A stretch of 61,965 nucleotides of DNA, the filler included, from Jimgerdemannia flammicorona (Eukaryota), in assembly GCA_003990765.1 (NCBI GenBank). It is 3 parts of 3 records of this genome, joined end to end, with 100 filler letters (N's around TTAATTAATTAA, not from the genome) between each part and the next. Parts side by side here need not be neighbours in the genome. Positions count along the whole stretch, not along the records: positions 1 to 20,593 come from RBNJ01001642.1; 2 more parts are not named here. One strand, 5' to 3'. Of the stretch, positions 1 through 61,965 are shown in pieces. The notes beneath the pieces are model-generated. The model was not told the origin of the DNA, searched no databases, and saw only the letters and a program-made list of their open reading frames with translations. The position numbers were made by a program, and so were the translations under genes. The first letter of the stretch is position 1; each line of letters starts with the position of its first letter.

Positions 1-2990
1 GGAGTACTAATTGTAAATTAATATTTAAAGATTAATAATATTTTTATATATAATATATCTCTTTATCTATAGTATAATATAGTATATAGATATATAACTC
101 AGTAAGTATATCAGATTTCTATATCTTGAAAACTTGATCTTCTTTGACTCTACAGAGTCCTTGGAATGCAGGAGTGGGTGAGTTTGAAGTATATCTGTCA
201 GCAGGCTTATTAGTTCTCTTACTTTCTCTTGCTTTCTCTTTATTTTAAACTATTTTGATCTGAGATTTATTTACTCTAGATACTGGGGATATTTATATAA
301 GTTTGCTAGCTATAAGATAGCTAAGTTATGACTATATTTTCTATGAATCACTTTTCACAAGTATTAAATTCTTAATATTTGCTAAATATTTAATGATTAT
401 TAAAACTTTAACATCTGTAAGATCTTTAATATTTGTAAAGAGTTTAATATTTGTAAAAACTTTAATATTTGCAAAATACTTATAACTGCTATTTATAAGA
501 CTATACTATATTTGAGAATTAGATTCAGATACTATAATCAAATGTCTATTCTTCTGATTTATATTTCTAATTCAGATCAACCATTATAACTTCCTTCTGA
601 ATAAGTAATTTATCTCTGAAACATTCTATTTATTCAAACTCCCAAGCTTCTACAATTTGTATCTCCTTATACTATATAATTTGCATCATTATATTCTCCT
701 AATAATATCTCTTGATATATCTAAAGTCTCCTAAGAGTACTTCTTGGAAATAGACTAGAGCTAGTTTATCATCTTTGAATAACTTATTAACTCATTTGGC
801 AATTATGATCTGAGTATGAGAGAGCTGGCACTCTCTAATCTAGTCTTCTTTTCTCATCTCTAGCTGTGATTTTAGTAGCTATTCTAACTTGAAGTATTCT
901 TAAAACTTAGTTCAGTTCTAATAGGTCTTGAAATGTAAAATTCATAACAAGTGTATCTGACTATACTCTGAATACCATTAAAGGATTCTTTTATGATCAG
1001 TGGCTCAGTAGTATATCATTGTCTTTCTATAGCTTACTATATAGCACTGGTAATCTTGAGGACTATGGTAGTACTTTATTGATTATCTATAATACTTCTT
1101 GAGTCAGTTTCAGTGAATAGTAGTGGAGATGATTGTATCTGAGATTTTTTATAGCCAAAAGGTAGTTTCTTTTATATTTTGCACAAGATAAGATCTTTCT
1201 CACTTAGACTCTAGCTTTTATGATCATAAAGCTTCTACTATATTCTAATATACTAGAACTTTGTCTCCTATCTTGATAATTTTCAGAAGCTTGTAGATCT
1301 TCTCTCCATTGTTCTATAGTAATATCTATATCTTAGTTATATAATTCTTAGCCTTCTTCTATCTGCTTGATTCTTCTCTGAGCCATTCATGATAGGCTGG
1401 TGAAATTGGTCTTACTTTTTAGTAGATTGGTTCAGTGTCTTCTATATCTATATTATAATAGTAATGTGAAGTCTTTCTCTTGATATTCTTGAAGTCTGTA
1501 ACTAGAATATTCTTAAATTTATAGAGTATCTTCTTGAGTTCCTTCTTGAGTAAAAATTCATTTGCAATGGTATAGCTGTATTTGTTCATAGTTTTCTCCT
1601 TCTTGTAGTCTAGTTTAGTAATATTGGTACTGACAAATACTTCTTTTTCTGTAGATCTGAATTCTTTTCTTTTTCTTTCCATTTCTTCCAACTTCTTGAC
1701 TTTTATAATCTTTGACTGAAGAACTGGAAAGATTAATATCTATATCAGTCAGTTCTTCTTCTTGATAGAAAATAGAATCATAGAATTGTGATTCCTAATA
1801 ATGAGTAGTATTTCTCTAATATAACCTAAATCAATAACTCCTCCTTCAATAGTAATCTTACTCTTAACTAGACTGCTTCTTATCTTGAGGATCTCAACAG
1901 TCCTTTAGAATAGTCATCTTTAGACTAGTTGTAAGTAGGGTAGTTGTCTAGGACTTGAGTACAGTTTCTTCTACTATAGTAATATTTATTTTAGCTATAT
2001 TCTCAGACTTATATTCTGATAGAACTGTATCAAAGTGGATTTTCTGAATCTTGACCTTGATCTCTTCTTTATCATTACTGTTCTTAAGAAGGACTAGTAA
2101 TTCATTATCCTCTTTCTTCTCTTTCTCTTGTCTTGTCTATTTCTCAAGAGCCTTCTGTCTTCTTTTATAGTAGATTTTCTTAATTTCACTGATATACTAG
2201 TAGCAATCATCAATATACTTCATACAGTACATCTTGATTCCATGAGGGCAGACTTCTTATAGTATATATTCTTCAATAATCCTCTTGCACTATTCTTCTT
2301 CACTGATCTATCTAACTTTCTTCTTCTTTTTCTGAGTAGTCACTATATAGACTTCTTCTTGCTCACTTTCTTCTTCATCTATTTCAGGTAGTACTTCTTT
2401 GTTGGTATTGATGGAAATTCATATCTTCTGATCTTGATAAATGATCTGTATCTTCTGAACATTTAGATCAATTATTACTCTGGCTTTATGAAACCACTGG
2501 TTGCTGATGAGGATGTCATAATTAGTAATATTAGTTACAATCATATCTACTGATATGGTTGCTTCTCCAAACTTAATAGAAATATCTCAGATCTTTCTCA
2601 GAGATATGGCTCTTATACTATCTGCTGTAATAAATACTAATTTTATTACTTTTTTAACTTCCAACCTAGGTGATCTGCTGTTTTCTTCCTAAGAAGACAT
2701 CCTCCTGCTCTGATATCAATAATGACTTCAAAGATTCTATCTTTAATTTGATAGATTGCATAGGTAGAGGTCTTGTAATTGTCTTTACTTTCTTCTCCCA
2801 AGTCTTTTTGAATATTATTGGTCTCAGTTATCTTCCAATCTTACTTCTTAGTTGTCTCAGCAAGTCTATATCTTATTTGCTATCTAAATGTGAGTATTTC
2901 TCTCAGCTGACCAAAGGTTGCATTGATCTTTTATTGGCTGAGATTCTTGAAGATATTATATTTGAAGATCTTGATTTTGTATAGAAGGAT
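1..2990 (-). mobile_element. Heavily decayed Ty3/Gypsy pol (protease - Cys/His insert - dUTPase - RT - RNase H), related to the 20902-35594 element
   Basis: The minus strand gives FEVIIDIRAGGCLL (aspartic protease motif, ~2700-2740) and VCPHGIKMYC (~2225-2255). It also gives dUTPase-like IEGGVIDLGY (~1820-1850) and RT/RNase H remnants, collinear with 23900-26480. Many stops, essentially no CpG. Confidence 0.85.
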
Positions 2991-2994
2991 AATC

Positions 2995-3412
2995 TCTAAT
3001 ATAGACTGGTATGAGAAGTTGGAGATAAATGGTTGACCTTTGGGTGAGCTCTGGCCATTTGCATTGGGCTTGCCAGACATTGGCTTTATATATTTGAGAA
3101 TGGGCAGTGCTTGGTACTTAGGATATAAGTTGTATGATGGGAGTGATTAGTGCTAGACATCCTGAATAGCTGATGGTAGGGGTGGAGATCTGGAGGGGGA
3201 ATTCATAGGAGACTAGTGGAATGTATTTGTGAGAAGAGTAGAGAGAAGGTCAGGGTTGCTGGGGGGTTGGTGTCTCTTCAGAGAGGAGAGAAAGGGGGAG
3301 AGGAGGGGGGTCTATATAGAATTGGGTGAAAGGTATATTTGTACCTTTATATTAATATATTGTAGATTGGTTAGTAATCAGAAGTCAAAGTAACTATAAA
3401 AAAAAAAAAAAA
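2995..3412 (+). mobile_element. 3' fragment of L1/Tx1-like LINE with poly(A)
   Basis: Matches the 3' end of the other LINE copies. Ends in the family terminus AGTCAAAGTAACTAT followed by an A-tract (~3398-3412). Confidence 0.8.
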
Positions 3413-6400
3413 GAGAAAGACTGATAAGCTAAAGACAGAGAGGAACCTAGATGTGGTAGGGAATGTGATGAGTATAGAATTGTAGAGTAGATGACTATTC
3501 TTTATGAAAAAGCATTATTCAATATAAATAGTATAACTAGAATTTGTTCTTTGAATATCAATAGGCTATAGGGAGTAGTAAGGTATCAAAATATCTTTGG
3601 CTGACTAAAGGGATTAGATATAGACTTATTCCTACTATAGGATGTTAGATGCAATGGGGATTTGGATAGTCTAGACTAGACAAAGGAGTGGGGCAGAGTG
3701 GCTATTTGATAGAGGTATGTAGGTATTCTGGTTAGAAAGAGTAAGGGGGATATTGGAGACATTAGACATTAGGGGGGCAGAATAGTATAAGGAGTTTAGA
3801 AGAGGTTGGACTGGAGTCTCTTGAGAATTAAAACATACTATTGTCTAGCAGAAAGAGGGGAGAGAGTGGAATAGATTCAAGGGCTATGAGAATCTGAAAT
3901 ATTGATAGAGGTAGGGATTGACTGTCTAGGGAGAGACTTTAATATAATATAGAATGGAAAGATAGACAGAACTGATGGGGGTAGGGGAATGGCTGATAAG
4001 AGTGGTGGGATGGAGGTCTGAAAGAAAGTTGAATGTCTGGGTTCCTTAGTGGATACTGAGAGACTTGGATGGAGGGATCACAGAGTCTATACTCACTAAG
4101 TAATAGGGTTAGACTCTAGGATTGACTGGATGTTGACTACTGAATGCTAGAGAGATGATATCTGGATATCTTTGGAAACTGTTTGGTGTCTGTGGTCAGA
4201 TCACTGGAGCCTTCTGGGAGAGAGGAGTTTTGGGAGAAGAGGAGAGGAGCCTGGACATTAGTGTATAAATACCTCATTGCTTAGAGAGGCCTCCTTATGA
4301 GATATATGGGTAATGAACATTAGATCCAAGATACTGAGATGGTAAACAAAGAGATTACTAATTAGGAATTGCTGGAGGCAGCTGAAGTCAGATGTACAAT
4401 AGTACTAGAGAGAGGCAGAAAGAGTACATGGTACTCAGAAGAGGAGGTGAGTGAGATAGGCCTTCCAGAGATTGGTGAGGTTGTGGTAACTTGGGCAGAT
4501 CTGCTGAATAATAAGAAGGAGAGGGATTGGAGGGCCCAGCAGATTTAGCTGAAGGTAGAGGAGTTAAAGATATTGCTGAGGTGGAAGAAGGACCCACAGA
4601 TTCAGAGCATAGTGGCCCAGCTGAGGTGGTAGAGATTAGAGAAGAGAGAGAGGCCTATAAAGTATTTGTCTTGCCTTCTGTAAGTAAGGAGAATATAGCA
4701 GTGATGGGAAGGAGTATTGGATGAGGCAGGAGAGCTGGTTGTTGGTACTCTGGTGATTTTGAATCAGCTGAGTATATAGTAGGGGTGATTGTGGAGTAAA
4801 GAGAAAAGGGGGGTGGGGGTGCTAGATATTGACAGACACTTAGAGGACTGGTACCCTGATCTAGCAGCTGGCTTAAGAGACATTGATGCTACTATCCAAG
4901 GAGAGGAGATCTGGTAGGTACTGATGTCAACAAGCTTGGGGATAGTACCTGAAGAGAATGGCTTACTATGGGATTTTTGGAAGAAGATATCAGATATTGA
5001 GCTGATTCTGAAAGAAATGTCAGAGGTATATAATAAGATTATTAGCTCAGGGATATGGATTGGGAGGTAGTGCTTGGGTCTTATGGCTCTGCTATTTAAG
5101 AATAAGAAGAGAAGAGAGAAGTGGAAGAACTGGAGACTGATCATACTTCTAGTATAGATCACAAACTGGTTATGAAGATACTGGTGACTAGGCTGCAAAG
5201 AGTGACTCAGCAGATCCTGGGGGACTGAGCAGAGAAGATTTATTAGGAGATATCTAATCAGGGATAGGACAGTCTGAGTACATGGTATCATCAAGGAGAC
5301 TTATACTGCTAGGATAGATAGAAGGCTAGTCTTTTTAGACTAAGAGAAGACCTATGATAGGGTCTAGTAGGTATGGTTAAAAGGGGTGCTCAAGTATATA
5401 GGGGTCTCTTCTGGAGTCTGATGGGCCTTGATCAGTCTGCTGGAAGAGAGTTGGGTGACTATTATGGCAAATAAGTATAGGGGGTTTTTATTCCCACTAG
5501 ACAGAAGCATACAACAGGGAGATCTGCTGTCACTGATACTGTATACATTATCCCTAAAGCCTCTTTTGGATAGAATTAGGTAGAAGGTAGGGGGGTTGGA
5601 CATTCTGAGGGTTAACTGGAAGGTAGGGGCTTTTGCTGATAATATAGTGGTCAGACTGAGGTCAGTAGAAGATGTGGTAGCTCTGAAAGGTATAGTAGAG
5701 TAGTATGAGGAGTGCTCAGGTATTAAGCTCAACTAGTATAAGTATGAAATGTTGGTATTGGAAGGGGAAATAGTGGGTGGAGATATGATTGGAATAATTG
5801 TCTCTGCAGGCAAGACTATTTACTATCTTGGGATCTACTTTTCAGTATATAGCTTCTTACTTTCTTACAAATAATAGAAACAGTAGTTGATAGAGTGGAG
5901 GAGTACTCTCTTGAGATAGAGTGGTTGGTACATATCTCTAGCAGAGAGGGTGACTATACTGAATATATACTGGCTACCTAAGCTGTGATATCTGAGATAC
6001 TACTTGGACTTTCCAGTATAGGTGATTAAGAGATTACTCTAGGACCTAGATATAGGCAGTATGATGGAGTTAGATTGACTGGGAGGTGTTGACCTTAGTA
6101 GTAGACTGGGGAGGCCTAAGGCTGGTGAATTTTCCCAAGCATCTTTATTACTTGAGAGTATGGTGGCTGAGACAAGCTAGTGAGCTAAGGGGTGGAGAGT
6201 GAGTTTCCCTCTTACAGAGGGTGTGGGAGGCCCAGTTCTCTCCCTGTAGTATAACTGGAGATTTACTATCTCTGGTAACTTTGGAGAGAAGTCAGAAGAT
6301 ACATTATAGGAGATTTTAGTAGAGAGTGGTTGATAGAGCTCACCATATTGGTCTTCATTGACAGAGTGATGAGGGAGAGGAGAAATGGGGACCCCAGATA

Positions 6401-7060
6401 TAGAGATGAGTTTGTCTTCTATTGGACAAGATAGCTATAAATGACTTCTGCTTAGAGGATGGTATAGAGTATCTTCAGAAGTAGGGGAGAGATCTATGAC
6501 CCAAGATATAGTAGAGAGTGGAGATTGGTGAGAAGTAGGACTGGAATAATATTTGGTTATGGAGCAAGCAGACAGTGCAATGGATCTCCCCCAAGTTCTG
6601 AGTGGCATGGTGAAGACTTTTACAGTACAATGTTATATTGAATTATTAGTCAAGTCACTTGGTAGAAGGAGATCCTCAGGAGTATAAGAAGTATCTGAAT
6701 GTTGGGCAGGAGAGAGGAGTGGTATAAACTTCTAAATATTGGCTTAGAGAGTATAAGATATTGGGGGACTTTTGGAAGATAATTGAGATATAGTTGAGAG
6801 TATATTCATCAGGGCTAGAGATAGGAGTGAGGTGGGGTGACCTCCAGGAGAGGCTAGTAGATGGGGTGAAAAATGAGTAGTTGACTTTAGGGTGGGTACT
6901 GGCAATTTGGATAGGGCTTGTAGGATATTGGCTGTATATATTTGAAGATAGCAAATAGCTGACTTTTGGGGTGAGAGTTATTAGATGAGAGTGGCTGATG
7001 ATGGACCTTCTGAATGGGTGATGGAGAGAGTGAAGAGCTGGGGGTATGGTGCAGGGGAGA
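3413..7060 (+). mobile_element. Decayed L1/Tx1-like LINE: ORF1 end plus near-complete ORF2 (APE endonuclease, RT, C-terminal Cys/His region)
   Basis: Collinear with 29813-31392 and 26961-28601. It has the remnant EN start (LFFEYQ/LNING-like, ~3545), GRDFN, QGDLLS, and WKVGAFADN (~5617-5643). Many stops. Confidence 0.9.
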
Positions 7061-7474
7061 TGAAGTACAGGGGAGGTGGGAGGATTTGAAGGATAGATTG
7101 GTAGGGGGGATTGGGAAGGAGTGGCTTACTTTGGGTTGGGCTTTGGCTATTTGAGTGGGGCTGGCCAGTTATTGGCAATTTGTTTTTGAGGATGGGAGGA
7201 GACAGGACTTGGGAGACTGGTTGCTATGGTGGCATAGGCTTATGGAAGACACCTTAACAGGCTGGTGGCTTGGTTGGGGGCTGCAGGGTGGTCAGAGGTG
7301 CTACTTAGTGGAGAAAATTTGTGGGCAGAGTGGGGGGAGAGTCAGAGTAGTTGGGGAAAGGGTGATTTTTATTCATGAAGAGGTGGGGAGGGGCCCCCCT
7401 ATGGAGATTGGGTAGTGGGTGGGGATGATGTATACTTATTCATAGACTGGTAATAAAGGCAGAGTCCAAGTGAC

Positions 7475-7545
<71 letters not shown>
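7060..7545 (+). mobile_element. Younger 5'-truncated LINE 3' fragment with ~68-nt poly(A)
   Basis: Repeats the region just upstream in less decayed form and is close to the reverse complement of 26487-26920. Ends AATAAAGGCAGAGTCCAAGTGACTAT plus an A-tract (7478-7545). Confidence 0.85.
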
Positions 7546-7550
<5 letters not shown>

Positions 7551-7662
7551 GCTCTCTTAGAGAGATTGAGTAGGAGGTCAGATAGTTGTATATTATATAT
7601 TATATTAATATAGATTGGTTTGATAATAAATGCAAATGTCTGAGTAACTATAAAAAAAAAAA
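7546..7662 (+). mobile_element. LINE extreme 3' end with poly(A), probably the displaced tail of the 3413-7060 copy
   Basis: AATAAA...GTCTGAGTAACTAT plus A-tract at ~7652-7663, the family terminus. Confidence 0.7.
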
Positions 7663-7899
7663 ACTATATTCTAAAATACTATCTCTCTCAATAGATCTCC
7701 TAAACCTCCTTTTGTTTTCAAACTTATCTTAATATCTATTATCTCTTACTTATCTTAATTCAACTCAATACTCAATATCTCCTTATATATATACTATACT
7801 TCTCTCTACATTATCATAATATTCTTTCTCTTATTAATTTAATTATTATATAATCAGTAAATATACTTAGTAATGAGTGATCATATGACCCAGTGATGA

Positions 7900-8557
7900 T
7901 GTTACAATCCAGTAGCATATGATAAATATAATAATGAGATATAAATGATAAGAACAATGTAGATAAATGATACCCAGATTAACTCCAGCAATTGGCACTG
8001 TAGTAATCACTGCAGCAACTGAATATTATCTAACAACAAACAAAGGTTACAATTATAAATCTCATTCATAGTTACCAAATTAGTCACTCATACTTAGTCA
8101 GAAATTATAAACTAACTTGTATAAATACCCCCCAGTTTCTATCTGAAATAAAACAGATTTAGTTCAGTCCTTGATACAAGAATCAAATACCCCCTCCATA
8201 CACACACATTCTTCTAAGTCTTAGTAATAACACCTAAGTGACTCTAGTATTTCTAACTAAACTCCAAAAGTCTAGCTAACTTCTACCATAACTGAGACTG
8301 GTATATAAATTCCAAAGACTTAAGTAAACTCTTTATTGAATCTGATTTCCAAGGTAAATTCAATCTGTGCACAGCAAAGAACAAATCTCTTATAACTATA
8401 GTTATTAAAAAGAGTACTATTGCTATAACTACTTTCAAGTAAGTGCTTCCTCATACTGGAGGCTTCTTGGTATACTTGTATACTAAGTCTCTAAGTAATA
8501 CCTTATTTCTTTAATTATCTAAAAGATAAGAGAGGGGTAGAAATAAGAGTTATTATA
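7900..8557 (+). repeat. Putative 5' LTR of the second Gypsy family
   Basis: TG start, TATAAATA and AATAAA motifs (8120-8152), PBS immediately downstream. The local motif ACTTGTATAAAT.CCCCAG is shared with the solo LTR at ~35860-35880. Confidence 0.6.
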
Positions 8558-8643
8558 ACTTGGTGGTAGTGAAATTACTAAGCCAAGATAGTGTCAAGAA
8601 CATACTCTTGAAAAGTTGGAACAAGACCAACCTTAGACAGAAG

Positions 8644-9010
8644 TAGTACTCCCAAAATGAATATTTGAATCAATTCAAAGTAGATATATATGGTATTTGA
8701 ATCAAATTGATTCAATTCAATTCAAACATTGTTTTGATTTCCAAATTAGAACACAAATGTTTACCTCAATAACTCTATGAAGTTTTATCCGATTTTGGTA
8801 ATCTTGGTGTTATTGGAAAGGGATTATAGAGAGCCTTCCAAGGACACTAGTTTCATTAATATTGGATGAAAACTCGTAGAGTTATTGAGGTAATTATTTG
8901 TGTCCTTATTTAGAAATCAAAATAATGTTTGAATCAAATCAAATCAATTTGATTCGAATACCATATATATCCACTTCAAATTGATTCAAATATTCGTTTT
9001 GGGAGCACTA
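8644..9010. mobile_element. 367-bp palindromic hAT-type MITE with 8-bp TSD
   Basis: Termini TAGTACTCCCAAAATGAATATTTGAATC / GATTCAAATATTCGTTTTGGGAGCACTA. The arms are complementary almost to the centre. Exact direct repeat GACAGAAG at 8636-8643 and 9011-9018. Confidence 0.93.
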
Positions 9011-9130
9011 GACAGAAGTAACTCCAGAATTCCCAAGGAACAAATCCATGAACCAGAGCCCATCTAGCATTAGCCACCAGAACTAGGTAGTATCAGGAAA
9101 ATACAGACCCAGGGCTATATCAGCTTCTGA

Positions 9131-9859
9131 TTTTTTTTTTTTTATAGTCACTTGGACTTTCTTTATTAATACTCCAATCTAATCTCATAATAATACACTG
9201 ACCCCCACCCCTACCCAATCCCCCTGGGGGGTTCACTCTCTATTCTATTATAATGAAAAACTACTACCCCTTTACTATCTCTGCCCACCTACTACTTTGC
9301 TTGCAGATCACTTCTACTAGTTGGCAACAGTATCTACTCTGTAGGCCCCATCCTACCCACTACTCTGATATAATATCCCCTATTAATCTTTTTCATCTTA
9401 GCTATCTCTCCCTCTTACTTAACTACTGCTCCTCCTTAAATACATAAAGCTAATGGCCAGCTAATCCTACCTATACTGCTAATACTCACCCTAAAGTGAG
9501 CTATTCATTATCTATACCTCCTACAAACCTCTCCCTCAGATCCTCCCAATGACCTCTCTCCCCATCTGCTCTCCTTCTAATACTGAGTTAATCATCTATT
9601 TCTATCTAAAAGTCCCCCAGAACCTCACACTCTCTCAGCCAATGTTCTGATATTTGGACAAAACCCTCCATCTGACCCATATTGTAGCACTTCTCACAAT
9701 CAAAGAGCCCTCCATCTACCAAGTACCCAGAGTGGAAATTCAATATGACATTCTGTCTCAGCATTCACTACTATGCTCTCTGGAACTTAGGGAGAAACCA
9801 CTGCTATACTTCAGTACTCTATGATCAGACTTCTGTCCAGTCTCACTTCTCTCTAATCT
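9131..9859 (-). mobile_element. 5'-truncated LINE with poly(A) and 16-17-bp TSD
   Basis: Poly(T) then ATAGTCACTTGGAC at ~9131-9157. TSD CTATATCAGCTTCTGA(T) at 9115-9131 and 9860-9876. Confidence 0.92.
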
Positions 9860-12800
9860 CTATATCAGCTTCTGATCAATAAGACATACAGAGATCTATA
9901 TGAGGTCTTTAAGAACTACCACCCAGGCTTTAGGAATGTAAGCAGCTATTGCAGATTCTATATTATTATCCATAATTATATGGAGGTTACTAGAACTCAA
10001 GAATCTACTACTGCTACTATCTAGGAAATTTTAAACTATATCTCAATATCTTCTTCTGCAGCAAGAGTAGTAGCAGCTGAGTAGATTGCATTTGATAGTT
10101 ATCATTATACTTCTATCTGAACCTCTCTCTACTACTGGCTTATTGTATACTATACCACTACTATATCAAGATATGAGAACAAACAGACAGATCACTCACT
10201 CTCTATTACTGATCAAGAAGTAGATCCATCTATTTAGCCAGAATCTGATATCTTCTTTGAAGAACAAGAACACACTATCTCATCAGGAAAGAGAGTCAGA
10301 TGAAGACTCTACAGGATACTAGTCTGATGATAGCCAATAAGGAACAGCAGGCCAAGGAATTTACTAAGAACTTACAGGTCAAGAAGATCAGACCCCAGAA
10401 CTAATCCAGGCATTTATATAGAGATTTGGTTTACTAACTCTTACAGGACTTTTTGATCTGATCTTTGGAAATCAAGTAATCCTAAGTTATGTAGTACTAC
10501 AACCTCATCAGACAGAATAGTCTTCAGGAGAATCTACCCCTACAGGCCCACTATTAGTAGCTAATACAATAGTAGATACCAATATTCAGGCCCTAACTGT
10601 CCAGCTAGCCACAATAGTCGAAATAGTAGGATAATTGTCAAATAGAACAAACTAACCAAGACCTTGAGAATTTCTACTTTTAGTAAAAAAACAATGACAT
10701 TGAATCCTTCATAAATACAATAGATATATAATACTGAGCAAATCAATAGAATGATAACCATTTATCTACAGAGATGCTTAACAATAATAGAGATAATACT
10801 CTTCAACAGTTGTTTGTCACATTAGTAATATAAGTGGAAATAGTAGTCATATTCTTTACTAGAATAACAGCCAAGTTCTGGTACACTCTAGAAGAATACT
10901 CAGTACCTAAAAAGACTGTCCTCAAGTCACTAGACAGACACCTGGCCAAGCCAGACCAGGTTGGGATGACTATATAGTAGGCTTAGGACCCAAGACCCTA
11001 CTATTGACCAAATTCTGAAATATAGTCTATATATAAGAAACTTGGAATAAACTAGCCCAGATGAAGTTCCACAAGAATAGTGAGGAGGACCTAGAAATCT
11101 TTACTACTAAGATGGATACTTACCTTAAAACCATAAGACTTACTTATCAGAAAAATAATTTAGTCATCAATGATATTAGGGCCAACTATCTTTTTGCAGT
11201 CCTATCAGACTGACTCACTTGGAAGATTAAGGAATAAGGCCTCTTCCAAGGATGTCTCCACTACTCATAGTGCTTTGCTTAGATATAAAGATGAGTCTGC
11301 AAAATCCTTGTTGTACAGACCCTACAAAATCCAGAATACAAGAAAGATAACCAAGTTAGAAGAAATCCCCCAGAATGACTAAAGAAATAATCAGAGAAAT
11401 GACCAAAGGAACTAGTGAACCCCCAGAGGACCCAGACCTCCCAATGAGGATAAAAAGAAGCAGCTCTGTGAAAAAAAATTATACTTTATTTGTAAGAAGG
11501 CAGGACATATCTTCTTCAAATACCCTGAGAAGAGAAACAAATCAGATAAACCCAATAACCAGAACATCCCCATTATTGAAAAAGAACCAAAAAAGAAAAA
11601 TTCCAAGAATGTTATTAAAGTATAGAAGATATGGTATAAGGCTATCATTTTCACTAAGACCTATCCTACTGATACTAGATATGACCTCTACAGTAGCCAA
11701 GACCTCACTATTCCACCAAGTACTAATACTATAGTATATATAAGAATTATAATACAAGCTCTCAAAGGAATATATATCTACCTTGCTGAGCAAAAGTAGT
11801 CTGGCCAAAGAATTCAATATTGGGCTAGGAGGAGGAGTAGTTGACTAAGAATTTACTAGAGAAATCTAGATCATTTGTGAAATTTGGGAGATACCTCATT
11901 TGAAGTCAAAGTAGGCTAAAGAATTGCCTAAGTAATTATTGAAGAAATCTATCAAGATCTCACTATTGCAGAAGTCCCCAAGCTCTCCCAGACAGACTGT
12001 GGTAAGAAAGAGTTTAGATTAACTAATAAACCTCTCACTCAAAAGATTACCACTATAAAGAAAGATGATGAAAACTGTTATAAGAGAATTGTAGATAGTT
12101 ATGTATCATGTGGACAATACCCTCATTCTATCTGAATATACTATATAGAACATATTGGCAAATGCTATACATACCTCTCTAAAGTTTTCAAAATCCAATT
12201 CAAGAAATACTAAGTCTAATAGACTGAGAAATTCAACCCAGACCACCCTCCTTATGAAGGATGGAAAGAGACTGACTTTGAGAAGACTGATAGCAATTGA
12301 GATAATGAGGATAAAGTACTCAATACCATCAAGAAGGAAGACAGTTGCATTAAGTTTATAGGCCAAGTTTACAGATAGAATGTCAATGTCTTACTAGATA
12401 GTAGTACTACTAAAAACTATATTAGTACCAAGACTATTAAGAGGATTGGAGCCCAAAGTAGACCAGCTACTGAGAAAAGAAGTATCACCTTTGGTGATGG
12501 CAAGACTACACCTTTGATCAAAATCTATAAAGACCTACTGCTCAAGATTAGCAAATACTAAGAAAAGTTTAATTTTAGCATTATAGATCTTTCAGAATAA
12601 GATATTATCCTAAGAAAGACCTGGTTGACCCAGTATAACCCAGGACCAATGAGGTTAACTTAATCTATAAAGGTAGAAAAATCACCCTGTTATCTCAGAA
12701 GAGTACCAGCCATCAAGAGATCAAAATCATTTCAGCAATTCAGATGAAGAGACTCTTCTACAAAAAAGAGAACACATACTTCATCTGCACTATATAAGAA

Positions 12801-13589
12801 GTTACTGAAACCCCAAGTAGCTCAGTTCTACAAGAAGCTCAAGAGCTATTTAAGAAATTCTAAGATATATTTTAGGAGCTCAGAGGACTTTTACCCAGCA
12901 CCAAATCCAATATGAGATTGATCTTATTCCAGGATCTGAACCTCCATACCAGAATATCTACCAGCTGGCCCAACCTGAACTCAAGATCCTCAAGGATGAG
13001 TTGACCAAACTACTGGCCCAAGGATATTGAATCCAGCTGTTCTCTATTTGGAGCCCCCATCCTATTTATCAAGAAGAAGGATGACTCCCCACAAATATGT
13101 ATTAACTACAGAGCTCTCAATAAGATTACCATCAAGAACTAGTATGCCTTGTCTAGGATTGATGAGTTGTTACACCAGATCTTCAAGGCCAAGACCTTTT
13201 CCCTACTGGACTTGTGAAATGATTACCACCAGATCCTCATTGATGAGAAGGATGTTAAAAAGACAGCTTTCCAAACATGGTTTGGACACTACCAGTTCTG
13301 AGTCATGCCTTTTGGCTTGATCAATGCTCCAGCAACATTCCAATACCTGATGAATGATATCTTTGGACCACTACTCAACATTTGTGTCCTTGTATATATT
13401 GATGATATACTAATCTACAGTGAAACAGTGGAACTACACTACACCCACCTCAGGCAGGTCCTGACCCCTTCTGTGAGAACACCAGCTCTATGCAAAGATT
13501 AGCAAGTGCAAGTTCTATCAAGACCAGATTGAGTATCTAGGACATATCATCTCTATTGAAGGCATCAACATGGATCCCCGAAAGGTACG

Positions 13590-14472
13590 GACCCGCCAAC
13601 TCTGGGCTCCAGGAGGAATTCGTGTTCACTATCGCACCGACTGCTCCCAACCCGAATCCATCTCCCAGAACATCCTCGAGTGCCCTATCTGCTCAAACAA
13701 CTACCCCGGTGATGATACATTTCACTTAGCTGCAAGCACTCCTTCTGCCGCTCCTGTGCAGCATGGTACATCCACAATGCCATGGAGTCGTGCACTTTCC
13801 CATACCTATACCCATGCTGCAAGTCCTCCGAGACCTGAGATCCCACAGCACAATGATCCTCTCCATTCTGAGTGAAAAAAACCAAGTTGTCTGGTTGGAG
13901 ATGGAGCGCGAGCGCAGCATCACAAGCGACAGTGCGGTCAAGTGCGTCTATTGTCAGAAGGGAAAGTGCGAGAAGCCTTTGAGGCCGGCGTCGTAGACGA
14001 GACGGAGAGGCTGCCCCATGTGTCGTGTCCGTATTGTGAGCACGATTGATGGCTTTATACGTGGCATTAGGGCATCTTCCGCGCCAAATACCAGCGGTGG
14101 AAGACCAATAATGGGAAGGCAGACGAGCTGACAAATAAGATCGTGTTGGAGAAGGAGTATAAACGGTGTCCAGGCACATATATATATATATCACGTCTGT
14201 GTGGTAATGGTCTTGTTCGGCATATACTGATGGCGTTTGTCCTTTCTTTATTTTATTTATATTTTATTTGTAAACAGGCCCTAATTGCAGATAGATCATT
14301 GAGAAGACTGTCGCTTGCAATCATATGAAATATACCCAGTGCGAAGCACACTTCTGCTATCTCTGCGGTAACATTCTTCTTCACCAAGTCCAATGCGAAG
14401 CGTGACATTGACACCGCTGTTGCCAGCCATTACAGAGGTTGTGCCTTGTTCGACATTCTGAGCAAGCAATGA
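13590..14472 (+). pseudogene. RBR-family (RING1-IBR-RING2) E3 ubiquitin ligase pseudogene fragment with one intron
   Basis: Stitching frames gives RING1 ECPICSNNY...LSCKHSFCRSCAAWYI...FP..PCCK and IBR CVYCQKGKC...VSCPYCEH...WH*G. RING2 reads KRC|PNCR*IIEKTVACNHMKYTQCEAHFCYLCG across a GT-AG intron (14168-14277, branch-like TACTGAT). The tail is GCALFDILSKQ*. Several frameshifts and in-frame stops (e.g. TAG 14292-14294). Confidence 0.9.
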
Positions 14473-15139
14473 AATGAGGGAAGTGTGGCTGTCGGTGTTT
14501 ATTGTGTTTTTATTTTGGGTTTCGCCTGCGTAGAGATTCATCGTGTCTTTATATATCTGTGGAATAAATCGCCGACACTGCTGCTGTACCGTAAACTTCG
14601 AACTGGATCAACATGACGATAGACTGTTGTGCAGGACAGAGAATGCATTGCTTACCTCGCCATATGCGTAGAGCTACGTGTCGTACTTCACCCCTGTCAG
14701 TTTTGTGACTTCGAAATTGCGGTGCGGACACAAGCAGTTAGGTACGTGGAAATAGACCTTTACCGCCATTCTTATCCTTTCTTATCGAGGTCGCATGCAT
14801 CTTCGACCGCGGTGTTCAAACCTTAAATGCCTTAACGAAGTTATCACTTATTCATGCATGTACCAATATCAATATGTCAATAGCGACGGCTTTGGTTGTT
14901 GTCAGTGATCTTCTTTTGGCCAACAAAAAGGACGAACGCTTCAGAGCGTATTTATCATGTGGAAGATGCCATACCTTTCGAGAGACCCTCTGTTATATGT
15001 CGTGGACTTGAAATGTCGAGAGGATGATTAAGGTTATGTTGGAAAGAAGCCTGCTGGTTCCAAAAATAAGTATTGCGAATAGTTTTTTTTTTTTTTTTTC
15101 CGAGCCTGCTTACTCACTATTTTTTGACCGGTTCCTTAT

Positions 15140-15199
15140 GCCAGTCTTGGTTGCTTTTAAACCAACTGATGAGCCCCTTGAGCGAGGGTGAAACCGGTC
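15140..15199 (+). ncRNA. Type III hammerhead ribozyme (copy 1, partly eroded)
   Basis: GTC (15144-15146), stem I TTGGTT/AACCAA, CTGATGA (15166-15172), stem II GCCCCTT-GAGC-GAGGGT, GAAA (15190-15193), stem III CCAG/CCGG with one mismatch. Confidence 0.85.
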
Positions 15200-15782
15200 T
15201 ATTCTAGGGCATCTCTATTCGGTGGCGTTTACACATATTTTATATATATGTAATTTATTTATAAAGAATAAAAATTTAAATCGGACGCATCAAACACGTG
15301 TGTTGTTGATTAAGCTTCAAGGACCATTACTGTAAAGTGCCATTTGTGATCTTCCACTATTCTCATCATAGATGGCTCTTCGGTATATACTACTCAGCTT
15401 CTTCAATACGGGCAGTTCTGTAATGCGGCGGTGCTGGCTTTCGTCATTCTTGCTTCGCTCAGGCGGTCTTTCTCTGTCGTTATCGAGGGGTGTTTGTCAG
15501 CAACTGTTGCGTCTTCATAGTGTCCTTGCCAGTTACTATCACTATTGACTAGTCGGCGTTTGAAATCGCGTTTATCTCAGGCTGCTTGTTGTTATCATGC
15601 AAGAGGTACTCTATTAACACTTAATCTTATTGAAGAAGGTGTGTTGGCTTGTGGGTTATGTGGGAATGTGGGTTTGTGCAGTGTGGTTGTGGGTTTGTGT
15701 CTTGCGTGGTTGGCTCATATGGATGCGAAACAGAGTATAATGGATTCGATACTCACCTCATGCATCTCTCCCTCCTCTACAG

Positions 15783-16635
15783 ATACATACACAGATGGAG
15801 GAGACTCTTACGCCATATGGTGAAGGCGCTTCCCGCAATGCCATCTCGCACTATATGGTGAAGATGCTTCCGCGCCTCCTGACCAAATACACCAAGGACG
15901 TGGCACTTATTGCCAATCGTCATTATCCCGCAGCTCATGAACCTCAAAGTTTACCTTGACCTCTGCATACTCAAAGCCTATGAGGCCTTTCTAGGTGACA
16001 TGTTGTATCATGTGGCCAGGTTGAGGGAGGAATGTGAGGGGAAGGTTAGGTTCATCTCTGTTTTTGTGCGATTGGTGGGTGGTCATTATGGATTACGACG
16101 TCGAATGTGATAAGGGAGAGTTGGGGTACGAGGAGGAAGAACAGGTGCGGTTTTATATTTGCTTTTGTTTGCGTGTTGCATTTGTGGGTTTCTGGATGCT
16201 AATGAATTTTTAACCCTCCTCAGATTGTTTCAGACATCAACACTCTTCGCCAGTATCTCGTGTGGAGGTGCCATGTCATCCAGCCTGGGGAGCCGGGCCA
16301 CAACAGGCTATCGAAGAGTTTAGGGAGCATTGCGACTGGGCTCTCGACGATTTCACCAAACTTACCGTCGGGAATGGGGTCTGGGTTTGGAGGCAGCGAA
16401 GAAGGTGGTGGAGGTTTTTTTTTTTTTCATCGCGGTGGGAAGGTGAGAATCGGTTAACTGACATGTTTGTGGGCACCCTCCTTGTCTTCCTATTCTTAGG
16501 CATTCAGGGCCCTCGGCGAACCCACTGGCACTTCTTGACCTGTTCCAGTAGCCCAACTCGTCAAACATGCAACAGCTGTGCTTGACCTGCCTGGTGTCAT
16601 TCTGTAGGATTCATCGAATAGCAGATAGTTTGGTC
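15783..16635 (+). pseudogene. SCC3: Cohesin subunit Scc3/STAG (Psc3/Rec11-like) internal fragment, with introns, frameshifts and internal deletions
   Basis: Reconstructed peptides: RNAISHYMVKMLPRLLTKYTKDVALIA / IVIIPQLMNLKVYLDLCILKAYEAFLGDM; KGELGYEEEEQ|IVSDINTLRQYLVWRC; AIEEFREHCDWALDDFTKLTVG; LEAAKKV|AFRALG; GFIE*QI. They resemble successive HEAT-repeat segments of STAG/Scc3, recognised from memory of the family. GT-AG introns at ~16145-16223 and ~16408-16499 have branch motifs. Confidence 0.78.
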
Positions 16636-17189
16636 ACTACGTTGCACAGTTACGACGCAATGGTGATGCGGGCAGCCGAGGGGTCAACTGTTCCTTTTAT
16701 GGAGATCAGTCAGTGTAGAGATAGGTGGTGAGGTCTCAACCCGATGTTTGAGAATATATCTATAATAACTTAGCAATGGCCTAAAGATCGAGTCATTCAG
16801 GTGAGTAATGGACCACAAGGCATTTGAACGGGAAACCCGTATGAATATATATATAAAATATATTATATACTATATATTTTCTTAGATATTATATTTATTA
16901 TATAATATCAATGAGCATGAAGACATTAGGAGTAAAGACGCAACACAGGGAGCGCAAATACGAGCACCATGTGTAGTCTTTGGGTGTTTACTGCTCGTTT
17001 TTTTCGAGAGCTCTCCCATCATGGTATAGCAGCGAGTTTACCAAACTCCAAGGTTACAATGTTACGACTATACGAGCAACTAGCCACCCGAACTATACTA
17101 CATCACGCACTCGCCATGCACACTATGCACACGCAACCGGCGGCTTCGACAATATCCCGGTAGACAATCTCACGCACACATCCATCCAT

Positions 17190-17770
17190 TCAAGCGACGA
17201 CATTAGCATTAGCAACCTTGTCGGCGATGCAGCGTGGTTATTGTTGACATAGTAAGCCTGGTCGCAATCCTCGCACAGGTTGGCGGCGACATGATTGCAA
17301 TTCTCATAGGTGACATTGTAGCATTTCTGGTTGGCGCTGTTGCATGCAGCGTTGTAGTCGACCATGCAAGGAGCGCAGGCACCGCAAGCGCCGAGTCTGT
17401 CATAGGCCCCCCAAGTCATAGGGGTACCCATACCCATAGCCGCCCCATTGCTTGTTGTGAACAGGGTCATGTCACGCCTTTTGAGGTATCCGAGGCCGGC
17501 GCAACTGTAGTCGCAGGCTCCAAGACAGCCATAAGGGAGTTGACCACAGGGGAAACCGCAAGCACCGGGACTGTCGAAAGGGAGTCCGTTAGCTGCAAAG
17601 GCACCGCAGGGGAAACTGCAAGCGCCAAGACCGTCGAAAGGGAGTCCGTTAGCTGCAAAGGCACTGCAGGGGAAGCAGCAGAGTTTGCACGCATCATCGA
17701 GACAGCGCTCATTCAGGTCGTGAGTCCGGGCCTCGCTGGTGGGATCGCAGATGCTTAAACACATCGTCAT
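17190..17770 (-). pseudogene. Cys/Gly-rich, probably secreted repeat protein with Kex2-type dibasic site; frameshifted at both ends or 5'-truncated
   Basis: ORF 17123-17770 has 20-aa repeats (FPCxAFAANGLPFDxxGAC), a KRR site and an Asn/Cys-rich C-terminal part. A shifted frame gives ASA-IP before TSEARTHDLNER (signal-cleavage/propeptide-like). Another shift gives a natural end ADKVANANVVA* (stop 17190-17192). Confidence 0.65.
17545..17680. repeat. 60-bp coding tandem repeat, ~2.3 copies
   Basis: GTCGAAAGGGAGTCCGTTAGCTGCAAAGGCAC.GCAGGGGAA recurs at a 60-bp period. Confidence 0.9.
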
Positions 17771-18203
17771 TCTTCTTCTGCACTATAACCGGATTCGAAT
17801 GCTGAGCTGGCGAACGTACCTTGCACCAGGTCTACTGAAATGCAACCTGGTAGGCGCCAAAGGGGGCGAATGGCAAATTTGCAGCCAGGCGGTCTCTACA
17901 TTATAATAAAATCCCACAAACAATCTGAGGATGAGTGGAGATCAGGCCAAGATGGTGAAAGATGGCGGTGGGTAGTTCTGGCTCTGACTGACCTTATTAA
18001 CTTTGGCGTCCCAACCGATATGACGAGAATGGCTGAACCCACATCGCTGCCAAAAGACCCTTGTAGCAGCTGGTACCGACCCGAATGTCGCATTGAATAG
18101 TTGTCGAGTACTGGGTATTTCCTGTGGATGCCAAAGACAAGGACGATTGGACTGTGCAGTTATAATGCCATTGCCCTCCACCTCATTGAGATGAGGTGTC
18201 GCG

Positions 18204-18350
18204 GGACTCGAAGGATGTTGACGTGAACGTGTGGACTCAAAGAATGTTGACATGAACACGTGGACTCGAAGAATGTTGATGCAAATGCGCAGAGTCAAAG
18301 GATGTTGACGCAAACGCGTGAACTCGAAGGATGTTGACGTGAACGCATGG
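18204..18350. repeat. 29-bp minisatellite, ~5 copies
   Basis: Unit approx. GGACTCGAAGGATGTTGACGTGAACGTGT, contiguous and diverged. Confidence 0.85.
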
Positions 18351-18551
18351 ATCTTGACACGAATGGGTACACAATGTTCTAGACAAACAAAAAATAAAAC
18401 TGTCAACAGTAGGCTTTGAAAAGGTAGTCCAAACTGGCACATTTTAAAGATCGCTTTATTCTTTTAAATAATTTTATTTCTAAAATATATGTATTTATTA
18501 CAAAACGGTTGGCAACGACCCAGTTGGAATCTTGTTGGAATCTTGTCGGAA

Positions 18552-18617
18552 ACGGCGGGTTTCGCCCTTGCTTAAGGGGCTCATCAGTTGGCTGTAAAAG
18601 CAACCAAGACCTGCCGT
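18552..18617 (-). ncRNA. Type III hammerhead ribozyme (copy 2, core intact)
   Basis: Minus strand reads ACGGCAG-GTC-TTGGTTG-CTTTTA-CAGCCAA-CTGATGA-GCCCCTT-AAGC-AAGGGC-GAAA-CCCGCCGT. All core nucleotides are present, with a 7-bp stem I, a G-C-closed stem II, and a 9-position stem III with one A-C mismatch. Predicted cleavage is between 18608 and 18607. Confidence 0.92.
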
Positions 18618-18880
18618 GGATGCAAGTAAGCTCTCACTAGAGAGACTCCATTGCAGAGCCACTGGCGGCCCAAGAATGTGAGTGTTTCGGTCAAGCATAA
18701 ACAGTACTCGAAGTGAAGAAATAGTTTAACTACTTATCTTAACAGTGAAGAGTTCAACCTGCCACGGGCGTTCGATATATTTATCAGGTGTCCGATTTGT
18801 TGCGCCATATCATTGGTGGTGACGTCTTTCAGATCATCATCCAATTAAAATAGCACGATTTCGATGACATTGTACAAACC

Positions 18881-19083
18881 AACGCCATTCATGCGTTTCA
18901 GTAATGTCATAGGATATGGGCGAATACCATTCATGCGTTTCAGTATATGCCATAGAGTATGGGTGAATACCATTCATGCGTTTCAGTATACGCCATGGAA
19001 AATGGGCAAATACCATTCATGCGTTTCAGGAATGTCATAGAATATGGGCAAATACCATTCATGAGTTTCAATGTATGCTATAG
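18881..19083. repeat. 42-43-bp minisatellite, ~5 copies
   Basis: Unit AATACCATTCATGCGTTTCAG(T/G)A(T)ATG(C/T)CATAG..TATGGG(C/T)(G/A). It is followed by a 22-bp duplication GGGGTTGAGA(T/C)GACAGGT (19083-19122). Confidence 0.9.
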
Positions 19084-19274
19084 GGGTTGAGATGACAGGT
19101 ATTCGGGGTTGAGACGACAGGTGGTAGAGTGCGATCACCATAGAATACGGCGAGAGAACCCATTAAATAAATAGATTAAATGATGAGAGAAATTGGGGCA
19201 CTTCATCGAAACGCAAATGCAAAATGCAGTTCGTAGAGTGAAATGCATGTTAGTTGTGACATTCTAGCCCCTGA

Positions 19275-19394
19275 AACAGACTAACGCCCAACGCCCAACG
19301 ATGGACTAATGCCCAAGACAGACTAATGCCTAAAACAGACTAACGCCCAAAACAGACTAACGCCCAAAACAGACTAACGCCGATGCCCACTGTG
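19275..19394. repeat. Array of ~17-20-bp AAACAGACTAACGCCCA repeats ending in CACTGTG; possible DNA-transposon subterminal region
   Basis: About six copies of CAGACTAA(C/T)GCC, ending GCCCACTGTG at 19385-19394. Confidence 0.7.
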
Positions 19395-19833
19395 TGGCAG
19401 CACGTTCAAGTTAAGTGGAAGAAGGCATGCGAAAACAGTGTTAGCTAGCAAGGAGTAGAGAAATGTATATATAATAAATATGAGGATCGTGGAATGAATA
19501 AAGGTAGTTCTTATCGGAATTTAATTGCTCAAGTGGAAAGACAGGAATTCGGAGGGACCAGCAAGGGAAGTACATAAAGCTAAGCTATATTGGTTCAGCC
19601 AGTAACTACAATTGATGTATTTAGTACATTGCCTATTTATTTATTTACATATTTATTTATTACATATTTTCACTCTAGGAAACACGAGGTCATGTCTATA
19701 TGCAAGTTTGATTCTTGCTCGTTTTCCCTTTGGTGAGACGTGCCTCGTGTTTCGAACGCCTCTATTGTGATGTCATATGGCGAACAAACCGCTCAAAAAA
19801 TCGTGACTATCGAATTTGTTAAAATCACTTGAA

Positions 19834-20849
19834 TAGTGCTCTGAACAAGTCAGTTCAAATTGGTTCAAATTGTGATGGTTTCTGATTCGAACAATTCAAA
19901 TCAATTTGAATTATGACTGCTCTAATTCAAATCTTCAAATTTGATTTGAATATCTGATTCAAATATCTGATTCAAATAGGAACCAAATTGCCCATGCTCC
20001 ACTCTATCACATGATTTACTATCATATATAAACAGAAGAATGTGTATGCGAAACACTTCTATACATAAGTATATATACATTATATCAATGGCAATAAGTC
20101 AGTCATCAATATTTCGCAATACTGATGATTTGTACTTCAAGTCAGACTTCTTTAAACACTGTTTAGACTTCTTTAAATAGCATTCTATACTATGCTCCTT
20201 ATTCTGAAGTTTAGTAATATTATACCAAAACTGATAAAAATAAAGTCTCTTACAAATATTACAGGTAATTTGTTTTTTTTTTTAAAAAATAAAAATAAAA
20301 CTTATAATACTTAGATATATTTATAATTTGCTTAATATATGTGTAAATTTTTTAAAAAGTATAAGATATATGATAGTTCTATTATAAATATAATAAGATA
20401 TATAAAAGCTCAATATTTAGATAAAATAGAATTGAGTATAGTATTAAGTAAAATTGATATTTCAGTTATATATAATAAGTAGATGTTCTATCTCTTATTT
20501 TAGTATAGATTTAAAAATATATCTTTTATATATCTGAAGTTTTTCTTTTTTTTCTGAAAAATAATTCAGCTATATATCATACTTTTTTTTTTTNNNNNNN
20601 NNNNNNNNNNNNNNNNNNNNNNNNNNNNNNNNNNNNNTTAATTAATTAANNNNNNNNNNNNNNNNNNNNNNNNNNNNNNNNNNNNNNNNNNNNGATCAAT
20701 CCGGATGGATCAATCCGGATGGATCAATCCGGATCAATCCGGATCAATCCGGATCAGATCACGAGACCAATCCGAGTTGATTCGAATCCATCACATGACG
20801 AATCTGAATCGAATCTCACCTGAATCAACTCCATTCGTTCGGAGCACTA
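19834..20849. mobile_element. hAT-like non-autonomous element end(s) on either side of the contig linker
   Basis: Left TAGTGCTCTGAACAA (19834) and right TTCGTTCGGAGCACTA (ends 20849) share the TAGTGCTCC terminus with the 8644 MITE. Subterminal GATTCGAA/GATCAATCCG repeats. No matching TSD, so these may be two elements. Confidence 0.6.
20594..20693. other. Artificial contig linker / gap
   Basis: N44-TTAATTAATTAA-N44, which gives stops in all six frames. Confidence 0.97.
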
Positions 20850-21142
20850 CTATAAGCCATATATCATTATTATTAGCTATATTAGTACATACTTTACTTA
20901 TTGTAATGGTGACCCCAGAATGATGACATCAGCACAGGAGACAGCCTTTTCTTACAAGCCACTAGATTGGAGTACAAGAAGATCATACAGCATATGAGAT
21001 AAGCAATGATGACCAACTGTAAGTCATTGTGACTACAGTATGGGTATCTTGAGGAATATAAAAGAAGGATCAAGAAACTGCAGTAGCAGTAGCCAATAAG
21101 AACCACCAATCCCAAAATAGCTCAAAGACTCACCACAAATAA

Positions 21143-21950
21143 AATGCCTGCTGCTTGCCAAACCTCAAGGTCAAGGAACTACTAAGGCACCTCAGTCGAA
21201 GAAAGGATGTTCTAAGACATCAGAAAAGCCAAGAAGACCCACTCAAGAAGGACTCCTAGTGTCAACCTGGGTACTGCTGACTCTTATTACTATATTCTCT
21301 ATTACCATAAAATGGAAACAAGGATCACTATTACTGCTGAATACCTCCAAATATGGCAGGAGTATGAAAAAGGAAACCTCCTCTACCAGAAGTTCTCACA
21401 GACCAGCTCTCAAGAGCTACAAGATGCCACTCTCATGGATATATGCAAGGTAAGGATAGCTAAGAAGATCCATCAGATCTTCAGGCATGTACCATGGTCA
21501 ATTCCCAACTTAGAGTATGTTAAAGTCTTAGATTTCAGAGACCTATCATCCCACCATATCAATGTACTAGAAATCAGGGTGGCTACAGAAGCCCAGTCCA
21601 CTATCACCCTCAATAGTAATGAAGTAGAAGACTTCTGGCATCTCATCCTTCAGGACAACCCAAACCAATTCCTGCAAGAATTGATCTCAGTATTCCAAGG
21701 CCCAAGCATCTAGGTTAGACCTCTCCAAGACTCCACATTTGTCCCCTATTTTGTGGAAGAGATTGGAGAGCCCCTGCTGCCGAACATGATAATGTCATCA
21801 GTGATGACATCATCCTACATAACATATGAAGTATGCAAAATATGCAATGATGATGACCAGACAGATGAGACATTTACAGATCTCATCTCTTTTGAAGACA
21901 TCCTGATCTCTGACAAGGATGAAGCTCTTATAGTCTTGAATATTCTGCTT
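21143..21950 (+). pseudogene. Unknown-function ORF inside the LTR (U3)
   Basis: MPAA...METRITI...RIAKKIHQIFRHVPWSIPNLEYV... keeps the same frame in all three LTR copies (21312-21713, 34444-34869, 38765-39319 minus), broken at different positions in each. Confidence 0.65.
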
Positions 21951-21970
21951 TAAGTTCCTTGGTTATATAC

Positions 21971-22132
21971 ACTGAGTTATGCCAGCACCAGCATTCTGAT
22001 GTAACACTGAGTTATACCAGTACTGGCATTCTGATGTAATACTGAGTTATGCCAGTACTGGCATTCTGATGTAATACTGAGTTGTGCCAGCACTGGTATT
22101 CTGATATAATACTGAATTATACCAGCATTCTG
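21971..22132. repeat. 35-bp tandem repeat in LTR, ~4.5 copies (also 35071-35232)
   Basis: Unit ACTGAGTTATGCCAGCACCAGCATTCTGATGTAAC, no spacers. Confidence 0.9.
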
Positions 22133-22519
22133 AACCTATACAACCATCAGTGCTGACCCTAGAACTTAGCAGTTTTTCCTGTCCTGGCATTTTATTTTAG
22201 TTATTAGAATTTATATTTAGCTTTATATCTTAGCAACCATTGAATTATATTTTGTATAAATACTCCTCTTATTTCCTCTGAAATAAAGTCTGTCAACTTA
22301 GTACAATACACACACTTCCTTGCTAGCAATCTAAGAGATAACAAGACAGTTTAAAGATAAGAAGTTTGAGGACTATAAGATCTTGGGATGGTACTCTAAT
22401 AAGAACTTGCTTATAAAAAACTTGAGTTAGTCTAAGAGATATACCTTGAGGAGAATCTGGTATATTTGAAGGACTCAGCAACCACTATATGACAACTTGG
22501 TGCCCATTGGCTGGTGATT

Positions 22520-23827
22520 CAAGATGAATCCCTCACTTTTAAGCTGAAAAACAAATAACCCCACAACAACTACCCTGACTACAAGAGTCACCCCTGCAAG
22601 AATTCAAGACAAGATGGAAATACACCCCTCCACATTCTATAGATATACTACTGAAGAGTTAATCCTGACCTTCATTGAAGACTTTGAACAATTCACTGCC
22701 ATATGAGCTCCTGGTGTAGATGTACAATTGGCCCTTCTACCAGTCAGCCTCGAGACAAGTTCAATACAACCACTATTGCTAATAATAGTGCAGCCAAACT
22801 TGCCAACATAAAGGCCTTCCTCAGAACAATATACTATACTGAAGAGATCAAGCAAGCTCTCAAAGATCAACTCAACACTATCTGCCAGAGACTCAGTGAA
22901 GATCCCAACTCATTCTATATCTGAATCTGCCACCAGATTGTCCTGGCTAGCTATGATGATGCCCTCAAGGAACAAATAGTAGATTCAACCTTTCTCAAAG
23001 AAGTTTACCCTGAAATTGCCCTAGCAATCTGGTTTACTCCAGCTACACTGACCCTTGATCAGAAAGTGGTCTTTGCACAGAGATATTGGACTGCCAGACA
23101 CCCTGCCAAACACTCAATGGAGAAAATAACTGGCATCAAGATGGAGCCATCAAAACCAACTAATATTATACCTGCCACAGTTGTAAACAGACAACCATCC
23201 CCACCTACCCCCAAGACTGCCAAAGCTGACCCAGTGGAGGAACTCACCAAGCAGTTCACCAAGATGACTGCATACCTTGGTGATGTTGTTAGAGAAGTCC
23301 AAAGTGCTAACAGGAGACCAGTGCAGAGATTTGCAGCTGCTACAGAAGAACACAATATCACATGCTTCAGATGTGGAGAAGAAGGCCACTATGCAAAGAA
23401 TTGTATGACCAAAACAAGACACAAAGCCCAACCAAGCAATGCTAGCAGAATCAGAGAACAAACTAATGCAGTAGTCATCGAGAAGATTGGCAATACTGAT
23501 GATGAAGAATACTATGAGGAGCTTGAATTCTACCCTATTACTAAAGGTACCAGAACCTGGTCCAAGCCCTATGACAAGAAGAGCAACAGCAAGCCAGTTG
23601 GAAGACCAAAGAAGACCCCAGCTGTCACTATTCAAAGCAAGACTCAACCTGAGGAGATTGATCAAGACATGGAGTTAGATGAAGCTGCCCACCAAATCAT
23701 TGAAGGCACTACTCCAGTCTCAGAAGAAAGTGAAAGCAAGAAGGAACAGAAGCTGTATAAGACCAAGATCTACCAGTATGATATCTACAAAGACCTCAAG
23801 GAACAGAAGCTACTTTTGGACAGCTAG
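22520..23827 (+). pseudogene. gag: Gag with CCHC zinc knuckle
   Basis: CFRCGEEGHYAKNC at ~23363-23404. Upstream capsid-like segment is interrupted by stops. The 5' boundary is approximate. Confidence 0.85.
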
Positions 23828-23853
23828 CTGAAGTCCCTGCCTTCAGATAGCCA

Positions 23854-24330
23854 TTGAGAGTAGGACTTGCAACTACTGTCAAAAATCAAGAGTACAAGAT
23901 TGTAGAAGCTCACAATGCACAGGAAGAATCTGAAAACTCAGGTGAAGAATCTGAAGACCAGTGCAAGACATCAGCCTATACTCTATATCAGATCAAAGAC
24001 TGTATCTTTGATGTCATCATTGATACTGGTGCTGGAGGATGCCTCATGAGCAAGAAGGCAATTGACTGCCTAGGCTGGGGCATTGAAGAGTCCACCAAGA
24101 TAGTCTATGTTACAGCAGATGGTATATAAGCTACTCCCCTTGGCAAAATCCAAGAAGTCCCCATCAAGATAGGAGGAGCTACCATCCCAGTAGACATGAT
24201 TATTACAAGTACCACCAACTATGACATTCTCATTGGTAACCAATGGCTTCACAAGGCCAAGGCCATCATTGACCTCAATGCCCAGAAGATGCAGATCAAC
24301 TATAGAGGAAGAAAGGTATGAGTCTCTATC
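23854..24330 (+). pseudogene. Retropepsin aspartic protease
   Basis: FDVIIDTGAGGCLMS and YDILIGNQWL motifs. Confidence 0.88.
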
Positions 24331-24679
24331 AATGTCTACAAAGGAGTCCTACCAGATATAGAGGAAGGAGATGAAGAGGACACAGAGGTCTTCATGCACT
24401 TAGTGAACAAGAATAAGAATAAGATACCCAAGCTCACAGATGAGCAGTGGTACAACAAGGTCATCAATAGCTATGCCCCTCAAGAAAGATGCCCCCATGG
24501 TACTAAGATGTACTGCTCTGAACACCTGAATGACTGCTGGTCCTGTATCAGTGAAGTTAGGAAAATCTGCCAACAGAAACATAAGCAAGAAGCTATCAAA
24601 GCAAAAAGAAAAGCTGAAGAAGATGACCAGCCCCCAGAGCTTCAAGCTGACAGTGATGATGAGGAGGAACAAGAATCAG

Positions 24680-25110
24680 ATATCATCCTCAAGGTCAAGA
24701 AGTTCTACTCTGAAGCTAAGATCCCAGAATACAAGACTGAAGGAGCCATAGGAATGGACCTTACCAGCATTCAAGATGCTACTCTCAAACCACAGACCAC
24801 TACCCTACTTGGCACTGGAATTGGAGTCAAGCTGCTAGAGAACTATGCCAGAATTATCAAGACCAGGAGCAGTCTGGCCAAAAGCGAAATCTCAGTTAAA
24901 GGAGGAGTAATTGACTCTGATTATACTGGTGAGATCTTTCTCATAGTTAGGAATCACAACCCCACCACCCCATTTGAAGTCAAGAAGTATGACAGGATTG
25001 GCCAGATACTGATCCACGAAATCAAGAAACCCAAGATCACTAAAGCCATCAAACTCATTAAGACCAAGAGAGGAGAACAAGACTTTGGATCTACTGGAAG
25101 AGGAGCCTAT
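24680..25110 (+). pseudogene. dut: dUTPase domain within pol
   Basis: All five trimeric dUTPase motifs are recognisable: AIGMDL, RSSLA, GGVIDSDYTGEI, RIGQIL, RGEQDFGSTG. Confidence 0.93.
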
Positions 25111-25199
25111 GCTGTCACTAAGATTACTGAACTTGAATACAAGAAAGACAAGGACCAGAATAAGCACACATATACTCTTAGAGAAAACTTTCCCCTGGA

Positions 25200-26486
25200 A
25201 GAACAACTTCTCAAGATCCTGCACTAGAATGAAGGAGTACTTGCTACAGACTTCAGAGATATCTACAATCAAGAACCTAAGTACTACTACAAAGTTAACA
25301 CTGGTGATACCAAGCCCATCTACCAGAAAGCCAGACCCATATCACCTGCCTACAGAGAATGACTGTGAGCAGAACTTAAAGAAATGGAAGAAGCCAGAAA
25401 CATCAAGCAAGCTATCAGTCTCTGGGCTTCACCTATTGTTCTCACCCCAAAGAAAGGAAGCAAGCCTCAATGCCATTATCAAGAAGGATAGGCAGCCCTT
25501 GCCAAATATTCAAGAAATCCTTATCACCTTTGGAAGCAAAGCCAAATACTACACCACCTTGGATCTGTTCTCAGGCTTCTATCAGATTGATCTCACTCAA
25601 GATACCAGTAAGAAATCAGCCTTTATCACACCTGATGCCACCTACATTTATCTGCGAATGCCATTTGAAATGTGCAATGCCCCAGCAAGTGTTTAGTGAA
25701 TAATGAACAGAGTCTTCAGCAATGAGATTAGAAAATTGCTCTTTGTCTATGTTGATAATATGATCATCTTCAGCAACACTGCACAGAAACATGTCAATCA
25801 TATACAGCTAGCCCTTAAGAAGCTCAAGGAGCATGGCCTTTATATTAAGCCCAAGAAATGCAAGTTTGCAGCTCAAGAAATCATCTATCTAGGACACCTC
25901 ATCAACCAGACTGGAATCCATACAGACCCTATGAAGATTGAGGCTGTTGAAGCCTACCTGAGACCCAGAATGACTACAGAAGTCCATGCCTTCCTTGGAC
26001 TGGCCAGCTACTACAGAAGATTCATCAAAGGATACTCCAATATTGTAGCACCTATCTACAAGCTACTAAAGAAGGAAACCAAATTCAAATGGACCAAGGA
26101 ATGCCAAGAAACCTTCAATGAACTCAAGACCAGGTTGACCCAAGCATCTATCGTCAGAAGACCAGATTAGAACCTAGAATTTATCCTGCAGACAGATGCG
26201 AGTGCTATAGGACTTGGAGCAGTCCTAGCTCAGAAGAAAGATTGATATGAATATATCATCTTCTATCAAGCTGAGGTACCCATAGAGCAGAACAGAACTA
26301 TGAGTCATGTAAGCTCAAATGCTTAGTAGTAGTTTGGGCAGTAGACAAGTTCCACTACTATCTAGTCAGGAAATACTTCACTATTCAAACAGACCATTCT
26401 GCTCTTGCCTGGTTATTCCACACACTGAACCACAAAGAAATATATGTCAGATAGATATACAGACTGCAAGAGTATGACTATACTGT
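25200..26486 (+). pseudogene. pol: Gypsy RT and RNase H (RNase H resumes at 32363 after the LINE insertion)
   Basis: LDLFSGFYQI, MPFEMCNAP, YVDN (degenerate YxDD), FLGLASYYRRFI, LQTDASAIGLGAVL. NADALSR follows at ~32391-32411. Confidence 0.92.
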
Positions 26487-26960
26487 TTTTTATTTTTTTT
26501 TTATAGTCACTTGGACTCTGCCATTTATTACCAGTCCATAGTTAAATATACAGTCTTCCACCTACTATCCAATCCCCATGGGAGGGCCTCACCTCACCCC
26601 AACCCCAGTAAAGGCCACCTTCTCCCCAATAACGCTCACTCTTCCCCCACTCTGCCTACAAATTTTCTCCACCAGATTGTGCCTCTGACCCTTCTGTATC
26701 CCCCAACCAAGCCACCAGCCCATCAAGGTATCCTCCATAAGATTCTGCCACCACCTCAGCCAGACCTCCAAGCCCAGTCTTCTCCCCTCCTCAAAAACAA
26801 ATAATCAGTGTCCGGCCAACCCTACCCAAATGGCCAGTGCCCAGCCAAGCATGAGCCATTCCTTTCTCACCCCCCCCACCAGTCTGTCGCTCAAGTCCTC
26901 CCACCACCCCCGCATACCAGAACCCCTGCCCCTCACCCCCAAATGGTTTCCTACAGATTG

Positions 26961-28601
26961 TCAAAAGTCACTAAGTACCTCGCACTCCCCTAACCAATGT
27001 TCTGGCGTCTGTACGTAACCCCCTTCCTGACTCACATTATAGCACTCCTCACAGTCAAAAAATCCCCCCTCGATAAGGTGACCCGAGCAGTAATTGAGCA
27101 TGACATTCCTCCTCAACATGTGCCACCAAGTCACCCAATACTTTGGTGGCATCCATCTTTTCACCTCAGCACTCCATGTCCAGATACTCCTCCAGTCCCA
27201 CTCCTCGCCAATTCCGACACCTTGCCAACCACTGGGCCACAGATCCTGGCCTGGTCCCCTCTGGCAGTCTATTCCATCACTAATGTCAAACTCAAGCAAT
27301 GGGACCCTGCCCAGTAGCACCCAGTCCCATCTCCACATCTCTGGGTCCCAATCCTCCTCCCCTTCATTTCCCTGCCAATGGATTCCGATGCAGTGTGCTC
27401 CCTCTGCTATCCCCCACCAGAAGCCTTTAAATCGCAATTGAGCAGTGTTCTGAAGTCCAACCAAAGACAGGAGATCGCCAGTTGAACCCCGAGGCACAGA
27501 CCGCCTCTCCCAAACCTTCTGCAATAGGGGAACCCAACCACCCCCTCTCAATTCTACGGCTCTCTTCAACCACCAAGCCCTTAAGCAGTGTAGCCTCTTT
27601 AGAAAGTCAACCAGTCTCAGTCCGCTGCTCGCCACTGGTAGGGACAAGACCTCCCAGCCTATCCGACTCCTCCTTCCAGCCCAGATCCATCTCTTGGCAA
27701 GCTTCAACAGCCTCCTTACCACCCAGGGTGGAAAATCCAGATGGTACACCAGATACCACAACTTCGGTAACCAGTAAATGTTCAAAATTGTAACACGCCC
27801 TGCCAGGGACAGGTGATGGCCCCCCCAGCTCCACAGGGCCTCTCCCCAGATGCCAACCCACTGCTCCCACCAAAGCCTGGGTAGTACCAACCCATACACC
27901 GAAAGATAGATCCCCAAGTACTGCACTGCCTCACCAGCAGGGACAACCATTCCGATAATCTCTCCACCCACCAGACCATTGCCAAGCACCATTGTTTCGC
28001 ACTTATGCCAATTAAGTTGCGCTCCAGAATTCTTCTCATACCACTCCATTGTCTCCTTAAGCTCCTCAACATCTGCAATTGATCCCAATCTGACCACCAT
28101 GTCATCTGCAAAGGCCCCCACCTTCCACTCAATGCCAAAAATGGAGAGCCCCCCTATCTTCCACCTGATTCTATCCAATAGTGGTTCCAGAGAGAGAGCA
28201 TACAGAATGGGGGACAACGGGTCCCCCTGGGGTACCCCCCTGCCCAGGGGAAAGGCCACCCCTCGATGTCCATTACATATGAGTGCCGCCCGACTCCCTT
28301 CCAGTAGACTGACCATTGCTGACCGGAACTGATGCGGAACCCCAGCCCTATCCAAAACTTTCACCAGCCAACCTTGCCTCACCTGGTCGTAAGCCTTCTC
28401 CTGATCCAAGAAGACCAGATGCCCATCCAATCCACAAGCCCATGCCTCTTCAATAACACTATGTACCCAGGCTGTGCCATCCCTAATGAGCTGTCCCCCT
28501 ACAAAGCCCCTCTGCTCAATGCCTAAGATTTGCTGCGCCACCTTTTGTAGTCTCGCAACCACCACCTTAGTAACCAACTTCCTGTCCATATCCAGGAGCA
28601 T
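26961..28601 (-). pseudogene. LINE ORF2 RT and C-terminal Cys/His domain (546-aa open stretch)
   Basis: QRGFVGG, FLDQEKAYD, GVPQGDPLSP, AFADD, YLGI, LSLAGRV, CEEC...EHWLGEC. Confidence 0.93.
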
Positions 28602-28640
28602 TATCAGCCTCCAATTCTTCCAGTTCTCTCACCCTCCTTT

Positions 28641-29778
28641 GGCTACAGGGAAGACGAGGGACTGGCCTTTGGTGATGGTCTGGGGGGTGATCTCATGCAA
28701 GGTGACAAGGGTGAAGGGGAGCGAGGAGGAGGAAGAGGATTTGCTGGAGGTACTGGAAGAGATGAGTGGAGCAGTAGAGCGGCAGGCAAAGGCTTGGAAG
28801 TCCTATGTGGAGTCGACACACTTGGAGGTGGTGGATGGGAAGAGGATCAGAGTGGACAAGGTGCAATGGGAAATAGCTCAGGGTTGTAAATGTCAGAAGG
28901 AGCTACTGGCCAAGATGGGGAGTCGACCATTGGCGGAGACTGGTGGAAGGGCGGAACTGGGGGGTGCCAAGGCGAGTGTCTGGGCTGGTGAGAAAGATGG
29001 GAGTGAAGGAAAGGCAACAGTGGAGGACAGAAAGGCAGCTGGTGGTGACCCATTTGCTGATGGTACATTCAAGGTCTGGGAGGAGGACTGGGTGGGATCG
29101 CCTACCCCTACCCCTCTCATCAGGTGAGGGCCAGCCTACTGGAGTAGGGCAGGAGAAGATGTGCCAATGAAGGGGGCCCAGCGAGTGCAATTTGGCATGC
29201 CCAAGGTGGTAAAGGGGGGACAGGTGGTGGAGGTTGGGGAGGAGGAATTGGTGGATGTCCCAGAGGTGTGGGATGAGGCGGTGAGCACCAGGGCAGATAT
29301 CACAATGCTGGATGGTGGAAGACTGGTGACCCCGGGAGGGAAGGAGGTTGGAAATCTACTCTGGATGTACAGGATGATGAATAACCTGGCGGCTGAGGAG
29401 CTTGGGGAGGTGGACTTGAGGGTAATGAGTGATGAGCATTGGGCACGGGTATTGCAGGGTGATGGGGTAGAGTTGGCATTGAAGGCGGAGATCCTTGTGG
29501 TATATCTGGAGGAGGAAGGGTATGAGGTGGATAAGGAGCGAGAGGCTGAATTAGCAGGGGTTGCTGGTGAGAGAGCCAAGTACTGTTGGGCCAAGCAACA
29601 TGGATTGCAGCTCTGGCAGGAGACCTGCCAGGAATATCACGAGGAGTTTGAGGAGAAGGCAGATAGAGAGATGAATGAGCTATTGGCGGGATTGGAGGCT
29701 CAGAGGGCTGAAGAGGAGGCAGTGGCTGCGGAGCATAATCTGGACATGGTGCAGGAGGAGATGAACTTGGAGCAGTAG
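28641..29778 (+). pseudogene. LINE ORF1 C-terminal half (in the inverted segment)
   Basis: Homologous to ORF1 ends of copies 45033-46020 and 50726-51860 (VKGSEEEEEDLLE). Acidic and helical. Confidence 0.85.
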
Positions 29779-29812
29779 AGATGGACTGGATAAAAAAACA
29801 CTATACGTCAAT

Positions 29813-31392
29813 ATGAATAGTACAACCAATATTTTTTCACTGAATGTAAATGGGTTATGGGGTACTTCTAGACAGAGGAACATTTTTACTTGGCTGAAGG
29901 GATTGGAGGCCGATCTCTTCCTCTTGCAGGATGTCAGATGTGACGAGGTCTTGGATAAACTGGAATGGATGAAGGAATGGGGCGGTGAGGCAGTTTGGAT
30001 GGGAAAGGTTGGGATTCTGATATGGAAAGGCAGAGGGGAGATTAGGAATATGCAGAGCTGGGGAAATAGACTGGCCTGGGGCGAGTGGATATGTACTGGA
30101 TGGGAGCCGATTACAGTGGGATCTTGTTACTGCCCTGCTGTGAGAGGTGAACATGTAGACTGGGTGAAGGGTCTTCAAGAGAGTGGGATGCTTGCGGAGG
30201 CTGGAGTGGATGTTTTGGGTGGAGATTTCAATATGGTTCAGGAGGCACTGTTAGACAGAACAGATGGCGGACGAGGAGTTGAGGGTCAGAGTGGAGGACT
30301 GGTAGCATGGGAGGAAGTGGAAAGGCTGAGTGCTCTGGTGGATGCGGGTAGGAAGTGCTGGGGGGATAGGAGGGTATATACGCATTGGGCAGGAGGTTTG
30401 GGGACAAGAATTGATTGGATTCTGATGGCCAGCTGCTGGGGCTTGGATGTTTGGAGATCACTGGAGGTGGAGTGGTGTCCTTGGTCAGATCACTGGGGGA
30501 TTATTGGACAGAGTCAGTTTGGGGGAAGTGGGGATGGGCCTGGACATTGGCACCTCAATTCCTCCTTGTTAGATGATAAATTTTGGTGGGATGGATGGGC
30601 TGCAGACATTCAGCTACAGGTAGCGAGTTGGAGGCAGGAAGGTACCCCAGTTGATATTCGGTGGATGCGAATGAAGGCATTGGCCAAAACATACTGGAGT
30701 GAGGCTGGCAAGGAGGCTGGGAAACAGAGGAGGCGAAAAGTGAAATGGGCTTCTAGTAAACTGTCTAGGCTCTTAGGTGACTGAGCGAGACTGGTGACGT
30801 TGGAGAGAGAGGAGAATTGGAGGTCCATATGAGTGAAGAAGGAGGTTGGTGAACTACAACAGGTGCTGCAAGAGGAGGAAGAAGTGAGGGTGAAGGGCTT
30901 GGCAGCTAGGTTATGGTGGCAGGGTTTGGAGGAAGGAGAGAGACCCTCTAAGTTCCTCACAAGGGCTCTGTGGGCAAGGAGAGTACAACAATGGTGGGAG
31001 GAGGTCCTCAATTTGGATGGGGTCCTGGTCCATGGAATTCAAGATATTCTGGGATCTTTGAAGGAGCACTGGAGTGGATTGTGGAGTGAGGAGGAGGGTG
31101 GGGTAGATGCTGATGCGATCGGCCATGCATTAGAAGATTGGCAACCCCTATAGGTAGATGGGATAGATGACTTGGTGTTGCCAGTCCAAGAGGAGGAGAT
31201 CCACCAGGTTCTTGCCGTGACAACCTCGGGTACGGCACCTGGCAAAGATGGTCTGCCCTGGGATTTTTGGAAGAAGATGGTCAGGATTCCAGGAGTACTG
31301 GGGGAGATGATGGCACTGTGTGATCTTATTCTACGAACAGGGAGATGGGTGGGGGAGCAGGATCTGGGACTGGTGACATTGCTCTACAAGAA
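29813..31392 (+). pseudogene. LINE ORF2 APE endonuclease and linker (in the inverted segment)
   Basis: SLNVNG, LLQD, GGDFN, RIDWIL, WSDH, then EGERPSKF and APGKDGLP. Confidence 0.92.
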
Positions 31393-32267
31393 AGCTGAAT
31401 CCACACATCCATATCCTCAGTCCTGAGCGAGGTCCCTTCCCAGACCCTGAACCCAATATCCACTACCTCACCATACTCCGCCATGACCTCTTTGACTCTC
31501 TTTCTCGTCTCCATCACCATCACCGTTGGCACTCCTTTCACCAGAAGTTGGACCACCCTGGGGTCCCATTTCAAACAACGTGCCATCGGGACACACATCT
31601 CTCCAATGATCAATCCAACCTTCAGCACCTCCTCTAGGGGCTCCGCCTCCTCAAAACCCACCTCTACCCCCTCCAATCCTTTCAAGAACTTCATGGACGC
31701 CACTCCAGCCACCTGCTTAGCGATAAGCCCCAGCACCATTTTCGCCGTCACCGCCAGGCTCCGGAAGCACAGTGTCACCGCGAATGCCGAGATCGATTTC
31801 TTGAGTAACAGTGCCACCGCCAGGCCCATCACACCATCTGCCAAGTCTCCCTGCCTTCTAAGCCTCAGCTGCTCAGCCACACCATCAGCTGTCACATCTG
31901 GATTTTTTTCCAGATTGGCAGTCCCATCACCATCAGCCATCACACCCCCCCCAGCCCCTACTCCTCCAGCTCTGCTGCTCTCACCCCCAAGTGCTACTCC
32001 CCCACGAACTGTCGTCGTCTCCATCTCCTTGCCCTTCCTCAGTCAACCCTCCAGCCCTGTTGTCTGTTGCCTCCCCTTCACCGTCTCTGCGAAGCTTGCC
32101 CTCCCAGATCCCTGTCCTCCCCTGCCTCCTCCCCCTCCTCCTCGTCCTCCTGCCAACAGCCCTCTCATGTCACCCCCCAGGCCAGGACCCCTTCCCACCT
32201 GCTGCCAGTCGAATGCGCTAGGGCTGCCCTGCCCAGCACACACCCCAGAGTACTTGTTGTTCGCCAT
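31393..32267 (-). pseudogene. LINE ORF1 N-terminal half
   Basis: MANNKYSGVCAGQGSPSAFDWQQVGRG, a Gly-rich region, then a conserved domain shared with the 46063-46899 and 51422-52375 ORFs. Confidence 0.85.
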
Positions 32268-32599
32268 TTCCTTATCACCTTTCTCCAATAAACGACTTGT
32301 GAGTGTGTTGTAAAGTGTGTGTAACGTGAATGTTAGCTGAGAAAGGTGTATGACTATACTGTCAAGCACTACTCAGGAAGAACCAATACCAATGCTGATG
32401 CACTCTCAAGAATACTCCGAAATACCCCTATCAAGATTACTCAACATGAATAAGGAGTTATACTATGGATTAATCAGCTATCTTGAGCAGCAGAAGATGT
32501 CCAACCACCTTGAACCCTGGACAATTACCATCATCAACCAGACTTGGAAACAGTTTGAACTAGACAATACTATACTCAGAAAAGGAGGAAAGCTAGTAA

Positions 32600-33631
32600 T
32601 ACCTAAACACAAGAAGTATCAAGTAATGAAGGAAGTATATGAGCAAGGACACCTAGGAGGAACCAACACATATGACAAGGCAAGAAGAACCATGTGATAG
32701 CCTAAGATGGAAGAAGATCTGTGCCAATTTGTCAAAGGGTGTGACAAGTGCCAAAAACAGAAATAAGATCAGCAAGACCAGGCACCCAGATCATCAAGAA
32801 TTGAGCCTATCCCCTTCTATCACATTGCAATGAATATCATTGGGCCACTACCAGTAATACTATTATATTATAGTTATTGTAGACCTCTTTACCAAATGGA
32901 TAGAAGCAGGAGCATTACAAGAAGCCAATGCCCTCTCTATAGCTAACTTTCTGTACTGAGAAATCATCTGCTGTTACAAGACACTGAAGCAAATCACAAC
33001 AGACCATAGCACAGAATTTGTCATTAGATTTTATGAGGTAATGTATTAGAAATACAAGATCCAGCACATCAAGACCACCATGTATCACTCTTAAGGAAAT
33101 GGACAGACAGAGAGAACCAACAAGACCCTCAAGAATATCCTGGTGAAGATCTCAGTGACATATGAGAATTGGGATAACTATCTCCCAACCACTCTCTCTG
33201 TCCTACAAGATATATAATCACAGAGCACACACTTTACCCCAAGGGAACTGCTCTTTGGAGAAGAAGATTCTGATGGAACCTCAGCTATAAATCTAGATCT
33301 AACTTGGAGACAGATTGATGTAGAAATCCAGAGACTACACCAAATTAGGATGAAGGCTGAAGATTACATTATCAAGTCACAAGCACTGATAAGGAAGAAT
33401 GAAGAAAAGAATTACAAGACCCTAGAACCCATCCAAATCAGAGAAAAGGTTCTACTGTATTGAAATATGGTAGAAGCCTCATGGTTGCAAAAACTGGAGC
33501 CCAAATAGAAAGGACCCTTCTACATGTAAGATATCAAGAGAACTACCTTCTGGCTTAGAAAAATCTCAGGGACCATACTGCCTATTACAGTACATAGGAA
33601 CAGACTCAAGAAGTACCATGAACCTATATAA
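32600..33631 (+). pseudogene. Gypsy integrase
   Basis: GHLGG...CDKCQK, NIIGPLP, DLFTKWIEA, ITTDHSTEF, GQTERTNKTLK, GPF motif. Confidence 0.9.
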
Positions 33632-33995
33632 GAGAAGCAAAACATGATAACTGTCCATGAGGTTCTAGTCTGCGAATCGTAACAGCATATCCCATAACTA
33701 GCAGGCTATCTGTCTGGACTATTCTCTAAGGGATACAGCACCAGCAACTACTCATCCATAAGACTTTCAAAGCCAGAGGAGTTTGAACCATCAACTGATT
33801 GGTCAAGATCAGAATCAGGTCCTTACTCTATATGAAGGGAGCAATCCTTCACCATTATGCCAAAATACAAAGGAAAGATGCCAGCCCATAAATACTACTT
33901 TTCAACCCCTTATCAGAGGTTATGGGATCAGCAATTTTTTCAGGATTGGACCAATTAATAAGGATGCTTAAGAAAATCCTTATTCAGGAGGAAGA

Positions 33996-35594
33996 TGTAA
34001 CAGTGATCCCAGAATGATGACATCAGTACAGGAGACAGCCTTTCCTTACAAACTACTAGATTAGAGCATAAGAAGATCATATGGTATATGAGATGAGCAA
34101 TGATGACCAACTATGAGTCATTGTGACCACAGTATGAGTATCTTGAGGAATATAAAAGAAGGATCAAGGAACTGCAGTAGTAGCAACCAACAAGAACCAC
34201 CAATCCCAAAATAGCTCAAAGACTCACCATAAACAAAATACCTGCTGCTCACCAAACCTCAAGGTCAAGGAACCACCAAGGTACCTCAGTTGAAGAAAGG
34301 ATATTCCAAGACATCAGAAGAGCTATGAGGATCTGCTCAAGAAGGACTCCTAGTGTCAACCTGGGTACTGCTGACCCTTATCACTATATCCTCTACTGCT
34401 GTGAAATGGAAACAGAATTACCATTGCTACTGAATACTTCCAAATGTGGCAGGAGTACAAAATAGGAAACCTCCTCTGCTGGGAGTTCCCACAGGCCAGC
34501 CCTCAAGAGCTACAAGATATCACTCCCATGAATATATATGAGGCAAGAATGGCTAAGAAGATCCATTGGATCTTCAGACATACACCATGGTCAATCCCTA
34601 ACTTGGAGTATGTTAGAGTCTCAGATTTCAGAGACCTGTTATCTCACCATATCAATGCACTAGAAACCAGAGTGGCTATAGAAGCCCAGTCTAATATTAC
34701 CCTCAATAGTGATAAAGTAGAAGACTTCTGGCATTCCATCCTTCAGGACAATCCAGACCAATTCCTACAAGAATTGATCTCAGTATTCCAAGACCCAAGC
34801 ATCCAGATTAGACCTCCCCAAGACCCCATATTTGTCCCCTATTTTGTAGAAGAGAACCTTATAGATTGAGAGCCCCCACTACTGAACATGATAACATTAT
34901 CAGCAATGATGTCATCCCATGCAACATGTACAAAGTATGCAAAATTCACGATGATGACAACTAGACAGATGAGATGTTCATGGACCTCATCTCCTTTGAA
35001 GACATCCTGACCTCTGATGAGGATAAAGCTCCTATGGTCTTGAACATTCTGCTCTAAGTCCCTTGGCTACACTGAGTTATGCCAGCAAGAGCATTCTGAT
35101 GTAACACTGAGTTATGCCAGCACCAGCATTCTGATGTAACACTGAGTTATACCAGTACTGGCATTCTGATGTAATACTGAGTTATGCCAGCACTGGCATT
35201 CTGATGTGACACTGAATTATACCAGCATCCTGAACCTGTATAACTATCAGTGGCAACTCTGAAACTTAGCAGTTTTTTCTGTTCTGGCATTTTATTTTAG
35301 TTATTGGAATTTATATTTAGCTTTATATCTTAGCAACTATTGAATTATATTTTGTATAAATACTCTTCTTATTTTCTCTGAAATAAAGTCAGTCAACTCA
35401 GTGTAATATACACACTTCCTTGCAAGCAATCTAAGAGATAATAAGACAGTTTAAAGATAAGAAGTTTGAGGACTATAAGATCTTGGGAAGGTACTCCAAT
35501 AAGAACTTGCTTATAACAAACTTGAGTTAGTCTAAGAGATACACCTTGAAAAGAATCTGATATATTTGAAGAACTCAGTGACCACTATGTAATA
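33996..35594 (+). repeat. 3' LTR (1599 bp)
   Basis: Begins TGTAA directly after the PPT. The terminus has decayed to TGTAATA. Homologous to 20902-22494. Confidence 0.93.
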
Positions 35595-35610
35595 TTATAT
35601 TGATATATAT

Positions 35611-36918
35611 TGTGACAAACCAAAAACGTACCACCCAAATTAACCAGATGACGCGAACAATTAGCCAAGATGATGTGAACTCATAGTAACCAGCAACCAT
35701 TGCTACGGAAAAATGTATAAATAGTCAGACTACCAGATAGGGTATATCTGTACAGGACCTGCACACCTGTACAGGACCTGTACACCTGTACCGGACCTGC
35801 ACAACTTGACATAAGTAGCAAATCTATAGTTAGCCTCATGGTAACCAGATAGCAACCAACTTGTATAAATTACCCCAGAGACAAGAGTGAATAAACCTCA
35901 GTCCGAAAAGTCCGAAATTGAAGCAAAAGACAAGTCTGCCTACCACACTTCGAGAGGAACTCTACAGCCACTGTTAGGAGATTGTGAGCTTATTTCCCCT
36001 TTCCACTCCGGTCCACTTTCCGATACAAAGAATGAGTTCGTTTTTGGTATGCTTGCCAGATAAGCCTGAAGAATCCCAGTTTTCTGCCAAGTTTAAGGAA
36101 GAACTTTGCCGCCTTCTCAGAAAGCCGCCTTGCTCAAGCCAGTTTCTGACGCAACTTCGCAGTGATCCGTCGCACAAACAAAGCCAGTCCTTAATGCAAC
36201 TTTGCCAAGAGACCCTTTCTAAGCTGCCCTCCCATTTCCCAGTCAGAGCCTGCCGATTCAGGAAGAATCCACGTCATCCACCATTTTCAAGTTATCTGCA
36301 TTCCCAGAAGAGCCTGATTCAAAACCACTCGCGCCATCCGAGTTAATTCCCAGTTAAGCCGCCGTTTTCAAGAAGCCCACCGAATCCGTATCGTCCGCCG
36401 TTTCCAAGTTATCTGCTGTATTCCCAGTTGAAGCCAAAACCACAACATCTGAGTTATTCGTCATTTCCAGTGAGCCTGTTATGGAAGAATCCACGCCATA
36501 TAATTCCCAGTGAAGTCAAATCGAGTCATCCCCCAGAAATTGCATACTTTTGGAAACCATCATGCTACACCAAGATCGTCGTGCTACACAAGATCATCAT
36601 GCAGAAATCGCATAAGGAGAACTACTAGATTGCCAGACTGTCATGCATAAGATCATCGTGCTATACAAATTCTGCCATTCCCAGTTGACCCAAGAAGGAA
36701 GTCCATTCATACACAAATCGCCGCTACACCCAAGAACCTGTCCCAAAAAGGAAACCGCTTGCATAGTATCCAGATCTTGACTATTATACCGCTAAACACC
36801 AAGGACCTCAGGAATCTTAGAACATTTTGTTGCTTTTTGACAAAGTAACTGGGGGCTCAAGCCAAACTACACCAACCCCCAATCTTGTAATTTGCCTCCA
36901 TTGAGCCGGCATGTTACA
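35611..36918 (+). mobile_element. Solo LTR (1308 bp) of another LTR family, comparatively young
   Basis: TGTGACA...TGTTACA termini, 4-bp TSD ATAT (35607-35610, 36919-36922), TATA/AATAAA motifs, internal short repeats, many CpGs retained. Confidence 0.85.
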
Positions 36919-36922
36919 ATAT

Positions 36923-38034
36923 CATTATATTTTACTAACTTGAAAGTATATAGCTTAGATATAAATATAGATAATATCTTCTCTAAATATTTGATATATA
37001 TTGCTTATATATAGAATATATATATCTCTATATTAGTTTTAGCAGTATTTACTTTATATTATCCTTTACTATTATATTTCTTTCTGTTGTTTCCACATTG
37101 TCAATACTGGCTTCTATATCTATTTTTATCATTCTTCTTATCCATATAATAATAGTCATTTTATATATATTTATACTTACTATAGTAATGGTAGTTTCTG
37201 TCAAATTTAGTAAATTTATATTTCTGATCTTATTGATATTTCTTATCTCATCTGCATGATCTGTAGAATACTTTCTCATCATTATATAGATATAGTTTAT
37301 AAGTTTTCTACTCTCATATATAGCTACTACTATAATATTATATACTTTAGAGAGATCTCTCATAAGGACCAGAACCTTGTCTTTATCACTAATATACTCT
37401 ACTGATATACTTAGAGAATTTACCTAATTTACCATGATTAGTATATTTACAGATACTCTTTTTGGATTTTATTTATAGATTAAATAGCTGAGATTTTAGA
37501 TAGAACTGATTTAATAAAGATGCTTATATATGATGATTGTATAGAGTCTTTTATATATTATAGGCTATTATAGTATATATATATTATAAGCTTTATTTAT
37601 TAGTTTGATAATATGAATACAATCTCTTATAATACTTAATAATCATTTATAGTATTATAATATTAAAATCTGTATCTGTAGTTTCATTACTCTGTAAAGC
37701 TAAATTCTTTCAAGAGATTATTTATATAAAATATCCAAATAGTATAATTCTTACTATTAAATATAGAGATCAATCTCTTAGCTGTATTTATATTTACTAT
37801 AGACTATTATATCTATTCTAAAGATACCTATACTTACTGTATTTAGTATACTTATACTAACTTCTTGATTTGTCTATATTAATATCTTAGTATATAGTAA
37901 TATACAGTCTTAAAGAGATATTTCTTATTAGTTACTAAGTAGGGCTCATATATAATTTTTATTATATCTTAGTTGAGAATATAGAGTAGAAAGAAGAGAA
38001 GTATTGTTTATTATTCCAGATAATATATATTTAT
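36923..38034. other. Extremely AT/TpA-rich relic DNA, probably an ancient hypermutated TE
   Basis: No CpG, TA-rich, no recognisable domains. It hosts the flanking LTR insertions. Confidence 0.45.
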
Positions 38035-41000
38035 TGTCACGTAGTAGTCACTGAGTCCTTCAAATATGCCAGATTCTCTTTAAGATATATCTCTTAGACT
38101 AACTCAAGTTTGTTATAAACAAGTTCTTATTGGAGTGCCTTCCAAAGGTCTTATAGTCCTCAAACTTCTTATCTTTAAACTGTCTTGTTATCTTTTAGAT
38201 TGCTTGCAAGGAAGTGTGTGTAAGTGAAACCAGAACTGACTTTATTTCAGAGGAAATAAGAGGTTGCTAAGATATAAAGCTAAATATAAATTCCAATAAC
38301 TAAAACTACTAAGTTCCAGGGTCAGTACTGATGGTTATATAGGTTCAGGTTGCTGGTATAATTCAGTGTCACATCAGAATACTGGTGCTGGAACAATTCT
38401 GCATCATCTCAGAATGCCAGTACTGGTATTATCCAGTGTAATAAGGGACTTAGAGCAGAATGTTCAAGACCATAGAGGCTTCATTCTTGTCATCAGAGGT
38501 CAGGATATCTTCAAAGGAGATGAGATCTATGAATGTTTCATCAAGGTCACATAGGTTACACATCTTACATATGTCATGCGTTTCATGTACTTTGATGTCA
38601 CACATCTTGCATATGTTGAAGTTGCACAGGATGACATCATTGCCGATGATGTCATCACATTCGGTGGCAGAGAAATCAGGGGCTCTCCAATCTATGAGGT
38701 TCTCTTTTACAAAATAAGGAACAAATGTGGAGTCTTGGAGAGGTCTGACCTGGATGCTTGGGTCTTAGAATACTGAGATCAATCCTTGCAGTAATTGGTC
38801 TGGGTTGTCCTGAAGGATGGGGTGCCAGAAGTCTTCTACTTCATCACTATTGAGGGTGATTGTAGACTGAGCTTCTGTAGCCACCTTGGCTTCTAGTGCA
38901 TTGATATAGTGGGATGTCAGGTCTCTGAAGTCTGAGACTCTGACATACTCCAAGTTGGGGATCAACCATGGTACATGCCTGAAGATCTGATGGATCTTCT
39001 TAGCTATCCTTGTTTTGCATATATCCATGAGAGTGGCATCTTGTAGCTCTTGAGTGCTGGCCTGTGGGAACTCCCAGCAGAGGAGGTTTCCTATTTCGTA
39101 CTCCTGCCATATTTGGAGGCATTCAGTGGCAATAGTGATCCTTGTTTCCATTTTATGGCAGTAGAGGATATAATGACAAGGGTCATCAGTACCCAGATTG
39201 ACACTAGGAGTCCTTCTTGAGCAGGTCCTCATAGCTCTTCTGATGTCTTGGAATATCCTTTCTTCGACTGAGGTACCTTGGTGGTTCCTTGACCTTGAGG
39301 TTTGGTGGGCAGCAGGCATTTCATTTGTAGTAAGTCTTTGAGCTATTTTGGGATTGGTAGGTCTTGTTGGTTGCTGCTACTGTGGTTCCTTGATTCTTCT
39401 TTTATATTCCTCAAGGTATCATACTGTGGTCACAGTGACTCACAGTTGGTCATTGTTGCTCATCTCATATGCCATATGATCTCCTTATGCTCCGATCTGA
39501 TGGCTTGTGAGAAAAGGCTGTCTTCTGTGCTGATGTCATTATTCTGGAGTCACCATTACATCTTCCTCCTGAATAAGGATCTTCTTGAGTGTCCTTATTC
39601 ATTAGTCTAGTCCTAAAAAATTTGCTAATCCCAAAACCTCTGACAAGGGGTTGAAAAGTGATGTTTATGGGCTGGCATCTTCTCTTTGTATTTTGGCGTG
39701 ATAGTGAAGGGTCACTTCCTTCATATAGAGCAAGGGCCTGATTCTGATCTTGACCAATCAGTTGACAGTTCAAACTCCTCTGACTTCGAAAGTCTCATGG
39801 ATAAGTAGTTGCCAGTGCCATATCCCTTAGAGAATAGTCCAGACAGATAGCCTGCTGGTCATGGGACATGCTGTTATGATTTGCAGACTAGAACCTTGTG
39901 GGCGGTCATCATGTTTTGCTTCTCTTATATAGGTTCATAGTACTTCTTGAGTCTATTCCTGTATACTGTAGTAGGCAGTATGGTCCCTGAGATTTTTATA
40001 AGCCAGAAGGTGGTTCTCTTGATATCTTGCACATAGAAGGGTCCTTCCCATTTGGGTTTCAGTTTTTGTGACCATGAGGCTTCTACTATATTTCGATACA
40101 GTAGAACCTTTTCTCCGATTTGGATGGGTTCTAGGGCCTTGTGATTCTTTTCCGCATTCTTTCTTGTCAGCACTTGTGACTTGGTAATGTAATCTTCAGC
40201 CTTCTTCCTAATTTGGTATAGTCTCCAGATTTCTGCATCAACCTGTCTCCAAGTTAGGTCTAGATTTGTGGCTGAGGTTCCATCAGAATCTTCTTCTCTG
40301 AAGAGCAGCTCTCTTAGGGTAAAGTGTGTGCTCTGTGACTGTATGTCTTGTAGGACAGAGAGGGTAGTTGGGAGATAGTTATCCCAATTCTCATATGTCT
40401 CTGAGATCTTCACTAGGATGTTCTTGAGGGTCTTATTGGTTCTCTCTATCTGTCCATTTCCTTGAGGATGGTACATGGTGGTCTTGATGTGCTGGATCTT
40501 GTATTTCTGATACATTATCTTGTGGAATCCATTGATAAATTCTGTGCTGTGGTCTGTTGTGATTTGCTTCGGTGTCTTGTAGCAGCAGATGATTTCTCGG
40601 TGCAGGAAGTCAGCTATAGAGAGGGCATTGGCTTCTTGTAATGCTCCTGCTTCTATCCATTTGGTAAAGAGGTCTACAATAACTATAATATAATAGTATT
40701 ACTGGTAGTGGCCCAATGATATTCATTGCAATGTGGTAGAAGGGGATAGGCTCAATTCTTGATGATCTGAGTGCCTGGTCTTGCTGATCTTATTTCTGTT
40801 TTTGGCACTTGTCACACCCTTTGACAAATTGGCACAGATCTTCTTCTATCTTGGGCTATCACATGGTTCTTCTTTCTTTGTCATATGTGTTGATTCCTCC
40901 TAAGTGTCCTTGCTCATATACTTCCTTCATTACTTGATACTTCTTGTATTCGGGTATTACTAGCTTTTCTCCTTTTCTGAGTGTAGTGTTGTCTAGTTTA

Positions 41001-41281
41001 AACTGTTTTTAAGTCTGGTTGATAATGGTAATTGTCCAGGGTTCAAGGTGGTTGGACATCTTCCGCTGCCCAAGGTAGCTGATTAATCCATAGTATAGCT
41101 CCTTATTCATGTTGAATAATCTTGATGAGGGTGTTTCAGGGTGTTCTTGAGAGTGCATCAGCATTGGTATTGGTTCTTTCTGAGCAGTGCTTGATAGTAC
41201 AGTCATACTCTTGCAGCCTGTAGATCTATCTGGCATATATTCCTTTGGGGTTCAGAGTGTGGAATAGCCAGGCAAGAGCAG
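38035..41281 (-). mobile_element. Second copy of the dUTPase-Gypsy family: RNase H end, integrase and 3' LTR (38035-39560), cut by the contig end
   Basis: Reverse-complement match to ~26400-26486 plus 32363-35594. PPT at 39561-39570, integrase ORF 39925-40515. The LINE insertion site is empty here (~41195-41210). Confidence 0.95.
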
Positions 41282-41381
41282 NNNNNNNNNNNNNNNNNNN
41301 NNNNNNNNNNNNNNNNNNNNNNNNNTTAATTAATTAANNNNNNNNNNNNNNNNNNNNNNNNNNNNNNNNNNNNNNNNNNNN
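41282..41381. other. Artificial contig linker / gap
   Basis: N44-TTAATTAATTAA-N44. Confidence 0.97.
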
Positions 41382-44300
41382 TGCCTGAGCACCACCTAAT
41401 TACCCACTATCTAAACCCTCCCACCACTCTTCTGGACAATACACTGCACCAGACCCCTGTGGTACCCCTCACCCATCCCCCAACCCCACCACCAGCTATT
41501 CAAAATATCCAACATCAACTATTCCCACTGGGCCATCTTGTCACCAATCCTGACCCAGTGCCCTTCCTCAAATACATAAACCCAATGCCCAGCCAACCCA
41601 ACCCACATAGCCAAAGCCCAACTAAGGGTCAGCCATTCGTCCCCAACTCCACCCACCAGTCACCGGCGGAGCTCTACCCATCTCCCCCCTTTCTCTCCCT
41701 CCATGGCACCCAGCCCTACCCTATCTATAATATATCTCCAAAACTCCTCCAAAACCTCACATTCACCAAGCCAATGTTCAGGTATTTGTACCACTCCTCC
41801 CTTCTGGCCAACATTGAAACAATCCTCGCACTCAAATATCCCACTGTCCACCAAGTGTCCAGACCAATAGTTCAACATCACATTCTGCCATAAGACCCAC
41901 CACCACACCACCTAGAACTTGGGGGGCAGCCACTGCCACACCCATTTGCTCCAAAGCCAGAGTCCATTCCAATTCCACTCCTCCCCAATTCCAACCCTCT
42001 GCCAGGCTTCTGGCCACAGGTCTCCACCTGGGCCTTGCAGACACTCCAGGCCCTCGCCAAGCTGAAAGTCCTCCACCAGGACACCACCCAATAGAAGCCT
42101 GTCCCACTGCCACATCCGCGGTCCCCAAACCTCCTCACCTTCATCACCTCGCCACCAAAGTCCAATCTTCTTAGCACTATCCACCACTCCCCACCAAAAG
42201 CCTGTAAACCACATCCTCCTGCTCCCTTCCATGGCCACCATCACAAGCAGGTCCCCAGAGCCACCATGTGGGGAGTACCGAACCTCCCACAACCTCTGCA
42301 TGAGTGGTATCCACTCCTGCCCCCAGAGCTCACTCACCCTTCACAGCCACCAGGCTCTCAGACATAGAAGCTGCTTAGTAAAGTCCACTAGGCCCAGCCC
42401 ACCTCTTTCCAAGGGCAGTGTGAGCACCTCCCAACCAACCTGGCTTCGCCGCCCTCCCCAGATCCAGGACCTCGCCATTTTCAACAACTCCTTAACCACC
42501 CAGGTTGGGAAGTCCAAATGATATCCAATATACCACAGCTTTGGCATCCAGTACACATTCAACACTATCACACTTCTGGCCAGGGACATATGCTGGCCTC
42601 TCCATCGCAGCAAGACATTACCCCACTCCAGAAGTTTATAGTCCCACTATGCCCGGGGAGAAGAGATCCGAACACTGAGAAGTAGATCTCCAAGTAGTGC
42701 ACTGGTTCACCCACTGGTACCACCATCCCAATAATATCGCCACCAACAATTCCAGCACCCAGCACCATTGTCTCGCATTTGTGCCAGTTAAGTTTAGCAC
42801 TAGAACCCCACTCATACCATTTCACAGTCCTCTGTAACTCTCTCACATCCCCCAAGGAGCCCAGCCCGACCACCATATTATCAGCAAAGGCCCCCACCTT
42901 CCAGTTTACCCCTAAAATGTCCAAACCTCCAATCTTATGCCGAATCCTGTCCAGTAGCAGTTCCAGGGAAAGAGTATACAATATGGGTAACAAGGGGTCC
43001 CCTTGTAGTACCCCTCATCCTAGGGGGAAAGTCACCCCCCTGTGGCCATTGATGACCAATGCTGCCTGACTGTCCTCCAAGAGGCTGATTAATGATCTTT
43101 GGACCCCCGGGGGGATACCAATCCACTTCAGCACTCCCTCTAGCCATATTTGCCACACTCTATCATAAGCCTTCTCTTGGTTCAGAAACACCAATCTGCC
43201 ATCCACCCCTATCACTCGGGCACCTTCAATCACTCCATGAACCCAGGCTGTACCATCTCGAATCAACTGACCCCTGACAAACCCACATTGCTCCACACCA
43301 AGAACCTGCTGAGTAATTCCTTGCAACCTCATCACCAAGATTTTCATCACCAATTTGTGGTCCATGTCGAGAAGCATAATTGGCCACTAATTCTTCCAGT
43401 CCTCTCACCTACCCTTGTCCTTATAGAGCAAGGAGACAAGCCCTAAGCACTGTCCCCCAATCCAGGTGCCAGACTGAAGTACGCCATCACACATAGCAGC
43501 CATTTCCTCTAGCACCTCACCCACCTCAGTCATCTTCTGCCAAAAATCCCAGGGAAGTCCATCCTCTCCCAGGGCTGTCTCCTTACTCATTGAGGCCACT
43601 ACTCTGCAGATTTCCTCGCCACTCACCGGGTCCCCCAATGCCCCAAGTCCCATCGCAGGGTCCGGGTGCCAATCCCCCAGCTGCCTCTCAATGTCCAGAG
43701 CATCCAATCTCTCTTCCTCCTCACTCCAAAGATTCCCCCACTGGGTTCGCAATAGGCACAGAATCGCCAGAGTCTCTACCACCAGCTCGCCATTCTCGTC
43801 CAATACTCTCTCCCACTGCTGCCTCATACATCGTGCTTATAACAACCGCAACAAGAACCTGGTGGGCCTCTCTCCTTCCTCAAGCCCCTGCCACCATAGG
43901 CGGGCCACCATTCCCAGTAACTGCTCCTCCTCCTCCCTTTGTAGCACCCCTTTAAGCTCCTCCACCTCCTGCCGGATTCTCGCAATATACCAATCTGTCA
44001 TGGCCCCATCCTCCAACACACCTGCCCATCTCTCCATGAGCGCTGCCAAATGCCATGAGGCCCACAGCACCCGCCGCCTTCACTGGGCAGCCTTCCCTTT
44101 CCCTGCTTCCCTCCAATACCCCTGAGCCTCCACCTTCAGCCTTCTCCAGAGGTCCCCTATCTCCAGGCCTTGTTCCCACCACCTGCTAATATTTCTAACC
44201 ACCTCTGATTCCCATCCCTCCCACAACACCCTATCCTCCAACAAGGAGGAATTTAGCTACCAATGTCCAGGTCCATCCCCATTTCCCCCAAACCTCCCCC

Positions 44301-46980
44301 CTCCAAGCAGCCCCCAGTGATCAGACCACAGACACCATATGACTTCCAGCACCAACCAGACATCTGCTCCCCAACACTCTACTGTTAGAACCCAGTCAAT
44401 CCTGGAGCCCAGTCCTGCTGCCCAGTGGGTGTACACCTGCCGATCAGCCCAAAAATGTCTTCCTGAGTCCACCAGAGCACACAACCTCTCCGTCACCAAC
44501 CAGTCACCCAACCCACCACTTTCACCCTGCACATCTCTCCCTCCATCAGTTCTGTTCAACTCCTTATCCTGTACCATGTTGAAGTCGCCCCCCATATAGT
44601 CTAACCCAACTTCTCCCAATACACTGGCCTCGTTCAATCCACGAATCCATTCCACCCTCTCCCCTCTCTCAGCTGGGCAGTAACAGGACCCAACCATCAT
44701 CGAGCCCTATCCAGGCCTCTTCCACACTCCCAACACCACCCGAGACCCCCAATGTCCAATGTCCCCAATGTCCCACATCCCCTTCCAAACAAGAATACAC
44801 ACTTTCCCCCTTCAAACAGCTGCACCCCCCCATTCCTTAGTCCAATCCTGTAAGTCCACATCTGCCTCATAATGAATATCCTGCAATAAGAAGAGGTCTG
44901 CATCCAGTCCCTTGAGCCAACCAAATATATACTTCCTCCTAGCTGCCCCCTATAACCCATTAATGTTCAATGAGAATATCCTAGTTGTACTGTTCATATT
45001 GAAGAAATGTTGCAATAGAGGCCCCAACCTATAATTCCATGCTCATCTCATCCCTTACCAGATCCAAGCACCGCTCTGCTTCTACTTTATCCTCTGCCAT
45101 AACCTGAGCATCCAGTGCCCCCAAGATTTCCTGACATTCCACCCTGTCCACTTCCTCCATATCTGCCCAATAGTCCAAGCAGACTGTGTGCCACTTCTCC
45201 AGTCCCTTCCTCGAATTCTATAAGAAAAGTGCCCTATCACTCACAATCTTCCTAAGTTCCTCCTCTCGCTGATCATCAACTTGATATTCAACTGACTCCA
45301 GGAGGACAGCCAGGATCTCATTCCTCATCTTCCTCAGCACCTCCTCCCCCTGTAAGATCTCCTCCCAATGCCTCTCCTCCATCACCCTGAAGTCCTCACC
45401 CCCCAGCTCTTCAGCCACTACCCCTTCCAGGGTCTTCCACATCCACTTCTCCTCATCCACTGCCTCCACCACCTCCTGAGCGATTTGTCCCCCATCCACC
45501 TCAGGGTCCACCAGCATGCTCCTCCTCACTGACTCATCCCACTCCTCATCTGGCACATCCATCAGCTCCTCCTCCCCCTCCGCCCCATCTGGAACACTAT
45601 ACTGAGGGTGCACACCCTCACCCATTTTGGCATCTACCTCCAAATTGCCCTCCCTCCCCTCCCCCACTCCCATCTGAGCCCCGCCCTGGGCCATCTCTCC
45701 CCCTCAGCCCAGGCACTCTCCTGCAACCCTGCAACTCCTTCCCCTGAGCTTCCACCAGCCCAAATCCCACCCAGCTTCACCAATAGCTCTTTCTGGATCC
45801 TCCTCCCATCCACCTCCCCCACCACTGTCCTGGCCTCAAACTCCTTCCAGGCCAATCTCCTCCTCACAACTGCCCCTTCCAGGTCCTCCAGAGCCTCCAA
45901 CAGGTCTTCCTCCTCCTCCTGAGTCCCCTTCACCCTTGTGACCTTACACTCCACTGGTCCCCACCTCAGTGTTGCTGGCCAGTCCCTCAACTTCCCCATA
46001 TTCTCCTTCTCTGCCAGCCTCACCCTGACATCAACATCACCAGTTCTAAGCTCTATGCCCTCTCAGACCTTGAACCCAACATCGACAATCTCACCATACT
46101 CCTTGATCACCTCCACAACCAACTCACTGGTCCTTTCCTCGGACACTGTAGGGAGGTCCAACACCATCAACTGCACCACTCGGGAGTCCCAGTGCATGCA
46201 CCAGGCCATAGGGACCACAACTCTGCCAACCATCACCCCCTTCTCCATGACTGCCAACAAGGTATCCTCTTCCTCAAACCCCACCTCAACCCCTTCCTTT
46301 CCCCTCAAAAACTTCACTGATGCCGCTCCCTTAGCCTCCTGCGCCACCAGCCCCAAGGTCGTCCTTGCCATTACCACCAAGCCCCAGAAGCACATAGTGA
46401 CTGCGAATTCCGACCTCGACTTCTTAAGTAACGGGGCCGACACTATGCCCATCACCCCATCTGCCAGGTCCCCGGGCCTTATGCCCATTCTCTGTCCCGA
46501 ATTATCAACTGCTGTCATATCTGGATTTTTTGCCAGATCCCCAGTCACAGCCCCATCAACTGTCACATCTCCAGCCCCTACTCCTGCTCCTCCCCTGCCA
46601 CCTGAGACTCCCCTGGGTGCACCTCTCTGTCCCCCTGCAGCAGACGTTGATGCCTTCCCCAGGCCCAGCCAACCATCGAGACCCGAAGCCATCTTCCCCA
46701 TTTGGACTTTATCAGCAAAGGTTGACCTCTCCCCTCCTCGCTGCCTCAGACCACCCCTCCCTCCACTACCAGGATCTTGGCTGGCCATCAAGGCCCCCAG
46801 CATCCCCAAACCATCTCCCCTCCTCTCCACCTGCTGCCAGCCAAAGGCACCGTCACTCCCCTGGTCAGTATGCTCACCAGTTTGATCATTGCTGTCCATA
46901 TTATTAGTTGTCGTACACCAAAAATGTAGTGAAAAGTGTTGTCAGAGCCTTGTGTCACCTGAATGTTACTGGTGAAAGAG
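41382..46980 (-). mobile_element. Near full-length L1/Tx1-like LINE (ORF1 ~45033-46899, ORF2 from 44997 leftwards)
   Basis: 5' motif CTTTCACCAGTAACATTCA. ORF1, EN (GGDFN, RIDW, WSDH) and RT (AFADN) are collinear. Frameshifts and stops. The 3' tip is lost at the contig edge. Confidence 0.93.
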
Positions 46981-49900
46981 ACTGTGTCCTTTATTATATC
47001 CATCTATTCTATATAAATACAAAAACCCACCCCCTATCCAATCCCCCTAGGGGGGCCTCTCCCCCCTACCCCTTCTTGATGAAACACCACTCTATCAAAT
47101 ATAATTCCCACCCTCCCACCACTCTGTTTGTATATCCTTGCTACCAAACCACACTGCTGCCCCCCTGAAGGACCCCAACCTATCCACCATCCAGTCAACA
47201 GATCCCCCAACAGCTCCTCCCACCTTACAACCTTCTCCTGCAGACTCATCTGCCACCCCTCCTCAAACACAAATAGCCAATGTCCTGCCAGACCCACCCA
47301 AACTGCTAACACCCATCTGACAGTGAGCCAACTATCACCCACCCCCCCCACTAGCTGAGATCTCAAGTCCTCCCAGTGATCCCCTTCACCCGCTGGCCTG
47401 CACTCCACATCCAGTCTATTCCCTATTTCAACCCAAAAGTCCCCCAAAACCTCACACTCTCCCAGCCAATGTTCTGGCATCTGCACCAAACCCCCAGCTT
47501 GCCCTATATTGTAATACTCCTCACAGTCGAAACAGCCACCATCCACCAGATACCTGGTGTGGAAATTCAGCATGATGTTCCTCTGCATCATTCACCACCA
47601 CACCACCCAGAACTTGGGGAGAAGCCACCGCCACACCTCAGTACTCCAAGACCAGATACCTGCCCAGTCCCACTCCTTGCCAATCCCAACTGCCTGCCAA
47701 CCACTTGGTCAAAGGTCCTGGCCAAGACCCTGCTGACACTCCACTCCATCCCCAATATCAAAAGCAACAAGTGGAGCACCCCCCAGAAGTAGTCTATCCC
47801 ATTGCCACATATGAGGACACCACAACACCTCCCTCTCATTGCCCTGTTAGCACAGACCAATTCTGTGCACTCCATCAACCACTTCCTATCAAAAGCCCTT
47901 AAATCACAGCCGTCAAATTCCATTGAGCCCTACCAAAGAGAGTAGATCTCCTGAGGACCCTCAGGGGGAGGTTCTCATCTCCCACACCTTCTGCATCAGA
48001 AGTACCCAACCCCCTCCCTATAGTTCAGTCACTCTCTTCAACCACCAGGCTCACAAGCAGTACAACCTCCTAGGGAAATCCACAAGGCCAAGACCTCTCC
48101 TGTCCACCGGTGTCGCAAGAGTATCCCAACTGATCTGGGACCTCCTCCCTGCTCAAATCCAATCCCTAGCCACCTTTGTCAGCCTCTTCACCACCCAAGC
48201 TAGGAAGTCGAGGTGGTATGCTACATACCATAGCTTGGGGAACCAGTATGTATTCAGAATTGAAACCTGCCCTGCTAGAGAGATATGGCAGCCTCCCCAA
48301 CCTCAAAGGGCCTCCCCCCAAGTAGCTACCCTGCTCTCCCACCACACTCGTGGCAAGACAGAACCATATATAGAGAGGAAGATGCCCAGATACTATACCA
48401 CCTCACCAGTAGGGACAATTGTTCCAATGATATCCCCACCCACCAGTCTATTCCCTAGCACCATAGTCTCACACTTATGCCAGTTGAGCTTTGCTCCAGA
48501 GTGCACCTCATACCATTCCACCATCTCCATAAGTATCTCGATATCTGCCACAGACCCAAGGCCAACCACTATATCATCTGTAAAGGCCCCCACCTTCCAC
48601 ACTATGCCATAGATAGAGAGCCCCACCACCTTCTGGTGAATCCTATCCATTAATGGTTCCAATGAGAGAGCATAAAGAATAGGGGACAAGGGGCCCCCCT
48701 GAGGAACCCCTCTTCTCAAGGTAAATGCCCAACCCTGGTGACCATTACACATCAGTGCCACCTGACTGCCCTTGAGCAGATTCACCATAAAAGCCCAAAA
48801 TCCAGGAGGAACACCAATACAATCCAACACCTTGTCCAGCCAAACCTGCCGGACCTGGTCATAGGCCTTCTCCTGGTCCAAAAAGACCAACCTTCCATCC
48901 AGGCCACAAGCCCGGGCCCCTTCAATGACACCATACACCCAAGCAGTCCCATCTCTTATGAGCCTGCCTCCAACAAAGCCCCACTGCTCCTCCCCCAACA
49001 CCTGTTGGGCAACCTTCTGCAGCCTTGCAACAACCACCTTAGTTACTATCTTCCTGTCCATGTCCAAAAGCATAATTGGTCACCAGTTCTTCCAGTCTTC
49101 TCTCCCCCCCTTATCTTTGTATAATAAAGCAACCAGCCCAAGGTCCTGCTCTCCAACCCACTCACCACTCTGAAGGATAAGATTACAGAGAGCAGTCATC
49201 TCCCCCAGAATGCTGGAGACCTTGACCATCTTCTTCCAGAAGTCCCACAGTAGTTCATCCTCCCCTGGTGCTGTTCTAGTTTTAGTTACCACAAGGACAC
49301 TCTGGACCTCCTCACCTCACACTGGCAAGGCCAAGTCATCCAGTCCAGCCACTTGCAGCAGCCTCCATTCCCCTAATACATCTTCAATAGCTGCCTCATC
49401 AGCACCCCCTTCATCCTCACTCCACAAATCCTGCCATCTCTCTTTCAAAACCCCTAGGATTTGTTGCATGCCATGTACCATGTCCCCATTGGCATCAAGG
49501 ACTCTGTCCCACTGATGCCTCACCCTCCTAGCATTGAGCAGATGGGATAAATATCTAGTAGGCTGCTCACCCTCCTCAAGCCCCTGCCACTATAGCCTAG
49601 CAGCCATACTATGCATATGTACCTCCTCCTCTTCTCTCAGCACCTGTTGCAGTTCCAATATCTCCAATTTAATCCACACTAACCTCCAATCCTCCACCCC
49701 ATCAGAAGTAAGCAAACCTGCCCAATCTATTTGCAATCTCTTTAGTCTGCTGGAAGCATACCTCGTGTGCTTCCTCCTCCATCTCCCAGCTTCTCTCCCA
49801 GCCTCTCCCCAATAGACCCTTACAGCCTCTTTCAATCTCATCCACTGGACACCCACTGACAAACCCTCACACCTCCACCAAGAAACTTTTGCCTGAATGT

Positions 49901-52837
49901 CCTCTACCCACAAATCCCACAACCCCTTCTCAGCCAGCAGGGAGGAGTTGAGGCACCAATGTCCAGGTCCATCTCCACTCCCCCCAAACTGCCCCTGTCC
50001 TAATAGTCTCCAGTAATCAGACCATGGGCACCATTTCACCTCCAATACCTTCCAGACATCAGAGCCCCAGCATTCTGCCATCAGAATCCAGTCAATCCTT
50101 GTATCCAAGCCATTCACCCAATGTATGTAGACCCTGGAGTCACCCCATCGTATTCTACTAATATCCCCTAAGGAGCTCAGCCTCTCCACCTCCTCCCATG
50201 TATCCAGGCCTCCACTTCTCCCTCCTGCACTCCTCTCACCATCAGTGTGGTCCAGAAGCTGATCCTGAACCATATTAAAGTCCCCCCCAATCACATTGAC
50301 CCCTTCCGCCAAGAGAACACCCTCCCCCAGCAGCTCCTCAATCCATGCAATCCTCTCACCCCTAACCACAGGGCAGTAGCAAGAGCCAACCCTCACTGAC
50401 TCTCACCCTGGCTGCTGCCAATCTCCCCAGACCAAGCAGTTATCCCAGCTCCTGATTCCCTCTAAGTCACCTCTACCCTTCCTCACCAGAATCGCCACTT
50501 TTCCAAATGAAGCAGTAGCCCCACCCCATTCCTTAGTCCACTTCACCCAATCATCCTCATCCTCACACCAAACATCCTGTAGTAAAAAGAGATCAGCCTC
50601 CAATCTCTTGAGCCAAGTAAAAATGTTCTTATATCATCCAGAACCCCTCAACCCATTCACATTCAAAGAGAAAATGTTAGTAGTACTATTCATAAGGAAT
50701 AATGTTAAAAAAGTGAGCCCATCCTCTATAAGTCCACATTCAGCTCCTCCTGCACCAAGTCTAATTCACATTCAGCAGCTAGTTCCCTTTCCCCAGCTTC
50801 CTGTGCCTCCAACTCTCCCAGAAGTTCTACCATTGCCTCATCTTCTCTCTCCTCAAATTCCTCTTGATACTCTAAACAGGCCTCCCTCCATAGCTGCAAA
50901 CCATGCCATTCAGCCCAGCAGTATGTTGCTTGCTCACCTGCAGCCACCACCAGCTCTGCCTTCCTCACCTCATTGACCTCATATCCCTCCTCCTTTAAGA
51001 GGATTTCAAGAATCTCCCCCCTCAGTACCTCCACTACTCCCTCACTATGTAGAATCTGCTCCCAGTGCTCCTTAGGCATAATCTGCAGGTCCACTTCTCC
51101 CAATGCATCAGCTGTGAGGTTATCCATCACCTTGCTCATCCACAGCAAGTTTCCTACCTCCTTCCCTCCTGGAGTCCCTGGCTGTCCCACATCCAACATT
51201 ATGGTATCAGCACCCACACTGGCAGCCTCATCCCACTTCTCCTCAGAGATATCCACCAGCTCATCCTCACCAGCCACCACCACCTGGCCCCCTTTCACCA
51301 CATCAGGGACCCCAAAATGCACTTGCTGGGCCCCCTTTATCAGCATATCCTCCAATGTCCTTCTCTTTGCAGCTGGGCCCCTCCTGATCAGAGGGGGGGG
51401 GGTGGAGTCCAATTCTGGCTCTCAGACCTCAAAGGTGCCATCAGTAAAAGGGTTCTTGCTCAGCACCTCTCCATCTCCTTCCTTGCCTACCTCCACCTCC
51501 CCTACCCCTTTACTAGCCCCAACACTGGCTTCAACACCCCCAGACATCTCAGCCCCAACTGCCATCTTCTTCATCTCGACTGTCATACTTGCCAGTAGCT
51601 CCCTCTGCCTCCTGTGCCCCTGCGCCTGCTCCCACTGCCCCTTGTCCATATGGATATACCTCCCCTCCACAACCTCCAGATGCCTCGACTCCTCATACAT
51701 CTTCCAGGCCCTTGCCCTCCTCTCCACAGCTCCACTCATCTCCTCCAGTGCCTCCAACAAGTCCTCCTCCTCCTCCTCACTCCCCTTCACCCTTGACACC
51801 CTACAGATGAATGCCTCCCACATCAGCACAGAAGGCCAGTCACTTGCCTTCTCTGTGGCCTCCTTTCCTGCCAGCCGAATCCTGACATCAATGTTGCCCA
51901 TCCTGATCATTGTCCCCTCCCACACCTGAAAGCCAATGTCCACCACGTCACCATACTCAATTATCACCTCCTCCACCCTCTTCCTAGTCTCCTCCTTAGT
52001 CACCATAGGCACCCCCTTCACCAGAAACTGCACCACCCTGGGGTCCCATCGCAAGCACTGCACCAAGGGGACCACTATCTCCCCAACCACAACTCCAGTC
52101 TTCAGTGCCTCATCCAGTGGACCGGCCTCCTCAAAGCCCACCTCGACCCCCTCCAGACCCTTCAAGAACTCCACTGAGGCTGCCCCAGCCACCTGCTTCA
52201 AAACAAGCCCCAGAACTATCCTTGCTATCACTGCTAAGCCCCAGAAGCACAAGGTTACCACAAACTCCAAGATTGACTTCTTGAGCAATGGGGTCACTGC
52301 CAGCCCCATTACATAATCCACCAGGTCCCCCTTCTGTATTGGAAACCCCTGCCCCACCTGGCCATCAGCTGTCACATCTCTTTTTTTTTCCTAATTTCCC
52401 ATCACACTCCCATCAACAGTCACACCCCCAGCCACAGCACCTCCAGCCCCTACGTCTGCACTCCCAGCTGGAGCACTGCCCCCCCCTCCCAAGGCTTGTC
52501 TTGTCCTTCCCCTCAGCAGCACCAGCCCTATTACCAGCCAGCCACCCACTCTCCTTAACCTTATCTGCGAAGCTCGGAAGACCAGATCTTCCCCCATTAC
52601 CACTGAACACCAGTCCCCCTCCAGCGCCCTCTCCATTCTTTGGTCCTCCAAAGGCCCCCATCTCCAGGCCATAACCCCTTCCCACCTGCTGCCAGTCAAA
52701 GGCCCTAGATCCACCTGACCTAGTATATACATCTGTATAGTCATTGCTCTCTATGTTGCTAGTCACCTTTCACCAAAAACATTGTCGAAAGTATTGCCTG
52801 AGTCTTGTGTCACCTGAATGTTACCAGTGAAAGGTTT
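46981..52837 (-). mobile_element. Near full-length L1/Tx1-like LINE (ORF1 ~50726-52766, ORF2 from 50693 leftwards)
   Basis: 5' motif CCTTTCACTGGTAACATTCA and EN/RT motifs (GVPQGGPLSP, AFTDD). The 3' end reaches AATAAAGGACACAGT but has no poly(A) and abuts the next copy's 5' end. Confidence 0.93.
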
Positions 52838-55800
52838 CTGAGCATGACATTTTTGCCCCTATCTCTCCACCACCCATTCAACATATCCATCATCAGCTAC
52901 ACTCATCTAGCTACTCTCACCCTCAATATCAACCATTGACCCTCTTTAAATACATATAGTTAATATCCTGCAAGTCTAATCCAAACTGCCAGCACCCATC
53001 TTAGTATCAGCTATTTATCTCCCAACCCCCCCACCAATCTCCTCCAGAGGTCACCCCACCTCTCTCCCAACACTAACCCTGGTGGGTGCATACTTAGTCA
53101 CATCTCAATCTCTCTCCAAAATCATCCATCACTTTATACTCTCCTAGCTAATGTTCTGGAGTCTTTATCACTCCTCTCTCCTGTCTGACATTCAGACACT
53201 TCTCACACTCCTGGGTACCCCCTTCTACCAAGTGATCCATTCAGTAGTTTAATATTACATTACACTATAGAATTCTCTACCATACTATCCAGAACTTGAG
53301 AGGGATCCATCTTGCTACCTACTTGCCCTATAGCCAAATATTATTATAGTCCCACTTCTCTCCAATCCCCACCCCTGCTATACCTGAGACCACAGATCTC
53401 TCCCATGTTCCCAAAGGCACTCTATGCTATCCTCCAGGCAGAAGTCATCCACTGACACTCTACCCAACAGAAGGTGGTCCCACTTCTATATCTGGGGTCC
53501 CCATTCCTCCTCCCCCTCATCACCCTACTATCAGAGACCAATACAGTGCATTCTATCAACTACCCCCTACTAGAATCTCTTATAATGTATTCTCTAACTC
53601 TCCTTCAAAGCTACCAGAGATAGAAGATCTCCAGTCACACTATGGGGGGAGAACTAGGTCTCACACATCCTCTGCATGAGGGGAACCCACTCTCTGCCCC
53701 TCAACTTACTTACTTGCTTCAACCACCATGCTCTCAAGAAGTGAAGATACTTGGAAAAATCCACCAGACCCAGACCTCTCCAGTTCACTGGCCAGGTCAA
53801 TATCTCTCAACCAATCTGACTCTATCACTCTGCCTATATTCAGGTTCTGGCCATCTTCAACAATCACTTGACTATCTATATATATCAGAAAGTTCAAGTG
53901 ATATCCCAGATACCACAACTTAGGCAACCAGTATATATTCAACACTATCACCCTTCTTACCAGAGATATATAGCGACCACCCCACTGAAAAAGAGAACTT
54001 CTCCACTCTACCAACCACTGCTCTCACCACCCATATAGTAGTAAGGAGTCATATATCAAAAATTAAATCTCTAGATAGCAAACAGTCTCTTCCATAGAGA
54101 TAATTATTCCAATCATGTCTCTACCTACTATCCCCCCTCTCAACACCAAAGTCTCACACTTATGCCAGTTGAGCTTAGTACTCAAGTATCCCTCATATTA
54201 CTCTACTGTACCTTTCAGTGCCACAATATTCTCAGCTGACCTCAGCCTGACCACTATATCATCAGTGAATACCCCCACCTTCTAATTAACCCCCAGAATG
54301 TCCCACCCTCCCACCTTTTACCAAAAGAGACTTCAGGGACAATATATACAGAATCAGTGACAGTGGATTCCTCTGCAGCACTCCTCTGCCCAAAGAGAAT
54401 AAAACCCCTTTGTACCTATTTATCATTATTACTGCCTGACTTTCTTTCAGCAGACCAACTAAGGCCCACTGGACCCCAGGGGGGACCTCAATATACTTTA
54501 ACATCTCTTCTAACTATACTCACTAGACTCTGTCATAGGCCTTCTCTTGGTCCAAGAAAACCAGCCATCCATCTACCCTAGTAGTATGAGCTCTCTCAAT
54601 GACACTATGTATTCAGGCTGTCTCATCTCTGATCAGATGTCTCCCTATGAAATCTCTCTGCTCAGCTCCCAGAATCTGTTAAACCACTCTCTACAGCCTA
54701 GTCACTAGTATCTTCATGACCAGTTTGTAATCTATCTAGAAGTATGATCAGCCTTTAGTTCTTCTACTCCTCTCTCCTCCCCTTATTCTTAAACAGCATT
54801 GCCATAAGACCTAAGCTCTGCCCCCCAATCCATGTCTCTGAGCTAATCACTTTATTATATATTGCTATTATTTCCTCCAGAATCAACTCAACTTCTGCCA
54901 TCTTCTTCCAAAAATCACACTGTAAGTTATTCTTCTTTAGTGTTGTCTCAGAGCTCATCATCATCAGAACCTGCCAAATCTCTTCTCTTTGGACAGTAGC
55001 ACCAGAGTTACCTAAGCTCACTGCCAGATCAGGGTACTATTTCTCCAAGTACTGGTCAATGTCCAGCACCCCCACCCCTCTATCCTCCTCACTTTACAAA
55101 TGTCCCCACCATCTGCTCAACTGGTCCAGAATCTCTAGTGTCTGAACAACCAACTTCCCAGCCTCATCTAAAACTACCTCCCACTACTGCCATACTCTTC
55201 TCACTTGTAGAAGCTATGACAAAAACTTAATAGGCCTTTCTCTCTCCTCCAATCTCTGCTACTGTAGCTGGGCCACTATGCCCTTAACCTGTAGGTCCTT
55301 CTCTTACCTCAGTATAACCTTCAGCTTTTCCACCTCTAGCCTAATCTGCTGTATTTGTCAATCTCCTTTCTCACTAGATCTGCTCAAGTTGCTAACAACC
55401 TCACCAATCTCTAAGAGGCCTATCTCACTTTCTTCTTCCTCTAAACACCCCACATCCTTCCTATCTCCCCTCAGTACTATTGCATCTCAGATTTCAATTG
55501 TATTCAGCAATCCAATCTCTAGCCTCTCTGCGCTCTAATTAAGAATCCTAGAGCTAATATCTACCATCCATGCCTCTCATAGGGAGGCCTCCACTAGCAA
55601 AGAGGTATTCAGTCACCAATGTCCAGGTCTCTCCCCACTTCTCCCAAAACACCCCCCTCCTAGAAGACCCCAGTGATCTGACTACAGACACCAAACAGTT
55701 TCCAAAGTCCTTTAGATGTCAACTCCTCAGTAATCAGCAGTTAACATCCAGTCAATTCTTAAGCCAAGCCCTGCCACCCAGTGGGTAAAGACCCTATAAT

Positions 55801-58030
55801 CTCTCTATCTAAGCCTCCTGATATTCACTAAAGTGCTCAGATATTGACTTCCTCCCAGGCTCTATACTACTACTCCTGCTCACTATTTCTCTTTCTCTAT
55901 CAGTTCTATCTATCTTTCTATCATTTATTATATTAAAGTCCCCTCCTAGACAATAAATTCCTACCTCTACCAATGTTCTAGACTCTTGTAGCCCTTAAAT
56001 CCACTCCACTCTCTCTCTCCTTTCTACTGGACAATAATATGACCCAACTGTCAAAGGCCTCCAGCCCAGCCTCTTCCAAACTCCCCATACTACCCTGTCT
56101 CCCAATGTCCAATATCTCTAATATCTCCCTTACTCTTCCTAACCAGAATGCTCACATGTCCTCACCAAACAGCCATACTACTCCATTCCTTTTCTAGTCC
56201 AGAATATCTAAGTCTCTATCATAACTAATATTCTATAGTAGGAATAAATCTACTTTCATCCCCTTCAGCTATCTAAAGATATTTTGATGTTTTACTGCTC
56301 CTTGTAGTCCATTGATATTCAAAGGTAGGATTCTACTTATACTGTTCATATTGAATAATATTATTTGAAGAACAGCTATTTACTCTATAATTCTATGCTT
56401 ACTACATCATTAGTAATATCTAGGTTTCTTTCTACCTTCAGTTCATCCACCTCTCTCTACTGAGCCTCTAATACCTCCAAGATCTCCTGATAATCCACAC
56501 CATTCACAGCCTCTATCTCTATTCAGTACTCCTTACACACTATCTGTTACTTTGCCAGCCCTTTCCTTAGGTCCCACATATATATAGCCCTATTATTTGC
56601 AATTTCTAGAAGTAGTACCTCATACTGAGGGCCCTCTCCTCTGCCATCTCTGCATCCTCTACAATGATCAACCCTATGCCTTCCCCCACTCCTGGGGTCC
56701 CCTCTGGTACTGCTTCCTTCTCTTCCACCCAGATACTCACCCTCAATCCAGCTTCTTCAGTAGTGGTCCCCCCAGCTGCTCCTCTCTCCAACTTAGCCAA
56801 CAGATCCTTCTGAATGTGCCTCCCCTGTGTCCTCTCCCAGGCTGTCCAATCCCGTCACACCCTCTTGCCATTCATGATCTCTACAACTGTCTTGGCCTCA
56901 AACTCCTTTTAGACCAATCTCCTCCTCTCTATAGCTCCAGCCAGATCATCTAATATCTCCAGCAAGTCCTCTTCTTCCTCCAGTGTCTCTTTCACTCTCA
57001 AGATCTTATACTCCACAGGTCCCCATTTAAGAACCACTGGTCAGTTTCTCATCTTCTCTGTATTCTTCTTACCCATCAGCTGCACCCTAATATTCACATC
57101 TTCTGTCCTGAATTCTGTACCTTCCCAGACCTGAAACACAATATCCATAATATCTCCATACTCCTTAATGTCCTCTATGTTCAAACTCTTGGCCATTTCC
57201 TTTAACACCATAGGAATATCCAGTAATATCAGATATATAACTTGGGGATCCCAGTGCAAGCATTAGGCCATGGGGATCACCACCTCTCTCACTACTACTC
57301 TCTTCTCCATTGCTTCCAACAGCACATCCTTCTTCTTGATGTCTACCTCCACTCCTTCCAGATCCTTCAAAAACTTCACTGATACTGCTCCCTTCACCTC
57401 CTGGGCCAGAAGCCCTAGAATCATCCTCACTATTACTGCTAAGCCTTAGAAACACAATGTGATAGTGAATTCTGACCTCAATTTCTTGAGTAATAGTACT
57501 GTCACTAGGTTCATTACACTATCTGCCATATTACTAGACCTCATGCCCACTCCCTGTCCAGATCCACCATTAGCTGTTATATCTGGATTTTTTTTCCAGA
57601 TTAGTAGTCTCCATATCATCAGCAGTCCTGCTCTCACCAGCCACTACCTCCCCAGCCCTGCTGCTCTCACCACAGGCTGCTCCACCAGATTATGTAGTTC
57701 TCACCATCTTCTTGCTCTTCCTCAGTCAGTCCTCCAGTCCAGTCATTGGATGACCCCTCTTTACCTTATCTGTAAAGCTCATCTACTCAGTCCTCTATCT
57801 CCCAGCACTGTCTCCTCTCCTTCAACATCCTCCAGCCAGCAAGCCCTATATGTTTCCCCCCTAGCCATAACTCCTCCCCACATGCTACTAGTCAAACATA
57901 CTAGAGCTGCTCTGTTCAGTACATACCTTAGAATACTCATCAGTTGCTATATTACTAGTACTTATTCTCCAAAAACAATATCTTGAATATTGCCAGAAGT
58001 TTGTATAATCTGAATGTTCTAGAGAAAGGA
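52838..58030 (-). mobile_element. Older, more decayed L1/Tx1-like LINE copy
   Basis: 5' motif CCTTTCTCTAGAACATTCA (~58012-58030), ORF1 remnant ~56390-57960, ORF2 start ~56349. Almost no CpG and many stops. Confidence 0.9.
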
Positions 58031-59160
58031 ATATCAATAGTATGTGAAGCTCTACATATAGTAGTTGATTGATATATCTATTTGAGAAAAAGATATATAC
58101 TAATTCAGATAGCATCACCTCATATAAGTTATTTCCCCACTCTATTACATACTAGTTTCTCTTTATGCTGAGGTCTCAGTTCTATTTCTATACTCCAAAT
58201 GGCTGGGAACTATGCCAGCAGCCAGTCTGTTACAGAAATCTGCATCATATGACCTACTTTATACTTGCTGCATAACCTGCTTCCATCCATCTCTTGAATG
58301 TCTAAGAAGAGAGGAGGATGATTGTATCTCATTTTCCAATACTGCTGAAGACTCATCAGAGTGGTGATGATAATAACTCCTAAGGATTATATTACTATTA
58401 CCTAGTTAAATATATAGTAAGAGGAAGGTAGAGAGAGAATACAATAGCCAATAGAGGGCCAACTAAACAGAGATCACTTATTTATGAACTAATATCTTAT
58501 CAGTTAGAAATTTCATAAGTATAGTTAAAGGGCTTGCCTTCTTTTATTATATTATTTCCTATTCTTAACTTCCAGTCCTGACCTAACCATTAACCTCAAA
58601 ATCACTTAACAGGGAAATAACACCTTGAACTCTACCCCTTGCATGACTCTGACTCTGACCATACTACCAACAGCCTCTCCTTCTCACTTACACCACCTCA
58701 CTCTGCTGATATAACTATAGTTAGTCTCATATTTCTAAGTCTAGACTGCCTCTCCAAAGATATGGACATAGATATAGATATGAATGAGGCTCTTATCTCA
58801 ACCCCACCCCTAGGCTTACTATTAGATATAATTGCTCTCACTATGGTCTTCTGTTCAAGCTGTTCTTTTATTAAATTGAACATTGTTCTCTAATAGCTAC
58901 AACTAGCACAACTGTTTCAGCTTGAATCAAAACACATCTTGTGACACCTTTTCTTCCCAGCCTGTAGTCTGGAATAATAATATGAACTTTTAACCTCAGC
59001 TATACCAGTGATCTTATATCATTGCAAGTTTCTGTTTGACAATAATATACTGGAATCAGAGGAGAAGTTGAACAGAAGGAGAGAGGAAATAAGAGTTGCA
59101 CCAGTGATATAAATATTCAGTTTTTGGAGGCCCAGGAGAAAGTTTTGTAGAAACCAGAGC
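58031..59160. other. Decayed unclassified sequence, possibly a DNA-transposon relic
   Basis: CpG-free. On plus there is a Ser/Pro-rich stretch then MVFCSSC (~58843), which hints at a Cys motif. Nothing diagnostic. Confidence 0.25.
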
Positions 59161-59163
59161 CTC

Positions 59164-61965
59164 ATGAGTGAGCCAGCAAAGGGAAGGAGGGCAGTACTCC
59201 TGGGGAGATGGGCAGGAGCACTAGAAGATAGGGAGGTGGTGGATTGGAGGATTGCGAGGATTCAAAAGGAAGTTGAGGAGCTTAAGGAGGTGATACAATT
59301 AGAGAAGAAGGTTAAATTGAAGGAAATGGTGGCAAGGCTGAGGTGGCAAGGGTTGGAGGAGGGAGAAAGGCCCACTAGGTTTTTATCACAGATGTTACAA
59401 GTATGGAGAACTAAGTAGTAGTGGGATGGTATCTTGGATGAGGAGGGAGAGATGGTAGTGGGGACTCTGGCAATTCTGGGATTGCTAAGGTCCCACTGGG
59501 AGGCCCTATGGAGTGAGGAAGATGGAGGTGAAGATGCCTTGGACATTGAATGGCATTTGGAGGGTTAGCATTCGAATCTGGCACTGGGTCTAGAGGCTCT
59601 GGGGGACCCAGTGAGGGGGGAGGAAGTATGTAAGGTCCTGGCTTCGACAAGCAAGGGGATGGCTCCAGGGGAGGATGGACTTCCCTGGGATTTTTGGAAG
59701 AAGATAGCCAGAGTGGAGGTGGTACTGGAGGAGTTGACAGAGATGTGTGATGAGGTCCTTCAGTCAGGTACTTGGATTGGGGGCCAGCACCTAGAGCTGG
59801 TCTCCTTGCTCTATAAAGATAAGGAGAGAAGGGAATATTGGAGGAACTGGCATCTGATCATGCTCCTTGATATGGACTGCAAGCTGGTGACAAAGGTCTT
59901 AGTGACTAGGCTATAGGGGATCACTTGGCAGGTATTGGGAGTTGAGCAAAGAGGATTTGTTGGTGGTCAGTTGATATGAGATGGGACAGCCTGGGTTCAT
60001 GGAGTGATTGAAGGGGCTCAGGCTGCTGGGGTTGATGGCTAATTGGTGTTTCTAGATCAGGAGAAGGCATATGACAGAGTAAGGAGGGTCTGGCTAGAGG
60101 GGGTGTTGAAGTAGGTGGGCATTTCCCCAGAGTTTAGGAGATTGTTGATTGGTCTTTTGGAGGACAGTCAGGCAGTATTAGTAGTCAATAGTCACAGGGG
60201 TGTGACCTTCCCTCTGGGTCATGGGGTGCCACAGGGAGATCCTCTATCTCTCATCCTGTATGCCCTTTCCTTGGAGCCCCTATTGGATAGGATCAGGTAC
60301 CAAATTAGGGATTTGGACATTCTGGGGATTAATTGGAAGGTGGGGGCCTTTGCAGATGATATGGTGGTTGGATTGGGTTCATTGGCAGATGTGGAGGAAT
60401 TGCAGCAGACTGTGGAATGGTATGAGAGGGGCTCTGGTGCTAGACTCAATTGGCACAAATGTGAGACTATGGTGCTAGGTGGTGGAATTATTAGTGGTGA
60501 CATGATTGGGATGGTGGTGCCAGCTGGAAACCCAGTCTACTATCTGGGGATCTACTTCTCAGTATATGGGTCCATCCTACCTCGTGATTGGTGGGAACAG
60601 TGGCTCCTAGTGTGGGGGGATATACTCTTATGGTGGAGTGGTCAGCACATTTCCTTAGTAGGAAGGGTGATGGTGCTGAATGTATACTGGCTAAGCTGTG
60701 GTATATGGAGTACTATCTAGATTTCCCAGCATGGGTGGTCAAGTGCCTGCTGAAGATAGCAAGGACATAGATCTGGGCTGAGTGGAGGAGTCAGATTGGA
60801 TGGGAGGTACTGACCTTACCTATGGAGGGTGGCAGACTGGGCTTGGTGGACTATCCCAAAAGACTTCATTGTTTGTGAGTATGGTGGCTGAAAAGAGTGA
60901 GTGAGTTGAGGGGCCAGAAGTGGGTACCACTCATGTAAAGGATGTGGGAGGCCCAGTATTCCCCCTGTGGTGCATCTGGCGACCTGCTTACAATGGTGGC
61001 CCTGGTGGGGAGTGAGAGGATGCAGTATAAGGGCTTTTGGTGGGGGGTGGTTGATGGCACCTGGAGGATTGGTCTTTGATGGCAAGGTGGTGAAGGTGAG
61101 GGAGATTGGGGACCACAAATGTGACAATGAGACAGGCTACTGTTAGGCAGTACTTTGGTGGAGGAATTTCGGCTTGGTGATGGAATGGAATGCTTGTGGG
61201 GATTAGGGAGAGACTTGTGGCCTACAACATGGCAGAGAGTGGGAATTGGCAAGGAGTGGGACTAGAATGGACTTTGGCCTTAGAGCAAGCAGATGCTGCA
61301 GTGACTTCCCCCCAAGTTCTGGGTCATATGGTGGTAGTATTTAAGGCAGAATGTGATGTTGAACTATTGGTCTGGTCACTTGGTGGCTGATGGACAGTAT
61401 GAGTGCAAGGAATGTTTGGATGTTAGACAGGCAGGGGGAGTGTTACAAATGCCTAAACATTGGCTTAATGAGTATAATGTTCTGGGGGTTTTTCAGCACT
61501 ATATTGAAGACAGGTTAGAAATGCGAGCCCTGGTGAGAGGGGAAGGGGGGAGATGGGGAGAGCTCTGCCACAGGTTGGTGGGGAGGGTTGGTGATGAGTG
61601 GCTGACTCTGGGTTGGGCTCTGGCAATCTGGATTGGGCTAGCAGGGCATTGATTATATATATTTGAGGAGGGTTGGCAGATTGAGATTAGGGATAGGGTG
61701 GCACATTGGGAATGGCTATTGTTGGACATTTTGAATAGCTGGTGGTGGGGGTGGGGACTGGGTGGGGTAGCAGGTGAGGTTTGGTAAATTGTATTTGCCA
61801 GAAAAGTGGAAAGAGGGTTTGGGTAGTGAGTGAGAGAGTCATTTTCCACCAGGGAGAGGTTGCAGGGGGTGAGGGGGATCCGAGAGGCATTGGTTGAGGG
61901 GATGGGGATGATAATGTATTTTTAATATAGATTGGGTAATAAAGGGAAGTCTATATGACTATAAA
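59164..61965 (+). mobile_element. 5'-truncated L1/Tx1-like LINE (ORF2 linker, RT, C-terminus, 3' end)
   Basis: EEGERPTRF, APGEDGLPW, GVPQGDPLS, AFADD, CKEC...HW. The window ends in AATAAAGGGAAGTCTATATGACTATAAA. Confidence 0.93.

Follow-up and report, generated by a model that had tools for sequence, protein, structure and literature searches.

Two hammerhead ribozyme motifs face each other across 3.4 kb of the window, the whole 61,965-base stretch of DNA analysed here, which raises the question of whether they delimit one element or are separate copies of a short repeat. A preliminary description had placed the two motifs, here A and B, on opposite strands.

15139–15199, plus strand: hammerhead A, type III topology, GUC at 15144–15146, predicted cut 15146/15147, probably impaired
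18554–18615, minus strand: hammerhead B, type III topology, GUC at 18610–18608, predicted cut 18608/18607, predicted competent

An Rfam scan in E-value mode recovers RF00008 at both sites (30.1 bits for A, 36.1 bits for B), as the best two of three matches at E ≤ 1 in the window, and CUGAUGA, GAAA and GUC are correctly placed in both motifs, in accordance with the two cuts proposed earlier. The support of the covariance model is limited to that mode, as the gathering-mode scan of the window returns no match, the RF00008 cut-off of 48.5 bits lying above both scores; loops 1 and 2, which are long in A and B, count as insertions in RF00008 scoring. The inverted copies share 90.6% identity over 53 nt (blastn, E 2.8e-13), and no third hammerhead was found elsewhere in the 61,965-base window.

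Judged by their cores and helices, A and B are convincing hammerhead motifs that would be expected to self-cleave. All 11 strictly conserved core letters are present in both, as they are in two foreign relatives (L005 and L013, below), and each motif forms three helices, stem III open and the other two capped by loops. Hammerhead A has a 6-bp stem I, a 4-bp stem II containing G10.1–U11.1, and a stem III paired at seven of nine positions, while B has a 7-bp stem I, a G10.1–C11.1 pair, and eight of nine stem III positions paired. Assuming that two random bases pair with a probability of 6/16, the chance of such stem III pairing is 0.017 for A and 0.0023 for B. Counted from the core, positions 8 and 9 of stem III differ between A and B on both strands with pairing kept, position 6 has changed on one strand and is still paired, and an A·C mismatch is common to both copies; the earlier observation that stem III varies in sequence while remaining paired is thus borne out. 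The MFE structure of B is the canonical three-way junction (−23.4 kcal/mol, z-score −2.0), and B is predicted to be competent for cleavage. For A, the canonical fold (−9.6 kcal/mol) lies 5.1 kcal/mol above a non-canonical MFE structure (−14.7 kcal/mol, z-score −0.2), and this motif is probably weakened, both by its G10.1–U11.1 pair and by the predicted misfold.

Downstream of each ribozyme, on its own strand, are a spacer and an AT-rich block.

15200–15229, plus strand: spacer of unit A, 30 nt, unalignable with the spacer of B
15230–15272, plus strand: AT-rich block of unit A, ending in AAAGAATAAA, locally aligned with the block of B
18494–18553, minus strand: spacer of unit B, 60 nt, with an 11-nt tandem duplication inside
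18455–18493, minus strand: AT-rich block of unit B, ending in AAAGAATAAA

The blocks align over 43 nt with about 84% identity (A 15230–15272; B 18493–18455, minus strand), and their local score of 44 is reached by none of 300 dinucleotide shuffles (18.8 ± 2.5). The pattern of the block's first half has exact matches only at the two unit sites, against 0.03 expected by chance. The upstream flanks score 16, a chance-level value reached by 173 of 300 shuffles. The preliminary statement that the flanks cannot be aligned beyond ~55 nt therefore holds upstream and fails downstream. Since a block ending in AAAGAATAAA follows each ribozyme, a repeat unit of approximately 135–165 nt may be proposed, consisting of the hammerhead, a variable spacer of 30–60 nt, and the 43-nt block. 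The block contains UAUAUA-like and AAUAAA/AAGAA-like elements, which we take to be akin to yeast-type 3′-end signals; in unit A, a fungal poly(A)/terminator signal is one possible reading and a TATA-type promoter another. An ATG is found at 18442–18440, 12 nt beyond the block of unit B, and hammerhead A terminates in GAAACCGGUC, as in type I forms. Inspection by eye found no flanking repeat around either provisionally delimited unit; only a 7-bp direct repeat lies outside the pair.

15113–15119, plus strand: CTCACTA, left copy, direct repeat of 18633–18639, 24 nt outside the GUC of A
18633–18639, plus strand: CTCACTA, right copy, 22 nt outside the GUC of B

This CTCACTA pair is probably not a target-site duplication. 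In the flanks searched, chance alone predicts 0.43 matches of this kind, and the left copy overlaps CTTACT(A/C)AC, a motif found upstream of other copies too, in the loose ends of run contigs.

Those other copies come from two public runs, X1 and X2, which consist of contigs whose DNA or RNA nature is only a guess, no run recorded as RNA being among those listed. Contigs leave the window at 18558 (seven in X1 and nine in X2), at 18611 (three in X2), and at 15122 (two in X1 and three in X2), and in both runs the consensus agreement of their loose ends is ~0.5–0.7, consistent with unlike flanks around a common core. Summed contig depth, which the tool warns is not copy number, is 559/607 and 3633/3558 in the ribozyme bins and ~17–45 in the interior at 16910–18383; with the core about two orders of magnitude above the interior, most of its copies are not attached to this interior. 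The 22 bases peculiar to hammerhead A on its upstream side recur in other run contigs, which we count towards independent insertion of A and B. Junctions of 15247 with 15544 and of 15249 with 15416, each in a single contig of X1 and X2 respectively, connect sequence adjoining unit A with the interior in at least one further copy or allele and might point to a longer element. The runs contain more than one version of the left part of the interior, deletion forms included, with 15 joints listed. Of the 40 differences listed between the window and the runs, 29 are A>G or T>C, and 20 of these reflect CpG decay.

More distant relatives place the ribozyme in a different topology. Only one of 12 metagenome loci holding the searched 18-mer, L005, is a true hammerhead, and L013 is the sole locus from a scan of genome contigs. 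Both lie on public contigs and are type I with an open stem I, and each contains two hammerhead copies in tandem repeats, 530 nt apart in L005 and 394 nt apart in L013, these distances being the repeat units. Their stem II and its loop are nearly identical to those of the window copies, both have GAAAC-CG-GUC, and stem I of L013 covaries (UCGG/CCGA against UUGG/CCAA). The 55-nt ribozyme, at 93% identity, is the only sequence common to the two loci. BLAST aligns adjacent segments of L005 to the window in permuted order (302–314 to 18599–18611, and 315–350 to 18558–18593). On this alignment, the window ribozyme is a circular permutation of the type I hammerhead found in tandem retrozyme-like repeats, a comparison drawn between two window copies and two foreign relatives.

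The explanation that we tentatively prefer is that A and B are independent, oppositely oriented, solitary copies, from different subfamilies, of a many-copy short retrozyme-like repeat. They diverge too far in stem III, spacer (30 nt in A, 60 nt in B), and upstream sequence to be recent twins or products of one recent event, and we infer that they were inserted independently. A short ribozyme-bearing family inserted twice was one of two alternatives in the preliminary description, and it is upheld by the presence of the core in many contigs with unlike flanks. By analogy, the closest match for the repeat would be a non-autonomous retroelement of retrozyme or Penelope-pLTR type, presumably mobile through RNA. 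In a read-through transcript, the ribozyme would fold and cut after GUC, giving a 5′-OH fragment with the ribozyme body. A lone copy is unable to release a unit-length RNA or circle, and A and B are therefore most likely dead-end 'monomer' progeny, B representing a putatively still foldable monomer and A a decayed one. A study of animal non-LTR retrozymes describes solitary 'monomer' copies spread evenly along chromosomes, with units of 51–972 bp (10.64898/2026.07.22.740005), and isolated hammerheads occur in the solo LTRs of plants (PMC4918200). Several observations run counter to the solitary-copies reading. With both copies inside 3.4 kb and the remaining 58 kb empty, clustering is stronger than under a thin random scatter; both point inward, each having a signal-like AT-rich block and then an ATG downstream on its own strand, an order that fits a gene- or transcription-linked role equally; the window has no autonomous Penelope-like partner (RT/GIY-YIG); both motifs score below the Rfam gathering score; and the neighbour of unit A is joined to the interior in X1 and X2 contigs.

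If A and B are solitary copies, the 3.3 kb between them would be ordinary local DNA, comprising a secreted-protein gene relic and repeated non-coding pieces, rather than cargo.

15741–15956, plus strand: weak Scc3/SA HEAT-like frame (PF24571, 13.4 bits, E 0.078, cut-off 25)
16843–16918, no strand assigned: (TA)-rich low-complexity tract between the interior halves, with 16843–16875 flagged as repeat
17126–17782, minus strand: secreted repeat-protein frame of 219 codons, Cys/Gly/Tyr-rich family, signal peptide truncated in frame

The 219-codon frame has four relatives at E ≤ 1e-3 among 1.84 billion representatives, with BLASTP matches over a module of ~45 residues to P0013 (E 9e-15) and P0015 (E 4e-10); P0014 and P0015 are named in their source as proteins of Endogone sp., a fungus. 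No Pfam family matched the frame. Its relatives support its identification as a relic or putative member of a secreted repeat-protein family, and the secreted-protein fragment of the preliminary description is supported. The Scc3 fragments reported from the same interior reduce to a single Pfam hit below the cut-off, for which neither a PDB match nor a homologue in the protein search was found. Besides these, a Pfam scan of 142 frames of at least 30 codons across 14000–20593 gave noise-level matches only. Outside the pair, an 89-codon plus-strand frame ends at 15011, 128 nt before hammerhead A, and tandem repeats lie beyond hammerhead B.

Among genome-encoded hammerheads, those of plant LTR retrozymes are known to be type III, and those of animal retrozymes and Penelope-like elements type I; for fungi, the sources searched describe only a few type I motifs, associated with repeats or with Penelope-like elements, and RNA replicons besides. 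The window copies resemble plant LTR retrozymes in their DNA-encoded type III hammerhead, in having the ribozyme as the sole conserved part among heterogeneous non-coding elements, and in the prevalence of isolated motifs (solo LTRs), which make up most genomic copies of that non-autonomous class (PMC4918200). Plant LTR retrozymes, however, are described there with direct LTRs of 300–400 bp and a centre of 300–600 bp, a tRNA-Met primer-binding site and polypurine tract, a 4-bp target duplication, and plant hosts (PMC4918200), whereas the window copies are inverted and without such LTRs, show no 4-bp duplication by eye around units A or B, and reside in what is probably a fungus. As previously noted, direct LTRs are absent: the repeat comparison of the window found no direct repeat family joining the A and B sites, only inverted copies 3.3 kb apart. 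A 12-mer primer-binding query for tRNA-Met gave seven matches with at most two mismatches, not above the 6.8 expected by chance, and none within 12–21 kb.

Animal non-LTR retrozymes have the architecture of L005 and L013, with tandem units (394 and 530 nt in these loci), a type I hammerhead, a 4-bp stem II, and a 2-bp stem III in a palindromic ACCGGU (PMC7229834), and their solitary dispersed monomers, in units down to 51 bp, are similar to A and B (10.64898/2026.07.22.740005). The tandem type I arrangement is absent from the window. In contrast to the elements described in PMC7229834, A and B are solitary, permuted to type III, and equipped with a real stem III of 7–9 positions; they also have an AT-rich tail outside the ribozyme, and no Penelope-like partner is seen in the window. 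Penelope pLTR hammerheads, including those of the fungal Coprina type, are comparable in lying near the 3′-end or terminal repeat of the element and in the closed stem I of their minimal forms; fungal ones are active as monomers, and inverted 5′-truncated copies of Penelope-like elements are common (PMC4209133, PMC8557442). The fungal Penelope hammerheads are, however, type I with a long stem III (PMC4209133, PMC8557442), whereas the window copies are type III and have no RT/GIY-YIG ORF and no telomeric repeats beside the motif. Consistent with the earlier account, no RVT or GIY-YIG match at E ≤ 1 was found in the 142 frames of 14000–20593; the RTs encoded in other parts of the window are LINE- or LTR-type. 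The family had been called undescribed, which is not entirely true of its kind: the same ribozyme occurs in type I tandem retrozyme-like repeats.

An unlikely alternative, though the one that survives best, interprets A and B as inward-facing 'cut-and-stop' cassettes, each a hammerhead, 30–60 nt, and a polyadenylation/terminator-like block, which would cut and then terminate transcripts arriving on either strand from the repeat-rich surroundings and so shield the enclosed genes, or equally would be 3′ UTR ends of outer genes. The identical inward order of ribozyme, spacer, and AT block ending in AATAAA, the signal-like elements of that block, and the stop of the 89-codon frame shortly before hammerhead A all suit such a role, as does the report that exon-overlapping retrozyme copies in Xenopus are mostly in 3′ UTRs (10.64898/2026.07.22.740005). 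However, the Pfam scan of 14000–20593 reveals no outer gene, the sequence outside B is tandem repeats, A is predicted to misfold, and the many contexts of the core speak for a mobile repeat more than for a purpose-built insulator.

It is distinctly doubtful that, as the second alternative of the preliminary description had it, the locus is a composite mobile element of ~3.5 kb with hammerhead modules as inverted ends and captured host cargo. The facing modules are the only copies in 62 kb, CTCACTA lies at similar distances outside both GUC triplets, a secreted-protein gene relic lies inside, and complex inverted insertions are described as typical of Penelope-like elements (PMC8557442). Against this, inverted homology between the ends extends no further than modules of roughly 150 nt (the 50–53-nt core plus the AT block), the CTCACTA pair has a chance expectation of 0.43 and its left copy overlaps a motif of other copies, the core exceeds the interior in summed depth (again not copy number), and neither a transposase nor an RT was found. 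The ribozyme-terminated cargo unit thus gains no positive support.

Comparably doubtful is a pair of distinct convergent elements of ~1.5–1.7 kb meeting at the (TA)-rich tract, in which the hammerhead would trim read-through and set the 5′-end, like the HDV-like ribozymes of R2 and LINEs. HDV-like ribozymes occupy the 5′-ends of R2 and other LINEs. The contigs that link sequence up to 15247/15249, just after unit A, to 15544/15416 agree with this proposal, as do the variants and deletion forms of the left interior; some Penelope-like elements insert preferentially at (TA)n (PMC8557442), and 5′ ribozymes that process retrotransposon RNA and aid its translation are known (cited in PMC13725137). 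The linking contigs may, however, represent this locus in a different strain; neither half was found to encode an RT, an endonuclease, or any other element protein, and the right half contains a gene relic of cellular type. The likeness to HDV-like ribozymes lies in possible co-transcript trimming at an element edge (cited in PMC13725137), but these belong to another class of ribozyme. Cleavage by a type III hammerhead falls after the 5′ strand of stem III, so that this part of the ribozyme stays upstream and would be missing from the processed RNA; the inheritance and covariation of both strands run against this.

An endogenised DNA copy of an ambisense, ambivirus-like circular RNA replicon is close to refuted. 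The size of ambivirus-like replicons is of the same order as 3.5 kb. One type III hammerhead per strand is also the arrangement of viroid-like circular RNAs and ambiviruses, type III being usual in infectious circular RNAs, those of fungal ambiviruses included (PMC13725137, PMC10237039), but the interior encodes no polymerase-like frame, its longest being the 219-codon frame of a cellular secreted-protein family, two viral-contig scans for the ribozyme gave no match, the core is multi-copy, DNA-encoded, and in many DNA-like contexts, its relatives are tandem genomic repeats, and the window differs from the runs mostly by CpG decay. It is equally improbable that A and B are hairpin-rich repeats merely resembling the hammerhead consensus, as scores below the Rfam gathering threshold and modest folding z-scores might suggest, given the complete core in A, B, and both relatives, the stem I covariation of L013, the upkeep of stem III by differing sequences, and the assembly of the same parts into a complete hammerhead in each of two circular permutations.

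As matters stand, with just two copies in the window, this is a promising lead and not yet a discovery. With little probability attached to it, a bolder combination would have an early-diverging Mucoromycota-like fungus hosting a retrozyme system, otherwise known from plants and animals only, with one hammerhead in both permutations, type I in tandem 0.4–0.5-kb units and type III as solitary cassettes, the latter acting as inward cut-and-stop barriers that shield a small gene island, with a secreted-protein gene in it, from transcription entering out of the surrounding repeats. For the solitary retrozyme-like copies themselves, clear homology between a type III hammerhead present in many DNA copies and a type I tandem one would show that topology is easily re-wired within one family. 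If the host is a Mucoromycota-like fungus, retrozyme-like elements would be extended to a third kingdom, and the arrangement of a ribozyme followed by an AT block, inward from both sides, offers a cheap and testable idea, that of ribozyme-assisted transcript termination.

The two hammerheads of the preliminary description were recovered on the strands and at the positions it gave, as matches to the Rfam type III family RF00008. The features discussed here are as follows:

15139–15199, plus strand: hammerhead A; RF00008 (type III hammerhead), 30.1 bits, E = 0.022
15230–15272, plus strand: AT-rich block of unit A; 43 nt, 30 nt past the ribozyme, ending in AAAGAATAAA
17782–17126, minus strand: 219-codon open frame; four relatives in an exhaustive HMMER search
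18493–18455, minus strand: AT-rich block of unit B; 60 nt past the ribozyme, ending in AAAGAATAAA
18615–18554, minus strand: hammerhead B; RF00008, 36.1 bits, E = 4.2e-4

A and B account for two of the three matches to any Rfam family at E ≤ 1 in the whole window. The covariance-model check proposed earlier was positive in E-value mode; neither copy reaches the RF00008 gathering score of 48.5, and the gathering-mode scan of the window returned no matches. The model counts the long loops 1 and 2 of both copies as insertions. A and B share 90.6% identity over 53 nt (E = 2.8e-13), the window contains no third copy, and only local tandem repeats recur, besides A and B, when 14500–19200 is compared with the rest of the window. 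The GUC, CUGAUGA and GAAA motifs are present in register in both. A loop of 6–7 nt closes stem I, which is one base pair shorter in A (6 bp) than in B (7 bp); stem II has 4 bp and a 9-nt loop in each copy. Stem III is open in both; counted outward from the core, it pairs at seven of nine positions in A and eight of nine in B, which random flanks would reach with a chance of 0.017 and 0.0023, respectively. At stem III positions 8 and 9 both sides differ between A and B with pairing retained, at position 6 one side differs with pairing retained, and a single A·C mismatch is common to both. This co-variation, seen between two sequences, is suggestive only. That A and B merely look like hammerheads is very improbable.

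Predicted cut sites lie at 15146/15147 (A) and 18608/18607 (B). In B, where the usual G10.1–C11.1 pair is present, the fold of lowest energy is the canonical three-way junction (−23.4 kcal/mol, z = −2.0). A has G10.1–U11.1 and a weaker stem III than B, and a competing fold is more stable than its canonical one (−9.6 kcal/mol) by 5.1 kcal/mol. In terms of these folding models, A is probably a decayed copy.

Homology between A and B had been placed within ~55 nt, a limit that does not hold downstream. There, the AT-rich blocks are ~84% identical; their alignment scores 44, a value that none of 300 dinucleotide shuffles reached (18.8 ± 2.5), and the pattern of the first half of the block matches without mismatch at these two sites only in the window. 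Because the block aligns downstream of both ribozymes, each copy is, as judged from its sequence, a unit of ~135–165 nt comprising hammerhead, variable spacer and AT-rich block. Upstream, the flanks align no better than chance, in keeping with the preliminary description. In the present reading the AT-rich block resembles fungal 3′-end signals, and equally a TATA-type promoter. A branch-point-like GCTTACT precedes both hammerheads (15107–15121; 18637–18626, minus strand), and CAG adjoins their GUC triplet. Together these recall the intron of Drosophila virilis Penelope, which, in the available text of PMC4209133, ends at helix I. On its own, a 7-mer common to flanks of this sort carries no significance.

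Window 14900–18900 was also compared with contigs from X1 and X2, two small public sequencing runs coded as one and the same organism and available as contigs only, for which the label “RNA” is a guess. In many of these contigs the ribozyme core is joined to unlike sequence. Contigs depart from the window at 18558 (seven in X1, nine in X2), at 18611 (three in X2) and at 15122 (two in X1, three in X2), with a consensus agreement of only ~0.5–0.7 among the loose ends. Some are broken within loop 1 (18593), in agreement with relatives whose stem I is open. The summed contig depth, which is no copy number, hints at high abundance of the ribozyme, at 559/607 in the bins of A and 3633/3558 in those of B, compared with ~17–45 across 16910–18383. 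The subtype of A has other members, since its own 22 upstream bases are found in other run contigs. The GCTTACT region reads CTTACTAAC in the run contigs. Among the 40 listed differences between window and runs, to which 78 more can be added, 15 are A>G (12 of them after a C) and 14 are T>C (eight before a G), so that those listed mostly represent CpG decay. Two of the 15 listed joints (16042>16498 and 16141>16221) have GT..AG ends and might represent spliced RNA, which is insufficient to call the runs RNA. The stretches 14900–15033, 18384–18517 and 18786–18900 have no contig cover and carry no inference.

Between the hammerheads, 142 frames gave no reverse transcriptase, endonuclease or transposase, nor any other Pfam match at E ≤ 1 above the noise, and there are no direct or further inverted repeats, so that the reported absence of direct LTRs and of a Penelope-type RT/GIY-YIG frame stands. 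Matches to a tRNA-Met primer-binding site between the hammerheads did not exceed chance, and 12000–20593 contains no tRNA or tRNA-like SINE head. Of the two host-gene fragments described there, the Scc3 fragment gained no support beyond a single 13-bit Pfam match: PDB gave no cohesin match, and a longer search yielded no homologues. The secreted-protein fragment was supported by the 219-codon frame, whose four relatives escaped a word-based search. Three of the four have a signal peptide, a Gly/Tyr/Cys-rich composition and KR sites, and contain repeats of a ~45-residue module that is also present in the window frame (E = 9e-15 and 4e-10). Two relatives are named as Endogone sp. proteins by their source, which points, weakly and through this one gene, to a Mucoromycota-like fungus as the probable host. 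A possible signal-peptide likeness in the frames that start at 15372 and 18442 extends over very short sequence. Local tandem repeats occupy 17543–17674, 18205–18380, 18885–19083 and 19287–19388; they comprise a 60-nt duplication within the 219-codon frame, a 29-nt repeat that occurs five times between hammerhead B and the frame, and 43-nt and 17-nt arrays just outside B.

The window at large is filled with LINE and LTR debris. It consists of three ~20.6-kb pieces, and adjacency across 20594–20693 and 41282–41381 is not real because these linkers (44 N, TTAATTAATTAA, 44 N) join separate pieces. A nearly CpG-free block covers 1–13578, and also 53975–55530 and 56854–59254, with CpG-less gaps of 8789, 1623 and 2959 bases where ~414 CpGs would be expected in total. 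At ~13.5 kb, within an LTR-retrotransposon RT fragment, it switches sharply to a CpG o/e of 0.7–1.2. TpG and CpA are not raised in the block, so simple CpG deamination is no obvious explanation. The edges of the CpG domains do not coincide with the hammerheads. Very strong GC skew (±0.35–0.56) marks 3001–8000, 26961–31000 and 41382–58000; the latter two correspond to LINE-like ORFs (Exo_endo_phos, RVT_1) with a G-rich, C-poor sense strand, and ORFs in the first have no Pfam match. At 22925–26170 lies an LTR-type element that encodes RT, dUTPase and a gag with zinc knuckle. Its two LTRs may be marked by a 35-bp tandem array found at both 21971–22127 and 35069–35227, a distance of 13 kb, and a LINE RT is nested at 26961–28628 on the minus strand.

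The preliminary description left a choice between a short family inserted twice and a ribozyme-terminated unit carrying host cargo. Two independent insertions are tentatively favoured, because the 7-bp direct repeat outside the pair is at chance level, no inverted homology extends past the modules, the two ends are unlike and the core occurs in many contexts. Alternatively, each module could act as a cut-and-stop cassette on transcripts entering the island, or belong to an outer gene as its 3′ end, which is unlikely. That A and B are the two ends of a single unit is more doubtful still: they are inverted and facing, are the sole copies in 62 kb and have a 7-bp direct repeat placed symmetrically outside them, but chance alone would give 0.43 such 7-mers, this one overlaps a motif present in other copies, and the ends have different stem III sequences, spacers and upstream flanks. 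A reading of the 7-mer as the pair's target-site duplication was rejected in favour of chance or an internal origin. Just as doubtful is that each module heads its own convergent longer element, for which, in each run, one contig connects the interior with sequence just past unit A. It is highly unlikely that the pair represents an endogenised ambisense RNA replicon.

Relatives of A and B outside the window have a permuted topology. Scanning metagenome contigs with an 18-mer spanning stems I and II gave 12 loci, 11 of which were rejected as chance 18-mers containing no hammerhead. The twelfth, L005, contains two identical copies 530 nt apart. A genome-contig scan gave the sole locus L013, a 523-nt contig with two copies 394 nt apart; it is filed under the bacterium Demequina iriomotensis, in whose assembly no other hammerhead copies were found, and is probably a contaminant. 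Two ribozyme patterns had no matches in viral contigs. The stem II and loop of L005 and L013 are nearly letter-identical to the window copies, with the parts in the order stem I 3′ strand, CUGAUGA, stem II, GAAAC-CG-GUC, stem I 5′ strand. Both are predicted type I hammerheads, with a 2-bp stem III within the palindromic ACCGGU. The permutation is directly visible by BLAST, in which adjacent L005 segments match window 18599–18611 and 18558–18593 in swapped order, and A still ends in GAAACCGGUC, as in type I forms. Stem I of L013 (UCGG/CCGA, versus UUGG/CCAA in the others) shows a compensatory change, and L013 and L005 have only the 55-nt ribozyme in common. Inside the 530-nt unit of L005, segments at 468–644 and 998–1174 (minus strand) resemble the SRP (7SL) RNA Alu domain (Plant_SRP, 22.1 bits, E = 7e-4, far below gathering). 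In the available text of PMC7229834 and PMC4209133, animal non-LTR retrozymes are defined by tandem units, each a few hundred bases long, that carry a type I hammerhead of exactly the kind seen in L005 and L013.

The evidence base comprises two window copies and these two foreign relatives, with ribozyme activity predicted from sequence and folds. In the portions of PMC7229834 and PMC13725137 drawn on here, hammerheads encoded in eukaryotic DNA belong to type III in plants but to type I in animals, and type III hammerheads otherwise mark infectious circular RNAs. From fungi, as far as the cited extracts extend, hammerheads are reported in Yarrowia repeats (PMC3088659) and, as type I motifs, in Penelope elements (PMC4209133). 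Among the papers searched, none was found on a genomic hammerhead family in Mucoromycota, nor, by title and abstract among those listed, on a fungal genomic retrozyme. Plant LTR retrozymes have LTRs and a primer-binding site, animal non-LTR retrozymes are tandem with type I topology, and Penelope-like elements encode RT and GIY-YIG. While A and B differ from each of these families in exactly these defining features, they may, by analogy, work like the hammerheads of retrozymes or of Penelope pLTRs.

Follow-up and report, generated by a model that had tools for sequence, protein, structure and literature searches.

A 66-nt stretch on the minus strand of the window (by which we mean the whole 61,965-nt stretch of DNA analysed) has been proposed, in a sequence-only reading, to be a catalytically competent hammerhead ribozyme. 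We ask whether this motif (18552..18617, hereafter HH-R) is a genuine ribozyme and, as our analysis points to a single multi-locus family of which the ribozyme appears to be the sole conserved part, what carries or keeps that family. We lean toward the reading that HH-R is genuine and probably active, and that it belongs to a dispersed type III sub-family encoded in the genome of what is likely an early-diverging mucoromycote-like fungus. The ribozyme class itself is well known; what is new here is a ribozyme, probably active, from a host lineage not described before, together with its genomic context. The window is made up of three ~20.59-kb blocks joined by N44-TTAATTAATTAA-N44 linkers, and only positions 1-20593 are contiguous with HH-R.

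Read directly on the minus strand from 18617 to 18552, HH-R is ACGGCAGGUC/UUGGUUG-CUUUUA-CAGCCAA-CUGAUGA-GCCCCUU-AAGC-AAGGGC-GAAA-CCCGCCGU, with the slash at the predicted cut. The features on which the sequence-only reading had built its case are all there. The CUGAUGA (18587-18581) and GAAA (18563-18560) core is intact, in the sequence as in the Rfam alignment. Stem I with loop 1 (18607-18588) has the claimed 7 bp, one of them a U.G, and the claimed CUUUUA loop, while stem II with loop 2 (18580-18564) consists of six pairs, bears a single bulged C and an AAGC loop, and is closed, as proposed, by a G-C pair (G10.1-C11.1). Stem III (18617-18609 pairing with 18560-18552) has nine positions, eight of them paired; the single A-C mismatch that had been described falls at the fourth pair (GGCAGG opposite CCCGCC), and its suggested source, a CpG-to-CpA change, is plausible from the sequence. 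The GUC triplet also holds, with C17 at 18608, and together with the Rfam alignment it places the predicted self-cleavage site at 18607..18608 on the minus strand, between C18608 and U18607; both the A15.1-U16.1 pair and a non-G at position 17 (H17) are present. With this core, the A15.1-U16.1 pair, stems I and II capped and stem III open, HH-R is, as judged from its sequence, a type III hammerhead in the structural sense.

The Rfam family RF00008 (Hammerhead_3) matches HH-R at 18615-18554 on the minus strand along the entire model (positions 1-54 of 54) with 36.1 bits, corresponding to E = 4e-6 in a 601-nt stretch and 4e-4 in the whole window. This is below the RF00008 gathering score of 48.5, and HH-R accordingly falls outside curated membership; the gathering score is a database bookkeeping threshold and stands for no structural feature. 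At gathering thresholds, Rfam has no match anywhere in the window. At E <= 1 the whole-window scan gives three matches, namely HH-R, a second Hammerhead_3 and a chance-level miRNA match, and no other ribozyme family. That the HH-R motif does not arise by chance follows from the E-value, from the related second copy, from relatives found elsewhere and from covariation among them, the last three of which are described below.

For the 66-nt RNA by itself, both the minimum free energy (MFE) structure and the centroid are the hammerhead fold, at -22.8 kcal/mol; compared with shuffled sequences this gives z = -1.86, with 10 of 200 shuffles folding equally well. Alone or with downstream sequence only, the hammerhead fold is the MFE or lies at most 0.7 kcal/mol from it. 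Adding the upstream flank leaves the hammerhead fold 3-7 kcal/mol above the MFE in nearest-neighbour folding; for a 221-nt stretch around HH-R, the MFE structure is a non-hammerhead fold (ensemble frequency 0.004). Upstream sequence may, on these models, compete with the active fold. The models leave out tertiary contacts and co-transcriptional order, and we treat such competition as a caveat for HH-R.

The second copy is a convergent type III hammerhead on the plus strand (HH-L, 15137..15201), recovered by Rfam, by an inverted-repeat search and by blastn. Its RF00008 match (15139-15199, plus strand) has 30.1 bits and E = 0.022 for the whole window, likewise below the gathering score; the Rfam alignment assigns it the conserved CUGANGA and GAA hammerhead core, and its predicted cut is at 15146/15147. 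HH-L and HH-R form an inverted repeat, 3,344 nt apart in the repeat search, with the two ribozymes facing each other. In a sensitive blastn comparison of 14800-19200 against the window, the two are alike over 62 nt (85.5% identity, E = 4e-11), and no similarity between their flanks is found. The repeat search also offered a candidate third copy at 20254-20283, which we rejected as AT-rich sequence only; the family model described below is blank there.

Relatives were sought in metagenome and viral collections, where a strict family pattern had no match. With a looser pattern, in which TCTTGG, CCAACTGATGAG and GAAAC alone were fixed, 20 metagenome and 4 viral loci were recovered. Of the 24, five (L001, L007, L015, L019 and L020) carry the stem II and loop 2 of HH-R, bulged C included, with a C-G to U-A swap in stem II relative to HH-R. 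Since L019 is identical to L020 over 2,872 nt, they represent four distinct relatives. All five are metagenome contigs of low GC (0.35-0.37), and the Hammerhead_3 model scores them at 32-42.9 bits, again under the gathering score; the hammerhead core is kept in every one of the four distinct relatives. In hammerheads, tertiary contacts between loops 1 and 2 give fast cleavage at low Mg2+. Here the window and the relatives have the same loop 2 (UUAAGCAA, bulged C included), whereas loop 1 differs, CUUUUA versus a GCUA type, and no covariation between the two loops is apparent. The family's stem II and loop 2 signature occurs in none of 185,579 prokaryotic species genomes and in no viral contigs.

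We counted base pairs over six sequences (HH-R, HH-L, L001, L007, L015 and L019), omitting the duplicate L020, then L002 (its shorter stem II misaligned) and 17 loci without the signature. Across these six sequences, which represent two lineages and few independent events, 95.3% of 107 pair cells hold standard pairs. Changes on both sides are seen in 5 of the 18 pairs (three in stem III, one in stem I and one in stem II), and all five compensatory pairs fall outside the positions fixed by the search pattern. The covariation score is 0.337, compared with 0.181 +/- 0.036 for shuffled data, and none of 500 shuffles reaches 0.337; in registers slid by 1-3 the score is at most 0.074. The U16.1-A15.1 pair (pair 13/62) is unchanged in all six. 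From the sequence comparison, it is supported that the hammerhead helices have been maintained by compensatory changes across the relatives of HH-R.

A family covariance model (R1) built on this six-sequence alignment gives HH-R 76.8 bits and HH-L 71.4 bits, both being part of the model's training set, and detects in the window these two copies only; the next match has 10.9 bits and E = 0.58. The five relatives score 79-92 bits, and other hammerheads among the loci at most 38.9 bits.

Two small, related public runs of one organism contain parts of the stretch as contigs (shares 0.22 and 0.10). Aligned at a likeness of at least 90%, these show the hammerhead core joined to many different flanks in relatives. 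Summed contig depth, which is no copy number, comes to 2413/2372 in the HH-R bin and 439/644 in the HH-L bin, with neighbouring single-copy bins at roughly 10-40. Bins immediately outside the pair (14603-15004 and 18824-19225) have no contig cover, a gap to which we give no evidential weight. Contigs leave the window sequence at 18558 (7 and 9 records, with an agreement of 0.56 and 0.53), and further loose contig ends lie near the motif edges, at 18561, 18593, 18611, 15122 and 15206. From the summed depth and the loose ends at the motif edges we conclude that the HH-R motif is multi-locus in these relatives. GT..AG joints in the contigs (e.g. 16141->16221) were considered as introns and set aside in view of their 90% likeness, short sides and repeat-rich surroundings.

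Transposon remains fill blocks 2 and 3 as well as the left 13.5 kb of block 1. They include a LINE-type reverse transcriptase (RT) with endonuclease, an LTR element in which gag knuckle, dUTPase, RT and integrase are recognisable, and a Ty3/gypsy-type pol that reads as dead. Positions 1-13500 contain five CpGs; the observed/expected (o/e) ratio is 0.01, 0.19 and 0.10 in the three TE-rich parts, which also have a strong strand-asymmetric GC skew. At ~13571 CpG density rises to normal (o/e 0.83 for 13000-20593 and 0.85 between the ribozymes), which places both hammerheads inside a non-hypermutated block. No tRNAs were found.

These observations bear on an alternative that we consider unlikely, though it deserves serious weight: both hammerheads may be decaying leftovers of a once-mobile ribozyme repeat, untranscribed or inefficient, and idle at this locus. 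HH-L would fit such a description. It has a G10.1.U11.1 wobble and two stem III mismatches, its 3' strand engages in a competing perfect 8-bp pairing with upstream 15126-15133 in the MFE, and the MFE is not the hammerhead; an enforced hammerhead fold is 6-16 kcal/mol worse in every context, which we take as a sign of decay. On these models HH-L looks degraded. For HH-R, the A.C mismatch is compatible with a deamination-type change, and the competing folds with upstream sequence point in the same direction. So does a bias in the contig differences of run X1, where positions with A/T in the window and G/C in the relatives (A>G 34, T>C 32) outnumber the reverse (G>A 14, C>T 8). Idle decay is, however, hard to square with the perfect core and largely paired stem III of HH-R, with helices maintained through compensatory changes across lineages, and with the normal CpG content of the block, unlike that of the adjoining hypermutated repeats.

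The family may instead be carried by something larger than the ribozyme. Each hammerhead could sit in a solo LTR, or its equivalent, of a non-autonomous element whose RNA is circularised elsewhere between same-strand ribozymes, as in retrozymes; we hold this to be improbable. Type III is the architecture of plant retrozymes, isolated motifs in ~300-400-bp units are their commonest plant form, and distant retrozymes are alike almost only in the hammerhead (HHR) and two small boxes, according to the passages of PMC4918200 that deal with them. Upstream of the ribozyme, the metagenomic relatives have ~100 nt in common with one another (L001 and L019 still more), as would be expected of a repeat unit extending beyond the ribozyme, and we saw no convincing coding capacity in their flanks. 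By eye, this ~100-nt upstream box also seemed to lie beside HH-L, and nhmmer flank profiles rejected it: profiles of the relatives' upstream and downstream flanks detect nothing in the window beside HH-L or HH-R, with the best matches elsewhere at E = 0.78 and 5.7. As the relatives' flank is not detectable beside either copy, the ribozyme appears to be the only part common to both lineages, which counts against a larger unit here. Also contrary to this alternative, repeat search and blastn find no direct repeats around or between HH-R and HH-L, and the two lie on opposite strands. A tRNA-Met primer-binding-site (PBS)-like motif is absent from 14-19 kb (7 matches in the window against 6.8 expected), and in L019 the 1.5 kb to either side of the ribozyme contain neither a repeat nor another ribozyme.

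What lies between the two copies is a gene. A Cys-rich ORF of 215 aa (17123..17770, minus strand) was recovered from the ORF listing, phmmer and tblastn, and the HH-R cleavage site is 837 nt upstream of its first ATG (17770), in good agreement with the ~840 nt upstream of a same-strand Cys-rich ORF that had been proposed. A word-indexed protein search with this ORF had no match; phmmer against 1.84e9 representatives gave four matches at E <= 1e-3, the best at 1.1e-8 and none at 1e-10 or below. Three of the four homologues look secreted, with signal peptides, Gly/Tyr-rich repeats, dibasic sites and a repeated Cys/Asn-rich module, the last of which aligns to the C-terminal half of the ORF. In the other direction, tblastn of homologue P0002 against the window returns 17647-17225 at E = 4e-18. 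Homologues P0003 and P0004 are hypothetical proteins of Endogone sp., and the named homologues have 38-45% identity. On sequence comparison we regard the Cys-rich ORF as a real gene, one of a family of secreted repeat proteins that are rich in Gly, Tyr, Cys and Asn and have dibasic sites. From the two named Endogone homologues, the host is plausibly a mucoromycote-like fungus; the TE proteins gave no guide to the taxon.

Between HH-R and the Cys-rich ORF we could make out neither a convincing signal-peptide exon nor an intron, and HH-R may lie in the 5' UTR of this gene or upstream of its promoter. Tandem Repeats Finder places an 11-nt tandem repeat (2.6 copies, 18523..18551) immediately 3' of HH-R in its own sense, and a 29-nt tandem repeat (5.3 copies, 18200..18351), also seen in the repeat search, lies between HH-R and the ORF; the latter is probably non-coding, as its period is no multiple of 3. 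Each ribozyme is followed, in its own sense, by an AT-rich block containing TATA-like and AATAAA strings: ~45 nt beyond HH-R (18441..18506, minus strand) and ~35 nt beyond HH-L (15233..15282, plus strand, picked out by sequence and a weak alignment). We rejected kinship between the two blocks, whose similarity in blastn and alignment is weak and not significant. The last feature of the block after HH-R is an ATG (18442), the start of a 166-aa ORF whose N-terminus is hydrophobic. Among the 20 ORFs of at least 90 aa in block 1 there is no credible Pfam match, and the plus-strand ORFs downstream of HH-L have no Pfam match and contain nothing recognisable.

The gene and the facing ribozymes around it suggest a further alternative, which we rate as rather more doubtful still. 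Here the inward-facing hammerheads would be the ends of a 3.47-kb unit (15144-18610), possibly mobile, that carries the secreted-protein gene; RNA entering on either strand would be cut to a fixed 5' end, and the products would have ~60-nt complementary termini. In keeping with such a unit, a short dispersed motif occurs twice, 3.35 kb apart and exactly inverted, with nothing else shared, and the remaining 58 kb of the window contain no further copy. A TGCC next to each outer edge may be a 4-bp direct repeat (~3-4% chance probability with the offsets allowed). We judged it probably coincidental as a target-site duplication, as the flanks also form stem III; indeed, the pairing of the outer flanks with inner sequence in stem III is something that target-site duplication leaves unexplained. 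The arrangement is, moreover, seen at one locus only, its HH-L end is weak, and the arms enclose neither a transposase nor any other gene for mobility: the seven ORFs of at least 90 aa between 15200 and 18550 have no Pfam family at E <= 0.1. If it were true, it would amount to a new kind of ribozyme-delimited fungal gene unit, made from a bare type III hammerhead dispersing without LTRs.

Least probable by far, and largely refuted, is an endogenised ambisense circular RNA, in which an ambivirus- or viroid-like replicon bearing one ribozyme per polarity would have been copied into DNA. Both strands do carry a hammerhead, infectious circular RNAs typically have the type III architecture in the relevant passages of PMC13725137, and fungal ambiviruses most often contain Hammerhead_3 (PMC10237039). 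Against it, no RdRp-sized ORF or Pfam match lies between the ribozymes, the homologues of the intervening gene are cellular and fungal, the motif is found at many loci with unrelated flanks, the family signature is missing from viral contigs, and the ribozymes are placed upstream of convergent units.

We return to the reading that we prefer, a probably active HH-R in a dispersed type III family. As a minus-strand transcript passes through 18617->18552, stems I and II would fold locally, and synthesis of the 3' strand of stem III would then allow the three-way junction to form. By established hammerhead chemistry, the RNA would then cut itself 3' of C18608. Hammerhead cleavage leaves the upstream piece with a 2',3'-cyclic phosphate end and the downstream RNA with a 5'-OH, the latter predicted here at U18607. 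This downstream RNA would keep the ribozyme body and run toward the secreted repeat-protein gene 837 nt on. HH-L would likewise cut plus-strand transcripts entering from the left, though it looks degraded. As to what carries the family, it may have spread by or within a small non-coding mobile sequence whose sole conserved part is the ribozyme. The most likely role of the pair, we infer, would be to trim or uncouple read-through transcripts that enter the CpG-normal gene block from its repeat-rich surroundings.

If this reading is true, a type III sub-family in an early-diverging fungus and in soil eukaryote contigs widens the known distribution of the class, and could be a genomic reservoir for the type III ribozymes of fungal circular RNA agents. 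The convergent pair, in a CpG-normal island beside CpG-free dead transposons, offers a testable case for ribozymes insulating genes from read-through.

Several known systems resemble parts of this arrangement. R2 and other non-LTR elements have HDV-like ribozymes that free element RNAs from co-transcripts. In prophages, hammerheads flank genes, as described in passages of PMC3088659. As predicted for HH-R, the ribozymes of these prophage and R2-type systems are placed at the upstream edge of a transcription unit and make the 5' end of the downstream RNA independent of transcription start. They act on one strand of a defined operon or element, whereas here two facing ribozymes, predicted from sequence, lie on opposite strands.

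Among DNA-encoded eukaryotic hammerheads, the pertinent passages of PMC13725137 and PMC4209133 describe type I in animals and Penelope-like elements (PLEs). Genome-encoded type III is, in the passages of PMC13725137 and PMC4918200 that address it, essentially confined to plant retrozymes and otherwise a signature of infectious circular RNAs. The literature searched yielded no account of hammerheads encoded in the genomes of mucoromycote fungi. A fungal parallel is Yarrowia lipolytica, whose genome has a multi-copy hammerhead associated with interspersed repeats (PMC3088659, in part). HH-R is similar as a multi-locus motif in a probable fungus; the passages on Yarrowia state no architecture, and the same source, in the sections concerned, gives type I for the vast majority of repeat-associated eukaryotic hammerheads.

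The hammerheads of PLEs, which include fungal ones (e.g. Serpula lacrymans), are described in passages of PMC4209133 as type I, lacking recognisable loop-loop contacts and flanking an RT(-GIY-YIG) ORF, with terminal repeats each able to carry one ribozyme. According to these passages they share with HH-R a genome-encoded, monomerically stable form, a long helix III and an occurrence in fungal repeats. HH-R differs from them in being type III, not type I, and in that no RT lies between or beside its two copies.

In architecture, the nearest kin are the RF00008 type III hammerheads of viroids, satellites and plant LTR-retrozymes, with which HH-R shares the overall layout, the 13-nt core, the GUC triplet and similar stem lengths, as far as these are set out in the passages of PMC4918200 on them. 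The same passages describe plant genomic HHRs as isolated motifs at several loci, as is the case for HH-R. Plant LTR-retrozymes carry the HHR in ~300-400-bp direct LTRs that delimit a 300-600-bp non-coding region, with tRNA-Met PBS and polypurine tract boxes and 4-bp target site duplications (PMC4918200, in those passages). The present locus departs from this plan in several respects: HH-R has a sub-cut-off Rfam score, there are no LTR-like direct repeats and no tRNA-Met PBS was found nearby, the two copies are not a same-strand pair, the host is apparently a fungus, a coding gene lies between the copies, and between this genome and its metagenomic relatives it is the ribozyme alone that is conserved.

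CpG dinucleotides are nearly absent from the transposon-derived parts of the window (1-13570, 20694-41281 and 41382-61965). CpG observed/expected ratios for these three parts are 0.01, 0.19 and 0.10, and positions 1-13500 hold 5 CpGs in total. GC skew in the same parts is strong and strand-asymmetric, reaching +0.4 to +0.6 at 3-7.5 kb and -0.4 to -0.55 at 42-58 kb. Near position 13571, CpG density returns to normal within a few bases, with 13571-20593 on the normal side, and the switch falls inside sequence that is still readable as Ty3/gypsy pol (…GINMDPRKV). Taken together, the CpG loss and the skew look like C-to-T hypermutation that is CpG-specific, strand-biased, repeat-targeted and sharp-edged.

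Two linkers (N44-TTAATTAATTAA-N44, at 20594-20693 and 41282-41381) separate three blocks of ~20.59 kb each, which are probably distinct pieces of the genome, artificially joined; neighbourhood across the linkers therefore carries no meaning. An LTR-retrotransposon fragment on the plus strand (22925-25696) carries the zinc knuckle of gag and, besides reverse transcriptase, a dUTPase domain (E=6e-27), which is an uncommon component of a retrotransposon pol.

The type III hammerhead motif (18552-18617, minus strand) is surrounded by several short tandem arrays, with units of 29 nt (18200-18351), 43 nt (18885-19083) and 17 nt (19304-19381), and a 60-nt repeat (17543-17674) within the Cys-rich ORF that encodes a 20-aa protein repeat. 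In L001, the best metagenomic relative, tandem arrays of ~80 nt (655-859) and ~139 nt (879-1326) lie upstream of the ribozyme, in ribozyme sense. Part of this array region is also present in the related locus L019, a hint that their lineage has a non-coding repeat unit of larger size.

A further metagenome contig, L013, carries both a hammerhead (106-171, minus strand; 38.6 bits with the family covariance model) and a sub-threshold Twister-P5 match (1509-1580, plus strand; 27.1 bits, E=0.029). Three same-strand hammerheads, ~450-900 nt apart, occur on each of three GC-rich contigs: the metagenome contigs L008 (1490-1554, 2198-2264 and 2761-2825, all minus) and L018, and the viral contig L022 (592-656, 1491-1557 and 1945-2012, all plus). 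These hammerheads are unrelated to the family in the window, and their arrays resemble the phage layout, in which ribozymes lie on either side of short gene blocks.
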